Shown here one piece after another: positions 1-64,000 of a stretch of 64,000 bases of DNA (position 1 is the stretch's first letter; every line of letters begins with the position of its first letter). Made by a program: the position numbers and the translations under genes. The stretch covers positions 72,046,001 to 72,110,000 of the forward strand of contig CM059432.1 in NCBI GenBank assembly GCA_030390025.1. The letters are read 5' to 3'. The notes under the pieces were generated by a model. The model made no database searches, was not told the origin of the DNA, and worked only from the letters and a program-made list of their open reading frames with translations. This DNA is from Squalus acanthias (Eukaryota).

Positions 1-845
1 GCATCAACACGCTGCAGTCAACCATGATTCGTGTGATTACCTCAAAGGACACTGCAGCTGGGCTCTCACTACAGGAAACTGTGGCACCTGTAGCAGCATC
101 TCTCAAGGATGCTCCTATTGTACAGGCTCTGGGTTCAATCAATTCCTCTACCTTGGAGAGGCTAGGAGACCAAATGGATAGGGGCTTCCGTCACATCACA
201 CATGTCCTACAGTCTGCTCTCCTGCAGATAAGTGGAAGTGCTGAGATGCATCCTGATAACAGGGGCAGTCATGTAATGGGAATGGAACATGTTGCCATCT
301 CTCAGGATGATAGGACATGGAGACCCTCATGACCTCCTCAAGCAGTGTCCACCCGGGTGCCACAAAGCCATCAAGTTGTTGCAATCATCAGCTGGGCCCT
401 CTCAGGCCAAAGCTCCTAGAGGTTGCCAACCACAAGCATTTCAAGAATTCTTGACACAACAGCCTTCCCCCTCCCATGCCACAGCCACTGGAGAAGCACT
501 GTGAAGAAGCACTAGAGTAGGTTACAGAGCATTTATACAGACACTAGGGGCTCACACCTGGGGTATAATTAGTGTGTAGACATTGTGTAAACCAGTTAAA
601 TTATAATCCTTTTTGAAATCTGTGTGTGGAGAAAGTGTTCCTGTAGTAGCTGGTGACCCTGAAAGTTAGTGGATACGAATATTAATGTTGGTTTTGGGTT
701 CACTTGATGAGGCAGAACTGGAGGAGCTGTTGGGCATGACTGTTACTACACAGGAAGAAAGATTGTTCAGCTGAAGCGCCCTTTAATGAACTGTTACTGA
801 ACAGCTCTGAATGCAGGCAACTGTTGGAGCCCTCCCACCTCTTCA
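1..845. pseudogene. Decayed Harbinger remnant: 3' end of Myb-like gene (+) and C-terminus of transposase (-)
   Basis: ORF 289..504 ends SAGPSQ...QQPSPSHATATGEAL, matching the Myb-gene C-termini at 39231..40118 and 60085..60855. The minus strand near 770-810 reads AVQ*QFIKGRFS*, resembling the transposase end AVRQRLIASRF*. Confidence 0.6.
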
Positions 846-846
846 C

Positions 847-1045
847 CTTTTTTGTATTCATTCATGGGATGTGGGCATCACTAGCAAGGCCAGCATTTAT
901 TGCCCATCCCTAATTTCCCTTGAGAAGGTGGTAGTGAGCCGCCTTCTTGAACCGCTGCAGTCCATGTGGTGAAGATACTCCCACAGTGCTGTTAGGATGG
1001 GAGTTCCAGGATTTTGACCCAGCGACGATGAAGGAACGGCAATCC
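847..1045 (-). mobile_element. 3' end fragment of a non-LTR retrotransposon (same family as 49834-51345)
   Basis: Near-identical to 49841-50030 (ATTCATTCATGGGATGTGGGCATC...GAAGGAAC), with a T-rich tail on the + strand. Confidence 0.8.
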
Positions 1046-1397
1046 AAATCCGGTGCCTAGGTCGATGCCACATGATCCGTCTGGTTTTATTATTATTGTT
1101 TTTCGTAGCGGTTTGTTACAACTGAGTGGTTTGCTAGGCCATTTCAGAGGGCAGTTAAGAGTCAACCACATTGCTGTGGGTCTGGAGTCACATGTAGGCC
1201 AGACCAAGTAACAAGAAAGTAATTTCTATATGAAAACAGCCTGCTCAGTAAAGGGAAACATCACATCGATGCACTGAAGTGCTCTTCTGAGATTTATTGG
1301 GATATATTTTCCTCTGTTCACTAAAGTTGTTAGTAAAAAATTAGGTGTGAATATAAAACTTTTTTTGCTAATATCAGCATATGGAGGGAAATTCATT

Positions 1398-1577
1398 GGG
1401 CAGAACTTTCAACTTTGGAGGGGGCATAAAACAGGTGGTAACAGATCGACCACCCATACCCCGCCTGATTTTCCACTCTGTTGAAGTCACTGGAAAGGAA
1501 ATTCAGGCGGGGTGTATCGGGGCAGCCAATCCGCTACCGCCCATTTTATGCCCCCACCAAAGTTGATAATTCCACCC
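1398..1577. mobile_element. Palindromic MITE-like element
   Basis: The left arm GGGCAGAACTTTCAACTTTGGAGGGGGCATAAAA pairs with the right arm TTTTATGCCCCCACCAAAGTTGATAATTCCACCC. The whole element is an imperfect hairpin. Confidence 0.65.
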
Positions 1578-3299
1578 GTTGTGTGAGCAACCTAAGGGTA
1601 AACTCTGCAACTAACACTTCTACACCATGATGCTGCTTAGTATAAAGTAGGAAAAAATTTTCATTTCCCCATTGTTGCAATCACTTACACTCACTCAAGA
1701 AATTCTTCAAATATAAAATTAACTTTTGAATTCTACTTTTTATGATATAAAAACTAAGACACAGTGTGCCACAAATTCACTTTTTGACAATAAAATATTC
1801 TTGTGGAAAATACAATGCTGGTTAGGCACCATTTCAAAAATATGCTCAGTCAGAATTTATCACTTCTTCCCTGGAGCACAGCATAATAATCAAAATGCAA
1901 ATTACAACTTAACATTAGATTGCCCACACAATCCTGGGTCAGGAATTTCCTGTGGGTGGTATAGTTACTGCCTGATATTGTGACTCCACTTACCTGTCTG
2001 ACAGGTAACATAATTTCGGATGGTACCCACGCTGGATGCAATGGTTTACAATTCCTGGGGGTGGAATGGAATAGTCAGAGGGGAGTCACCTGAATTACCA
2101 TTTGCTCCTGAGTTTCCTTATTTTTAAAATCAGTGTCACTTGGGGGAAAAGCAGTATTTATCACTGCATTATCTACTTACTAATAGCAAAAAAAAAATTC
2201 TCATCTTTTCCCATGGCAAGCATTCTGTTTAGGCACAGCAATTGAGGATGCAGTTTACATAGCAATAGGAAAATATTTTTTGTCATGTGTGCTGTGCTTT
2301 ACTGCTGAACTGCATATCCCTCTCGTCCCTTTCCATGAGTGGTTTTCAGGCATTTTAAGATCTAAAATGAAGACTATTGCTGGTATAAGATTTACATATT
2401 TCATGAATGGAATCAGTGGTGACTGCAGAACAGCAATGACAGGAAAGTAATTGTGCCAGTGGTAAGCCCATAGCCCATCAGAAGAAAATATTAGTCTACA
2501 TTCTTCCCATCTATGCTAATAAGGTAAATATGGTATGTAACAAGAAGATACCTTTGTACTCTATAAATAAGAACAAATGTCCTGAAAATTCCTGGAATCT
2601 TTCGGCATAAGAATGGCGTAAGAACGGAGTCGCGCCTTTTTCTTCAGAGGACATTTGTGCATGGCTGGTTTACGTTGGTTTTACGCTGAAACATCACAAC
2701 ACACAAATTTCCGCGATCTTTTGCGGCGCTCTTGAGTTACGTCCGTTGAAACCCCACTTAGCTCATTAACATAGCTCCACCCCCATGCAAAAGACCAGGG
2801 GGGGAAAATTCGGTACCTTAGCGCCTCCCATTAGCGCCAGAAGATGGCGCTAACAGTGCGCTAGAGCATTATCGCTGGGGCGAGGCGAATCCAACGCCGC
2901 ACGCTAAATCCTGCCAGTCCGCAGCACCGCCGCTAACAGTTATCGCCAGGAGCCTCTACGCCAGGTGGATCGTGACATCAGTGAGTGTGCAACATCACTG
3001 AGCACCCGATATGCAAAATTGATTGTCGCCACCAACCTCAGCGCCTGGAGTAAACAGCGACAGGGAGAGCTGGCGTGAAGCAGCAGGAAGCCTGCTCCAG
3101 GGACGTTATTTAAAGGGATCATCAGTAATGACTCGCAGCTGTCAGGTTAGTGGAGTTTCAGTGGTTTCTTGTCAGTTTCACATAGTGCAACAGTGTCATT
3201 CTGTCATTTCAACATTATTAAGTACCAGGAGTGCTGTGGCAACTAAAATGTGCTACATCTATTATTAAAAAAGTCAAACTGCCACACTCGGTTACATTA

Positions 3300-3893
3300 A
3301 TGGGGGCTATACTGGCAGTCGACCTCGCCCTCCAGGATCTACGGCGGAGGGAGTGGAGGCAGCGAGAAAGACTGGAACATGTGCCCAGAGGGAGGAGGAG
3401 GGCCATCGAGGCTTTCACCAGGAGGCCTTACCCTCCGAAGGTATTCCGAGAGCACTTCTCCTACCTCCAATTAAGCGAGAAGCAGTGCTTTAGAAGGCTC
3501 CGCTTCACCAAGGAGGTGGTCACAGAACTCTGCCACCTCCTGCAACCAGACATCCAGCCTCAGATCAGGGTGATCACGGCTCTCTCAGTGGCAGTCAAGG
3601 TCACCGTCGCCCTCAATTTCTTCGCCAGCAGATCCTTCCAGTCTGCAACAGGAGACATAACTAACATCTCGCAATTTGCTGTCCATCGCTGCATCTGGGA
3701 GGTCACAGAGGCTCTTTACAGTAGGAGAAGGGATTACATTTCCTTCCCCATCACCAGAGAGAAGCAGGACCAGTGCGCATGTGGCTTTACCAGGATAGCG
3801 GGCTTGCCCATGGTGCAGGGCGCCATTGACTTCACCCACTTGGCTTTGCGGGCACTGCATTACAATCCTGAGATCTTCCGTAACCCCAAATAA
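3300..3893 (+). pseudogene. Harbinger (HARBI1-like) transposase, 5' half only
   Basis: RRPYPPKVFR, RLRFTKEVVTELCHLL, LNFFAS and GAIDFTH are present. The frame stops shortly after the first catalytic Asp. Confidence 0.85.
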
Positions 3894-3904
3894 CCGTAAC
3901 TGTA

Positions 3905-5370
3905 ACCTGCTGCGACACCATCAAAGCCCTAGTCGACGGTCGTAGACCCAGCCACGATGGCAGCAGTCAGCACTTACGGGCATCAAGCTGAGACTGCATG
4001 AGAGCAGTCTGAGATTTGATGCTACCAAGCATAGACTGCATTACAGCACTAACACGTTGCATCGCTTCCGCCTGTTCTTCAATGGAAGCTGCCAGATCGC
4101 CCATCACACGTGGCATCTGGGAGTCTACCATCCTTTGCAGACTGGAAATGATGGGCTCCATGGTATGCGCAGAGCTTTGTGCAATGTTGGAGGTGGACTC
4201 CTCCACGCTCCTTACCATTACCGCGAGGCTCTCGGGCACCCTTGCCATTGCACCTATCATCTTCATGTGCATGCCCATCATCCTTCTTCTAAACACCTCT
4301 CCATCGAGGTCCTCATCTGAGTCCTGTGCAGCAGAACTCGCACATGAACTCGACCTCCAGGGAGCTGGCCCCTGAGCTACCCTTTCCCCCTCATCCCCGG
4401 TGCCTCACCCTGTGCAGATCCTGCTACTATACTAGCCTCTAAAAAACGCGTAGTGCCTGTATTTGAGCTGGTGCCTGCGGGTGAGACATGCTGTGACGTG
4501 GTGCGTTCTTCCTCCTCCTCTTCTCCCACCTCGCTCTCTACAGTGCCCTCAGGGACAGGCTGCTCAGGTGCTTACTCATTATCTGAAAGCATAAAGTCAC
4601 AAGAGACAGGTTAAGGTGAGGGGAGAGGGCAGGAAGGGAGAAATGCATGCATACAGCACGATTAGCTGGAATGTGCGAAACGCTTGTGGGGTGAGGGGGA
4701 AGTGAGATGTGAGAAGACAGAGTAGGGATGAACATACTGTTGTTGTCCCCAAGGGGGTCAACGTCACCGGTGGCCACGGCGTCCACCACCTTGCGCCCAA
4801 TAATCTGCAGCACTCGAGTCTCCAGCTCAGACAGTGGTTGGTTGTCGGCTTGTCCCCCGCCTGTACGCTCCTGCTCCCTCCTGTTGTGTGCCATCTTGGC
4901 CTGCAGGAGAAAGGAAAGTGTGTGAGTGAGTGTGGAGCAATGTGTTTGGGTGATGTGCGTGCCATAGCTGAATAGCTGTCATTGTGTGCAAGGTGTAAGA
5001 TGTGGGTGTGAGTGTTGGTAGGTAGAGATTGTTGGTGGGTGAGTGCTGGGGGTGTGGTGCTTTGGCCAGTGTGTGCAGACTGCGATTCTGATGGTGGTAT
5101 GTAGCATTTGTTGAAGCATTGATTCACCCTGACCACCCGAGTGAGGTCGTTAAATTCCTTCCTGCACTGTGTGTGGGTCCTGAGGACCACAGTGCTGCCC
5201 GAGACTTGCTGGGCAACGTCCCTCCATGTGGCACGGAAGATTTGTGGCGAGGGCCTCCTGCCACTTGCCGGGTAGAGCACCGCACTCCGTCTCTCCACAG
5301 CGAACACCAACGCTTCCAATGCTTGATTGCTGAATCTGCGAGCTCTCTCCCTGGGGCGTGGATCTGCCAT
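3905..5370 (-). pseudogene. Harbinger Myb/SANT-like gene, 3 exons, 3'-truncated
   Basis: MADPRPRERARRFSNQALEALV...RTHTQCRKEFNDL, then an exon 2 reading HNRREQERTGGG and an exon 3 coiled-coil region (ORF 3967..4296). Confidence 0.8.
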
Positions 5371-5975
5371 GAGCACACCTGCTTCAGTCCTCCGGCTCCT
5401 TCTCCTTGACCTGCTGCTGCTTGCTGAGGCAGCTGCACAGCCAGCAATGCTGAGAATGAGGTTCTGTAGCATCAATGAATCTCCCCTTTAAGAACTGGAA
5501 AAAGCCTATGGTAATTAATGACTTGCGATTAGACTGCACCTGATATTGGTCCACCCTTTGAGTGTAACGCCAATGAGCTTGGGCTTAAAGACTTGAATTA
5601 GCGCCCCAATCATTTCTTTGAACAGTGAGAATGAATTTTGCGTGCAGTCTAAAGCATTAGCGACTGGCACTAATTCTCCAACTTTTCTAATTATACTGCC
5701 CATTCCTGGGCTATAATGAATTTCTAGCCACAGAGATTGCGAGTTTCCTACATTTATACCGGTTCGGAACAGGCATAAATTTAAGCCCAAAATTTTAGTT
5801 ACAGCAGGACTTAAAGTCACGACTGCTGGTATTTTATAATGATCTTTGTTTTGCAATTTTTCCTTATTAAGACCTGCATTGCATTTTTTATATATTTGAA
5901 TGCTTATTTATGGCATCAGAAGCTTTTACATTAAAAAGAGAAAAGCTTCCACAATTGTATTTTGTAAAACATCCT

Positions 5976-6930
5976 GGGGGTTGATTTGTGTCAGCGGGTT
6001 CAGGCGTTAAGGATCCTCCGAGGTGGCTTAGATGGGGTCTTGAGCTGAAACACCGGTTTAGCCCTCATTTAGCGCAAGACGCCATGTTGGTAAAGGAGTT
6101 GAAGCCTGCACTTGGAACAGCCACCAAGAGGATCATTCAGGGGCTGATTGTCATTTAAAACAGCTGCTCATTAAGGAGGCTGCATGGCATTTTGGTGGAT
6201 AACGCTTGTCAAACGCCCTCTCCTAACAGTGACCAGCTGATTGGGGGTAAACAAGGTGTTGATGTTGATTTCAAGTGCTACTTAAAGGGATATTCACAAT
6301 TTCATGTTCATTTGCTGCTGGTGCTGTGAAGAAGACCTCTGAAACACAGCGGGAGACTTTCTGGGACACTTTGTCAAGACTTCACCAACACTCGAGCAAC
6401 ATTTATTCTGCAAATTCTCTGAGGACTTCACCTAAAAAGAGTAAGTGCTGAGCTACTCCACCTTATAGCAGTCACCAGGAGAAAGGGAGTGCTTGATCAT
6501 CGGCATCTTGGTCAGGACGAGGAATGGGAGGAGCACATGAAGCCAGGCAGAGCAGCACCAGCTGCTGCAGGAAAGAGGGACAGGAGAGCAAGGAGGGCGA
6601 GGTGGCGTCCTTCCCCCCTGTGGGTACTGCTCTGGACCTCCTCCACCAGGACCACTAGTGTCGCTGTGTGCCAGTCAGTGCACTCCACACCTTCGGTGGA
6701 AGTGGGTGCGCGGAGCCCACGTATACTGCTCCATGAAAATTGTGTCTAATCAGAACTTGAGCGCTAGACCTGCAGGTGTCTGGTTTAGCACCTCCAGGCA
6801 AATTCAAATTATGGTAATAAGCAATTAGGACCAAACTTGTGTGCTAAATCCAGACTTTCAAATAGGTGTGTCTTATTAGCACAGCACCCTTTACTGCCTG
6901 TTTTCACTCTTTGGCCAAATTAACAACTCC
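5976..6930. mobile_element. Old internally deleted Harbinger-like element
   Basis: GGGGGTTGATTT start. A basic stretch RRARRARWRPSP resembles the transposase N-terminus and is joined to an antisense Myb-like exon-1 remnant. The ends are degenerate. Confidence 0.45.
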
Positions 6931-7289
6931 CACCCCCCGCCACCCGCCTCCCCACCACCCGGCTTAATGTACATACATGATGGTTTGAGGGCTTTAAACT
7001 TTAATTTTAAGCACATCAATAGATGAAGGACTTAAAGAAGGAAGTAAGGCCGAGAAATTCGATGCTTTAACATTGGCTGTTAAGGCCGGATTTGTAGAAA
7101 AAATGGCCGTTGCCTCGCTTCTGCCCACTTCCGGCGCGGAACGCGGCGGCCGCCATATTGGGCAGGTCAGCAGCGCTGCCGTTGCCTTCGCTCACCACAA
7201 GTATTTTAATTACCAGGAGCATGACGTCAATCAGCGTGCAGTGCCAAATTGATGCACACTCATCCATTTTGGACCTCACCGACTAATAT

Positions 7290-8400
7290 ATGTGTTAAAT
7301 TTCATCTGCCATGTGTCTGTCCATTTCAGCTGTCTGCCTATGTCCTCCTGAAAGTCTGTTACTATCCTTCTCATTGTTTACTACATTTCCGAGTTGAGTG
7401 TCATCTGCAAACTTTGAAATTATACACTGTATACCCAAGTCCAGGTCATTAATATATATCAAAAAGAGCAGTGGTCCTAATACCAACCCCTTGGGAACAC
7501 CATTGTATATTTATATCCAGTCTGAAAAACATCAGTTCACCACTACTCTCTGCTTTCTGTCCCTTAGCCAATTTCGTATCCACACTGCCACTGTCCCTTT
7601 AATCCTATGGGCTTCAATTTTGCGGACAAGTCTATTATATGGTACATTGTCAAACGCCTTTTGAAAGTCCATATACATAACATCAATCTCACTACCCTCA
7701 TCAACCCTCTCCATTACTTCATCAAAGAATTCAATCAAGTTAGTCTAACAGGATTTGCCTTTAACAAATCAGTGCTGACTTTCATTTACTAGCCCATACT
7801 TTTCCAAATGCCAATTAATTTTGTCCCGGATTATTGTTATCTAAAAGTTTCCCCACCACCGACGGTAAGCTGACTGGCCAGTAGTTGTCTGTTTTGCAAT
7901 CCTCGGTCTTCTGGCACCACCCCCATACCTAAGGAGGATTGGAAGATTATGGCCAGAGTCTCCGCAATTTCAACCCTTACTTCCCTCAGTAACCTAGGAT
8001 GCATCCCATCCGAACTGGGTGACTTTTAGGACTGCCAACCTTTTAAGTACCTCCTTTTATCTATTTTTATTCGATCCAATATCGCTACTCCCTCCTCCTT
8101 AACTGCTACATTGGCAGCATCCTTTTCTCTTGTGAAGGCAAAGTGCTCATTTAGTACCTCAGCCTTGCCCTCTGCCTCTACAAGAAGACCTCCTTTTTCA
8201 TCCCGAATTGGTCCCACCCTTCCTTTGACTACCCATTTACTATTTATATGTTTATAAAAGACTTTGGGGTTCCCTTTTACATTAGCCGCTAATCTATTTT
8301 CATACACTCTCTTTGCCCCTCTTATTCCCTTTTTTTAGATCTCCTCTGTATTTTCTGTATTCAGCTTGGTCCTCTATGAGGATACCAGCATCTTGTATCC
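7290..8400 (-). mobile_element. CR1 LINE ORF2 (RT) fragment
   Basis: YENRLAANVKGNPKVFY, YMDFQKAFD, VLGPLLFLIYINDL and SKFADDT. Continues the CR1 segment at 13411-14826. Confidence 0.9.
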
Positions 8401-9341
8401 TTTCAGCTCCGCCGCTGGCCAAGGGCTCAGCCAGCCCTGCCAAGAATGGCCAGCAGCATCTCCTCCAAGCAGGTGAGGTGATTCTAGGAGTGGGAGGTTT
8501 GCCTTGTGATTGGTATAGATTGTTGGTAGGTGAGTGATTGGGGAGGGGAATTGTATATTGAGAAGTGTGTGAGGCTGGTGGTGCAGTTGGTAGAAGACGG
8601 CTTTTGAAGATGCATTCACTGATCTTGACCACTGGTCTGAGGTCATGAAGTTTCTTTGGGCACTGGAGCCAGATGGTGGGGGTGACACTGCTGGCAGTGA
8701 CGGCCTCGGTGACGTGGCCCCACATCATTCTTTCTGGAGGACCTCCTGGCCCCTGTGGACAGAGGACGTCTCTTGCAGTGTTGACCCCCTGCACAAAGCT
8801 GGAGTGCTGAGTGCGAGACCCTGGGTGCCCCTTCCCTGGCTTGATAAACCATTTGTGTGAGTGCTGAAGCACTTTTCCTATTTTTTTGAGGTGCGGAAGG
8901 AAATTCAGCTTTAAGAGCTGAAGATTCCCATTTGGGAATGTTTTTTCAAATATTATTTTTTTTAAATGCAGTAGAGCTGTAAGTGCTGAAAACCGCATTT
9001 TTTTACTTCATTTTTATTTTTATCAGTTCAGAAGGCATTGCCCTTTTAAGCAAACAACAATGCAGTGCCCTTTTAATATCCCACAATGCTTAGCAAAATC
9101 ATAGCCTCGCTTCAAGAGGCTTTTGGAAGATGCAACGCCGCTTCTGGGTGCCACATTCAGGACTGATGCCAGGTCTAATACCATCAGGAAGGCGTTACAT
9201 GGTCAGTTTAGTGCTGGGCTAATAATCTTTAGTCCCCAGCGTGAATTTTTCTCTTCTACCAGTGCAACCATTTTCGCCAGCCGTTAACCCAAGGCTGCGG
9301 TGACACCAGCAACTTTCGCGTCACAGTCAGATTTCTAGGCC
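8400..9341 (-). mobile_element. Harbinger terminal fragment with decayed Myb-like exons 1-2
   Basis: Terminus GATTTCTAGGCC. Residual WLQCPKKLHDL and AEPLASGGAE motifs match Myb-like exons elsewhere in the window. Confidence 0.6.
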
Positions 9342-9350
9342 TTTATCTTT

Positions 9351-9457
9351 TGTCATCGAGGGAGCTGTAGCATTGGATGCCCTTCATTTCCCTTTCGTGG
9401 GACTGTGTCTTGATGCAATAAAGTTCGAGTCACAGGAAGCTGTATTGTGTTACCACA
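9351..9457 (-). repeat. Putative 3' LTR (short or truncated)
   Basis: Begins TGTGGTA directly after the PPT. The distal end is uncertain; the nearest CA terminus before Harbinger sequence is at 9351. Confidence 0.55.
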
Positions 9458-9475
9458 TTCTCCCCCCCCAAAAGA

Positions 9476-12400
9476 TTAGGAGGCCGGGATGCTCCCTCCA
9501 TTTTGTAGCCGCCGGACGAGGGAGAGCCGCACCCGTTTGGGTTCTCGTAGCGGTAGAGGGTCCCTAGCCCGTTTACCCGCCGCGGGCCGTGGACCAGAGT
9601 CCGAGTGATCCGGCCCGCTCTGTGAGGGGTCAGGACGATCCTGACTGTGTACTGGTGCCCGAACGGGTGTCGGGCAGGGCTGTGGCAGATCCGTTTCCGA
9701 GCGTATGGTACGGGGTGGATCGTGGCTGCGCGTGCGAGCCCCGACGGGCTCATAGTCAGTCTGCCCCAGGTCGGCACGCTGGAGTGAGGTACCAGCCGGC
9801 GTCAGATCCAGATCGTGATGAGAGGCACCTGGCGAGCCCAGAGATGTGCCTGGTACAATATCATCCCCTGGTGTCCCTCTATGTTTCGCCGGGCAGGGAG
9901 CCAGATCCCGCAATGACACGGTAGATTCCCGACCGTCAGGATACCGAATATAGGCGTAGGTAGGGTTGACGTCAGTGAGCTCAACCTCATCTACCAGGGG
10001 GTCATTCTTAGACGCCCGGACATATCTTCGGAGTAGCACTGGTCCCGGTGCAGTCAGCCACGACGGGAGAGATATCCCATAGGATGAGCGACGCTGAAAT
10101 CGGAAGAACCGTTCATGAGGCGTCGTATTTGTGGCGGTCGAAAGGAGGGACCGTGTGGAGTGTAATGCGTCTGGAAGTATTGCTTCCCATTGCTGGTTGG
10201 GTAGGCCCCGAGATCTCAAAGCCAGACGTACCGCATTCCAGATGATAGCGTTAAAACGCTCGACTTGCCCATTCCCGACCGGATGATAAGGCGTCGTTCT
10301 GCTGGCAGCAATACCCCGTTCCGAGAGATAGGCCTTGAGTTCTCCTGACATAAAAGAAGGGCCCCGATCCGAATGAACATAGGATGCCATGCCACAGAAA
10401 GCAAATACCTGCTCAAGGCAGCTGATAACCGTGGTCGTCAGCATATTGGGGCAGGGAAAGGCAAACGGAAAACAGGAATACTCATCGACCATGGTCAATA
10501 GATAAGTGTTGCGAGTTGAAGAGGGCAACGGCCCCTTAAAATCGATGCTAAGCCGTTGCATTGGCTGGGTCGCATGTATGAGTATACCACCCGAGGGGCG
10601 GAAAAACTGAGGTTTCAATTCCGCACAGACTCTGCAGTCCGAGCACATCTTCTTTACATCCCCGGTAGAGAATGGGAGATTTCGGGACCGCACGAAGTGT
10701 AGCATGCGAGTAACGCCCGGATGACACAACCCATCATGGATGTCTACGAGCGTAGAGGGTGCCATGGCGGAGCAGAATGCTCGTGTGAGGGTATCCGGAG
10801 CCACATTCTCCTTGCCAGGTCGATAGTGGATGGTGTAACCAAAAGAGGCCAATTCCAGCCGCCAAAGCTGGATTTTATTATTTTTAATTTTGGTCCGTTT
10901 TCGATTATCGAGCATGAAGGCGACCGATCGCTGGTCCGTGATTAAGGTAAAGTGCTGGCGAGCTAGGAGATGAGTCCACTTCCGTACTGCCTCTATGATG
11001 GCTGTAGCTTCTTTCTCGACTGGAGGATAATGTAGCTCAGCCCCTTGAAAAGTCCTGGACAAAAATGCCACCGGACGACCTTCCTGATTCAGAGTGGCCG
11101 AGATCGCCACCTCCGAGGCATCACACTCAACAACAAAAGGAAGACTCTCATCGATGGAGTGAAGAGCCGCTTTCTCCAACTGTTTTTTCAGGAGGTTAAA
11201 GGCTGCAACAGCCGCTGTGTCCAGTGGGAATGTGCTGGCCTTCAGTAGAGGTTGGATTCGGTCCGAGAAGTTAGGAATCCATTTAGCATAGTATGCAAAC
11301 AGGCCGAGGGCCCGGCGCAAGGAGGCCGGATTCTTAGGTGGCGGGAGTTCTTGGAGTGGGCGAAGCCTTTCAGGGTCAGGTTTAATGATGCCATTGCCCA
11401 CACAATAGCCAAGGATGTTGATGGTTGGTTGTGACTCAATGGATTTAGCCGCATTTAATGTCAAATTACGGTGCTGGAGTGCATCCCAAAATCGTTGGAG
11501 ATTGGCGTCATGTTCCCGCTGATTGCGACCTGCGACAGTAATATTGTCCAGATAAGGAAACGTATCCTTCAAGTCTTCCTGTTTGACCAGGTCATCCATT
11601 GCTCGCTGGAAGACAGCCACTCCATTAGTGACCCCAAAGGGGAGGCGACGAAATTGATACAGCCGTCCATTGGCTTCAAAGGCCGTATACTGCTTGTCTG
11701 AGACCTTCAAGGGTACCTGATGATAGGCACTTTTCAGATCATATGTTGAGAACACCGTGTACTCAGACAGTTTATTAACCATATCGTCGATGCGCGGCAA
11801 TGGGTATGCGTCCAAGTCCGTATATTGATTGATGGTCTGTGAATAGTCAATGCTCAGCCGTTTCTTGTGAGGTTGTAGAGGGTTCTTAACAATAACGACC
11901 TGGGCGCGCCATGGCGACGAACAAGGCTCGATGATATCCTCTGCTAAAAGCCGAGAAATCTCAGCCGCAATAAAAGACTGGTCTTCCTGACTGAAACGTC
12001 GTGACTTTGTTATAATCGGTTTGCATCGAGGAGGGATACTGGTAAACAGTGAGGGTTCATCCAGTGAAGCTGCTGACAATGCACAGAACGGTAATCGAGG
12101 TCGTATATTAGAAATAGTGAGTTCAGGTTTGGATCCACCGAACTCAATGGTGAGCTTCTTATGCTGCTTTTGAAAATCCAGCCCTAAGATAAGATCACTA
12201 CATAAGTCCTTGAGCACCGAAAGCCGGGTGGAGGGATACCTGTGACCATTAAGTGTTATTTCAACCATACAAAAGCCAGAAATTCTGGTATTAAGTGATG
12301 ACTGAGCCATCGCAATTGCCTGGTCCGATGGGAAAACATGTAGCTTTAACTCTGCAACAATCTGTTCCCTAATGAAACTATCAGTGCTACCTGAGTCAAT

Positions 12401-13399
12401 TAAGGCATCTAAAGTATGTCCATTAATTGATGCTTTTGTAGCTGCATGGAATAGGTTCTGAGGACAAGCAGCTGTAATTGGTGTCGTTGCACAAAGAGTG
12501 GCTGAAACTCTAGGTGTGTTTCTTCGAGAGAAAACCCGAGAGGAAGCACGATAGATTTTAGCCGGAACATCTTGATAGGCCCTTACCGGGGCAGTTCGGT
12601 AGGACTTAGCTTGATAAGCCCTCGTAGAGGCTCTTGATAGGCAAACCTTTGCAAAATGACCCTTTTTGTTGCAATGACTGCAAAACGCATTGCGAGCAGG
12701 GCAGAATTTCCGAGGGTGAAACTCATCACCACAAAAGAAGCATTTCTTAGATTGCCAAGAGGCTGCCACAGTGGGGTCATCATCCTCTTCATCAGTGAAG
12801 TCATCAGATTGATCGTCAGGGATAAAGTCCTCCCTAATAGAGTTCACCTGTGGCCTCTTAAATTGCCTGACTGTAGTTAAGGCAGCAGACCGAGGTCTGG
12901 GCACTGTATAAAGGTCTGCATTTCTTTTTGCCAGATCTAGAGAGCAAGCCATGTCATAAGCTCTCTGAAGCTCAAGTGTCTTACTTTCCAGTAGACGCTG
13001 GCGTATAAATGGGGAGGCAAGCCCGCAGATGAAAGCATCACGGATCATTTCTTCACGGTACAGCTCAGCTGAGGCCGCCTGAAAGTTACAGTCCATACTA
13101 AGTCTGCGAAGCTCTTGGAGGAATTTATCAATGGATTCCTCCGGCCCTTGTTGGGCTGTAGCTAGTAGATGTCTGGCATAGACCTCATTCGGTGTCTTAG
13201 TATATAGTCTTTTAAGCGTCCGAATTGCCTCCTCGTAACTGCCCCATTCCTCGACATACTGAAATACATTCGGGGTGACACAGTTGATGAGTATCCGCAA
13301 TTTTGAGTCATCATCAGCCTTGCAATATTCGAGAAAATTGTCAAACGTGCAATACCAGTGTTTCCACACCTTACCGGCTGCTGGGGTGTTTGGGTCCAA
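9476..13399 (-). CDS. Gag-Pol polyprotein (Gag zinc knuckles, aspartic protease, RT, RNase H, integrase); no ATG start
   Basis: CFFCGDEFHPRKFC and CSHCNKKGHFAKVC knuckles; LIDSGS; YPLPRIDD, LPFGV and YLDN; ECDAS; HHCC; IDFKGP, HSDRG and VERFN. The PR-RT-RH-IN order indicates Ty3/Gypsy. Confidence 0.93.
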   Translation of the reverse strand: MDPNTPAAGKVWKHWYCTFDNFLEYCKADDDSKLRILINCVTPNVFQYVEEWGSYEEAIRTLKRLYTKTPNEVYARHLLATAQQGPEESIDKFLQELRRLSMDCNFQAASAELYREEMIRDAFICGLASPFIRQRLLESKTLELQRAYDMACSLDLAKRNADLYTVPRPRSAALTTVRQFKRPQVNSIREDFIPDDQSDDFTDEEDDDPTVAASWQSKKCFFCGDEFHPRKFCPARNAFCSHCNKKGHFAKVCLSRASTRAYQAKSYRTAPVRAYQDVPAKIYRASSRVFSRRNTPRVSATLCATTPITAACPQNLFHAATKASINGHTLDALIDSGSTDSFIREQIVAELKLHVFPSDQAIAMAQSSLNTRISGFCMVEITLNGHRYPSTRLSVLKDLCSDLILGLDFQKQHKKLTIEFGGSKPELTISNIRPRLPFCALSAASLDEPSLFTSIPPRCKPIITKSRRFSQEDQSFIAAEISRLLAEDIIEPCSSPWRAQVVIVKNPLQPHKKRLSIDYSQTINQYTDLDAYPLPRIDDMVNKLSEYTVFSTYDLKSAYHQVPLKVSDKQYTAFEANGRLYQFRRLPFGVTNGVAVFQRAMDDLVKQEDLKDTFPYLDNITVAGRNQREHDANLQRFWDALQHRNLTLNAAKSIESQPTINILGYCVGNGIIKPDPERLRPLQELPPPKNPASLRRALGLFAYYAKWIPNFSDRIQPLLKASTFPLDTAAVAAFNLLKKQLEKAALHSIDESLPFVVECDASEVAISATLNQEGRPVAFLSRTFQGAELHYPPVEKEATAIIEAVRKWTHLLARQHFTLITDQRSVAFMLDNRKRTKIKNNKIQLWRLELASFGYTIHYRPGKENVAPDTLTRAFCSAMAPSTLVDIHDGLCHPGVTRMLHFVRSRNLPFSTGDVKKMCSDCRVCAELKPQFFRPSGGILIHATQPMQRLSIDFKGPLPSSTRNTYLLTMVDEYSCFPFAFPCPNMLTTTVISCLEQVFAFCGMASYVHSDRGPSFMSGELKAYLSERGIAASRTTPYHPVGNGQVERFNAIIWNAVRLALRSRGLPNQQWEAILPDALHSTRSLLSTATNTTPHERFFRFQRRSSYGISLPSWLTAPGPVLLRRYVRASKNDPLVDEVELTDVNPTYAYIRYPDGRESTVSLRDLAPCPAKHRGTPGDDIVPGTSLGSPGASHHDLDLTPAGTSLQRADLGQTDYEPVGARTRSHDPPRTIRSETDLPQPCPTPVRAPVHSQDRPDPSQSGPDHSDSGPRPAAGKRARDPLPLREPKRVRLSLVRRLQNGGSIPAS

Positions 13400-13410
13400 G
13401 TCAAGACGCG

Positions 13411-14826
13411 ATTCTGCACCCGACCATCTCCTCTTTGAAGGCCTCCCATTGTTTAATTACTGTTTTGCCTACCAATGTTTGATTCCAATCTACCTGGGCC
13501 AGATGCCTTTCCACTCACTGAAGTTAGCCCTCCTCCAGTTAAATATTTTTACACTTGATTGTTCCATGCCCTTTTCTATAACTATAACCTGGTGTTGTGC
13601 GACTTCTCACATTTGTCCACCCCAGTCCAACACCGGCATCTCCACATCTATGCTAAACCTAATGATATTGTGATCACTGTTCCCCAAATGCTCACCCACT
13701 GAAGCATGCTCCACTTTCCCACTTCATTCCCCAGAACTGGATCCAGCACTGTTTCCTTCCTCGTTGGACTGGAAAAGAACTGATCAAGAAAGTTCTCTTG
13801 TACACATTGCAGGAATTCCTCCCCCCTTTGCCCTTTATACTGTTACTATGCCGTGTCTATATTAGGATAATTGAAGTTCCCCATTACCACTACTCTGTAG
13901 TTCTTGCATCTTTCTGTAATTTGCCTGCAAATTTGCTTCTCTATCTCCTTCCTATTTGATGGCCTATTCTATACACCCAGTAGTGTAATAGCTCCTCCGT
14001 TGTTCCTTAATTCTAACCAAATAGATTCTGTCTTTGACCGCTCACATACATCAACCCTCTCCAGTGCTATAATAGTTTATTTTATCAATACTGCCACCCC
14101 CTCCTTTTTTTCCTTCCCTATCTTTCCTGAATACCTTGTAGCCAGGATTATTAAGTGCCCAATCCTCCCCCTCTTCGAGGCAGGTCTCTGTTATTGCCAT
14201 TATATCATAGTCCCATGTGGCAACTTGTGCTTGCAGCTCATCAACTTATTTACCACGCTACGTGCAGTTACACACATGCACTCCAAACCCATCTTAGACT
14301 GCCTCGTATTTGCCCCTGTCTGATCCCTCCTATTTCTGAATTATTCTTTACTCTAGTGCTATTTGTCTCTCCCACCGTGTTTCTCCTCTCTAATGTTTCA
14401 TCCTGGTGCCCATCCCGCTGCCAAATTAGTTTAAATCCTCCCCCATAGCACCAGTTAAACTTCCCAAGAGGATTTGGGTCCCAGCTCAGTTGATGTGCAA
14501 CCCATCCACCTTGAACAGGTCCTTCCTGCCCCAGAATTGGTCCCAATGGCCCAGGAGTCTGAAGTCCTCCCTTCTGCACCATTTCTCCAGTCATGCGTTA
14601 ACATATCTTATCCGACTATTCCTATACATACTAGCGCGTGGCACTGGGAGTAATCTAGAGATTACTACCTTTGACGTCCTGCTCTTTAATTTCCTCCCGA
14701 GCTTCTGAAACTCTGCCTGCAGGATCTCAACCCGTTTTCTTCCTATGTCATTGTTTCCCACATGGGCCACGACTTCTGGCTGTTCCCCTTCCCCCCCTCA
14801 AAATGTTCAACACCCTCTCAGTGATG
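13411..14826 (-). mobile_element. CR1 LINE fragment (ORF1 esterase 3' part and ORF2 endonuclease), decayed
   Basis: Homologous to 25440-30900 (QWEAFKEEM, GNFNYPNID, ORF1 SGNH-like region). Confidence 0.85.
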
Positions 14827-15148
14827 TCACTAAAGAACATTCTATTATTCTATTACATTAACTTCAAGTGCATGGGTGACAAACCTATTGATTGGGATGG
14901 GACTGATGGTGCAGAAGAATATACATCAATGCCAGCTTTAGTCCTGTCTAATCCACTCAAAAACTTCACAGGGGAAGTTGCTCTGGAAATAGAATACTAT
15001 AGTGGAGGCTTGCTATTAATGTACCTAATCAGTACCAAGTCTATGTTATTAAAGTGAAATCATGAATGCAGGTAAAGCAAAGTAGAAACAATTAAAAATA
15101 AAAACAGTAATGGTGAATAGAGGCAAGCAAAGGAGAGGTAAATACGTT

Positions 15149-15280
15149 GGGGGTGAAATTGGTCTTCAGCAGTAGCGCAAAATGGGCGGTACTGAATCGG
15201 CAGCCCATTGTACACCACATCAGGTACGGTGTAAAACAGGCTGTTGATTCGCTAGCGCCCATTTTGCGCATAAGTGAATT
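15149..15280. mobile_element. Palindromic MITE fragment with Harbinger-like end
   Basis: GGGGGTGAAATT start. GCGCAAAATGGGCG...TACACC pairs with GGTGTA...CGCCCATTTTGCGC. Confidence 0.55.
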
Positions 15281-15436
15281 ACAGAGGGTTGTAGAAAAGT
15301 TGATTCCAGCAAATAGGATAAATCCTATGAAAATGAACAGGAAGATCTTTTGAAATAAGATAAATCAAAATCGTATTTGAAATAAGATAAATCAAAATGA
15401 AATCTGATATAAAACAGCTTGAGAACAAGCACATTT

Positions 15437-15947
15437 ACATAGAAACATAGAAGATAGGAGCAGGAGTAGGCCATTTGGCCCCTCGAGCCTGCTCCGCCAT
15501 TCAATGCGATCATGGCTGATCATCCAAATTCAGTACCCTGTCCCTGCTTTCTCCCCATATCCCTTGGTCCCTTTAGCCTTAAGAAATATATCTAACTCCT
15601 TCTTGAATATATTTAATGAATTGGCCTCAACTGCCTTCTGTGGTAGAGAATTCCACAGGTTCACCACTCTCTGGGTGAAGAAATTCCTCCTCATCTCAGT
15701 CCTAAATGGCTTACCCCTTATCCTTAGACTGTGACCCCTGGTTCTGGACTCCCCCGCCATCGGGAACATCCTTCCTGCATCTAGTCTGTCTAGTCCTGTT
15801 AGAATTTTATACGTTTCATTCTTCTAAACTCTAGCGAATATAAGTCTAATCGACCCAATCTCTCTTCATACGTCATTCCTGCCATCCCAGGTATCAGTCT
15901 GGTGAATCTTCGCTGCACTCCCTCCATGGCAAGAACATCCTTTCTCA
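15437..15947 (-). mobile_element. 5'-truncated CR1 LINE 3' end
   Basis: MFPMAGESRTRGHSLRIRG...FFTQRVVNLWNSLP with an (ACATAGAA)n tail. Near-identical to 53181-53710. Confidence 0.92.
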
Positions 15948-18205
15948 ATTATCAATACCTATAATCAATTGAAATAGTTTAAATGACAAAAGACCATTGC
16001 TTTCCACGTTTAATTACCTACTTCAATTTTGTCAGTACTTAGAAGGAACCTAAAATATATAATGTAAGAAAAAAGTAACTATGTCCAAAAAAGCTGAACA
16101 AGTTCCCCTTAATATTACATTGGTGTCATGTGTATGTTCAAATCTGAGTTAAATTTTTCAGTTTGTAATCAGTAAGAAATAAGAGCTGCAGGTTATTTTA
16201 ATATATAAACCAGGATAAAATAGGCCTTAAAGACCTCCATGAAAACATGTGCAGAAAACATTTTTCATTTGTTTCCAAATACAAGATGCTAGCCTATTAA
16301 AAAGTTCAAATGCAACACGGCATCATTTGTTTGAGAGTTAAAACAAACCTTTGTCTGTTATCTCTCCCCAAAGAGAAAAAAAAGCAAATACTTTAATTAA
16401 AACTGTGCCCTTCAAAATTTACAGCTCATGAATAGTTTTAGCTTAATGATCACTAAATTCTTAAAACAATAATGTTCTTTACAAACCATCTTTACACAGA
16501 AAAGTGATGTATTTTTCTAAACAGAGTTGGAAAGCCATCCTGAGAGATTACTACAACCTTCATGAAACTGTATTATATTTGAACTTTTCTGCAGTAACCA
16601 AGCAACAGTCTTGGAAGAAAATCAGCCATAAGAGCTTCTGATGTGTGAAATGGCACATGTTCAGCTAATTATTCTCTTGAGTGTCTCAGATGGTTGTGGA
16701 TACAGTGCAAGATTTACAAAATGGGAAATCAGTAGTAAAAGAAAATCTAAAACAATGTATCCTATACCACAATTTTATTTACCTTTACACTGCCAACAGC
16801 TTCAGGGAATTCCAGGCTCCCCTGGGATGTCCTTTTTTAAAGTTTCAGCTGGGACTGATAATGCGATGCTTGGTGCCCGTAGTACTGATACACACCAGGT
16901 GCATCAGACACTAAGGCCTGTTGTGTATTTATTGCAAATAGCACAGGAAGTGCCCATGGCTCATTAAGGCCTCAAAACAATGAGGTCCTCACCCCATTAT
17001 ATAGTCTGAGTGCCTGAATAGCACTGCTGGTGCTCAGCGTCCATATAAAGCAAGTGCTGGATGGTTGGCCCTTTCAGCCATGTTGGTTCCTGTTCCTTAT
17101 GCAGGAGTCTGCTTGGTAGTTGCATCAAGTAGCTGCATGTTTACCCAGAGATTTCATTGTTCATTTCATGGCGTCCTTGGGTTTCATTACTGCAGTTATT
17201 CACACCTTCTTAAAGCTGCACCTAATCTGCCAAATGTGGGTGTTAGTTGAGGAAATGGTAATTGAGGTCTGACTAAATTCTTCCAGCCATCACTCTATAT
17301 CTACTGGTTTTGAAGAGGAGCAACAGCATCTGAAGGGGCCTGCAGTAAAGGCTAGGCTAGATAGCCAAGATGATTGTGATCTGATCGTACAATACAATCT
17401 CACTGTGAAAAGGCTGATTACCATAGGACCGGTGTAGAAGCTGCATCAATTAGGGACAAAAGAAAACCTTGGCCAGCAGCCACCTTATGTACAGGCTGAG
17501 AATATGTAGCATGCAGGTGCCTTGTGTTGCCTGTGTGCTTAGTATATGTTCCTTGTCACATTTCATAGTCCAGGAGACACAGTTACATCGCAGCAATACA
17601 GAATATGCTCCTAAACCGTGGGCCTGTCTGTACTTTTGGAATGTAGGTGAATAGTTGCCAAAGTGCTGTACATTCTCCCTATGTGAAGCACTACCAATGC
17701 ATTTAAGATGTATTGTATTCAGGTTGTAAAATTAAAGTAAGAGCACACGTACTTTGGCAACATTCCTACTCCCAATATCTAGTCACAGGTGAAACCATAT
17801 TCTCCCTTTCTGCTATCTCCATCCAAGATGCTTTCATATTACTCTTTAGTAGGGAATGCCTCTCTGCTCCAAATCTTTCTCTCCATTATCTACAAAGGCC
17901 ACCCTATCTTTACCTCCCGGCAGTCACTCTGCGGCCTCTTTCCGCCCGTTCCTGGTAGGAAGTGGACTGGTGGTATTTAAATGAGGCGCAGGAGTTAAAT
18001 ACCCCAGGTCTGAAACTTAGGCCAGCAGATGCCATTTTGCCCCCTGCTTGCTTGGGACCTGCTCCAGGTTAAAATCAACCACAATGTTCCTTTTACTTTT
18101 TTTCTGCTAAATATACACTATTCTAACTTGTTTAAGCATTTTCAAATTTCTTTTATATTTACATATTTTATATATCTATTTCCTTTGCCACAGGGTATCC
18201 CACAT

Positions 18206-18581
18206 CATAGGAATACAGAAACAGGAGCAGGCCATTCAGCCACTCGAGCCTGTTCCGGCATTCAATTAGATCATGGCCGATCTGTGTCTTAACTCTATCT
18301 ATCCGCCTTGGTTCCGCAACCCTTAATACCCTTGCCTAACAAGAATCTATCAATCTCAATTTTGAAATTTTCAATTGACCTAACCTCAACAGCGTTTTGG
18401 GTAGAGAGTTCCAGATTTCTACTACCATTTGTGTGAAGAAGTGCTTCCTGATATCACCCCTGAACGGCCTAGCTCTAATTTTAAGATTATGCCCCCTTGT
18501 TCTGGACTCTCCCACCAGAGGATATAGTTTCTCTCTATCTACCCTATCAAATCCTTTAATCATCTTAAACACCTCAATTAG
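18206..18581 (-). mobile_element. CR1 LINE 3' end
   Basis: FKMIKGFDRVD...ESRTRGHNLKI...WNSLP. Confidence 0.88.
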
Positions 18582-19149
18582 ACCATCAATTCTGGAGGTT
18601 CAACATAAGCCTCTGATTGGCTGAAAATCATTGAACTAAAGTTCATATGACCATATGGAAAAAGGACAGGAAAAGACCATGTATTCCCTCAAACTCACCC
18701 CAACCAGATATGGTGCAGCCATGTACACTGCTGACCCACCCCAAATCACACAATCTCATAGGAGAGGCAAAAAAAGAGAAAAAAACTTGAGGCCAGTTGA
18801 GGAAAAATTCCTCTAGAACTCCATAAGGCAATCAAACAATCTCCAGAAGACTGCAGTAATCCGTCTAATTCCAACTAACTCGCAATTTATCCTTTATAAT
18901 TGGAAATGTCTTCTCTTTCAGGAACTTGTCCAGCAACCTTTTCAAAGACTGTGGGAACTGTTCACCACATGCTGCAATAATCTGTTCCAGAGGATGATGA
19001 TTCTGAGAAAAGAGAAACTTCTTAATATTTAATCTAACTCTTTGTCTGTGAAGATTAATGCGGTTGCATCTCAGATGCCAAACTGCAAGCACTATTGTTC
19101 AACAAATTTGCCGGAGTTTCTGCTTCTGCACTCTCCACTTTAATGAGCA

Positions 19150-19710
19150 GGCCTTTGTTACCTCTCGTCTTGACTATTCCAACGCATTCCTGGCTGGCCT
19201 CCTATATTCTACCCTACGTAAACTTGAATTCATCCAAAACTCTGCGGCCCGTGTCTTAACTCGCACCGTGTGCTCGCTGACCTACATTGGCTCCCAGTTA
19301 AGCAATGTCTCAATTTTAAAATTCTCATAATTGTTCCAAATCCCTCCATGGCCTCGCCCCCTTCCTATCTCTGTAATCTCCTCCAGCCCCACAGCCCTCT
19401 GAGATATCTGCGCTCCTCTAATTCTGCCCTCTTGAGCATCCCTGATTTTAATCGCTCAACGATTGGCGGCCGTGCCTTTAGCTGCCAACGCCCTAAACTC
19501 TGGAATTCCCTCCCTAAACCTTTCTGCCTCTCTACCCCTCTTTCCTCCTTTAAGACGCTCCTTAAAACCTACCTCTTTGACCAAGCTTTTGGTCATTTTC
19601 CCTAATTTCTCCTGATGTGGCTCGGTGTCAAATTTTGTATATAATGCTCTTGTGAAGCGCCTTAGGACATTTTACTACATTAAAGGCACTATATAAATAC
19701 AAGTTGTTGT
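19150..19710 (+). mobile_element. L2 LINE 3' end
   Basis: AFVTSRLDYSNA, LHWLPV, LWNSLP and FKTLLKTYLF, followed by a 3' UTR ending CTATATAAATACAAGTTGTTGTT. Confidence 0.88.
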
Positions 19711-19899
19711 TAAAAATCACAGTCAGGTGAGCAGAGAAGCAGGACACTCTGGCGCTTGTCTCAGTAATGCTCAGACAGTGCAATCACTCTTTAATGAGAA
19801 CTCATTGGCAACAAAGAAATAGGGCCTTAGCTCAAACCTGCACTGCCTTCATGAAAAAGTGGTGGCAAACCTATTTTATTGCTTGTTTTATTGCATCCT

Positions 19900-20446
19900 C
19901 CGGAAACCTGAGCTCATCCAAAACTCGACTGCAGATATCCGAACTTACACCAAATCCCTTAACCCATAATCCCTGTGCTCGCTGACCTGCATTGACTCCC
20001 AGTCCAGCAATGCCTCAATTTTAATATTCTTATCCTTGTTTTCAAATCCCTCCATGACCTCGCCCCTTCCTATCTCTATAACCTCCTCCAGCCCTACAAC
20101 CCCACCCCGCTCCCCCCCCCCCCCCCCACACCCCCCAAGATCTCTGCACTTCTCCAATTCTGGCCTTTTGCAGATCCCCGATTTTATTTGCTCCACCAGT
20201 GGTAGCGTACCTTCAGCTGCCTAGGCCCTAAGCTTGGGAATTCACTCCCTAAACCTCTCTGCCTATCCATCTCTCTCTCCTCCTTTAAGACGCTCCTTAA
20301 AACATACCTCTTTGACCAAGCTTTTGGTCACCTGTCCTATTACCTCCTATGTGCCTCGGTGTCAAATGTTGTTTGATAATGCTTCTATGAAGCGCCTAAG
20401 GACGTTTTACTATCTTAAAGGTACTATATAAATGCAAGTTGTTGTT
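19900..20446 (+). mobile_element. L2 LINE 3' end (second copy)
   Basis: Homologous to 19220-19710, with the same tail. Confidence 0.85.
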
Positions 20447-21237
20447 GGCAAACAAACAATGTAATGGTACACATATGTCAAATTTACCTATGCTGTCATC
20501 CTGATGAAGTAGACAGCTGTTCTGACGTTTCTTCCTCAAACAAAAAAAAATTGCAAAATGAAGACAGTGCCCCTTTAATGATGATCATTAGGGCAGCAGT
20601 GCATCATGTTGGTCTCAGAACATTACTAATCCCCAATAACTTGAAGAGTTTAGTGAACCACAAAATTGTGGTAAAGCTTCTTGCTGCAGACCGTTATTAT
20701 TACTGGGATTCTAGTTCCAGAGAAACACTTGGCAATTTTTACTGTGTTCTTGAAATAAGTCTCATTATATTTGCCGTTATTGGCAATTTTCTCAATGCTA
20801 TCTCAAAGTCCGTCTGTACTTTGTGTAAATATGGATAAATCTTTTCTTTTTTTTTCTGTGAATTATTCTTGTTAACAACAGACAGCTCCCTGTGAAATAG
20901 TGATGCGGTCTAACGTAGAACCACATAATCATCTAACAAAATATATGCATGTATGTTTGTAATATTTCAAACAAAAAAAATTGCAGACAAAAAATATGAC
21001 GATAATGTACGTAAAACTTAATGCAAGTAAAACCCCATTGTATGTCTGTTGTCAAAAAAAATTAATTTCCCAATGCCTGGTACAAATGAGTTGACCATGC
21101 ACAGCGCATTTGTACCTGATAATTGCAATCGGGGTCCTATACCTGGCGTAAGGCTCTGATTTGCATATTTAAGCAGTGTCCTGCCTATTTCAGGTGGGCA
21201 GACTTGCCCATTTAGAGACCTGCCCAAAAATATGCAA

Positions 21238-21655
21238 CACGGTGGCATAGTGGTTAGCACTGGTGCTTCACAGCGCCAGGGACCCGGGTTCGAATCTGAC
21301 CTCGGGTGACTGTCTGTGTGGAGTTTGCACATTCTCCCCGTGTCTGCGTGGGTTTCCTCCGGGTGCTCCGGTTTCCTCCCACAGTCCAAAAATGTGCGGG
21401 TTAGGTTGATTTGGCTATGATAAATTGACCCTTAGTGTTAGGGGTTGGATTAAATATATGGGGATAGGATGGGATATGTTAGGGGGAATTAAATACGTGG
21501 GGTTAAGGGGGTAGGGTGGGATATGTGTACTGTGGGGATTAAAGCAGGGACCGGGTACTGGATTTGGATGATCAGCCATGATCGTATTGAATGGTGGAGC
21601 AGGCTCGACGGGCCGAATGGCCTACTCCTGCTCCTAGATTCTATGTTTCTATGTT
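21238..21655 (+). mobile_element. tRNA-derived V-SINE (HE1-like) with CR1-derived 3' tail
   Basis: A box TGGCATAGTGG, B box GGTTCGAATCT, V-core GTGTGGAGTTTGCACATTCTCCCCGTG...CTCCGGTTTCCTCCCAC. The last ~115 bp match the CR1 3' end at 15437-15550. Confidence 0.85.
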
Positions 21656-22269
21656 TCAAACAGGCGTTGGACATTAATGTGGTGGCCAAGGTGACCCCCC
21701 TCAATTTTCAAATGCTGGTAAGGAACAAGCGGCCATCAGTTGAAAATTGCCCCTAATATGTTTACATGCTGCATACCTGAACTTCTTGTAAAGATAAGAA
21801 TGTTGTCTCTTGCACTTGATAAATGTACAGCTCTTGCCTGGTTTTAAGAGAAATCCCAGAGCATAGTAAGTAAACTGCATCATTTCAATCCCACAGTAGT
21901 CTGGGGAAGTCTAAGATTTCTTTGTGGGGCACTTCTGCTCCTCCTGGTCCCACAAGGAAATAAAAAAATATCCAAACTTACCATTACGGGCCTCTTCTGG
22001 CCAAGATCCACTCCCGCACTGGGTTGGTCTGGTGGGAAATTCACTGCAGTTTCTCGATAAGGCTTCATAGTACAAATTGCAGTCGGATCCCGATGACGTC
22101 ATTGGAATATGACCTGTATATGTTAACAAGGACCTCATCAGCTTTGAGTGGGTGTCCTTGCCACCTGCTCAGAAGGGCAGGTGAAAATACAAACCTATCA
22201 GCGCCCAGCAGTTCCAGGGTGAGTAAATAACTTAGGTGATTTAAAATTGCCCCCCAGTTGTGGGGAAGT

Positions 22270-23440
22270 TACTGTAACTTATCATAAGAGACAGAGTGAC
22301 TGAGTGCTTGAACCAGTATGAGATGATAAAAGTGAGTCCGCATGAAGTTGTGAAGGGTAGGTCATGTCTGACCTAATCTAGTTGAAATTTTGAAAAGGTC
22401 ACTAGCATGGTGGATAGAGGAGTGTATATGGATGTTATCTACATGGACTTCCGTAAGGAATTTGATAAGGTTCAACAAAAGAAATTATTAGTAAAAATAA
22501 AAGTGCACAAAATTGAAGGTAACCTTGTGACTTGCATTGGTAATTGGTTGGGAGGTAGGAGATGGAGAGTAGGGATAAAAGAAAAGTTCTCTGATTGGCG
22601 GGATATGATGTTCCACAGGGATCTGTACTGGGCCTCAGCTTTTTACCATATATAGTAATGAACAGAGTGCATACAGTAAGTTGTGTAGAAGGAAGCAGGA
22701 AGTTACAAAGGGACATAGACAGACGAAGTAAGTGGGCGAAAGTATGGCAGATGGAGCTCAATGTGGGGAAGTGTGAAGTCATCCAATTTGAATCCAAGAA
22801 AGACAAATCAAAATTTAGATTTAGGTGTCAATGTACACACATCAGTAAAAGCTAGTGCACAGGTACAAAAAGCAATCAAAAAGGCTAATGGAATGTTGGC
22901 CTATATCTCAAGGGGGCTGGATTACAAAGGGGAGGAAGTGATGCTTCAGTTGTACAGAGCCTTGGTCAGACCCCATCTGGAGAACTGCATTCAGTTTTGT
23001 GCACCACACCTTGGGAAAGATATATTGGTATTAGTTGGGGTATAGCGCAGATTCACCAGAATAATACCAGGGTTTAAAGGATTAAATAATGAGGACAGGT
23101 TGCCTAAACTTGGTTTGGCTTCCCTTGAGTTTAGAAGGTTGAGAGGTGATCTAATTGAATTGTTTAAAATGCTATCGGGATTCGATAGTGTCAATACAGA
23201 GAAACTATTTTCTCTGTTGAGGGAATTCAGAACAAGGAGGCTTAATCTTAAAAATTAGTGCTTTTTCGTACAAAGACTAGTGGAAATCTGGAACCCTCTC
23301 CCCCAAAAGGCTGTGTATTCTGGGTCAATTGAAATTCTCAAAATTGAGATTGATAGATTTTTGGTCGGTAGGGATATCAAGTGATATGGAGGAAAAGTGG
23401 GTAAATGAAGTTGAGCTACAGATCAGCCATGATCTAATTG
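22270..23440 (+). mobile_element. Decayed CR1 LINE RT and 3' region
   Basis: DVIYMDF, VPQGSVLG and LYRALVRPHLE, with frameshifts. Confidence 0.85.
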
Positions 23441-23449
23441 AATACCATC

Positions 23450-23700
23450 TTTCAGATGAGATGTTTACCATCAGATGTCTGCCCTCTCAGATGAACATCA
23501 AATATCTCATGACACTATTCGAAGACCAATATCACCAAAACAGATTATCTGGTCATGAATCTCATTGCAGGTTTTGGGACCTTGCTAAATGCAAATTGGC
23601 TGCCTGGACTCCCTACATTACAACTTGAAAAGTACTTAATTGTCTGTAAGATCTTTGGGACGTCCTGAGGTCATGAAAGGCGCTATGTAAATGCAAGTAC
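23450..23700 (+). mobile_element. Deu-domain SINE fragment (SacSINE1/AmnSINE-like)
   Basis: TTTCAGATGAGATGTT...CAGATTATCTGGTCAT...CAAATTGGCTGCC...GAAAGGCGCTATGTAAATGCAAG. Related fragments occur at 37845-37960 (-) and 51440-51610. Confidence 0.6.
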
Positions 23701-24189
23701 TTTAAACCTTCTCTGCAGTGCATTATAATAGGGTACAATTCTGAATGGATATATTAAAATTGAAATTGTATGCAAGTGAAATATTTATGCAGAAGAAATA
23801 TAACTCTGCCCAACCTAAGGAGGCTGGAAGCTATTTGAGACTAGGTGCCAATTAGTAATTCATCTTATATTGCTTCCCCTAAATTAGCACTTCAGTCAGG
23901 TTTCTTAGGTATGCAATAATAATAGAGCTTTTCTATATCTATCAATAAAGCATTTTGAACAAGAAAGATAGCTGCTAACATTAATTGCAGGCAATTAACA
24001 TGCATTCACTTAAACAAAGAAACTGAGGAAGAGTGTGTGAGGTGTCAGGAAGCTTATTATGAACCGTCTTGCTGCCAAGTTCTACAAAATAGTACATTAT
24101 GGTGATAATTTATATTTGATTCAGTCAGCTTTCCAATTATATTGCACCTGCTTCACATTTTAAATAGTTAGTCAATCCTTCCTCATTCT

Positions 24190-24718
24190 TAACCTCACCA
24201 TAGCATTTGATATGATTAACTATGCTATCCCCCGCCATCAGTTCTCCTTTGTTATCCACACCTACCTAGCGGAACATAGCCAGTGCATCTCCAGCAATAT
24301 CCGTTCTTCCTGGTACTACACTGTCACATCAGGAGTCCTCAAGGGTCCTTCCTTGGCCCTCTCCTCTTCCTCATCTATATGCTGCCCTGTAGTGCTGCCC
24401 GTGACCTAACTCGCACCAAGTCCCGTTCACCCATCACCCCTGTGCTTGCTGACCTACATTGGCTCCTGGTTAAGCAGTGCCTCGATTTCAAAATTCTCAT
24501 CTTTGTTTTCAAATCCCTCCATGGCCTCGCCCCTTCCTATCTCTGTAATCTCCTTCAGTCCCACAACCCCCCAAGATATCTGCGCTCCTCTAATTCTGCC
24601 CTCTTGAGCATCCCTGATTATAATCGCTCGACCATTGGTGGCCATGCCTTCTGTTGCCTAGGCCCTAAGCTCTGGAATTCCCTGCCTAAACCTCTCTGCC
24701 TTGTTACCTCTCTTTCCT
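24190..24718 (+). mobile_element. L2 LINE, 5' part of a copy split by a 12.5-kb insertion
   Basis: PQGSFLGPLLF, LHWLLV and LWNSLP. Ends TCTTTCCT and resumes CCTTTAAGAC at 37191; the joined sequence matches the uninterrupted copy near 19540. Confidence 0.88.
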
Positions 24719-24897
24719 GAAATTATTTTTTAAATATTCTTTTTTAATTTTTAAGTTTATAAGTTTATTTCTGCTAAGTTAGTTAATAGCCTATAAAATA
24801 GAGGAAAAGAGCTGATTGGTGAGTAGCTGGGGAGTGTTTTTTGTTAAGTTTTAAGTTTATTTCTGCTGGGTTAGTTCTCAGTCTATTAAATAGAGGC

Positions 24898-25718
24898 ATG
24901 GCAGGGCAGCTCAGTCCCATGGAGTGCACATCCTGTGCCATGTGGGAAGTCCTGGACGCTTCACGTAGCCTGGACGACCACATATGCAGGAAGTGTCACC
25001 AGCTACGGCAGCTCGAGCTCCGGGTTTCGGATCTTGAGCGGCGGCTGGAGTCACTGCGGAGCATCCGTGAGGCTGAGAGTTACGTGGATAGCACGTTTCT
25101 AGAGGTGGTCACCCCGCAGCTTAAAAGTATGCAGGCAGAGGGGGAATGGGTGACCGCCAGACAGAAGAGGAGGACCAGGCAGGTAGTGCAGGAGACCCTG
25201 GAGTGCATCGCGCTCTCCAACCAGTATTCTGTTCTGAGTACTGGTGGGGGCGATGGTTCCTCTGGGGAGTGCAGCCAGAGTCAAGTCAATGGCACCACGG
25301 GTGGCTCAGCTGCACAGGGGGGGAGGAAGAAGAGTGGAAGAGCAATAGTGGGAGGGGTTTCAATAGTTAGGGGAGCCGACAGGCATTTCTGCGGCCGCAG
25401 ACGTGACTCCAGGATGGTATGTTGCCTCCCTGGTGCCAGGGTCAAGGATGTCACTCAGCGGCTGCAGGACACTCTGAGGAGGGAGGGTGAACAGCCAGAG
25501 GTCGTTATCCAACGACATAGGTAGAAAGAGGGATGAGGTCCTGCAGGCAGAGTTTAGGGAGCTAGGAGAGAGATTAAAAAGCAGGACCTCAAAGGTAGTA
25601 ATCGCCGGATTACTCCCGGTGCCACGTGCTAGTGAGCACAGAAATAGGAGGATAGAACAGATGAATGCATGGCTGGAGAGATGGTGCAGGAGTGAGGGCT
25701 TAAGATTCCTGAGGCATT
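24898..25718 (+). pseudogene. CR1 ORF1 (zinc finger/leucine zipper + esterase), frameshifted; continues at 29810-29931
   Basis: ORFs 24841..25524 and 25487..25741. LRH|WDRFW is restored by removing 25719-29809 and one ATT. Confidence 0.85.
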
Positions 25719-27054
25719 GGGCTCGATTTTGCCAGGCCTGAGGAGGCGGGATTGGAGGCGTGTGAGGTGTTAAAATCGCAAAAAATGGCGGGTGGCTCTG
25801 ATCCCGCCTCCAGCCCACCTCCGAGCAATTTTCCCAGAATCAGGGTTTCAGACCCCGTTTCCATCCCGCCTCCAAGAGGCAGGATAGGCCCTTAAGTCCC
25901 TTAACAACCAGTTAATTGCCTCTATAATCCCATTTTGAGAGGCCTTTCTGATATTAACTCTTTTCCCCCGTCCTGCACGTCTCCTCTGGAACACGCCAGG
26001 TAATCCTGGCGGCCTCACAATTGGACTGCTTACTAACAGCTGCAGTTCCACCATTAAAAAGGAGTGTTCACCAATGATCATTTGCAGGTGGCAGAACTTT
26101 GTTGTCTCAGGTCTGGGGGAACTTTTAGCAGGCATATTCATTGTTGTGGAAGTTTGGAGCCTGACACCCATCTCCAGTGTGACCTCCTGGGAAACCCCTC
26201 TCCCCACCTTGACTGAGCGCTTCCTCAACTGAGGCATATACCAGAAGCATGGGAACCATTATTTCCTTTCCTCCTGGACATCAGATTCGGACGAAGACCA
26301 GCCGTGGCAGCAGCAGAACCATGAACAACAGCAGCACCAACAGCAGCAGCAACAACAGGAGCACCAAGCTGCTGCTCACCCACCTGAAGCTGCACAGGCC
26401 AGAAGGCGCCAGCGCGCGACCACATTGCTGCCCGGGATGCAAGGGACGCACTCATGTTGGCCAGATTTGCTTAGTCTGCACAATCAAACACTTTTGCCTC
26501 GCACCTTCTTACCAGAACATCGACAATGGACAAGTACCTGCAGATTCCTATCACTCTGACCACCATACTGACAATTGCAAGTCGCTCTAAGCCCTCAATG
26601 TGGAAGTCCCATTTGCGAAATGACACAGGCCACAACTTCAACAGTTTGCCATCAGAAATTTTTATCACAACAAGCAACTGATGGCATTTCAAAAATAAAC
26701 ACAACATAACACCCAAGTGACTACCCTTGTGACTACTTGTGCATTATCTTCCTCTTACGCATGCTCCTACGTGGTGCTTCCCCTGTGGTTTCAGCAGATG
26801 TGGAGACCCATTGCTCACTTTCTTGCTGCTCCTGTCTCAACACCTTTGGCGGCTGTCCTCTGGGGTTGCGAACCTGTGAGGGCTCGGCAACAGTCCGCTG
26901 CTCCTGCAGCTGTGCAGGGGATGAGATACCCATCTCAGTTGGGTGAGGACTGTGGTGGGGCTCTGACCGAGGGCTTTGCAGTGGCATGGTCGTGTGAGCG
27001 CTTGGAGAGGAGCCCCACTTCCTTGTTGTCTGCCACCAACAACCCTCTCATGGG

Positions 27055-28657
27055 TCAGCCCCACTTCAGAGCTAGCAAGTGGCTTGACAGCACCTTGCTG
27101 CACTTCAGGGGGGCCATGAGGACCCGTTTCTGCACTGGAAGTCCAACTCCAGAGGATTTCCATGAAGGTCTGGTTTCTATGCTGAATAGCTGACCATCGA
27201 GAGTTGCCAGTCTATTCTGAACAATGACCATGTTTTCAACACTCTGGCGACTTAGCGACGTAGCCATCCTCTCCTCTACCATAGCCATCCTTTCCACGGA
27301 GGCTGCCATCCTTTCTGTGGTGATGCGTTCATGCGCCAATGCCTCCACAAAGGCTCTGCTCATGTTCGCGATGGACTGCTCCATTCGCTCCACACACGCA
27401 GCGACCCTGGAGACAAAACCTGCCAGAGACTCCTGCACCTGTTCCTGGAGTTCCAGCACCGCTCTCCTTCTGGATGGACCCGGAGGCACAGGGTCGACAT
27501 GCAGCTGAGCTGAGCTGGCAGAGTCCTGCGCCCTCCGACGAAGACTCTCCACTGCTGTCCCTGTCTCCACCATCTGCTGATGCTCACTTGTGAGCTGTGA
27601 TACACCAGGTGACAACACTACTCTATCTCGCGAAGGTCCCACTGAGGTGTGAGTGTCTGCGCTGGTGCTGGGTGCGCTGAATTCTGCTGACGCTGCGCCC
27701 TCAGAAGTTGCAGCTTCCTCTGAGGAGTCTTGAAGCTCAGGCTGTTCCTCCTGGACAGTGGGGACGGGGGCTGTCGATGGTCCTGTGGGGGAGTAAAGGA
27801 AAGAGTTAGAGATGTGAGGTAAAGGTTGCATGCACATTGAATTGTGCAGATGATCATAAGTCAATCTGTTAGAACATCAGAATCATTATCAGTCACTCAT
27901 GCAATGTCAATGAGAGAGATGCCAAACTATTCTGTCATCAGCTTGCTGTGATGCGCCCGTCTGTCCGTCCCCCACTTGCGAATCTTCCCCGACACCGGCG
28001 ATTTCCAGGGCCGCCTCCTCCGAGGTGGTGAGCTGGGCTACTGAGGGTGGCCCTCCTCCTGTCCTCGCTCTTTCCCTTTTATTGTGGGCTCTCTTTTCCT
28101 GCAATGAGGGACACAAGTGGAGTTTGAGTGAGAATGAAGGAGTGAATGTAGAGAATCCATAGCATAGATGCTTAGAAGGAGACAAAGGGCCCTCCCTGTG
28201 TGTTGTAAGTTGTTGTCATTGCATCACAGTGATAGGGAGTGTGAGGGCTGCATGGTCGAATAGTTAAGTGAATGTGACCATAGAGAGAGAGGGAATGGGT
28301 GAGGGAGCAGGGATGTCAGTGTCAAGTAGGATGTGGAGGAAAAGGTTGGCAAAGCAGAGTGCTGGTGAGGAGAGGCGATGGGGATCAGATTGAGGGTGAT
28401 GGGAAAGTCATACTCACTTTTCCTGTGCGGAGAAGGTCATGAAACCTCTTCCTGCATTGCAGCCAGGCTCTGCGGCTCATAGAGATTGAGTTGACCTCCT
28501 GGGCCACTTGCATCCACACAGCTTTAGTCTGCTGGGGAGGCTTTTTCCTCCCTGAGGAAGGGAAGAGCACCTCCTTATTTAATCTTGCTCCCTCCACCAG
28601 AGCTTGGAGGGAGGCCTCATCGCACCTTGGAGCACACTTTGGCCTACTGCTGGACAT
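27055..28657 (-). pseudogene. Myb/SANT-like gene, exons 28657-28418, 28098-27939, 27782-27055; exon-2 donor is AT instead of GT
   Basis: APRCDEASLQALVEG...WLQCRKRFHDL and EKRAHNKRERARTGGGPP. All three exon frames are open. Confidence 0.8.
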
Positions 28658-28701
28658 AGTTGCTGAATGAAGCGATCACAACAATGGCCATAAAGTTTAA
28701 A

Positions 28702-29577
28702 GGGGGAAAAATTCAGTTGGTTGCGCCTCCCGTTAGCGTCTTAAGAGGGCGCTAATGGGGCGCAAAGCAGCTAGCGCCCGGGCGCGGCGATGTTTGCGCC
28801 GCTCACGAAATTAACTAGACATTTTGCGGCGGTGCTAAACACTACCGCCACGATCTCCTGCGCCGGCAGATCGTGACGTCAGTCGAGTGCGCAACGCCCC
28901 GGTATCGCCCCGGAGCGGATATTGAGTGGCGCCCCCTGCTAGCAACGACAGGGTGAGGGGAGCTTTTTGCAGTCAGGAAGGGACTGGGGGAGCGCTATTT
29001 AAAGGCGACTGCTTCCTGCCTTTTATTGTTGGTGACATTTTTGAACCACGCATTCTGAGAGAGAGAGAGAGACTTCTGGAGAGATTCAACGCTGTGTGAA
29101 GGAGTTTTGGGTACTGAGCAGCACTTTGCAGGTTCATTTTGATTTGCCCTTCCTTGTATCGATTTAGAAGAGACTGTGGGGGCTGCACTCTGAGCTCTTT
29201 CCCTGGTACTCTCCATTGTTCTTTCCAGCAAATTTGATGTACAGGTCTCTCCAGGCCGAGATTCAAGGCTGCAATGAGCAGAATGTGGATGGAAAGCAAG
29301 ATCAACCCTCCCCTTTAAGAACTGGCCCACGCCATTCTGTCTGTGTTCCATTGCTGACTGACATCACATGAGCTTCACCAGCGCTCTGAGGTAGCGCCTC
29401 GCTCCTCGGCCTTTGCGCCTTAAGACAGGTGTGAAGCGCCTGATTTAGCGCTCCAATCACCTCCGGGGGCGATAAAAGTCAAGTTTGCAGTCGGAGGCGA
29501 TAATTAGCGGCAGGCGCTAATCTTTGCGCCCGGCTGATAATTGCGCCCCAAATGGGGCAATACTGAATTTCTCCCCC
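28702..29577 (-). mobile_element. Non-autonomous Harbinger (876 bp), related to 37996-42102
   Basis: TIRs GGGGGAAAAATT / AATTTCTCCCCC and AAA TSD. It is an inverted copy of 35387-36279. Confidence 0.92.
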
Positions 29578-30079
29578 AAAGTCTCCAGAAGAAGCAAGGC
29601 TGCTTGCAGGCCTTAAATCCAGCAGCATTGATGACGTCATCGGAGGTGACTTTCTGTATGAAAAGACTCATTGGGTTTCCACATGCTGGAAATCAAGTGC
29701 CCAATTAGGGCAAAATCACACTTTTTTCCCACTTCACATCGGAGTTGGGGTCCTGACACAAAAACCACCTGACATGCCCCAACCCGCCCCCAATGGCAAA
29801 ATCAAGCCCATTGGGACCGTTTCTGGGTAAGGTGGGACCTGTACAAGCCGGACGGGTTACCCCTCAACAGAGCCGAGACCGATATTCTCATGGGGAGGTT
29901 TGCTAGTGCTGTTGGGGAGGGTTTAAACTAGCTTGGCAGGGGGATGGGCACCAGCATATAGGAGTAGAAAAGAGGAATAAGGTGCATAGAAGAGTCAGTG
30001 TGTTGGATAGTACTAGAGATGAAAGTAGTACTTGAGGCGGAAGGAGCAGACTTAAGAAAGACTACGAAAAATTCAAAAA

Positions 30080-33000
30080 TGGGTTTAGAATGCATGTACG
30101 TAAACGCACAAAGTGTGGTGAATAAGGTTGGTGAGCTACAAGCACAATTAGCCGTGTGGCAATATGATGTTGTGGCAATAACGGAAATGTGGCTTAAAAA
30201 CAGTGAGGACTGGGCACTTAATATTCAAGGGTACAAGGTGCTCAGAAAAGATAGGGAAGGAAAAAAGGGAGGTGGGGTGGCAGTGCTGATTAAGGAAGAC
30301 ATTGTAGTGTTGGAAAGGAAGAATGTTCTTGAGGGGACAAGGACAGAATCCATTTGGTTAGAGTTGAGGAGCAAAAAGGGTATGATCATGCTATTGGGGG
30401 TATTCTATAGGCCTCCAAATAGTGAGAGGGAGGTAGAGGAGCAAATCTGTAGGGAAATTGCAGAGATATGCAGGAGCTATAGAGTGATGATATTGGGGGA
30501 CTTTAATGACCCAAATATCGATTGGGATAATGCTTGGGTAAAGGGAAAGGAGGGGGACGAATTTCTGAAATGTGTTCAGGAGAATTTCCTTGACCAATAT
30601 GTTCTTGGCCCAACTAGGAAGGAGGCATTGCTGGATCTGGTGCTGGGGAATGAGGTGGGCCAGGTCGACCAAGTGTCTGTGGGAGAACACTTGGGTACGA
30701 GTGATCATCGTATCAGAAGATTTAGATTAGCAATGGAGAGGAGCAAGGAACAATCTAGAGTGTAACTTCTAAACAGGAATAGGGCTAACTTCAATGGGAT
30801 GCAAAAGGATCTAGCCAGGGTAAAATGGAACCAAAGACTGACAGGAAAAACTGTAACGGAACAATGGGAGTTCTTTAAGGAGGAGATGTTCCAAGTTCAG
30901 GCTAGGTACATTCCAACAAGAGGGAAGGGTAAGAAAACCAAAGCAAGGGCTCCTTGGATGACGAGGGAGATAGAGAAGATGATGAAACAAAAAAAGAGGG
31001 TGTATGATGCATGTCAGGTGAATTCTTCAAGGGAGAACCAGACCAAATACAATAAGTTGAGAAGGGAAGTGAAGATGAAAATAAGATTGGAAAAGAGAGA
31101 ATATGAGAGTTGAATGGCGATTAACATAAAAGGGAACCCAAAAATCTTTTACTGGCATGTAAACAGTAAACGGGTAGTAAGAGGCAGCGTGGGGCCTATT
31201 AGAGACAAAGAAGGTGATATATGCTTAGAGGCGCAGGACAAGGCTAGAATACTCAATGAGTGCATTGTATTGATATTTACTAAGGAGGTGGATGTTGACA
31301 AAATATTGATAGAAGTGGAAAAGGTAGAAGCAACGGAAGGGGTGAAAATTGATAGACACAATGTACTAGAAAGGCTGGGTATGCTTAGAGTGGACAAGTC
31401 GCCTGGTCCAGATGGCTTGTATCCCAGTGGCAAATGTGACATCATTGTTCAAGAAAGGGTGTAACTACAGGCCGGTCAGTTTAACATCAGTGGTGGGTAA
31501 AGTTTTAGAAACAATAATAAAGGAAAAAATTAATGGGCACTTGGAGAAGTTTAAGCTAATAAAGGGAGCCAACACGGATTTGTAAAAGGCAGATCGTGTT
31601 TGACGAATCTAATTGAATTTTTTGATGAAGTAAGAGAGATTTTTGATGAAGGGAATGCAATGGATGTTGTCTTCATGGATTTTCGGAAGGCGTTTGACAA
31701 AGTACCACACAGAAGGCTGGTTAACAAAATTGAGGCTCATGGAATAGGTGGGTCAGTGGCAGATTGGATAAGGAATTGGCTTAAGGACAGAAAACAGCGA
31801 GTTGTGGTAAATGGCTGTTTTTCAGACTGGAGGATGGTAGACAGTGGCATTCCCCAAGGGTCAGTGCTGGGGCCACTGCTTTTTTTGATATATATATAAA
31901 TGACCTGGATATTGGAATACAGAGTAGAATTTCTAAATTTGCCGATGACACCAAACTTGGGGGTATGGCAAACAGTGAGGATGATACCAATCGACTGCAA
32001 CAAGACATAGAAAGGCTAGCAGAATGGGCAGACAAGTGGCAGATGGAATTTAATACAGAGAAGTGTGAGGTGATGCATTTTGGCAGAAGGAACAGGGAGA
32101 GGCAATATACACTTAATGGCACAGTTTTAAAGAGTGTGCAGGGACAGAGGGACCTGGGAGTTAATGTGCATAGGTCCCTGAAGGTGGCAGGACATATTGC
32201 GAGAGTGGTTAGCAAAGCATATGGGATCTTGGGCTTCATAAATAGAGATAATAGGCCAGAAATTCGGCTGTTGTCGGGTGAGTACGCGCTGTGTACTCAC
32301 CCGTAAGGCCATCTGAAGTGTCGGTTTCCTGCATGCACTGCGCATGTGCGGGAAACCGGAACTTCCGTTCCCCTGAAGGGAGGGGTTCAGAAGTCGAACG
32401 CGTGCGCGGGAGAAGCTGCGCGCATGCAGCGAACTTCGTTATTTTTTTTCAGGTTTCTCCGGGAAGGTAAGTATGAAGAAGCTACGCTTTTAAAAAGGAG
32501 GCGCAAGGCCTGTTTTTAACAAGGTAAGTGGTTAATTAATTACAATGAAAAAAAAATTTCAACAGATTTATCTTTTTTAGATACTTTAAAGAAAGGTAAG
32601 TTTATTTTTAGCACCGTTACAAAGTATAATTACATTTTTCAAAAATTTAAATTTATTTAACTTATAGTTATTTTTAAAATGTGATTTAAAAAAAAAATTA
32701 TTTGAAGTTTAAGTGTAGTTTTGGGGCCGATCTCTATGCATAGATTTGACAGGTCTTCCTGTCAAATCTATGAATGAAAATGCCCTGCTAGGATTGGCTC
32801 TCCATGGCCCACGTGATCCCAGGGGACGCTTCGAACTAACTGCGCCGGCAGCTGGAGGAGGCCCAGGACCCGAAGTCCTTGTGGGCCCAAAGCACAACAG
32901 CAGGCGCGGTAGGCAAGTACGCGCGCGATGCTTGCACCCGCAGGAAGCCTGAAAGCTGAATTTCTGGCCCATTGAGTACAAAAGTAGAGAAGTTATGCTG

Positions 33001-33213
33001 AACCTTTATAAAGCGCTGGTTAGGCCACAACTGGAGTATTGCGTCCAGTTCTGGTCACCACATTTTAGGAAGGATGTGAAGGCCCTTGAGAGGGTGCAGA
33101 GGAGATTTACCAGAATGGTTCCGGGGATGGGGGATCTTAGCTACAAGGACAGGTTGGAGAAGCTGGATTTGTTTTCATTAGAGCAAAGGTGGTTGAGGGG
33201 TGATTTGATAGAG
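30080..33213 (+). pseudogene. CR1 ORF2 (APE-RT), broken by stops, frameshifts and an insertion
   Basis: ORFs 29998..30765, 30799..31464, 31600..31899, 31965..32306 and 32995..33300. Confidence 0.9.
32253..32970. mobile_element. Harbinger-type MITE (718 bp) inside CR1 ORF2
   Basis: Ends AGGCCAGAAATTC / GAATTTCTGGCCC. It interrupts GFINR..IEYKS; the TSD is imperfect (AAT/ATT). Confidence 0.8.
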
Positions 33214-35375
33214 TTGGCAGGCATCCTCTGGGGTTGCAAGCCTGTGAAGGCTCGCCAACAGTCTGCTGCTCCTGCGGCTGTGCAGGGGCTGAGACGCTAA
33301 TTTCAGTTGGGTGAGGACTCTGGTGGGGCTCTGACCGAGGGCTCTGCAGTGGCATGGTCGTGTGAATGCTTGGAGAGGAGCCCCCACTTCCTTGTTGTCT
33401 GCCACCAACATCCCTCTCATGGGTCAGCCCCACTTCAGAGCTAGCAAGTGGCTTGACAGCACCTTGCTGCTCTTCAGGGGGGCCATGAGGACACGTTTCT
33501 TCACTGGCAGTCCTACTCTAGAGGACTTCCATGAAGCTCTGGTTTCTCTGCTCAATAGCTGACCTCGCTCCTCCAGAGATGTCAGTCTATTCTGAACAAT
33601 GGCTATGTTTTCAATACCCTGGCGACTAAGCTGCTCCATGGCCGTAGCCATCCTCTCCTCTACCGTAGCCATCCTCTCCTCTACGGTAGCCATACTTGCC
33701 ACGGAGGTAGCCATCCTTTCCACGGAGGTTGCCATCCTTTCCATAGTGATGCGTTCATGCGCCAATGCCTCCACAATGGCTCTGCTCATGTTCGCGATGG
33801 ACTCCTCCATCCGCTCCACACATGCAGTGACCCTGGAGACAAAACCTGCCAGAGACTCCTGCACCTGTTCCTGGAGTTCCAGCACCGCTCTCCTTCTGGA
33901 TGGACCCGGAGGCACAGGGTCGACATGCAGCTGAGCCGAGCTGGGATCGCCCTGCGCCCTCCGACAAGGACTCTCCACTGCTGTCCCTGTCTCCACCATC
34001 TGCTGATGCTCACTTGTGAGCTGTGATATACCAGGTGACAACACTACTCTATGTCCCGAAGGTCCCACCGAGGTGTGAGTGTCTGCGCTGGTGCTGGGTG
34101 CACTTAATTCTGCTGACGCTGCGCCCTCAGAGGTTGCAGCTTCCTCTGAGGAGTCTTGTGGCTCAGGCTGTTCCTCCTGGACAGTGGGGAGGGGGGCTGT
34201 CGATGGTCCTGTGGGGGAGTAAAGGAAAGAGTTAGACATGTGAGATAAATTGTGCAGATGATCATAAGTCAATGTGTTAGAGCATCAGAATCAATATCAG
34301 TCACTCATGCAATGTCAATGAGAGAGATGAAAAACTATTCTGTCACCAGCTTGCTCTGATGCACCCGTCTGCCCGTCCCCCATTTGCGCATCCTCCTTGG
34401 CTCCCACGATCTCAAGGGCCGCCTCCTCAGTGCTGGTGAGCTGGGCTATTGAGGGTGGCCCTCCTCCTGTCTTCGCCCTTTCCCTCTTATTGTGGGCTCT
34501 CTTTTCCTGCAATGAGGGACACAAGTGGAGTTTGAGTGAGAATGAAGGAGTGAGTGTAGAGAATCCATAGCATAGATGCTTAGAAGGACACAAAGATGGA
34601 GTGAGGTCCCAAGACCAAGGGCCCTCCCTGTGTGTTGTAAGTTGTTGTCATAGCATAACAGTGATAGGGCGTGTGAGGGCTGCTTTGTCAAATAGTTAAG
34701 TGAATGTGTACATAGAGAGAGAGAATGGTTAATGGTGCAGGGATGTAAGGGTCAAGTGGGATGTGGAGGAGGAGGTTGACATTGAAGAGTGCTGATGATG
34801 AGAGGCGATGGGGAGCAGATTGAGGGTCATGGTGATGTCATACTCACTTTTCCTGTGCGGAGAAGGTCATTAAACCTCTTTCTGCACTGCAGCCAGGTTC
34901 TGCTGCACATTGAGATGGCACTGACCTCCTGTGCCACTTGTAGCCACACAGCTTTTGTCTGTTGGTGAAGATTTTTCCTCCCAGAGGAAGGAAACAGCAC
35001 TTCCTTCTGAGCTCTTGCTCCCTCCACCAGAGCTTGGAGGGAGTCCTCATCAAAGCGGGGTGCGCACTTGGATCTTGAGCTTGACATCCTTGCAAAAGAA
35101 ATCCCTCAGAACTGTGTCCAGAAACAGATGTAAAGCAGAAAATGAACCAAGGCTGTTTGCAGACCTTAAATGCAGCTGCATTAATGACGTCATCAGAGGT
35201 GAGTTTCAGGACCAAAAGACTCATTGGGCCAGGGGTCCCCACACACTGGAAATCAAGTGCCCAATTAGGGCAAAATCGCCAAATTATCCCGCCTCACATC
35301 GGAGGTGGGAGCGGGACCCGCCCACCAACTGACTCGCCCACCAACTGACCCGCCCCCAATGACAAAATCCAGCCC
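33214..35375. mobile_element. Second 'Myb-only' Harbinger family copy, left end deleted
   Basis: Homologous to 26845-29809 without the nested element. The right TIR GACAAAATCCAGCCC is followed by TAT. Confidence 0.88.
33424..35087 (-). CDS. Harbinger Myb/SANT-like DNA-binding protein, predicted 394 aa; exons 35087-34848, 34506-34347, 34208-33424
   Basis: GT-AG introns in phases 0 and 1 give an open spliced frame: APRFDEDSLQALVEG...RTWLQCRKRFNDL, TGGGPP, and coiled-coil heptads. Confidence 0.75.
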
Positions 35376-35386
35376 TATGACTCTAT

Positions 35387-36279
35387 GGGGGAGAAATTCT
35401 GTATCGCCCCATTTGGGGCGCAATTATCGGCCGGACGCAAAGATTAGCGCCTGGCACTAATTATCGCCACCGACTGCAAACTTGACTTTTATCGCCCCTG
35501 GAGGTGATTGGAGCGCTAAATCAGGCACTTCACACCTGTCTTAAGGCGCAAAGGCCGAGGAGCGAGGCGCTACCTCAGAGTGCTGGCGAAGCTCATGTGA
35601 TGTCAGTCAGCAATGGAACACACACACAATGGCACGGGCCAGTTCTTAAAGGGGATGGTTAATCTCACTTTCCATCCACATCCTGCTAATTGCAGCCTTG
35701 AATCTCGGCCTGGAGAGACCTGCACATCAAATCTGCTGGAAAGAACAATGGAGAGTACCAGGCAAAGAGCTCAGAGTGCAACCCCCACAGTCTCTTCTAA
35801 ATCGATACAAGGAATGGCAAATCAAAATGAACCTGCAAAGTGCTGCTCAGTACCCAAAACTCCTTCACACAACGTTGAAACTCTCCAGAAGTCTCTCTCT
35901 CTATCTCTCAAAATGCGTAGTTCAAAAATGGCACCGACAATAAAAGGCAGGAAGCGGTCACCTTTAAATAGCGCTCCCCCTTTCCCTTCATGACTGCAGA
36001 ACGCTCCACTCAAACTGTCGTTGCTAGCGTCAGGCGGTAAGGCAGGGGGCGCCGCTCAATATCCGCTCCGGGGCGATACCGGGGCGTTGCGCACTCGACT
36101 GACGTCACGATCTGCCGGCGCAGGAGATCGTGGCGGTAGTGTTTAGCGCCGCCGCAAAATGTCTAGTTAATTTCACGAGCGGCGCAAACTTCGCCGCGCC
36201 TGGGCGCTAGATGCTTTGCGCCCCATTAGCGCCCTCTTAAGGCGCTAACGGGAGGCGCAACCAACTGAATTTTTCCCCC
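35387..36279 (+). mobile_element. Non-autonomous Harbinger (893 bp), copy 1 of tandem pair
   Basis: GGGGGAGAAATT / AATTTTTCCCCC ends with a TAT TSD. Confidence 0.93.
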
Positions 36280-36290
36280 TATGACTCTAT

Positions 36291-37183
36291 GGGGGAGAAA
36301 TTCAGTATTGCCCCATTTGGGGCGCAATTATCGGCCGGGCGCAAAGATTAGCGCCTGGCGCTAATTATCGCCACCGACTGGAAACTTGACTTTTATCGCC
36401 CCTGGAGGTGATTGCAGCGCTAAATCAGGCGCTTCACACCTGTCTTAAGGCGCAAAGGCCGAGGAGCGAGGCGCTACCTCAGAGCGCTGGCGAAGCTCAT
36501 GTGATGTCAGTCAGCAATGGAACACACACACAATGGCACAGGCCAGTTCTTAAAGAGGATGGTTAATCTTGCTTTCCATCCACATCCTGCTCATTGCAGC
36601 CTTGAATCTCGGCCTGGAGAGACCTGCACATCAAATGTGCTGGAAAGAACAATGGAGAGTACCAGGCAAAGAGCTCAGAGTGATGCCCCCACAGCCTCTG
36701 CTAAATCGATACAAGGAATGGCAAATCAAAATGAACCTGCAAAGTGCTGCTCAGTACCCAAAACTCATTCACACAACGTTGAATCTCTCCAGAAGTCTCT
36801 CCCTCTCTCTCTCAGAATGCGTAGTTCAAAAATGGCACCAACAATAAAAGGCAGGAAGCGGTCACCTTTAAATAGCGCTCCCCCTTTCCCTACATGACTG
36901 CAGAACGCTCCCCTCAACCTGTCGTTGCTAGCGTCAGGCGGTAAGGCAGGGGGCGCCACTCAATATCCGCTCCGGGGCGATACCGGGGCGTTGCGCACTC
37001 GAGTGACGTCACGATCTGCCGGCGCAGGAGATTGTGGCGGTAGTGTTTAGCGCCGCCGCAAAATGTCTAGTTAATTTCGCGAGCGGCGCAAACTTCGCCG
37101 CGCCTGGGCGCTAGATGCTTTGCGCCCCATTAGCACCCTCTTAAGGCGCTAACGGGAGGCGCAACCAACTGAATTTTTCCCCT
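36291..37183 (+). mobile_element. Non-autonomous Harbinger (893 bp), copy 2 of tandem pair
   Basis: Same TIRs (terminal C>T) and TAT TSD. Highly similar but not identical to copy 1. Confidence 0.93.
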
Positions 37184-37190
37184 TATGACT

Positions 37191-37357
37191 CCTTTAAGAC
37201 GCTGCTTAAAACCTACCTCTTTGACCAAGCTTTTGGTCACCTGCCCTAATTTATCCTTATGTGGCTCGGTGTCAAATTTTTTGTCTTAAAATACTCCTGT
37301 GCAGTGCCTTGGGATGTTTTACTATGTTAAAGGCGCTATATAAATACAAGTTGTTGT
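37191..37357 (+). mobile_element. L2 LINE 3' end (continuation of 24190-24718)
   Basis: CCTTTAAGACGCTGCTTAAAACCTACCTCTTTGACC...CTATATAAATACAAGTTGTTGT. Confidence 0.88.
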
Positions 37358-38352
37358 AGTGTCAGCTTTTATATATTTGGACCACTCCCAGCTTTTCCTC
37401 TCCACCACCTCTCTCAACCCAGTGATCATCTCTGTGCTGCCAGACTGCCATTCTGACATCAAATCATGGCTGAGTCAAAAATTCCTCCAAATGAATATCA
37501 GGAAGACTGAAGCCATCATATTGGGCCCCTCAATAAACTCTGCTCCCTCGCAACTGATTGTATTTCTGTCCCCAGCCACTTGTTTAGGGTGAACCAGACT
37601 ATGTAAAATCTTCGTGTCCTGTTTGATCCAGAGCTGAGTTTCAATCCCCATGTGCTAGCCATCACTAAGACCATTTATTTCCACCACTGCAACATTGCCC
37701 ATGTCAGTCTCTGCTCTATTTCATCTCCTCTGTTGCAGAAACAGTGATCCATGCTGTTATCACCTCTAGACTCAATTTCCCCAATGTTCTTCTTGCCAGA
37801 CTCCCATCTAAAACAAAGAAGGAAAGAAAGAAATTGATTGATGGTATTTATATAGCGCCTTTCACAACCTCAGGACTTTCCAAAGCGCTTCATAGCCAGT
37901 GAAATACTTTTGAAATGTAGTCACTACTGTAATTTAGGGAAACGCAGCAGCAAATTCAACTTGTCGAAAACTCAGCCATTCATGTACCACACTAAGGGGG
38001 AAAAATTAGGTCGCGCCCCGTTTGGGGCGCAAATATCGTCTGGACGCAAAAATTAGCGCCTGGCGCTAATTATCGCCACTGACTGGAAACTTCACTTTTA
38101 CCGCCCCGGGAGGTGAGTGGAGCGTTGATCAGGCGCTGCACACCTGTCTTAAGGCGCAAAGGCCGAGCAGTGAGGCGCTAACTCAGCGCGCGAGCGCAGC
38201 GCAGGTGCTGCCAGTTAGCGAGGGAACACAGACACACTGGCGCCAGCCAGTTCTTAAAGGGGGGGGGGCCAACTTGCTCCCCAGCCACACCCTGCTCATT
38301 GCAGCCTTGAATCTCGGCCTGGAGAGACCTGTAATCCATTTTGCTGCCAAGG

Positions 38353-40118
38353 ATGGAGAGGGTGAGAGAACGAGCTCAGCGCTTCACCGAGCGGGCCTTG
38401 GATGCTCTGGTTGGCGCGGTGGAGCGCAGAAGATCTATACTCTTCCCTGAGAGTGGCAGGAGGCCTTTGCCACGCGAGTACAGAAGAGTGTGGAGGGAGG
38501 TGGCTCAGAGCGTCTCCTCCAGGAGCATGGTGCCCAGGACCCATGTTCAATGCCGCAAAAAGTTCAACGACCTCACTCGGGTCGTCAGGGTGAGTGGCTT
38601 TTTCTCAATACCTCTCCATCCCTCCATCTCAACCTCACTCTATGGCCAGAGGGTCTTAAAACCCCAATGCACAACACTCATCCAACACCTATGGCCCTTT
38701 CATGAAACACACACACACATTCCACACTTTGCATACAGTAAGGGCTATTCACCTATGGGAGGCACATCAGGCAAGACCATGGCTGTATATTTACTCAGAT
38801 GCTGTCCTTTTTCTTGCAGGCCAAGCTGGCGCATAATAGGAGACAGCAGCAACGGACAGGTGGAGGGCGGCCTCAGCTGCAACCCCTCAGCGATCTTGAG
38901 GAGCGCGTCCACAGGATTGTGGCAAGCCGGGTGATCGGTCCCGTCGCCACTGGAGACGCCGATCCCGTTCTGGACAGCAATGGTAAGGTCATCACCTTTT
39001 TGTCCTCTGTCCTTCCACTTGTCCCTCACAACACCAGCCTTTGACACTTTCAATCCAACTTGCTAACTCGCTGCACTTATTCCTCCCTTACTGCCACCCT
39101 GTCCTCACGCTAAAGCCACTCTTGTACCTCCCTGCTTTCAGATGGTGATTCACCAGCTGAGGAGACGGGCCCTGAAGCTGCCAGTGGGAGTGAAGCTGCA
39201 GCCAAGGAGGAAGAGGAAGCCGGAGCATCAGTGCCACCCTCTCCCGAGGAAGCCCATGCCCACACTGGGAACACGCCTTCCCTGGCGGGGAGCAGGGGGG
39301 AAGGGTCTGATGAGGGTGAAGCTCCAGGACCCAGCGGGCTGCAGCAACGCCATGGGGGTAGGGAAGAACGGGGGCCTTCTCCCCAGAGGGAGAGTATGCC
39401 AGCGACTCCTACTGCAATGGACGCAGAGGAGGAGCGGCTGATCGCAGAAATGAACACCCAGGCGGTGGGCATGCACACTGAGCTCATGGGTGCAGTGGGA
39501 AGGGTGCCCGAATGCATTGAGTCACTGGCAAGGAGTGTGGAGCACTTCGCTGTAGCACAGGCGGATGCCACACTAAAGCTTAGTGCTGCAATTCAGTCAC
39601 TGACTGCCGTGATCCCATCTCTGACTGCTCTCATGCAGACTCAGATTGAGGCCACGCGAGCACTGACTGCTGCCAACCTCGATGGTTCGTTCACATGTCC
39701 CCGGGGCTCTCACCGCGCCGCAGCAGGACAGCAATCTGTGCTCCAGCAGATTGCTCCGGATGCTGAAGTGCTGCCCCGTGGGAGTGCCAGTGTGTCGGTC
39801 GAGCAGGGAGTTGCTGTCCTCTCTCACGATGACAGCATTCCTGCTGCCAACACTGTCACTTCTCCACTGCACTTGCCACCGCCTGTAGGACAGACTGCTG
39901 CCGCCCATGCAGAGTTGGTGCAGTCTGCAGCCGGGCCCTCCAGGCCCAGAACTGGTCGAGGCCGTCCTTCAGGGGCATCTGCAGTGTCAGGGTCTGACAA
40001 TCAGCAGCCTTCCACCAGCCATGCTGCAGCCACTGAGGTCCCATTACGGAGGAGCAGTAGGGTAAGAAGGGGGGAAGTGCGCAAGGGAAGGAGATCACCC
40101 TCGAAGGGCAAAAAGTAG
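38353..40118 (+). CDS. Harbinger Myb/SANT-like DNA-binding protein, predicted 458 aa; exons 38353-38589, 38820-38982, 39142-40118
   Basis: MERVRERAQRFTERALDALV...WREVA...RTHVQCRKKFNDL. Donors are GTGAGT and GTAAGG, acceptors TTGCAG and TTTCAG. The spliced length is 1377 nt and in frame. Confidence 0.88.
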
Positions 40119-40430
40119 GAGGTGTGACAAAATGCTGGTCATTTTTTTATTAAAGGCCGAGGTTCGTGGTCCAACTTTTGTTTAGTGTTTTGGACATTAT
40201 CTCCAGGTTGTGAGAACCAGTTATGTTAATGACTGTTTTTTTGTGTTTATTTCTATGAGTTTGTCATGAGGAATTGACACACACAGAGTTTGTAAAATAA
40301 ATAAGTTTTTGTATTCAAAATATACATGTTTGGTGTTTGGAATCATTGGTGCCTTGGCCGGCTTAGGGGTTGCGTGCTGGGTTCATTGATGTTGTTAGCA
40401 ATGGCAGAAGCCATTTCCACAGCAGGGGCC

Positions 40431-41591
40431 CTAGAAGCGGCTTGCTATCAGCCGTTGACGGACGGCCCTTGCAGTTTGACCATTGTGGGCCGCCCTCCCG
40501 CCTTGGTGCTGCTGATGATCATCCTCCTCGTCCTCTTCCTCCTCTTCCTCCTCCTCCTCTGGTGGTGCTCCAAGGCCTGGTGGCATTGGCTGGGTCCTGA
40601 GGATTGCCATGTTATGCAACATGCAGCACACAACTACGAAGTTGGATACTCGCTCAGGCGAGTACTGCAGGGCTCCTCCAGAATGGTCGAGACAGCGGAA
40701 CCGTTGCTTCAGCACGCCGATTGTGCACTCAATGATGTTCCTGGTAGCTTGATGGCTCTCGTTGTACCGCAGCTCAGCAGGGGTGTTGGGCGTACGGAGC
40801 GGTGTCATCAGCCAGGTGCTCAATGGATACCCCTTGTCCCCGAGAAGCCAACCAACTGGCTGATGTGGTGCCTCGAAAAGTTCTGCCACAGTAGTCTGGC
40901 GCAGGATGAAAGCATCGTGGCAGCTGCCAGGATAGTGGGCATTGACAGCTAGTATCAGCTGTCTGTGGTCACAGACCAACTGAACATTCAAGGAATGGAA
41001 CCCCTTTCTGTTCCGGAGTTCCTCGGCATTCTCATGTGGAGCACGCAAAGCCACATGCGTGCAGTCAATGGCGCCCTGCACCATGGGGAAGCCCGCTATC
41101 CTCGCAAAGCCCAGAGCGCGGTCACGCTGCTTGTCTAGGGTCATGGGGAAAGAGATGAACTCTCGTCTCCTTTTAAAGAGGGCATTTGTGACCTGCCGGA
41201 TGCAGCAATGCACCGCGAACTGGGAGATATTGGCAAGGTCCCCAGCAGCAGCTTGAAATGAGTCAGTAGCATAGAAGTTGAGAGCCACTGTGACCTTCAC
41301 TGCCACCGACAGAGACGTCCTGGACCTCAGTTGAGGCTGCAGATCTGGCTGCAGCAGGTGGCAGAGCTCAGTGACCACCTCCTTGCTGAATCGCAGCCTT
41401 CGCAAACACAGCTCCTCAGACATATGAATGTAGGAGAGCTGTTCACGATATACCCTGGGAGGGTAAGCTCTCCTGTACAGACGCCTGTTGGCCCTCCTCC
41501 GTCTGGCCATCATTGCCACTCTCTCTGTGCGTCTCTGTGTCCTCCGATTCAGCTGGAGCAGGACGACGCCCCCATTCAGTGCAGCCCCCAT
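40431..41591 (-). CDS. Harbinger DDE transposase (HARBI1-like), 386 aa from first ATG
   Basis: GAIDCTH, NRKGFHSLNVQLVCD, PGSCHD, LLGDKGY, RNIIECTIGVLKQRFRCL and CCMLHN. No stops. Confidence 0.95.
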   Translation of the reverse strand: MGAALNGGVVLLQLNRRTQRRTERVAMMARRRRANRRLYRRAYPPRVYREQLSYIHMSEELCLRRLRFSKEVVTELCHLLQPDLQPQLRSRTSLSVAVKVTVALNFYATDSFQAAAGDLANISQFAVHCCIRQVTNALFKRRREFISFPMTLDKQRDRALGFARIAGFPMVQGAIDCTHVALRAPHENAEELRNRKGFHSLNVQLVCDHRQLILAVNAHYPGSCHDAFILRQTTVAELFEAPHQPVGWLLGDKGYPLSTWLMTPLRTPNTPAELRYNESHQATRNIIECTIGVLKQRFRCLDHSGGALQYSPERVSNFVVVCCMLHNMAILRTQPMPPGLGAPPEEEEEEEEEDEEDDHQQHQGGRAAHNGQTARAVRQRLIASRF

Positions 41592-42781
41592 AGTCTCTTT
41601 GCAAGCAAAGTTATGAAGGACAGCAACCAAAGTACCAGCGAAGTTAGGATCAGTAGGCAAAACTACCTCACAAAGTGTTGACTCAATGCAGAAGTCTCTC
41701 TTTCTCTCTCTCCGAATCTCTCTCTCTCTCTCAGAACAAGTGGTGCAAAAATGTCAACCACAGAAAAAGACAGGAAGAGGCCCCCTTTAAATAGCGACAC
41801 CCCCAGCCCCACAGCGATTGATAGCGTTCCAGTCTTCCGGTCGTTGGATGCGCCAGGCGGTAAGGCAGGGGGCGCCACTCAATTTCCGCTCCGGGGCGCC
41901 ACAAGGGCGTTGCACCATGGAATGACGTCACAATCTGCGTGCGCAGGTGGTCGCGGCGGTAAAGTTTAGCGCCACCGCACAATGTCTAGTTAAGTTCCCG
42001 AGCGGCGCAAACATCGCTGCGCCCGGGCGCTAGCGGCTTTGCGCCCCATTAGCGCCCTCTTAAGGCACTAACGGGAGGCGCAACCAACTGAATTTTTCCC
42101 CCTAAGTCTCACTTGCCCATCTCCCCTGTCCTCACTGACCTACTATGGCTCCCTGTCCCCCAGTGCATGAAATTCAAAATCCTCATCCTCATCTTCAAAT
42201 CCATCTGCAGCCTCATCCTACCTTATCTTTGCAACTTTCCTCAGACCTATATACCCTGAATTCTGTGGTCATATGACTTCTGCCTCTTGTACATTCCTCC
42301 TTCCCTTTGCCCCACCACTGGTAGCCAACCTTCAGCTGCCTCAGCCCTGTTCTTTGGAATACTTCATTAAACCCCTTCACCTTCTACACCCTCTTCCACC
42401 TTTAAATGCCTTCTCAAAACCCATCTTTTCAATCTAGCTTTTAGTTGCCATCTTATCTCTCCCTCTGTGGCTCGGAATCCATTCCCTACTCTCTGTAAAG
42501 TGGCTTGGACGTTTTCTACATTAAAGATGTCATTATTACACGTAAATTTTCTTTTACTATTACATTTATAAAATATGTATTTGTAACATGATTCAGTAAA
42601 GATGATGGACTTAATAAGCTTTCAAGAACCAGCATTATAGTTTTACTATATCCAGTGTTTTCCTTTTGTCATAGTTAAAGCTTTGACACAAAAAATATTC
42701 CTGATTAATATGGTGAGTCAGTGCTGCAGTGTAAATTAAACTGACTCACATTCTCAATTCTCATTTTAATCCAGGAATTTA

Positions 42782-45700
42782 GGCTCCAATAATAATTCTG
42801 AGGTGCTTTCGGAGTTGGGGGCGTGGAGGGTGTGATATCGGGTGTGAAACCCGGAAGAAGTTTCAGCACGTCTGTCTGTGGTACTTTACCTCATTATAAT
42901 ATTACTTCCAGGTTTGGCGTCGAATGCATAGCAGTGGGTGTGGTGCAGACCCTCACAACGCAATCTCAACTGGAATATTTAAAGAGCCAATCCAAAAATG
43001 GAATTTGGAGGAGTTAGGAGTTTGCACAAAGAGAGGGAGAAGTTTCATCATGGATTCAGGATGGTCAAGGGCTGCGCCTCAATTTAACGATGCATTGCTC
43101 AGTGCAGTGAGGAGTCGGAGAGAGATACTGTTCCCCAGCAACGGGAGGTAGAAACCTGCTGCTGCACAAAGAAGGCGTGGCTGGAGATGGCCGGGGAGGT
43201 CAACAGCAGGAGCTTTGTGCCACGCTCCTGGATTCAGTGCAAGAAGCGCTTTAAATGATCTAACCAGGTCAAGCGCTGACAGTGGTGGCAGGGACAGCTG
43301 TGGAGATTTCACATTGGAGGGCACAGCCCTCTCCAAGCTCTGCCCAGCTGGACACAGATGTTGTACCACGGGGGCCATCGATGAAAAGGATAATCATTGA
43401 GGGACAACAGAAAATCTGTAACGTAATGACAGGTCTTCCATGTACACTGTCCACGCTTGCAGAGATAATGGAGGGCTCCAGCTCAAGCATGAGTGGGTTG
43501 ATGTTGCAGGGCATTGCGAGGATGTCTTCTTCCATGGATAGATTGGCCAACTCTGTGGAACATCAATTGCAGTAATCAAATGAGTCCATACAGGCCTTGA
43601 CCATGACCATGCAGACAACATGTCTGGTGCCTTAAATAGGATGGCAGACACCTTAGCCTTGACCTTACAAAGCATCACTGATCTGCACCAAGCTGCTCTC
43701 CAGCAGAGTGGTAGGAGTGAAGTGTGGCTGGCCCATGAGAGGGATGATGGCAAAAGGGGACATGGAAGTGGGAACTCCACTCAAAGTGCTCACACTCCTC
43801 AGCTGTTGCTCCCCCCACCCCCCCACCCCCCTCAGCCAGTACCCAACATGCTGCCTTCCCTCCTGATGGCTGAGTCCACCCCTGCACAGGTGCAGGTGGA
43901 GCAGTCTTTGGTGGGGCCCTCACTGGCTCCAACACCCAGAGGTTGCGGCCAAGAGCATCTCAGCAGTCAGAGCAGGGATCTAAATAGCCTGTCGCTTCCT
44001 CTGCTCAAGTCACATGGGTTGCACCACAAAGGAGCAGTAGGAAAAGAAGAGTAAAGCTTTGTAGTTGCACAAGGGTATGCACATGGGTGGTTGAGAAAAT
44101 GTTATGTTGTAAAGTTTCCATTGTTTATTAGAATCACATAAAATTTATTACTGTGTACCACTTTCCCCTGTTGCCCATTCTTGGTTGCTGGGTAGCAATT
44201 CGCCTTTTCAGTTGCTTGTTGATAAATGGGAAAACATGAATTGACAGGGACCAATGGGTGGATGTGCAATGGGTGGATGGTTGGTTACAGGACTGCTTTG
44301 TGTCAGTGGAATTGGGGACGGGGGTGTGGTGGGGGGAGAGTGGCCGTTGGATGTGATTGTTACATTGGTCCAGTGGTAGTGACAAACTGAACCCTACAGC
44401 TATAAGGGAAGTCTTGGCATCCCGGGCAGCAAGGTGAGTGGCTGGTGCTGCATTAGGGTCGCTATCTTCATCCTCCTCCTCCTCTTCCTGCTCCTCCTCC
44501 TCCACTTCATTGGATTCATCCACAGACGATAGCAGCGCTTTGTTCCTGCTGCAGCTCCAATCCTCGCTGCTGCACAATGTTGTGCAGAGCATAGCACACG
44601 ACAATCCTTCTGGAGACCCTGGCTGGCAAGTACAGAAGGTCACCTCCAGATCCGTTGAGGCACCTGAGCATGCTGATTGCTTGCTCAATGATCCATCTGG
44701 TTGTCATATGGCTGTCGTTGTACTGCTCTTGGGCTTAATTTGTGGGGTTTCTCTCGGGAGTCATCAGCCAAGTTTGAAGGGGATATCCTTTGTCTCCTAG
44801 CAGACACCCCTTAAATCTGCTTGCAGGTCCAAAGAGGTCGGGCAGCTTAGACTGTCGCAGGATGAAAGCATCATAGCATCTCCCCGGGAATCTGGAGCTC
44901 AGCTACATAAACCTTTCCTTGAGGTTGCACACCAGCTGCACATTGATGGAGTGGAAGCCCTTTGATTTACAAATACTCCTGGTTGATCTGGGGTGGGCAG
45001 ATTGCCACGTGTGTGCAGTCAATGACACCCTGCACCTGTGGGAAGCCAGCCAGAGATACCAACCTGAGAACCCGCTCATTCTGATGAGCATCATCAGAGG
45101 CAAAGTTAACATAATTGCTGGCCCTGGCAAACAATCCATCAGTGACCTGCCTTATGCATTTGTGTGCAGCCGACTGGGAGGTGTCTCCGGTAGCGCCCTG
45201 GAAGGACCCGGAGACAAAAAAGTTGAGGGCGGTGGTCACTTTCACAGCCACTGGTAATGTGTGGCCACCAGGTCCAGCAGGGAGCAGGTCTTCTTCTAGA
45301 AGGCTGCAGATGTGTGCCACCACCTGATGCGACAATCTCAGCCTCCGGAAGCACTGCTCTCCAAGAAGTTAAGGAAGCTGAGCATCTGCCTGTACACCCT
45401 GTTACACGGGTAATGCCTCCTGCGAGCTCGGCCCCTCTGCTGCTCCCCTCTCTGCTGACCACCTGCAGGTCTCTCCCCAGCAGGCTGTTGCTGCTGCTGA
45501 TGGTCATCTTGCTCCTCGTGCGAGGTCCAATCTAAGGCACCCATGACGCCACCCAAAAATAAATGATCTTGAATCTCACTATCTCCAAAGTGCACAAAAT
45601 AGTCTCGAATCACAAGTACTCTTGACAAACCCTTTCCCAGTGGGAGGTAAGAAAGCAGCCCTGAGCACTGACTAGTTATTGCAATTGCCTGCCTTTTAAT

Positions 45701-46011
45701 GAGCCCCATGAATTGCCATTCAGTCTTCTCACCTTGGTTTCAATGGCGAGTTTCAGGAAGCTCAGGAAACCCGTGCAGGCGCTGTGAAATTTAAATGCTG
45801 GCTAAAATATCGTTGAAATACACTCATTTAAATTTTAAAATCGCTAACACGCCTCTCTGGATGGGGGTACGCACACACAGCCAAACACGCCTGAGTTAAA
45901 CACAGAAGTCATCGCATTGGAGCCAGCTTCCAGATGCGCTGGCATTTTTGCTGCATTTAATCCCCCCACCCGGCCAAAGCTCACACACTATTCAATATTA
46001 AAATTTCCCCC
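42782..46011. mobile_element. Decayed two-gene Harbinger (different family)
   Basis: Right end AAAATTTCCCCC; the left end is degenerate. Contains a Myb-like remnant (+, 43049-44054) and a transposase remnant (-). Confidence 0.8.
44380..45544 (-). pseudogene. Harbinger transposase pseudogene
   Basis: ALNFFVSGSFQ, GVIDCTHV, KGFHSINVQLVC and CYALHN, spread across several frames. Confidence 0.88.
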
Positions 46012-46142
46012 TTAGTTTCTGTTCAATATCAGTTTAACATTGCAAAAAATAAATGATTTAATGGTGCTACTTTTCAAGTTATTTAAATAGAATTTCTATT
46101 ACAGCATTCTACTCTGACAGGTATAAGTATTTTAAAGTACAA

Positions 46143-47562
46143 GGGGCTAAAAATTCATGTCTTCAGCGACACGAGATGGTGATAAAGCGCCTGCCACCAC
46201 TCTACCGCCAGCTGGTGGCAGTTCCAGTGGCAGGCACCATTTTTGAGTTGCCGGTATCGATGCCGGTAAATTCAATCGCTGGGGACATTTAAATCACTGA
46301 GATCATGACGTCAGTGAGTGGGCAACGCTCACTTGACGCCCGATCTCCTAATGTGGTTTTGGCCATTGCAGTTACCGGATGGAGAAAGCAACGACAGGTA
46401 GAGCTGGCGTGCTGCAGCAGGAAGCCGGCTCCAGCAACGATATTTAAAGGGATCATCACCAATCACTTGCACCTGACATGGTTTTGCAGTTTGAGTGGCT
46501 GTGTGCTACTTCCTGCAATTGCAAGAGTATTCTTTAGTTATTTGGTATCAGGGAGTGTTCTGGCAAGTACAATACTCATTCATGTAGTTTGAAGCGTTTC
46601 AAAAATAAACATATGCTAAAGGTCATGTACTGACTGTACTGACAGTTGACCTCGCCCTCCAGGATCTACGGCGGAGGGAGAGGAGGTAGCGAGAAAGACG
46701 GGAACATGTGTGCAGAGAGAGGAGGAGGGCCATCAGGGCTCTCAACAGGAGGCCTTACCCACCTAGGGTCTTCCGACAGCACTTCTCCTACCTCCAATTA
46801 AGCGAGAAGCAGTGTATTAGGAGATTCCGCTTCACCAAGGAGGTAGTCACAGAACTCTGCCACCTCCTGCAACCAAACCTCCAGCCTCAGACCAGGGTGA
46901 CCACAGCTCTCCCAGTGGCATTCAAAGTCGCCATGGCCCACAATTTCTTCACCAGCGGACCCTTCCAGTCTGCAACAGGAGATATATCTAACATCTCACA
47001 GTTCACCGCAGAAAAGGCAGGCGGCCTGGGACAGCTGTTCAGTGTACTCTTTTAAATTTGGGTGGTTAACCAGATGAACTGTAAATCAATAAAACTTTAA
47101 ATAAACCTTAACAAATTAAATTAAAATTTGGTAGCCCGGGGTGATGATGCACTCCAGTCCCCACGGCGCCCACCGGTCGCGGAAAAACTCAAGCGTGCCG
47201 GCGGACACCGAGCTGTTCAGTGTACTCTTTTGATTTGGGTGGTTAACCGAATAAACTGTAAATCAATAAAAACTTTAAATAAACCTTAACAAATTAAATT
47301 AAAATTTGGAAGTCCGGGGTGACGATGCACTCCAGTCCCCGCGGCGCCCACCGGTCGCGGAAAAACTCAAGCGTGCCGGCGGACACCGAGCTGTTCAGTG
47401 TAACGCCAATGAGCTTGAGTTTTAAGACTGTAATCATGACTAAAATCATGTTAATGATGAGTGAGCACGAACTTTGCATGCTAACTAGACCCTCTTCAGG
47501 TGACGTAGCTTAACCTTAGTTAGTCTAAACACTGCCCATTTCTTGGCTATATTGAATTTCTA
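46143..47562. mobile_element. Internally deleted Harbinger (family of 58330-62327)
   Basis: GGGGCTAAAAATT start, transposase 5' remnant (46620-47005), and a right end homologous to 62150-62327. Confidence 0.85.
47033..47402 (-). repeat. Two 178-bp tandem units resembling Tx1-like LINE 3' ends, bounded by three copies of AGCTGTTCAGTGTA
   Basis: Repeat starts at 47033, 47211 and 47389. The minus strand encodes SVSAGTLEFFRDRWAPRGLECIVTPDFQILI* followed by an AT-rich UTR. Confidence 0.7.
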
Positions 47563-49833
47563 TGAGTATAAGAATTTTGATTTAATCATTCCTTGCGAAG
47601 AATTAAACATTGCTCCAAATTTTCTTTGCTTTCAAAGGGGGAACTGGTCCACTAGTATAAACCAGTTATAAGTAGCTGGTCATGCCATTAAAGAGAGCAT
47701 TGTCTAAGACAAGATTTTTTCCCTCTAGTCTATTGGAAAAACTGTTGATTTAAAGCAGCAATTTAGATTGGGTAGCTACTTTATTGGCAAAACCCTCAGG
47801 CAGCATTGCAGTTAACCAATTACTGGCTAACAGATGGGAGGTACTGTGACCCTTGAATACAGTGGAAAGAATTGCACTCCAGGGATAGCAGAGCCTCATG
47901 TGGCTTGCAAGCTATATGTTGCCCACTTCTGTAATAGGCCATTACCTAGCAAGGTCAATGAAACAGTTTTAGATGCTCACAGCATCTAATACAATAGTGC
48001 AGTTAGTGATTGGTTAATAAATTAATATCTTGGCCAAATACTGAAACCAGCCAACTGGTATCAACGTGTAAAATTTTAATGCATTTTTATGGCTTTGGAC
48101 TTTTTTTCCTAAATCCTTCAGCCTTGCTACCTCTCTCCTGACCTTAACAACCTTCCTGAAAACCTACCTCTTTGACTATTTTTGGCTGCCTGCCCTAATT
48201 CTCTCTCTTTTTTCACGAAGTTCTGCAAACCCATTGTAAAGCACCTTGGGACATTTAATTAAGTGAAAGGTGCTATAAAAGTGAAAATTGTTGTTAAGTT
48301 TCAAGAACCTAGCAACAATCATCTCATAATCTTAAGAGCTTGAATTATGTGAAAATGTGTTATGTTAATGTTTTTCTCCAACAATGTCCCAATTATACTG
48401 CAAGTTTAGCATCAGTGCAACATAAGACCTTATTACAGATATTAGCACATGCATCCTTAATGTATTTGTTTGGAATTCCTGTCTGCTATTTTCATGGTGG
48501 TATTAACTAATTCATTTTAAACGGGTTGATGCCATTATAAAATAGGGGAAAGGGGAATTTAAGATCACCATGCTAAGCATTTGTACGCTTGTATCTCACA
48601 ACTTTAATTTCAGGGCCATAATCTTTTTTATCACTCTGATGCCAAACATGCGGGAGGGCTGTTGATAATGCAGAAGTGCAAGATGTGGCACTTGCAGCAA
48701 GGCAGCCTGGAAGAGTTGGTCTTGCACCACTGGCAATGTGATTTACATTTCAACTATAAAAAGAATTCAGAGGGTTTCCTTACCACCTTTTTATTTCTAA
48801 CAATTGAAAATAACTCACTGCCCAGTCAGTTGTTTCCAATCATTAGAAATCTCACTGGCAGTAAGAGGGCAGGTGATCAGAACATATGCATAGAGTACTG
48901 GAATCCCTTACTGGTCAGCAATGTAGGTATAACTCTGGTAATCTGCTTGCAGTGCTGTTAAAAATAGTGTTAAGGATACTCATATTTCATTTGCCATACC
49001 AATGAATCACTTTTAACATGCTAATGCTTTTAACAATTCAACTGTAACACCCATTCTTTTGTTGTTAATGATATACTCTTAATTAAAGCTTTTACTTTTT
49101 GTTAAATCTCTGTAGATCTCTTTGAATTAGGTCTTGCACGCTGCAGGCTGTGTTGCTTTTTTGGCATCATCTGCATGTTTAAGTAGTCCACTTACTACAT
49201 CAATCATATAACTACTTCATTAACTCTGAAAGATCCTCAAAGAATTCCAAGGAATTTATTAGACATAACCAATATTTCATAAAACCATGTTAGATTGGTT
49301 TTAATGCTCTTGCTCTTGCTAGATGCTCATGAATTATTTTCTTTTATTAAACTAACATTTTTATTCACCATACAGGTCATGTTTACATGCCTTTAGTTCT
49401 TAGCATTATACTTGTGGGCTTTTAAAAATATATATAGGATCCATATTAGCGAGGTTCTATTACTATTATTGTCTTCTGGTACTTTAATGACATTTGGGGG
49501 GAGAGGAGGATTTGTCGGCAATGGGCTGCTATCGTTTTTGAGCTCCTGAGGAGTGCTTCTGTTCCTCTGAGTCAAACAAAAATCTCCCCCAGAAATTTCC
49601 CAGTGCTGGTCAGGCCGCTCAATGCCTGGAACGAATGGCCCTCGCATACGTGGTATACGCTCCACCCACTTGTACCTGACAATGGCAATTGGGTTCCTAC
49701 AACAGGCATAGGACAGGGGTTTGCATATTTAAACAGCCTCCTACCTGTTTTGAGTGAGAGTGTTGGGCGCCAATTTAAAGGCCTGCCTGAAAATTGAATT
49801 ATGCGGGCCTTGGGTGTCAAAGGGGTGTCCAAG

Positions 49834-51345
49834 TTTTTTTTATTCATTCATGGGATGTGGGCATCGCTGGCAAGGCCAGCATTTATTGCCCATCCCTAAT
49901 TGCCCTTGAGAAGGTGGTGGTGAGCCGCCTTCTTGAACCGCTGCAGTCTGTGTGGTGAAGGTAATCCCACAGTGCTGTAAGGGAGGGAGTTCCAGGATCT
50001 TGACCCAGCGACGGTGAAGGAACAGCAATATATTTCCAAGTCAGGATGGTGTGTGACTTGGAGGGGAACTTGGAGGTGGTGGTGTTCCCATGCGCTTGCT
50101 GCCCTTGTCCTTCTAGGTGGTAGGGCTCGCGGGTTTGGGAGGAGCTGCCAAAGAAGCCTTGGCGAGTTGCTGCAGTGCATCGTGTAGATGGTACACACTG
50201 CAGCCATGGTGCATCGGTGGTGAAGGGAGTGAATGTTTAAGGTGGTGGATGGGGTGCCAAACAAGCGGGCTGCTTTGTTCTGGATGGTGTTGAGCTTCTT
50301 GAGTGTTGTTGGAGCTGCATTCATCCAGGCAAGTGGAGAGTATTCCATCACACTCCTGACTTGTGCCTTGTAGATGGTGGAAAGGCTTTGTGGAGTCAGG
50401 TGGTGAGTCACTCGCCTCAGAATACCCAGCTTCTGACCTGGTCTTGGAGCCACAGTATTTATGTGGGTGGTCCAGTTAAGTTTCTCGTTAATGGTGACCC
50501 CCAGGATGTTGATGGTGGGAGATTCGGTGATGGTAATGCCTTTAAATATCAAGAGGTGGTGGTTAGACTCTCTCTTGTTGGAGAGAGTCATTGCCTGGCA
50601 CTTGTGTGGCGCGAATGTTACTTGCCACTTATCAGCCCAAGCCTAAATGTTGTCCAGGTCTTGCTGCATGCAGGCATGGACTGCTTCATTATTTGAGGAG
50701 TTGCGAATGGAAGTGAACACTGTGCAATCATCAGCGACCGTCCCCACTTCTGACCTTATGATGGAGGCAAGGTTATTGATAAAGCAGCTGAAGATGGTTG
50801 GGCTAGGACACTGCCCTGAGGAATTCCTGCAGTGATGTCCTGGGGCTGAGATGATTGACCTCTAACCACCACAACCATCTTCCTTTGTGCTAGGTATGAC
50901 TCCAGCCAGTGGAGCGATTTCCCCCTGATTCCCATTGACTTCAATTTTACTAGGGCTGCTTGATGCCACACTCGGTCAAATGCTGCCTTGATGTCAAGGG
51001 CAGTCACTCTCACCTCATCTCTGGAATTCATGTCTTTTTTCCATATTTGGACCAAGGCTGTAATGCGGTCTGGAGCTGAGTGATCCTGCCTGAATCCAAA
51101 CTGAGCATCGGTGAGCAGGTTATTGGTGAGTAAGTGCCAATTGCTAGCACTGCCGATGACACCTTCCATCACTTTGCTGATGATTGAGAGTAGACTGATG
51201 GGGTGGTAATTGGTCGGATTGGATTTGTCCTGCTTTGTGTGGACAGGACATACCTGGGCAATTTTCCACATTGTCGGGTAGATGCCAGTGTTGTAGCTGT
51301 ACTGGAACAGCTTGGCTAGAGGCGCGGCTAGTTCGAGAGCCCATC
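49834..51345 (-). mobile_element. 5'-truncated non-LTR retrotransposon (CR1/Jockey-group RT)
   Basis: WKIAQVCPVH..NYHPISLLS, ALDIKAAFDRVWH, IPQGSVL and YKAQVRSVMEY, with an ATGAATGAATAAAAAA tail. Confidence 0.88.
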
Positions 51346-53180
51346 TTAATTTTCTTTTGGCAGTCGCCTAGTTTCCAAGAAAACAATAAATGAGCAGCAG
51401 TTGAAAATCACCCACAGTGTAATCTGTTTACCAACACTTACACAAAAAATTAACTGTTCATTCATATAGTTTGCTATTTGCAGGAGCATGCAAATTGACT
51501 GTTGCATTTCCCTAAACAACAGCAGTGAATGCGCTTCAAAAGTAATCCATTGGATGTGCTTTGGGGGGTCCTGACGATGTGATAAGGTGCTATATAAATG
51601 CAAGTTCTTTCTTGTATGCATAGTAGAATCATATCAATTATTATAAACTATGACAATAAAACAAATTAACCCCTGTAGTGGCACCTTTTACAATTAAAAG
51701 ACCATATGCATCAGGTCGATAAGCAAGCAATGACTGGCTTATACATTTGCCTGTCATTTGTCTACACAAAATCTAGCAAATTTATTGTTTTCTTTTTTAC
51801 TTCTCCCTCCAAGTTTCTCCCTTTGTCATGCTGGAATATTGCAGCAAAGGCACCAGCCATTCTCCATATGTTGACAGGCTCTTTTACCACAGAGGTCACC
51901 ATAGCTAAGCCTGACCCTAAGGTTCACCGACACGTACGCATCTTACAGCAGATGTCACTGGATAGTAATCAGGAGTGGGCAAAGGTGGTTGATTTCTTTC
52001 TCCCCTCCCTAGCCCGAGGCCACTAAGGTCAATTGTAATACCCCTACTGCTGAGATCACCTAGCATAAATCATCCTGATCAAACCAACGATTTGGAGAAC
52101 TGTAAATGCATTGTTGATATGATTTTATTTTAATAGTACTAAACTGTTCTGAAGAAACAGATTTTATACACTCAATAACAATGTATTTAGAGATGTGCTG
52201 CAACAATCCTGAGGTAGATTCTGATAAAATATTTATTCTGGTGCAATTCCTAACAAGTTCACTGTCAGTCATGTACGAGTACAGTGAATAAACTGGCTTT
52301 GTACAAGTCAGGTCCTGCTGTGGTGTGGATGATTAACTCAGGAGTTAGTTTAAGATAAAAAATGTATTTAAAAACCATCAAATACATCAAGGTAATAGTT
52401 GATACCCTTGGGTACCTACATGATACCACATAATAAGTGAACCTGACTACAAAATATACGAACAGCGAATTGTAGATAGCAGTGTTTAACATATGGGAGC
52501 TGATAATGGGATCCTTGTGGTGCATACCAGGGTCAGTGTTGTTCAGGCCATTTTGTGCACCACACGAATGCCCATAAAAGCAAGGTCAGCTCATTTATTT
52601 TTTTTACTCCTGGCAAATAGCACATGATGTGCTGGGAGTTATGGGGTGTTGGGGTGGGGTGGAAAATGAAACTTTGAGTGCCAGCAGCCAGTGAAGGGTT
52701 GCTAGTTACCTGACCATTGCTGCTATTATTTTACATTTTACCGCCCACTGGGGACTTAAGTCCTCTTTCTGTATCTGGCTGTTCAAGACCGAAAAAACAA
52801 TTGTAAAAATTAAGAGTGGCCCGATATAATGAAGGGGCCCCCTGCGGCAATATTCCTTCCCCTCAGCATCCCTGAAGTGTCAATTCCAACTGAGTGGTTA
52901 GGAAGACACCCCGATTTAAATTGTGAAGCCTTATTGAGCCTTTGAGCAGGCTCTGCTCACTGGCAGCACTTCAGTCCCACAGAGAAACTGAGCACATTTG
53001 GGCACATGGTGCCTCGGACTTCTACGCCTGTTAATATGGGGAGCTGTAGCCTGAATCACTTCAGTTTATTGGGTGCCCACCCTCGAATTGTTGGTCCAAT
53101 GGTATAAACATCTTCAAAAATGCGTGAATGTTCTTAATGATTATCAATGGAATCATTCTGTATAAAAGTAAATAATTGAG

Positions 53181-56019
53181 ATAGAAGCATAGACATAGAA
53201 GATAGGAGCAGGAGTAGGCCATTCGGCCCCTCGAGCCTGCTCCACCATTCAATGCGATCATGGCTGATCATCCAAATTCAGTACACTGTCCCTGCTTTCT
53301 CACCATATCCCTTGGTCCCTTTACCCTTAAGAAATATATCTAACTCCTTCTTGAATATATTTAATGATTTGGCCTCAACTGCCTTCTGTGGTAGAGAATT
53401 CCACAGGTTCACCACTCTCTGGGTGAAGAAATTCCTCCTCATCTCAGTCCTAAATGGCTTACCCCTTATCCTTAGACTGTGACCTCTGGTTCTGGAGTCC
53501 CCCGCCATCGGGAACATCCTTCCTGCATCTAGTCTGTCTAGTCCTGTTGGAATTTTATAAGTTTCAATGAGATCCCCTCTCATTCTTCTAAACTCTAGCA
53601 AATATAAGCCTAATTGAGCCAATCTCTCTTCATACGTCATTCCTGCCATCCCAGGTATCAGTCTGGTGAATCTTCGCTGCACTCCCTCCATGGCAAGAAC
53701 ATCCTTTCTCAGATAAGGCGACCAAAACTGCACACAATACTCAAGGTGTGGTCTCACCAAGGCCCTGTACAACTGCAGCAAGATATCCTTGCTCCTGTAC
53801 TCGAATCCTCTCGCTATGAAGGCCAACATACCATTTGCCTTCTTAACCGCCTGCTGCACCTGCATGCTTACCTTCAGCGACTGGTGCACAAGGACACCCA
53901 GGTCTCGTTGCACTTCCACTTTTCCCAATCTATTGCCGTTCAGATAATAACCTGTCTTCCTGTTTTTGCCACCAAAGTGGATAACCTCGCATTTATCCAC
54001 ATTATACTGCATCTGCCATGCATCTGCCCAATCACCCAACCTGTCCAAATCATACTGGAGTTTCTCTGCATCCTCCTCACAGCACACACGCCCACTCAGC
54101 TTTGTGTCGTCAGCAAACTTGGAGATATTACATCTAGTTCCCTCATCTAGATCATTAATATATATTGTGAATAGCTGGGGTCCTAGCACCGATCCCTGCA
54201 GTACCCCACTAGTCACTGCCTGCCACTCGGAAAAAGACCCATTTATTCCAACCCTTTGCTTCCTGTCTGCCAACCAGTTCTCTATCCAAGTCAGTACGTT
54301 ACACCCAATCCCATGTGCTTTAACTTTACACGCCAATCTCTTATGCGGAACCTTATCAAAAGCCTTCTGAAAGTCTAAATACACCACATCCACTGGTTCT
54401 CCCTTATCTATTCTACCAGTTACATCCTCAAAAAATTCCAGTAGATTAGTCAAGCATGATTTACCTTTTGTAAATCCATGTTGACTTTGTCTAATCCTGT
54501 CACTGTTTTCCAAGTGCTCTGCTATTACATCTTTTATAATGGACTCTAGCATTTTCCCCACTATCGATGTCAGGCTTACCCCGCCAACTCGCGCCTCATA
54601 CCATCGTAGTTTCCTTTATTTAAATTCAGGACCGCAGTCTCTGAGTCAACTACTTCACTCTCCATCTTAATGAAGAATTCTATCATATTATGATCGCTCC
54701 TTCCCAAGGGGCCTCGCACAACAAGATTGCTAATTAATCCTTTCTCATTACATAATACCCAGTCTAAGATGGCCTGATCGCCAGTTGGTTCCTCAACATA
54801 TTGATCCAGGAAACCATCCCGTATACACTCTAGGAATTCCTCCTCCACAGTATTGTTACTAATTTGGTTAGCCTAATCTATATGTAGATTGAAGTCACCC
54901 ATGATGACTGCTGTGCCCTTATTGCATGCTTCTCTAATTTTCCATTTAATGCCATCCCCAACCTCAGCATTACTGTTTGGGGGTCTGTATACAACTCCCA
55001 CTAATGTTTTCTGCCCCTTGGTATTTCTCAGCTCTACCCATACAGATTCTACATCATCAGAGCTAATATCCTTCCTTACTATTGTGTTAATCTCCTCTTT
55101 AACCAGCAATGCTACCCCACCTCCTTTTCCTTTTTGTCTGTCCTTCCTGAATATTGAATACCCCTGGATGTTGAATTCCCAGCCTTGGTCACCCTGGAGC
55201 CATGTCTCCGTAATCCCAATTATATCATATCCGTTTACATCCATTTGTGCAGCTAATTCATCCACCTTATTACGAATGCTCCTCGCATTAAGACACAAAG
55301 CCCTCAGGCTTGTTTTTTTAACACTCTTAGTCCTTTTAGAATTATTATTTATTGTGGCCCTGTTTGATTTACACCCTTAATTTCTCTGCCTTCCACTTTT
55401 GCTTTTGTCCTTCCTGTCTTTTGTTTCTATCCTTGCTTCCCTTTCCTCTGTCTCCCTGCACAGGTTCCCAACCCCCTGCCATTTTAGTTTAAACCCTCCC
55501 CAAGAGCACTAGCAAACACTCCCCCTGGGACATCGGTCCCGGTCCTGGTCCTGCCCAGGTGCAAACCGTCCAGTTTGTACTGGTCCCACCTCCCCCAGAA
55601 CTGGTTCTAATGTCCCAGGAATTTGAATCCCTCCCCCTTGCACCATTCCTCTATCCATGTATTCATCTGAAATATCCTTCTATTTCTACTCTGACTAGCA
55701 CGTGGCACTGGTAGCAATCCTGAGATTACCGCCTTTGAGGTCCTATTTTTTAAATTTACCTCCTAACTCCCTATATTCAGCTTTTAGGACCTCATCCCAT
55801 TTTTTACCTATATCGTTGGTACCTATATGCACCACGACAACTCCCTCCCCCTCCAGAATGCCCTGCAGCCGCTCAGAGACATCCTTGACCCTTGCACCAG
55901 GAAGGCAACATACCATCCTGGAGTCTCGTTTGTGGCCGCAGAAACGCCTATCTATTCCCCTTACAATAGAATCCCCTATCACTATAGCTCTCCCGCTCTT
56001 TTTCCTCCCGTCCTGTGCA
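53181..56019 (-). mobile_element. CR1 LINE (partial ORF1, ORF2 with internal deletion near 54575, intact 3' end)
   Basis: ORF1 IGDSIVRG/CCLPGARVKD; APE CLNARSI, ITETWL, GDFN and SDH; RT region open for 427 aa. Confidence 0.95.
53278..54561 (-). pseudogene. CR1 ORF2 reverse transcriptase region, open frame
   Basis: QHGFTKGKSCLTNL, YLDFQKAFD, QGSVLGP and KFADDTK. Confidence 0.92.
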
Positions 56020-56269
56020 CGATGAAACTAAATATGGTGAGACAGCATCATCGAATAACTTCTTGAGTGTTATACTTTAGTTCATGCAATTTAGAGAATT
56101 TCACTACTTTCTAAAATGGAGTAAATAATTGTAACCACAAGTGTGCTATAAAAAGAATAGGTGGCCTGGTAGTGTTTTACAGTAGCTAGGTGAAAAAACA
56201 TATTACAATAAAAGCAAAATACCACAGATGCTGGAAATCTGAAAAAGAAACAGAAAATGCTGGATATAC

Positions 56270-56570
56270 CAGAGGACAGATATTCAAGGTGATTGGCAGA
56301 AGAACCAAAGGCGACATGAGGAAAAACTTTTTTATGCAGCGAGTGGTTCGGATCTGGAATGCACTACCTGAGAGGGTGGTGGAGGCAGATTCAATCATGG
56401 CTTTCAAAAGGGAATTGGATAAGTACCTGAGGGGAAAAAATTTGCAGGGCTACGGGGAAAGGACCGGGGAGTGGGACTAGCTGAAGTGCTCTTGCAGAGA
56501 GCTGGCACGGGCTCGACGGGCCAAATGGCCTCCGTCTGTGCTGTAATTATTCTATGATTCTATGATTCTA
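56270..56570 (+). mobile_element. CR1 3' fragment inserted into a short repeat (56210-56630, possibly Penelope-derived)
   Basis: FFMQRVVRIWNALP, a (TTCTATGA)n tail, and ATATAC on both flanks. Confidence 0.8.
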
Positions 56571-56762
56571 TATACGGAGCAGGTCAGGCAGCATCTGCAG
56601 AGAGAGAAACAGAGTTAATGTTTCAGGTGTTGAGCTTTTATCAGACCGATCATATTATAATACTCCATCACCACCAATTACCATCTTCAGATTTGATGAT
56701 AATTCAACTCAAATCAAGTGCTAGAGGAGATATATTTTTTTTTAAAACACATTTAATATGTT

Positions 56763-57520
56763 GGCCCATATTTTGCTGTAGCAGGGCATCTAATGGTGTC
56801 TGCTGTTAGTTGGACTTCTTTATGCATGTTTAGAATTTAAACATTGCAAGTTGCTGAAAGTGTGAGCTGATAACGTCACAGTGAGGGAAACCGGGCATCT
56901 GGGACCTGAGTGAACTGGGAAAGCAACTGTGCATCTCCTCAACTAATCAGATTGAAGGATTGAGAAATAAACAGCAGAAGGACTGAGAAGGAAGTATAAA
57001 TTAGACTGTGTGAATTTAATGTCAAATCAGGTACAGAAAGAGAAATAAAGAGGAGGGAAAGAAAGATTAGCTTAAGAGAGAGAAAAAAGAGACACAACGG
57101 AAAAGTAAAAAAAATTAAATTTGACATTTTTAAATCTCCAACAACAATTAATACCTGAAAGAATGATACTCCACACTTAAATTGTTCATTTCAGTGCCAG
57201 AGAAGAGGAGTGGCAGTAATTAACAATAATCGCGTTGTTAAAAGGGTGCTTACACTTGTAATTACTAGACTTAACTTTCTGTGGCGAGTTTAGTTTGTAT
57301 CTACTGTGTAAATACAGCAATTTCACACCATTCAATGCATTTCAATTGTGAGGCAGACGCAAGATGCCGGTTTCACGATGCTAATGGTGAAGCATCGCAA
57401 CTCGGACAGCAACTTATGGATGTTCACATTTAACCACGCACCTGCCCAGTGCCGAAGTTGCTGTACCTTCTGCGTATAAATAACAGCGAGCGCCGTTATT
57501 TTGACAGCAAAATCTGGCCC
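56763..57520. mobile_element. MITE with Harbinger-like TIRs
   Basis: GGCCCATATTTTGCTG versus CAGCAAAATCTGGCCC (14/16 inverted match). No clear TSD. Confidence 0.6.
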
Positions 57521-58809
57521 AATAAGTGTGATAACAAAATACTTCCTTTTTTTGTTGTCTTTCCCAATATCTTGATTGTATTGGCAAAATTGAGAACATG
57601 TGGTAATTCTACCAACCCAACCCATAATCCACCTACCCAGCAGGTGAAACATTACCACCGATAGAGGATCTAAATGCTAAATGGCTCGCCCTCGCAGAGG
57701 CTACTGTAATACTCGGCAGTGCAACACCCCCCTCCAGAAAATCACATCATTGATTTTGTAGAAACAAGGTTGTTTGGTAGCAATGTGATTTGTTTTCATT
57801 TTTCCACTCTTAGCGAAGGAGATGTGATTTGAAGACTTACACGATGTAGGTTTCTTAAGATGCTGGTAGTCTGTTACCATCACATAGCAGAAAAAAGGCT
57901 CTTTCCGCAGTTACGAGTCTGGGCCTGCTTCATATCAGCTTCTGTGATGGCAAGAGAAAACTATACTGCAAAATGTGTTTGCCAGATTTCAGATTACCTT
58001 GCATGCACTATAAAAAAGTGTCCTGAGTGATTAATGTAACATTTGTTTCACTGACTTTTAATTTTTTTGAAGACAATGTTTCAATAAAATATTTACATCA
58101 GAACCTGTTCCCATTGCATATCAGCTTTATACAGTGGACAGTGTCTATCAATCTTTGAATTCTATCAGTCTCTGAGATAATGCAATTGGATCTTGCAGCT
58201 GTTTCTTTCAGATCAAGGCCAACAAAGATGACATGTAATCCATCAGCAAAGATGACATGTAATCCATCATCAACACCAAAAGCTATCTAATACACATTCT
58301 GTATTCTTGACAGTTTGTTTAAATATGAAGGGGGAGAAATTAGTGTGTTTAGCGCCATGAGATGGCGCTAAAACGCCGGTCGGCACTCTACCGCCAGCTG
58401 ATGGCAGTTCCAGCGGCGCACGCCATATCCAAGTTGCCGGTAGCGTTGCCGCAAAACAATCTCGCCGGGGGCATCGCAATCACGGAGATCATGACGTCAG
58501 TGCATGTTGACGCCCGATCTCAAAACTTCGTTTTGGCCATTGCAGTTACCGGCTGGAGAAAGCAATGACAGGTCAAGGTGGCGTGCAGCAGCAGGAAGCC
58601 AGCTTCAGTGACGATATTTAATGGGATTATCACCAATCACTCGCACCTGACAGGGTTTTGCAGTTTGAGTGGCTGTGCGCTACTTCCTGCAACTGCAAGA
58701 GTTTTCTTCAGTCATTTCAAGGCTAGTTGGTATCAGGGAGTGTTCTGGCAAGTACAAAACTCCATCATTATTTTTGAAACGCTTCAACCTACAACACTTG
58801 TTAAAAGTC

Positions 58810-59910
58810 ATGGGGCTATATTGGCAGTCGACCTCGCCCTCCAGAATCTACGGCAGAGGCAGTGAAAAAGACGGGAACATTTGTGCACAGGGAGTAAGGC
58901 CATCAGGGTCTTCCGACAGCACTTCTCCTACCTCCAATTAAGTGAGGAGCAGTGTCTTAGGAGGCTCCGCTTCACCAAGGAGGTCGTCACAGAACTCTGC
59001 CACCTCCTAAATCCAGACCTGCAGCCTCAGAGCAGGACGACCACGGCTCTCCCAGTGGCCCTCAAGGTCACCGTGGCCCTCAATTTCTTTGCCAGTGGAT
59101 CCTTAAAGTCTGCAGCAGGAGACATATCTAACATCTCAGTTAGCTGTCCATCAGCACATCCGGGAGGTCACTGAGGCTCGCTACACCAAGAGAAGGGATT
59201 ACATTGGCTTCCCGATCACCAGAGAGATGTAGGACGAGAGTGCATGTGGCTTTGCCTGGATAGAGGGCTTCCCCATGGTGCAGGGTGCCATTGACTGCAC
59301 CCACGTGGCTTTGCGGCACCATATACCAATCCTGAGATTTTCCATAACTACAAAAGCTACCACTCACTTAATGTGCAGTTGGTCTGCGACCACACACAGT
59401 GAATCCTCAATGTCAATGCCCGCTATCCTGGCAGCAGCCACGATGCCTTCATCCAGTGCCAGAACGGTGTGCCAGACCGGTGTGCCAGCACTCTTGCAAC
59501 CACCACGTCAAGCTCTAGGGTGGCTGCTCGGAGACCAGGGCTATCCGCTCTCCACCTGGCTCATGACTCCCCTCCGCAACCCTGACACTCATGCCCAGCA
59601 CTCATATAATGAGAGCCATGCTGCCACCAGAAACATCATCGAGCAGAAGGCTTATTGAAGCAACGGTTCCGCTGCCTTGACCGCTCGGGAGGAGCCCTCC
59701 AATACTCGGCTGAATGGATGTCTCATTTTGTGGTGGTCTGCTGCATGCTCCACAACTTGGCCATCATGAGGGCACAGCCCTTGCCACCAGGGACTGCGGG
59801 ACACCTCAGGAGGACGACGAGGAAGAGGAGGAAGGGAGGAGGCAGCCAGACAATTGGCCTTCCAGATGGGCTGTCCATAACCGGCTCATCAGACTCTGAT
59901 TCGCATGATT
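58810..59910 (+). pseudogene. Harbinger transposase pseudogene
   Basis: RLRFTKEVVTEL, GAIDCTH, LLGDQGY, RNIIEQ and CCMLHN across frames. Confidence 0.9.
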
Positions 59911-60084
59911 GAAACCCCAGATTCCCGCAGCTCACCACATTCCCATCATACCATCCCTGTCTCACGCTATATCACAGCATCCTCCTGGGTGCAAAGTTGA
60001 AATGAGAGACACCATAAAGCTTCCAAACACAATTAATAAATTTATCTATATTCATCTGACATATATTTGCATGAACACTATTAA

Positions 60085-61981
60085 CTAATCACCCTTGTGC
60101 AATCCCTTAGTGTCTGTCTTTTGTGTGCCCTTTCCTGATCTAGTGCTCCTACGCAGTGCTCCCCCAGTAGCTGCCGCATGGCTGGTGGAAGGCTGCTGAG
60201 TTTCCATGCAGGAGACGTCAGATGGTCTTGCGGGATGACCTCGACCAGCTCTGGCCCTAGAAGGCCCGGCTGTAGACTGCGCCACCTTGGCATGTGCGGC
60301 AGCAGTCTGGGCTGGCTGGCTGACAGGCAGCTGCAAGGGCAATGGTGGAGTGGCAGTGGTGGGAGTAGGAATGCTGTCATCCTGAGAGAGGACAGCAGGT
60401 TCCTGATCCATTGACCCACTGCCACTCACCAGGTGTGGTGCCTCAGCATTCCTAGCAATCTGTTGGAGCACAGATTGCTGTCCTGCTGCAACACCGTGCA
60501 AGCCCCGGTCGACGGTGGCAAGCCCAGCCATGATGGCAGCAGTCAGAGCTTGGGTGGCTTCAAGCTTAGATTGCATGAAAGCAGTCAGAGCTTGGATGCC
60601 ACCAAGCAGAGACTGCATGACAGCAGTCTGAGCTTCCGCTGCAGCACTAAGACTTTGGGTCGCTTCCACCTGTGCTGCAATGGAAGCTGCGACATCGCTC
60701 ATCAAGCACGCCATCACGTCTGGGTCGCCACGGTCTCTCTGGGAGTGTACCGTCATTTCTGACTGGAAATCCTTGGCTCCAGGCAATGTTGGCGGCGGAC
60801 TCCTCCATGCTCCTTGACATTGCCAAGAGGCACTCTGGCATGCTTGCCACTGCATCTATCACTTCCGTGTGGATGCTCATCACCCTTTTTCTGAAGGCCT
60901 CCCCATCAAGGTCCTCAACTGAGTCCTGTGCAGCAGAACTTGCACGTGAACTCGCCCTCCAGGGAGCTGGCTCCCAAGCTACCCTTTCCCCCTGGCCTTG
61001 CTGCAGCTCACTCGTGCCCGGTGCCTCACCCTGTGCAGATCCCACTACTACACTAGCCTCTAAAGAAGGCGTAGTGCCAGTATCTGAGTTGGTGTCTGCG
61101 AGTGGAAGCTCCAGTGAAGCGGTGTCATCGTCACCCTCCTCTTCTCCCCTTCGCTCTCTGCGGTGCCCTCGGGGACAGGCTGCTCGGTGCTTGCTGATTA
61201 TCTGAAAGCAGAGAGGCAGGTTACGGTGAGGGGAGCGGGGATGCGAGAAGGCAGAAATGCATGCATACAGCATGAGTAGCTTGAAAGTGAGAAAAGATTA
61301 TGGGCCGAGGGGGAAGTGGGATTTGAGAAGAACGAGTAGGAATGAACCTACCGTTGTTGTCCCCAAGGGGGTCAACATTGCCGGTGGCCACGGTGCCCAC
61401 GATCTGGCGCCCAATGATCTCCAGCGTTCGACTCTCCAGCTGGCTCAGCTCTTCAACGTCTGCCTGGCCCTGCCTGTCTGGTCCTGCTCCCGTCGATTGT
61501 GAGCGACCTTAGCCTACAAGAGCAAAGGAAGTGTGTTAGTGAGTGTGGTGCAATGTGTTTGGGTGATGTGCTTGCCATAGTTGAGTAGCTGTCATTGTGT
61601 GCAAGGTGTGAGATGTGGGTGTGAGTGTTGATAGGTAGAGATTGTTGGTGGGTGAGTGCTGGGGGTGTGGTGCATTGAGCAGCGTGTGAAGATTGTGGTA
61701 CAGATGTTGGTATGTAGCATTTGTTGAAGCCTTCACTCACCCTGACCACCCGTGTGAGCTCGTTAAATTTCTTTCTGCACTGGGTGTGGGTCCTGGGGAC
61801 CCCAGTGCTGCCCATGACATGGTCTGCTATCTCCCTCCACAGTGTGGCCGACTTGTGGCAAGGGCCTCCTGCCAGTTGGCAGGTACAGGACCACCCACCT
61901 TCTCTCCACCGTGAAAACCAATGCCTCCCAAGCATCATCCGAGAACCTACGGGCTCTCTCCCTCCATCTCCAGTCTGCCAT
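60085..61981 (-). pseudogene. Harbinger Myb/SANT-like pseudogene
   Basis: MADWRWRERARRFSDDAWEALV, QCRKKFNEL and a C-terminal QQPSTSHAAAT..LRRSTR, with frameshifts. Confidence 0.85.
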
Positions 61982-62761
61982 GGCTCCTACGGATGTCTTC
62001 TAACTAGTGTTTGCTTTGCTGGTGGGGCAGCTGCACACCCAACAATCCTGAGAAAGGGGTGCTGCAGCATCAATGAACCTCCCCATTAAGTAGTAGAAAA
62101 AGCCTGTGGCAATCATGACTTGCAATTAAACTGCCCCCGATATTCATCCAGCTTTTCAGTGTAATGCCAATCAGCTTGAGTTTTTAAACCAGAATCATGA
62201 CTGCAATCATGTTAATGAGGCATCAGCATGACTATTGCGTACAGCCTAAATGATTTTCAGGTGGCGCAGCTTAACCTTTTTTAGTCTAAACACTGCCCAT
62301 TTGTTGGCTATAACGAATTTCTTGCCCATATATTTTACTGGAAGAACATTGACTACAGAAATTAGGCAATTCTGAATGTGTAACACATTTCTCTTAACTT
62401 CAATGATATCGATACCATAAATTGTAAACTGTATAGGCCCGTGAATGCAGTACATTAGGAAAAAATGAATTTCATAACAGCTAACTGGATCTAGCAAAAC
62501 AACACTTGTTCAAAACATACCACTGTAAGAGCTTGTACAGATTATTTTCGAATTGTCGCAAAAAAATTTCTCCAGGTACCCCATGACTTAATTGGTAATG
62601 CATTATATGGGGTGGTACTGAGGCACATAAATCAGTAGGATCTAGAGTTGCCAACCCTCCTGGATTGTGCAGGAGTCTCCTGGAATGGAAAATTGATCTT
62701 CCGGGTACTGTTGCTAGCAACCCAGAAGAAGCATCAGCGATTCGCGCCTGCACAACTGTAT

Positions 62762-63292
62762 GGGGGAAAAATTGGGTTGGTTTGCACCTCTCGCTAGTGC
62801 CCACAGGGGGTGCTAATGGGGCGCAAATCCCCTAGCGCCTGGGCATGGCGTTGCTAACACCTCCTGACAAATTCAGCGGGAGGTTAGCGGCGGCGGTAGC
62901 CAGTAGCACCCCGTGCCACTGCGCCGCTGGTGATGACGTCATTGCCATGTGCAGCGCCCCACTCACGCCCCGGCTGCAAACTTCCCTTGCGCCTCCTGAC
63001 CTATCGCCGGACGATATGTGCACCAGGATCAGGGGGCGGTTTGGCAGCAGCAGCGGTGCAAGTTAAAGGGAAGGTGTCAGGCGGCCATTTTTATTTTGGC
63101 CGACTGCCAGCACCTGCCCCCTTTCGCTTTGTATGCGGGGTGCAGACTGCGAGTGCTTTCCAGTAGCGCCCCACCTCCTGCTTGGGGCGCTACTACTGAA
63201 TTTACGGCGGAGGGCTAACTTTGTCAGGGCGCTAAAATTGGCGCCCCGGCGACGTTAGCGCCCCAAAATGGGCACCCCCCAATTTTTCCCCC
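62762..63292. mobile_element. Harbinger MITE (531 bp)
   Basis: Perfect TIR GGGGGAAAAATT/AATTTTTCCCCC, TAT TSD and subterminal (T)AGCGCC repeats. Confidence 0.92.
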
Positions 63293-64000
63293 TATATGTC
63301 TTGCATGAGAGCTGCTGCCGCAAATGTTGAACCCCTTCCCGCTTACGCCCCCACCATCATACCTGGAACCTGCCTCCCTGATGCTCGAGGCTCCACCTGC
63401 AACTCTCTGTCTTTGGCTGCCAGATATTCGCTGGCTAACATTTTAATAAAGTCTGGAATTTCCTGGTAGTTCCGCCCCGTCGCCATAACTACATTACAGG
63501 TGAGGTCCAGCCACACATCCAGTGAAGTACCGTGGCGGACAGAGCAGGACAAGCTAACCATGAGGATATTCCTATTCAACTGTGTTCAAAAGTGCGCCCT
63601 GCAATTTCTGCAATTGGTAAGCAAAATTACTGAGAAATGTCTGTGGGCTCATTATCCTCTACATTATGTAAGGTCTGCCGATCATGGATTGTGTACTGCT
63701 CATTCTTGTTTTTAAATGAATACTCTAAGGTACCGAGCAAATGTTTTCAATACTCCATTACCCTCTCCATCCTGAAAAGTTGGAAAACATGCAACTTTGA
63801 TTTACACTACATATTTGCATTTCACAACAGCATTTTAAAAGGTGTGTTGTAAGTTACGGGTATCTGGATATAGGGTTGCCAACCCACCCAAATTGCCTGG
63901 GTGTCTCTCAGAATGGAAGATGACCGGATGACTTTTCTCCTTTGAGTGCTGCCAACCTTTTGGGTACCTACTCTTTATCTATTTTTTATCCTATTCAATT

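Follow-up and report, generated by a model that had tools for sequence, protein, structure and literature searches.

Three Harbinger transposons in register in one CR1 tail of Squalus acanthias, probably set by a target motif that overlaps itself at 8 bp

Introduction

How do three DNA transposons come to lie side by side, without nesting and at a constant distance from one another? The question is raised by a locus in a window of 64,000 nucleotides, the whole stretch of DNA analysed here, from Squalus acanthias (GCA_030390025.1, CM059432.1:72,046,001-72,110,000, forward strand; genome of 3.71 Gb). At positions 33,214-37,357 of this window the end of a Myb-bearing Harbinger is followed by an 11-bp spacer, a first 893-bp element (E1), an identical spacer, a second 893-bp element (E2) and one octamer, an order that can be read from the sequence with exact coordinates. 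An earlier, sequence-only reading had described the array as Harbinger elements, of at least two families, inserted in the same phase of successive units of a CR1 tail. Both parts of that description hold: each element sits on its own TAT triplet, and the families are represented by the Myb-bearing end and by the 893-bp elements. The features to which we refer are as follows.

24405-24718, + strand: left piece of an L2-type 3' end, interrupted by the CR1 (87% identical to the unsplit copy at 19266-19546)
24719-33213, + strand: CR1 body, last ~345 bp deleted
33214-35375, - strand: left-truncated Myb-bearing Harbinger, whose surviving inverted-repeat end adjoins tail unit 1
35376-35386, + strand: spacer 1, a TAT duplicate, 5 tail bases and a TAT duplicate
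35387-36279, + strand: E1, 893-bp non-autonomous Harbinger of subfamily 1 (98% like 29 dispersed relatives)
36280-36290, + strand: spacer 2, same sequence as spacer 1
36291-37183, + strand: E2, 893-bp non-autonomous Harbinger of subfamily 2 (98% like a further 29 dispersed relatives)
37184-37191, + strand: final CR1-tail octamer, its last 3 bases common to the resuming L2
37189-37357, + strand: right piece of the split L2-type 3' end (87% identical to 19545-19710)
37996-42102, no strand assigned: related autonomous-type Harbinger outside the array, with a TAA duplication

Results

The elements of the array

The Myb-bearing Harbinger on the left retains a Myb_DNA-bind_5 domain (34851-35090, E 1.2e-9, Pfam) and is 85% alike to another copy in the window (26856-28694); a DDE core is absent from those of its full-length relatives that were inspected. 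E1 and E2 are each flanked by TAT on both sides, and the final base of E2 (37183) has changed from C to T. The original tail comprised three units, with one insertion per TAT. Public contigs placed on 36700-37600 are split by the repeats into pieces of ~60 bp, none of which spans the junction; the loose ends ahead of 37189 run on as L2.

E1 and E2 can be placed in the Harbinger superfamily because their ends are common to the element at 37996-42102 (76-81% alike for E1), which codes for a DDE transposase (DDE_Tnp_4, E 1.7e-38, 40434-41753) as well as a Myb/SANT protein (Myb_DNA-bind_5, 38335-38592; Pfam). This element is a relative, and at most a candidate mobiliser.

Three other features of the window are recorded here for completeness. 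A 178-bp tandem pair lies within a Harbinger-like element (47033-47402), and an unbroken frame of 1,326 amino acids on the - strand (9479-13456), which encodes domains for protease, reverse transcriptase, RNase H and integrase, is the pol of an LTR retrotransposon, apparently a young one. At least nine other organisms carry 22-49% of the words of the window; its element families are thus common to related species and usable for comparison.

The host CR1 and its missing end

The split element, which we take to be an L2, breaks off at 24718 and continues from 37189, which means that the intervening DNA represents one CR1 insertion and its later guests. The clade name CR1 is likewise our presumption, Pfam support being limited to an APE-type endonuclease domain at 29968-30762. 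Other Harbingers interrupt the CR1 body at 25719-29809 and 32237-32970; the former is a full-length member of the Myb-only family to which the first element of the array belongs, and nested in it is a third copy of the 893-bp family (28702-29577, AAA duplication, target of 9.3 bits).

The body ends at about 33213-33216, without its last ~345 bp, and from the adjoining Myb element ~1.1 kb is missing on the left. From these two absences we infer that a later deletion took the CR1 3' end together with the left arm of the first element and joined what remained, which is why the octamer tail is not continuous with the CR1 body. Close relatives of the CR1 do have an octamer repeat at a CR1-type 3' end: copies 95-98% identical to 32971-33216 bear the same octamer tail ~345 bp downstream, the tail being visible in six of the 11 closest hits while the other five are cut or interrupted. 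The identification of the octamers in the array as the tail of the CR1 starting at 24719 is thus supported both by the L2 bracket and by comparison with its relatives. The claim that the array occupies the place where this tail belongs stands as regards position, by virtue of the L2 bracket and the CR1 relatives, and has to be amended as regards contiguity of tail and body.

Separate origin of E1 and E2

The sequence-only reading had left room for the two 893-bp copies to derive from one tandem duplication; an assembly echo was considered along with it. E1 and E2 are indeed alike in orientation, length and 904-bp period, and elsewhere 4 of 30 junction loci hold same-orientation pairs at 94-98% identity; the other 26, however, pair inverted copies or different families (900 bp compared per side). 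E1 and E2 show 34 differences (96.3% identity), whereas genome searches with each of them return non-overlapping sets of dispersed relatives at 98% (29 loci examined for each, the best of 40 scored): the two copies are not sisters, each being nearest to its own dispersed set. Fourteen diagnostic columns part the two subfamilies, with E1 carrying 13 of 14 subfamily-1 states and E2 all 14 subfamily-2 states, and comparison with the 29 + 29 dispersed relatives reveals no private change shared by E1 and E2. These subfamily states and the lack of common private changes rule out a duplication or an echo for the window array, a reading to which we assign a negligible probability; on the diagnostic columns, E1 and E2 are shown to have inserted independently.

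The target motif and its overlap with itself

A target profile was derived for the 893-bp family, using 81 sites outside tails whose duplications are intact. It is a palindrome, approximately (T)WARASWY-WWW-RWSTYTW(A), for which real non-tail sites have a leave-one-out median of 8.2 bits. In the TAT phase the tail scores 10.5 bits, in the other seven phases less than -2; the window's two other tail octamers have lower scores (7.7 and 4.7). Overlap of the profile with itself is maximal at an offset of 8 (13.5x analytically; 5x, and the best median, on real flanks, where the peak is noisy and offsets 29-30 have similar means from single sites), with offset 7 second and offsets 3-5 suppressed. 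The overlap at 8 arises because the outer bases of the half-site are similar to the triplet that is duplicated, and its five inner bases read alike on both strands.

Target duplications are 3 bp long: 104 of 137 paired-end copies of the 893-bp family have identical flanks, and the triplets at 86 sites include ATA/TAT 29 times, TAA/TTA 14, CAA/TTG 10 and CAG/CTG 2. In the other 33 of these 137 young copies the 3-bp flanks do not match; some of these cases are boundary miscalls, but a good number are one base apart, perhaps more than a copy divergence of 1-3% predicts, and the window element at 32237-32970 is noted alongside them. Two further observations bear on the targets. Among non-tail insertions the scores of the two half-sites are anti-correlated (Spearman -0.46, n = 81), which a threshold would produce, as would the loss of sites perfect in both halves. 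In the sample of 137, moreover, the same base of other repeats, namely CR1 bodies and another repeat end, has been struck repeatedly by independent copies (L006/L116; L014/L093/L146; L044/L118; L016/L025/L053).

Arrays and spacers in the genome

The exact end-spacer-end junction has 93 copies in the genome, versus none for the reversed control. A relaxed search (spacers of 3-30 bases, one inverted-repeat type) gave 407 strand matches, the first 100 of which correspond by hand tally to 66 places. The spacer measures 11 bp in 49 of these places, 12 bp in 2 (extra C or G), 10 bp in 8, 9 bp in 2 and 16-27 bp in 5, and is never 3-8 bp long; among these matches the observed lengths agree with the offsets at which the profile overlaps itself. 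Extrapolation from the 66 places, for the one inverted-repeat type, yields ~270 adjacent pairs genome-wide. Arrays with the 11-bp spacer occur in both orientations and comprise several families; L199 and L200 are further three-element arrays, and L203 has the same order of Myb element and neighbour as the window. The Myb-only element of L203 also contains an expanded 37-bp minisatellite (L203:2750-3270).

Sixteen loci with atypical spacers were fetched: five are pairs at 11 bp outside a CR1 tail (L181, L182, L183, L188, L192), three are tail-less pairs at 10 bp (L185-L187), six are tail variants and two are ambiguous. Since the profile from non-tail sites selects the TAT phase alone and the same spacing arises without CR1, the register is most likely set by the transposon motif and not by CR1 as such.

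The 11-bp spacer word has 27,699 copies in the genome against 1,450 for its control, and 1,943 of the 27,699 directly precede the inverted repeat, of which 68,342 ends were counted under a single flank restriction. Copies of the 893-bp family number at least 7,101. A CR1-tail location was found for 23 of 78 complete copies sampled in the order in which they lie on one contig, and for 7 of 58 selected by similarity; the tail calls in these two samples include six added by eye, with one duplicate dropped, and ~15 listed ends had no mate of normal length. Enrichment at CR1 tails is thus large, on both the junction count and the 23 of 78 copies. The notion that CR1 tails serve as a reusable landing pad is borne out by this enrichment, and has to be qualified in that the pad is not specific to CR1, the target being an ordinary palindromic one.

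Occupancy of the tails

The filling of tail sites was estimated from 100 occurrences of the spacer word in positional order, ~87 of which, by eye, come after either a preceding unit or the 3' end of a LINE. An inverted repeat, of at least four types, follows the word in 19 of the 100 and precedes it in 10, with 3 having both. In 13 of the 19 filled rows the element is followed by a full next unit and in 3 by a unit that varies at one base, the remaining 3 being ambiguous; the same 100 rows contain 15 empty full sites. Two-sided tail sites are filled at a level of ~41-46%, whereas among ~72 truncated sites no more than 6 are filled (≤8%), and it follows that the second half-site matters inside tails. 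Double hits exceed independence by 1.6-1.9x (13 of 100 rows versus 1,943 of 27,699). This modest excess, together with the scatter of tail copies over the family tree described below, indicates that arrays come mostly from high independent occupancy; strong cooperativity between neighbouring insertions was considered and rejected, the excess of doubles being so small.

By rough arithmetic, the 893-bp family fills tail sites ~7-15x more than non-tail sites of equal score. Use of the tail above the additive profile means that something is missing from the latter, possibly non-additive recognition, a tail-specific factor or the fact that the profile was learned from leftover sites.

A possible depletion of ideal sites

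Empty sites were counted in 1.43 Mb of fetched loci, chosen around insertions, and compared with Markov models of order 2-4. At ≥12 bits there are 9 against 22-28 expected, and at ≥13 bits there is 1 against 7-10; below 10 bits no clear deficit with respect to the Markov expectation is seen in these loci. Observed/expected ratios for the reversed profile are 0.9-1.4, only 0-1 of 50 column-permuted palindromic profiles are as low as the true one, and a tail-masked version of the count agrees. Genome-wide, there are 1,764 instances of the perfect 13-base core that have TAA/TTA at the centre, versus 6,548, 4,888, 2,380 and 2,970 expected (orders 2-5), expectations so dependent on the model that this count by itself is suggestive only; the reversed-control core occurs 20,442 times, equal to or above most expectations. 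CR1 tails account for 22 of the first 50 empty perfect cores listed.

If half of the young ideal sites have been filled, few old ones would remain, and the profile obtained from recent non-tail insertions would have been learned from leftovers. Target exhaustion by Harbinger is thereby suggested, from small, model-dependent counts at loci chosen for their insertions. That the best Harbinger targets are largely spent in this genome, with each new CR1 tail still supplying ideal sites at an 8-bp period of which about half are filled, giving rows of transposons with constant spacers, is a proposal that we entertain tentatively and would put a little short of an even chance.

Discussion

These results can be accommodated by a simple scheme. 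Each of the three Harbingers would have independently duplicated the TAT of one successive octamer, the ordinary palindromic target of the transposase having an 8-bp overlap with itself, so that the tail amounts to its near-perfect concatemer. An insertion would preserve the neighbouring site 8 bp away, whose left half is then made of the duplicated triplet and 5 tail bases, and later elements could land on that site. We regard three independent insertions, brought into register by the 8-bp self-overlap of the motif, as very probable on the sequence comparisons above; that the Myb-type family uses the same motif as the 893-bp family we infer from its occurrence in tails.

A role for CR1 ends beyond their sequence, through tethering, chromatin or adaptation to a safe haven, would account for the share of tail copies in the two samples (23/78 and 7/58) and for a filling ~10-fold over the additive profile. 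We nevertheless consider such steering unlikely, because filling within tails tracks the second half-site, equal spacing arises without CR1, motif-bearing sites in CR1 bodies are also struck repeatedly, and the motif resembles the target of zebrafish Harbinger3_DR as given in PMC3016246, so that it need not have evolved for the tail. The share of tail copies would also rise, without new cut-and-paste events, if CR1 sources with a Harbinger already in their tail had retrotransposed the composite. Such piggy-backing is contradicted in our sample, in which tail copies do not cluster: a tail copy is the nearest neighbour of 4 of 23 tail copies versus 6.6 expected (permutation p 0.78), the family tree has them dispersed, with 23 label changes versus 21.6 in shuffles, rare variants are shared at background level, and both orientations are found in tails (18 and 12). 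It can hardly be given any credence.

A second copy might instead land beside a first because of the resident, by local hopping or attraction, as the 1.6-1.9x excess of doubles and three inverted neighbours 97-98.5% alike (L067, L070, L086) would allow. In the window, though, the neighbours belong to different subfamilies and families; 98% is the usual identity within a subfamily, and age differences among tails would alone yield a modest excess, all of which makes this route improbable. The preferred reading remains independent insertion at overlapping sites.

On that reading, one mobile element builds the niche of another, at a saturation level that can be counted. From the arrays the target motif of a vertebrate Harbinger can be read in its natural setting, which bears on the use of Harbinger as a site-selective tool; they also offer a temporal ordering of CR1 and Harbinger bursts. 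If the exhaustion reading is true, growth of a DNA transposon superfamily would be coupled to the activity of an unrelated LINE; and if depletion is genome-wide, this would be a rare eukaryotic transposon that, by using up its own targets, has measurably altered which words a large genome contains. If there is no depletion, we would be looking at a passive overlap of two known habits.

Comparison with known systems

Work on the zebrafish element Harbinger3_DR is reportedly due to Sinzelle et al. 2008. Like the elements described here, it belongs to a two-gene DDE plus Myb superfamily with GGG-starting inverted repeats, in the parts of the sources consulted (PMC3016246, PMC2836001), and the outer bases of its extended palindromic target fit the half-site found here (PMC3016246). 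The preference is therefore probably older than the CR1 tail, by analogy. Harbinger3_DR differs in having a CWG centre in place of A/T-rich triplets (PMC3016246), and the passages seen mention neither the LINE-tail hot spot nor the arrays present here (PMC3016246, PMC2836001).

In the sections consulted of the paper that separates NuwaI, defined by CWG duplications, from PIF/Harbinger, defined by TWA (PMC4482050), both groups resemble our elements in their GGG-starting inverted repeats, 3-bp duplications, animal hosts and DDE-only transposase plus Myb/SANT protein; the 893-bp family departs from both in its relaxed A/T-rich triplets. It shows the general traits of the PIF/Harbinger (PHIS) superfamily, with inverted repeats, 3-bp duplications and a related element that encodes a DDE protein and a separate Myb/SANT partner. 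ATA/TAT is the commonest triplet, TAA/TTA accounting for 14 of 86 and CAG/CTG for 2 of 86, so that neither the narrow TWA nor the CWG definition describes it.

The SaTar elements of guayule and rice are Mutator-like, with an unusual recombination mechanism proposed; from what we could consult of that report (PMC5907723), they too form linear, non-nested, microsatellite-linked arrays of unrelated non-autonomous DNA transposons, with neighbours fused by deletions. Arrays of this general type are seen in the window and at L199, L200, L203 and L205. SaTar arrays have variable-length satellites of the (TA)n type and often no ordinary duplications, in contrast to the fixed 11-bp spacer, the LINE-made satellite and the normal 3-bp duplications of the Harbingers described here (PMC5907723). 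The literature covered, mostly outside subscription journals, Repbase reports and supplements, contained no Harbinger arrays in LINE tails that we could find, nor any eukaryotic transposon depleting its own target sites. In mPing and PIF, according to the portions consulted (PMC2836001), the preference likewise reaches past the 3-bp duplication, over 9 bp as compared with the ~19 bp, self-overlapping at 8 bp, found here. Microsatellite-linked arrays in plants (PMC5907723) and an extended target preference of Harbinger are hence already known; new here are the constant-spacer arrays from self-overlap of the motif at 8 bp, the measured saturation and the exhaustion hypothesis.

Follow-up and report, generated by a model that had tools for sequence, protein, structure and literature searches.

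Background

The binding between the Myb-like protein and the transposase of Harbinger elements is already established, and the zebrafish element Harbinger3_DR was reportedly reconstructed by Sinzelle et al. in 2008. Its published target, as excerpted from 2 sources, is AAACAC-CWG-GTCTTT (PMC2836001, PMC3016246). For the NuwaII group, an extract of Han et al. 2015 (PMC4482050) counts 22 families with 2 intact ORFs and hosts that include turtle, amphibian, and bony fish, and the host list in that extract is without cartilaginous fish. ORF-intact native vertebrate Harbingers are already published and are not new, as illustrated by the 269 fully intact copies of Harbinger-Snek in Laticauda colubrina and the single one in L. 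laticaudata that are given in part of PMC8437027.

Among cartilaginous fishes, no Harbinger was found in elephant shark according to the relevant part of PMC9179366, which called for further cartilaginous fish, and the excerpts of 2 shark genome papers name the Harbinger superfamily only as a repeat class. DNA transposons were put at 1.58% in grey reef shark, and shark genomes were described as LINE-dominated and poor in DNA transposons, in the portion of PMC12498223 that covers them. A full-text search, made outside Repbase, Dfam, subscription journals, and supplements, did not return any paper describing a recent Harbinger burst in sharks.

Structure and classification of the element

A Harbinger-type element of 4107 bp was located at positions 37996-42102 of a 64,000-nucleotide stretch of shark DNA, here called the window, with TAA flanking each end. 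Its features are as follows.

37993..37995, no strand: left TSD, TAA, in a C|TAA|G site; the empty site rebuilt in silico matches a host-repeat copy
37996..38007, plus strand: left TIR, perfect over 12 bp
37996..38295, plus strand: left subterminal region, CpG-rich, GGCG[CG][TA]AA 6 times
38353..38589, plus strand: Myb-like exon 1, with the Myb/SANT domain
38820..38982, plus strand: Myb-like exon 2
39142..40118, plus strand: Myb-like exon 3, with a low-complexity linker, an alanine/leucine-rich middle, and a basic C-terminus; private E155K and E182A
40119..40430, no strand: tail-to-tail 3' region of putative function, containing polyA-like hexamers in both orientations (+40149, +40296, -40146, -40246)
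40431..41591, minus strand: DDE transposase of 386 aa, D176/D252/E288, with 6 non-synonymous and 2 synonymous private changes
41803..42102, minus strand: right subterminal region, CpG-rich, GGCG[CG][TA]AA 6 times
42091..42102, minus strand: right TIR, perfect over 12 bp
42103..42105, no strand: right TSD, TAA

A preliminary description of the locus had spoken of perfect TIRs and a perfect TSD. The TSD stands as TAA on both sides and the TIR (GGGGGAAAAATT) is perfect for 12 bp, but mismatches occur beyond that length, with 14 of the first 16 bases matching. The host sequence around the insertion is a LINE-like repeat, and when the element was deleted in silico together with one TAA, this repeat aligned gaplessly to a copy at approximately 24414. 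The ends are CpG-rich, as previously described, the observed/expected ratio over the outermost 300 bp being 0.84 at one end and 1.09 at the other, versus 0.47 in the element interior, and 0.27 and 0.14 in the flanks. The motif GGCG[CG][TA]AA was present in 12 copies in both ends together and in none of the 3507 interior bases, while 300 shuffled sequences contained a mean of 0.29 and a maximum of 3, the motif having been picked from the same ends in which its copies were counted. The motif core recurs at the ends of 2 further families within the window, and the subterminal copies are candidate binding sites for the Myb-like protein.

The transposase frame (41591-40431, minus strand) is stop-free, starts with an ATG in a strong Kozak context, and matches Pfam DDE_Tnp_4 (E=1.7e-38) with the catalytic residues D176, D252, and E288 all present, which agrees with the uninterrupted transposase with 3 D/D/E motifs reported earlier. 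The predicted structural model had a pLDDT of 90.6, and the top PDB neighbours of the fold were mostly integrases and DDE transposases, all with E-values above 0.001. Foldseek with this model gave 0 matches at E up to 0.001 and the sequence search for a solved relative gave only 4 chance hits; residue contacts to DNA are therefore unmappable.

The joined exons of the Myb-like gene encode 458 aa, and exon 1 matches Myb_DNA-bind_5 (E=3.9e-10). The in-frame joining of the exons carries little weight, since many alternative GT/AG combinations are also in frame. In each of the 2 in-window paralogues that were compared, which are approximately 65-75% identical, a conserved GT/AG stands opposite every one of the 4 splice sites, and the 3-exon model with canonical splice sites was retained. 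With exon 1 as the query, the search for full-length Myb-like relatives in a set of 298 candidates gave a single match, which was confined to the Myb domain, and the gene model therefore rests on the in-window paralogues.

The DDE_Tnp_4 triad, the Myb/SANT gene inside the same TIRs, and the short TIRs with a 3-bp TSD place the element in the PHIS / PIF-Harbinger superfamily, and the two-component identity proposed at the outset was confirmed as that of a full-length two-gene Harbinger-type element of a young family. At this one site, the TAA duplication agrees with the 5'-TWA-3' of the PIF/Harbinger group (Han et al. 2015), and, likewise at one site only, the combination of C|TNA|G, a TIR starting with GG, and 2 ORFs agrees with NuwaII. 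The duplication is not the 5'-CWG-3' of NuwaI.

Neighbouring short elements

The window also contains 3 short Harbinger-type elements.

28702..29577, minus strand: M3, 876-bp non-coding element, 94-95% identical to M1 and M2
35387..36279, plus strand: M1, 893-bp non-coding Harbinger-type element of a sister family
36291..37182, plus strand: M2, 892-bp non-coding element, 96% identical to M1

These had been taken for the copy's own non-autonomous relatives, but their identity to the ends of the full element was only 83-85% over aligned columns and 75-82% counting gaps, and they represent a sister family instead. The left TIR is one base off that of the full element, a subterminal motif is common to both, and the TSDs are TAT, AAA, and TAT. 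At this level of identity, derivation of the 893-bp element from the full copy by deletion was ruled out. Since they belong to a sister family and are not deletion derivatives, the 893-bp elements are not the best assay donor.

Abundance of the family

Depth was compared in 4 runs (X1, X2, X8, and X15) of the 23 listed. X1 and X2 are DNA runs from organism A, of which the organism of the window may be a close relative, and one of them may carry the other haplotype of the source individual. The summed contig depth, which is not equal to copy number, was 2.4e5-1.6e6 (X1) and 3.6e5-1.5e6 (X2) over the whole element and 170-370 in the outer flank bins. Furthermore, at least half of the sampled element words were found in 18 of the 23 listed runs, and low-coverage-like runs under 6 organism labels contained 51-63% of the words, corresponding to a difference of approximately 1.5-2%. 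The family is young and very high-copy in a cartilaginous-fish genome.

The family contigs showed 31 differences in 2207 bp in X15 and 13 differences in 1280 bp in X8, in each case over 6 of the 8 listed pieces. The other 2 pieces per run were set aside as a second subfamily (14/225 and 18/244 in X15, 14/177 and 13/195 in X8), the contigs of which are 6-8% different. Depth in X15 was low overall and zero in 3 flank bins, and what this run establishes is limited to the presence of the family. The X8 run carries the guess label 'RNA?', and its contigs run unspliced through intron 2 (38971-39170) with 0 differences and look like DNA; among the 15 joint rows listed, of 105, none had X8 depth, and the run is uninformative on expression. 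Among the 120 of 301 protein matches listed, nearly all were from cartilaginous fishes, the best was 67% identical, and none was within 90%.

The same data could also describe a family that fell inactive after a past burst, with an old insertion that changed in place, segregating or lineage-specific because shark genomes turn over slowly, and ORFs that are open by chance. The main family sequence is common to the 6 organism labels, the second subfamily differs by 6-8%, and at the present divergence chance can be expected to leave the frames open, with a probability of 0.20-0.67 at 2%-0.5% divergence. The insertion site, considered below, speaks against this reading.

Private changes in the transposase

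At least 13 private sites, at which another letter made up at least 94% of the depth in both X1 and X2, were identified among 40 of the 186 difference rows. At least 8 of these were located in the transposase, where the 6 non-synonymous changes, written from family to copy, are I6N, R22T, G110D, P152L, F192L, and R289C. The dN/dS of the private changes was 0.94, and that of the between-family comparisons in the window was 0.21 and 0.10; a third control (44970-45359) was an ungapped, saturated comparison and was dropped. The probability of at least 6 non-synonymous changes in 8 was 0.044 at an omega of 0.2 and 0.13 at an omega of 0.3, so that an omega of 0.3 is not rejected, 8 changes being a small sample.

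Constraint was assessed in the 116 of 252 aligned homologs that kept D/D/E and covered at least 250 aa. Position 110 was G in 96 of 112 homologs and D in 1. At position 192, 102 of 116 had F or Y and 2 had L, and at position 289, 104 of 116 had R, Q, H, or K and 3 had C. In the structural model, residue 110 lies in the turn that joins helices 96-109 and 113-120, and residue 289 adjoins the catalytic E288. The changes G110D, F192L, and R289C, private and at constrained sites, would probably be damaging, and judging from the residues kept by homologs the transposase of this copy is probably impaired. The preliminary description had presented a native intact copy and had named inactivating substitutions as evidence that would speak against it; what we found are private substitutions at 3 constrained positions with a predicted effect on function, and the intact state of this copy is not supported.

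It was also noted that, of 91 columns with a conservation of at least 80%, the copy is off the consensus at only 1, a value that no other of the 59 near-complete rows betters and that it shares as the best (median 10). Its place in the least-decayed class among the homologs and the presence of the 3 catalytic residues are points against impairment.

A fully competent, autonomous copy that tolerates its substitutions and represents a small, currently active sub-lineage would account for the single altered column, and likewise for the intact state of the 2 open frames, D/D/E, splice sites, TIRs, and subterminal motifs. D, L, and C each occur at positions 110, 192, and 289 in 1 to 3 D/D/E-intact homologs, and a probably polymorphic insertion (see below) would also be expected. 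We nevertheless consider this reading doubtful, given that 3 constrained sites are privately changed, that the private changes are divided 6:2 as expected without selection, and that X8, the only 'RNA?' run, which looks like DNA, provided no transcript evidence. Furthermore, the copy's letters are nearly absent from the 2 deep DNA runs, with zero depth at 41263 (X1) and 40866 (X2), zero depth being no proof of absence since contigs lose rare variants.

The insertion site

The alignments of X1 record 8 and X2 record 24 start at 42106, the first base past the right TAA, which corresponds to letter 99 of each record. They continue for 395 bases with 1 difference and for 358 bases with 0 differences, respectively, and neither record extends into the element end. 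If the site were empty, the 98 preceding letters would start at 37898, and the left-flank contigs end just short of this position, at 37872/37873. The joint row for an empty site is not one of the 15 rows listed, of 105, and the records were read from letter 99 onward. Since X1 and X2 each contain a contig that looks like the empty site, we take the insertion, on this indirect evidence, to be probably polymorphic, from which we argue that the family has been recently mobile.

The flanks showed 2 differences from the window in 659 bases and 1 in 621, which is fewer than expected if a private change of 0.5% had arisen in place (P 0.04 and 0.014); at 0.35% the test was not significant (P 0.16 and 0.07), and the argument presumes equal mutation rates and no recombination. 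This shortfall suggests that the copy arrived in trans. It also counts against the inactive family introduced above, since the flanks of the apparent empty allele are only 0.2-0.3% off the window, below what the private divergence of the copy predicts, and the occurrence of that allele in X1 as well as X2 points to an insertion of low frequency. We regard an inactive family as unlikely.

Excision of PIF/Harbinger elements is usually precise, as in 109 of 110 mPing events in yeast according to the section of PMC2836001 concerned, and an empty allele is therefore indistinguishable by sequence from an ancestral one. The filled state could then be ancestral and the empty alleles products of precise excision, but the same event would be needed in both X1 and X2 and would itself require recent transposase activity. 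Alternatively, the gene pair could have been domesticated by the host, as is reported for vertebrate Harbinger pairs (PMC9392472). Taken together, these possibilities are very improbable. Domestication was rejected on the grounds of the intact TIRs and TSD, the high-copy family, the insertion inside a LINE-like repeat, and the neutral private changes.

A model for the family

We favour, with moderate confidence, a recently mobile family in which this copy is probably impaired and was moved in trans. Following the mechanism in the literature, the Myb-like protein would bind the repeated subterminal motifs and recruit and import the DDE transposase, which would excise the element and reinsert it where the target resembles the palindrome ACAC-TAA-GTCT, duplicating 3 bp. 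The family would have been mobile so recently that the site stays empty in other samples. The copy would have drifted without selection after leaving the main lineage, G110D, F192L, and R289C having probably weakened or killed its transposase, and it would most likely have arrived through the proteins of better copies. Its Myb-like gene looks undamaged.

Whether transposition of the family continues in present-day sharks, driven by competent two-gene copies near the consensus and with the polymorphic insertion as a recent product, we consider about evenly balanced. If so, it would provide a vertebrate Harbinger/NuwaII system that is active in its native form, recognizes an extended palindrome as its target, and is usable without resurrection, and its TNA-core specificity, set beside the CWG core of zebrafish Harbinger3_DR, could be used to map what sets the choice of target. 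The single copy matters little, being young, probably impaired, and a member of a well-known superfamily, and the family is of greater interest. A very abundant Harbinger family that moved recently and whose insertions segregate would add to the LINE-dominated picture of shark genomes and offer population markers. It would also yield a two-component transposase, near-native in sequence, to compare with the one reconstructed from zebrafish.

Comparison with known systems

The closest proteins are shark and ray models called 'putative nuclease HARBI1', an automatic name given mostly to decayed transposon copies. The element is not a domesticated HARBI1 gene, since TIRs and a TSD are present.

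As far as the excerpted descriptions go, the element shares with Harbinger3_DR and Harbinger3N_DR of zebrafish the 2 genes, the short G-rich TIR, and the 3-bp duplication. The insertion flanks ACAC...GTCT equal the Harbinger3_DR target over the 4 bases that adjoin the core to its left and right, whereas the core is TAA here and CWG there. Harbinger3_DR is a reconstructed consensus and the shark element a native copy with open frames, the two being compared by features and not by sequence identity.

With NuwaII, as characterized in the extract of Han et al. 2015 (PMC4482050), it shares the C|TNA|G target, the GG start of the TIR, the DDE and Myb/SANT ORFs, and a length of 4-5 kb, whereas the perfect TIR is 12 bp here and 13-46 in NuwaII. 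The TAA duplication fits both NuwaII and PIF/Harbinger (TWA), the grouping being based on target and TIR features and not on a tree.

Harbinger-Snek of sea kraits, in the part of PMC8437027 that describes it, resembles the shark family in its massive recent expansion, its full-length two-ORF copies, and its solo-ORF and short non-autonomous relatives. It was proposed to be possibly still transposing. It belongs to a different host lineage and has reported RNA-seq support, whereas an empty-site allele is suggested for the shark element, and the relationship is one of description. LatiHarb1 of the coelacanth and the Harbingers of Pleurodeles are, in the corresponding excerpts, abundant, diverse, and reportedly expressed in slowly evolving or large genomes (PMC3787270, PMC5741667, PMC9179366); their hosts are not sharks, whereas the host of the present element is a shark.

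Anatomy and insertion site of the element

The Harbinger-type element at 37996-42102 of the window is 4107 bp long and bordered by TAA on either side. The preliminary description of perfect terminal inverted repeats and a target site duplication was accurate for the TAA and for 12 bp of the repeat, which on extension matched at only 14 of 16 positions. The element is inserted in a decayed LINE-like repeat, which we take to be L2, and when the element and one TAA were removed by script, the joined flanks aligned without gaps to a copy of the same repeat at about 24414. The CpG observed/expected ratio was 0.84 and 1.09 in the terminal 300 bp versus 0.47 in the interior, in line with the CpG-rich ends described earlier. 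The motif GGCG[CG][TA]AA, selected from the same element ends in which it was counted, occurred 6 times in each terminal 300 bp, was absent from the 3507 interior bases, and reached at most 3 copies in 300 shuffles. It was found as well at the ends of 2 further families in the window.

The transposase was indeed uninterrupted, with a single stop-free frame of 386 amino acids on the minus strand (ATG at 41591), a DDE_Tnp_4 match (E=1.7e-38), and the residues D176, D252, and E288. On the plus strand, a Myb/SANT exon (E=3.9e-10) and 2 more exons join into 458 amino acids. Many alternative GT/AG pairs also preserve the frame, which is therefore weak proof of the gene model by itself; the 4 chosen splice sites were conserved in both of the paralogous elements examined within the window, which supports the 3-exon gene proposed earlier. 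Contigs of run X8, whose RNA label is a guess, run unspliced through intron 2, and X8 has depth in introns and flanks. The full two-gene anatomy first observed holds up. The open frames are no evidence of selection, since both would stay stop-free under neutral change with a probability of 0.67 at 0.5% and 0.20 at 2%.

Abundance and age of the family

Almost all of the best 120 of 301 protein matches were shark or ray models named "putative nuclease HARBI1", with a top identity of 67%, which makes a cartilaginous fish the most probable host. Half or more of the words sampled from the element turned up in 18 of the 23 listed sequencing runs (six organism labels and 2 unlabelled rows). Word shares of 0.83 to 0.86 translate into a difference of 0.5% to 0.6% from any sequence in the runs concerned; for shares of 0.53 to 0.63, the figure is 1.5% to 2%. 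The listed contigs of run X15 differed from the element at 31 positions in 2207 bp, counted over 6 of 8 pieces and leaving out 2 assigned to a second subfamily (6% to 7% different). The family is young, with subfamilies. In X1 and X2, two DNA runs of organism A, summed depth was 2.4e5 to 1.6e6 over the entire element versus 170 to 370 in the outer flank bins, and flank contigs had depths of 6 to 17. Summed contig depth does not equal copy number, but it indicates a very high-copy family, probably with thousands of copies.

It was also noted that runs X6 to X18 (labels A to F) contained 51% to 63% of the family words, which could reflect vertical inheritance in related organisms, contamination, or horizontal transfer. 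One database model of 523 amino acids, P0008, fuses a Myb-like N-terminus to a transposase and is possibly a gene-prediction artefact.

A probably empty insertion site

One contig in X1 and one in X2 began to align at 42106, from contig letter 99; the X1 contig continued for 395 bases with 1 difference and the X2 contig for 358 bases with none, and neither entered the element end. Alignment would extend into the element for a filled allele and would begin at 42103 for some unrelated insertion with a terminal TAA. If the 98 preceding letters are left flank, they start at 37898, just past a SINE-like stretch at which the contigs of the left flank end (37872 and 37873). The 15 of 105 joint rows shown, none of which is the putative empty-site joint, have a depth of at least 26 in at least one run, as against 10.2 and 5.7 for these two contigs. 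No depth was recorded for the copy's own letter at 41263 in X1, a run of which 55% was read, or at 40866 in X2, although contigs drop rare variants. The insertion site is probably empty in X1 and X2, and the insertion probably polymorphic.

Private changes are letters of this copy that differ from nearly all family sequence in X1 and X2. Apart from one 10-base gap, the flanks showed 2 differences from the window in 659 bases and 1 in 621. Accrual of a 0.5% private change at this site would predict 6 differences, more than were observed (P 0.04 and 0.014), although the shortfall loses significance for a private change of 0.35%. Read most simply, the copy had already mutated before it moved here. 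The proteins of cut-and-paste elements act in trans, so an already mutated copy could be moved to this site. Empty alleles could also have arisen by precise excision, which PMC2836001 describes for PIF/Harbinger-type elements; this is less economical and would likewise require recent activity. The family is probably still mobile, and we give even chances to its being natively active today.

Private changes in the transposase

At 13 of the 40 difference rows shown (186 in total; read by eye), at least 94% of the depth had another letter in both X1 and X2. Among these rows, 8 fall in the transposase (I6N, R22T, G110D, P152L, F192L, R289C, and 2 silent) and 3 in the Myb-like gene (one silent and 2 in the linker, none in the Myb domain). 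With 882 sites counted as non-synonymous and 276 as synonymous, the transposase changes gave a dN/dS of 0.94, against 0.21 and 0.10 in comparisons between families of the window, where a third control was dropped as compared out of frame. Six or more non-synonymous changes among 8 are unlikely at an omega of 0.2 (P 0.044), whereas an omega of 0.3 is compatible with the data (P 0.13).

Constraint was scored in the 116 of 252 aligned homologs that retain D/D/E. Position 110 was G in 96 of 112 and D in 1; position 192 was F or Y in 102 of 116 and L in 2; and position 289 was R, Q, H, or K in 104 of 116 and C in 3. The structural model (pLDDT 90.6) places residue 110 in an inter-helix turn and residue 289 next to the catalytic glutamate. 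Private changes at these constrained positions suggest that this copy is probably impaired, and they speak against a competent copy, which we consider possible but less likely. In favor of competence, the copy deviated at only 1 of the 91 columns with a conservation of at least 80%, joint best of 59 near-complete rows (median 10). This, together with rare residues at 8 other columns absent from the private rows shown, cautions against over-reading the private changes. Of the element first called intact and potentially active, completeness and membership of a young family stand, while G110D, F192L, and R289C have probably compromised its activity.

Neighboring Harbinger-related sequences

Non-coding Harbinger-type elements and other related features in the window
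28702-29577: non-coding element M3, 876 bp
35387-36279: non-coding element M1, 893 bp
36291-37182: non-coding element M2, 892 bp
25719-29809: TIR element of another kind, with ends GGGCT.GATTTTGCC, an apparent ATT duplication, and a Myb-like exon at 28633-28418
2799-5730, 46141-47561, and 58330-62326: another Harbinger family, present as three copies with 75% to 78% mutual identity and truncated or stop-containing transposases
43089-45442: decayed two-gene Harbinger, transposase with frameshift and stops
62762-63292: non-coding element, 531 bp, with the same 12-bp TIR as the element and a TAT duplication

M1, M2, and M3 were 94% to 96% identical to each other and 83% to 85% identical to the ends of the element, from which their left TIR differs by one base. 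Rather than being the element's own non-autonomous relatives, as first proposed for the 893-bp elements, they derive from a sister family. Cross-mobilization would be plausible, since the subterminal motif is common to both. M1 and M2 lie head to tail (35376-37190; 96% identical), with 3 copies of the 8-bp unit TATGACTC between and around them, and arose either by local tandem duplication or because a short tandem repeat was hit by 2 insertions; M2 has one extra T in its right flank.

M3 is nested inside the TIR element at 25719-29809, which had no transposase match and has an 85% identical relative at about 33224-35375. The left ends of the 3 copies of the other Harbinger family bear the motif TTAGCGCC, as does the element. 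Four further transposase-like stretches were each truncated or contained stops, and Harbinger-related sequence was very dense in the window (1-64000), whose 64 kb held 5 transposase-like and at least 7 Myb-like stretches.

Comparison with known systems

In Harbinger3_DR and Ping/Pong, a Myb-like protein binds the ends and imports the transposase, according to PMC2836001, and by analogy the Myb-like protein of this family would do the same. The assayed vertebrate system was, as previously stated, a reconstruction, and its zebrafish target is given as AAACAC-CWG-GTCTTT in PMC2836001 and PMC3016246; the 4 letters on each side equal those of ACAC-TAA-GTCT in the element, whereas the core differs. 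The definitions in PMC4482050 accommodate the element both as PIF/Harbinger (TWA; here TAA) and as NuwaII (C|TNA|G; here C|TAA|G). The same paper counts 88 PIF/Harbinger, 11 NuwaI, and 22 NuwaII "potential active" families with 2 intact ORFs, and PMC8437027 reports 269 fully intact copies in one species, a sea krait. Harbinger-type elements with 2 intact ORFs are thus already common in the literature, and the element described here is a real, complete copy from a young shark family of this type.
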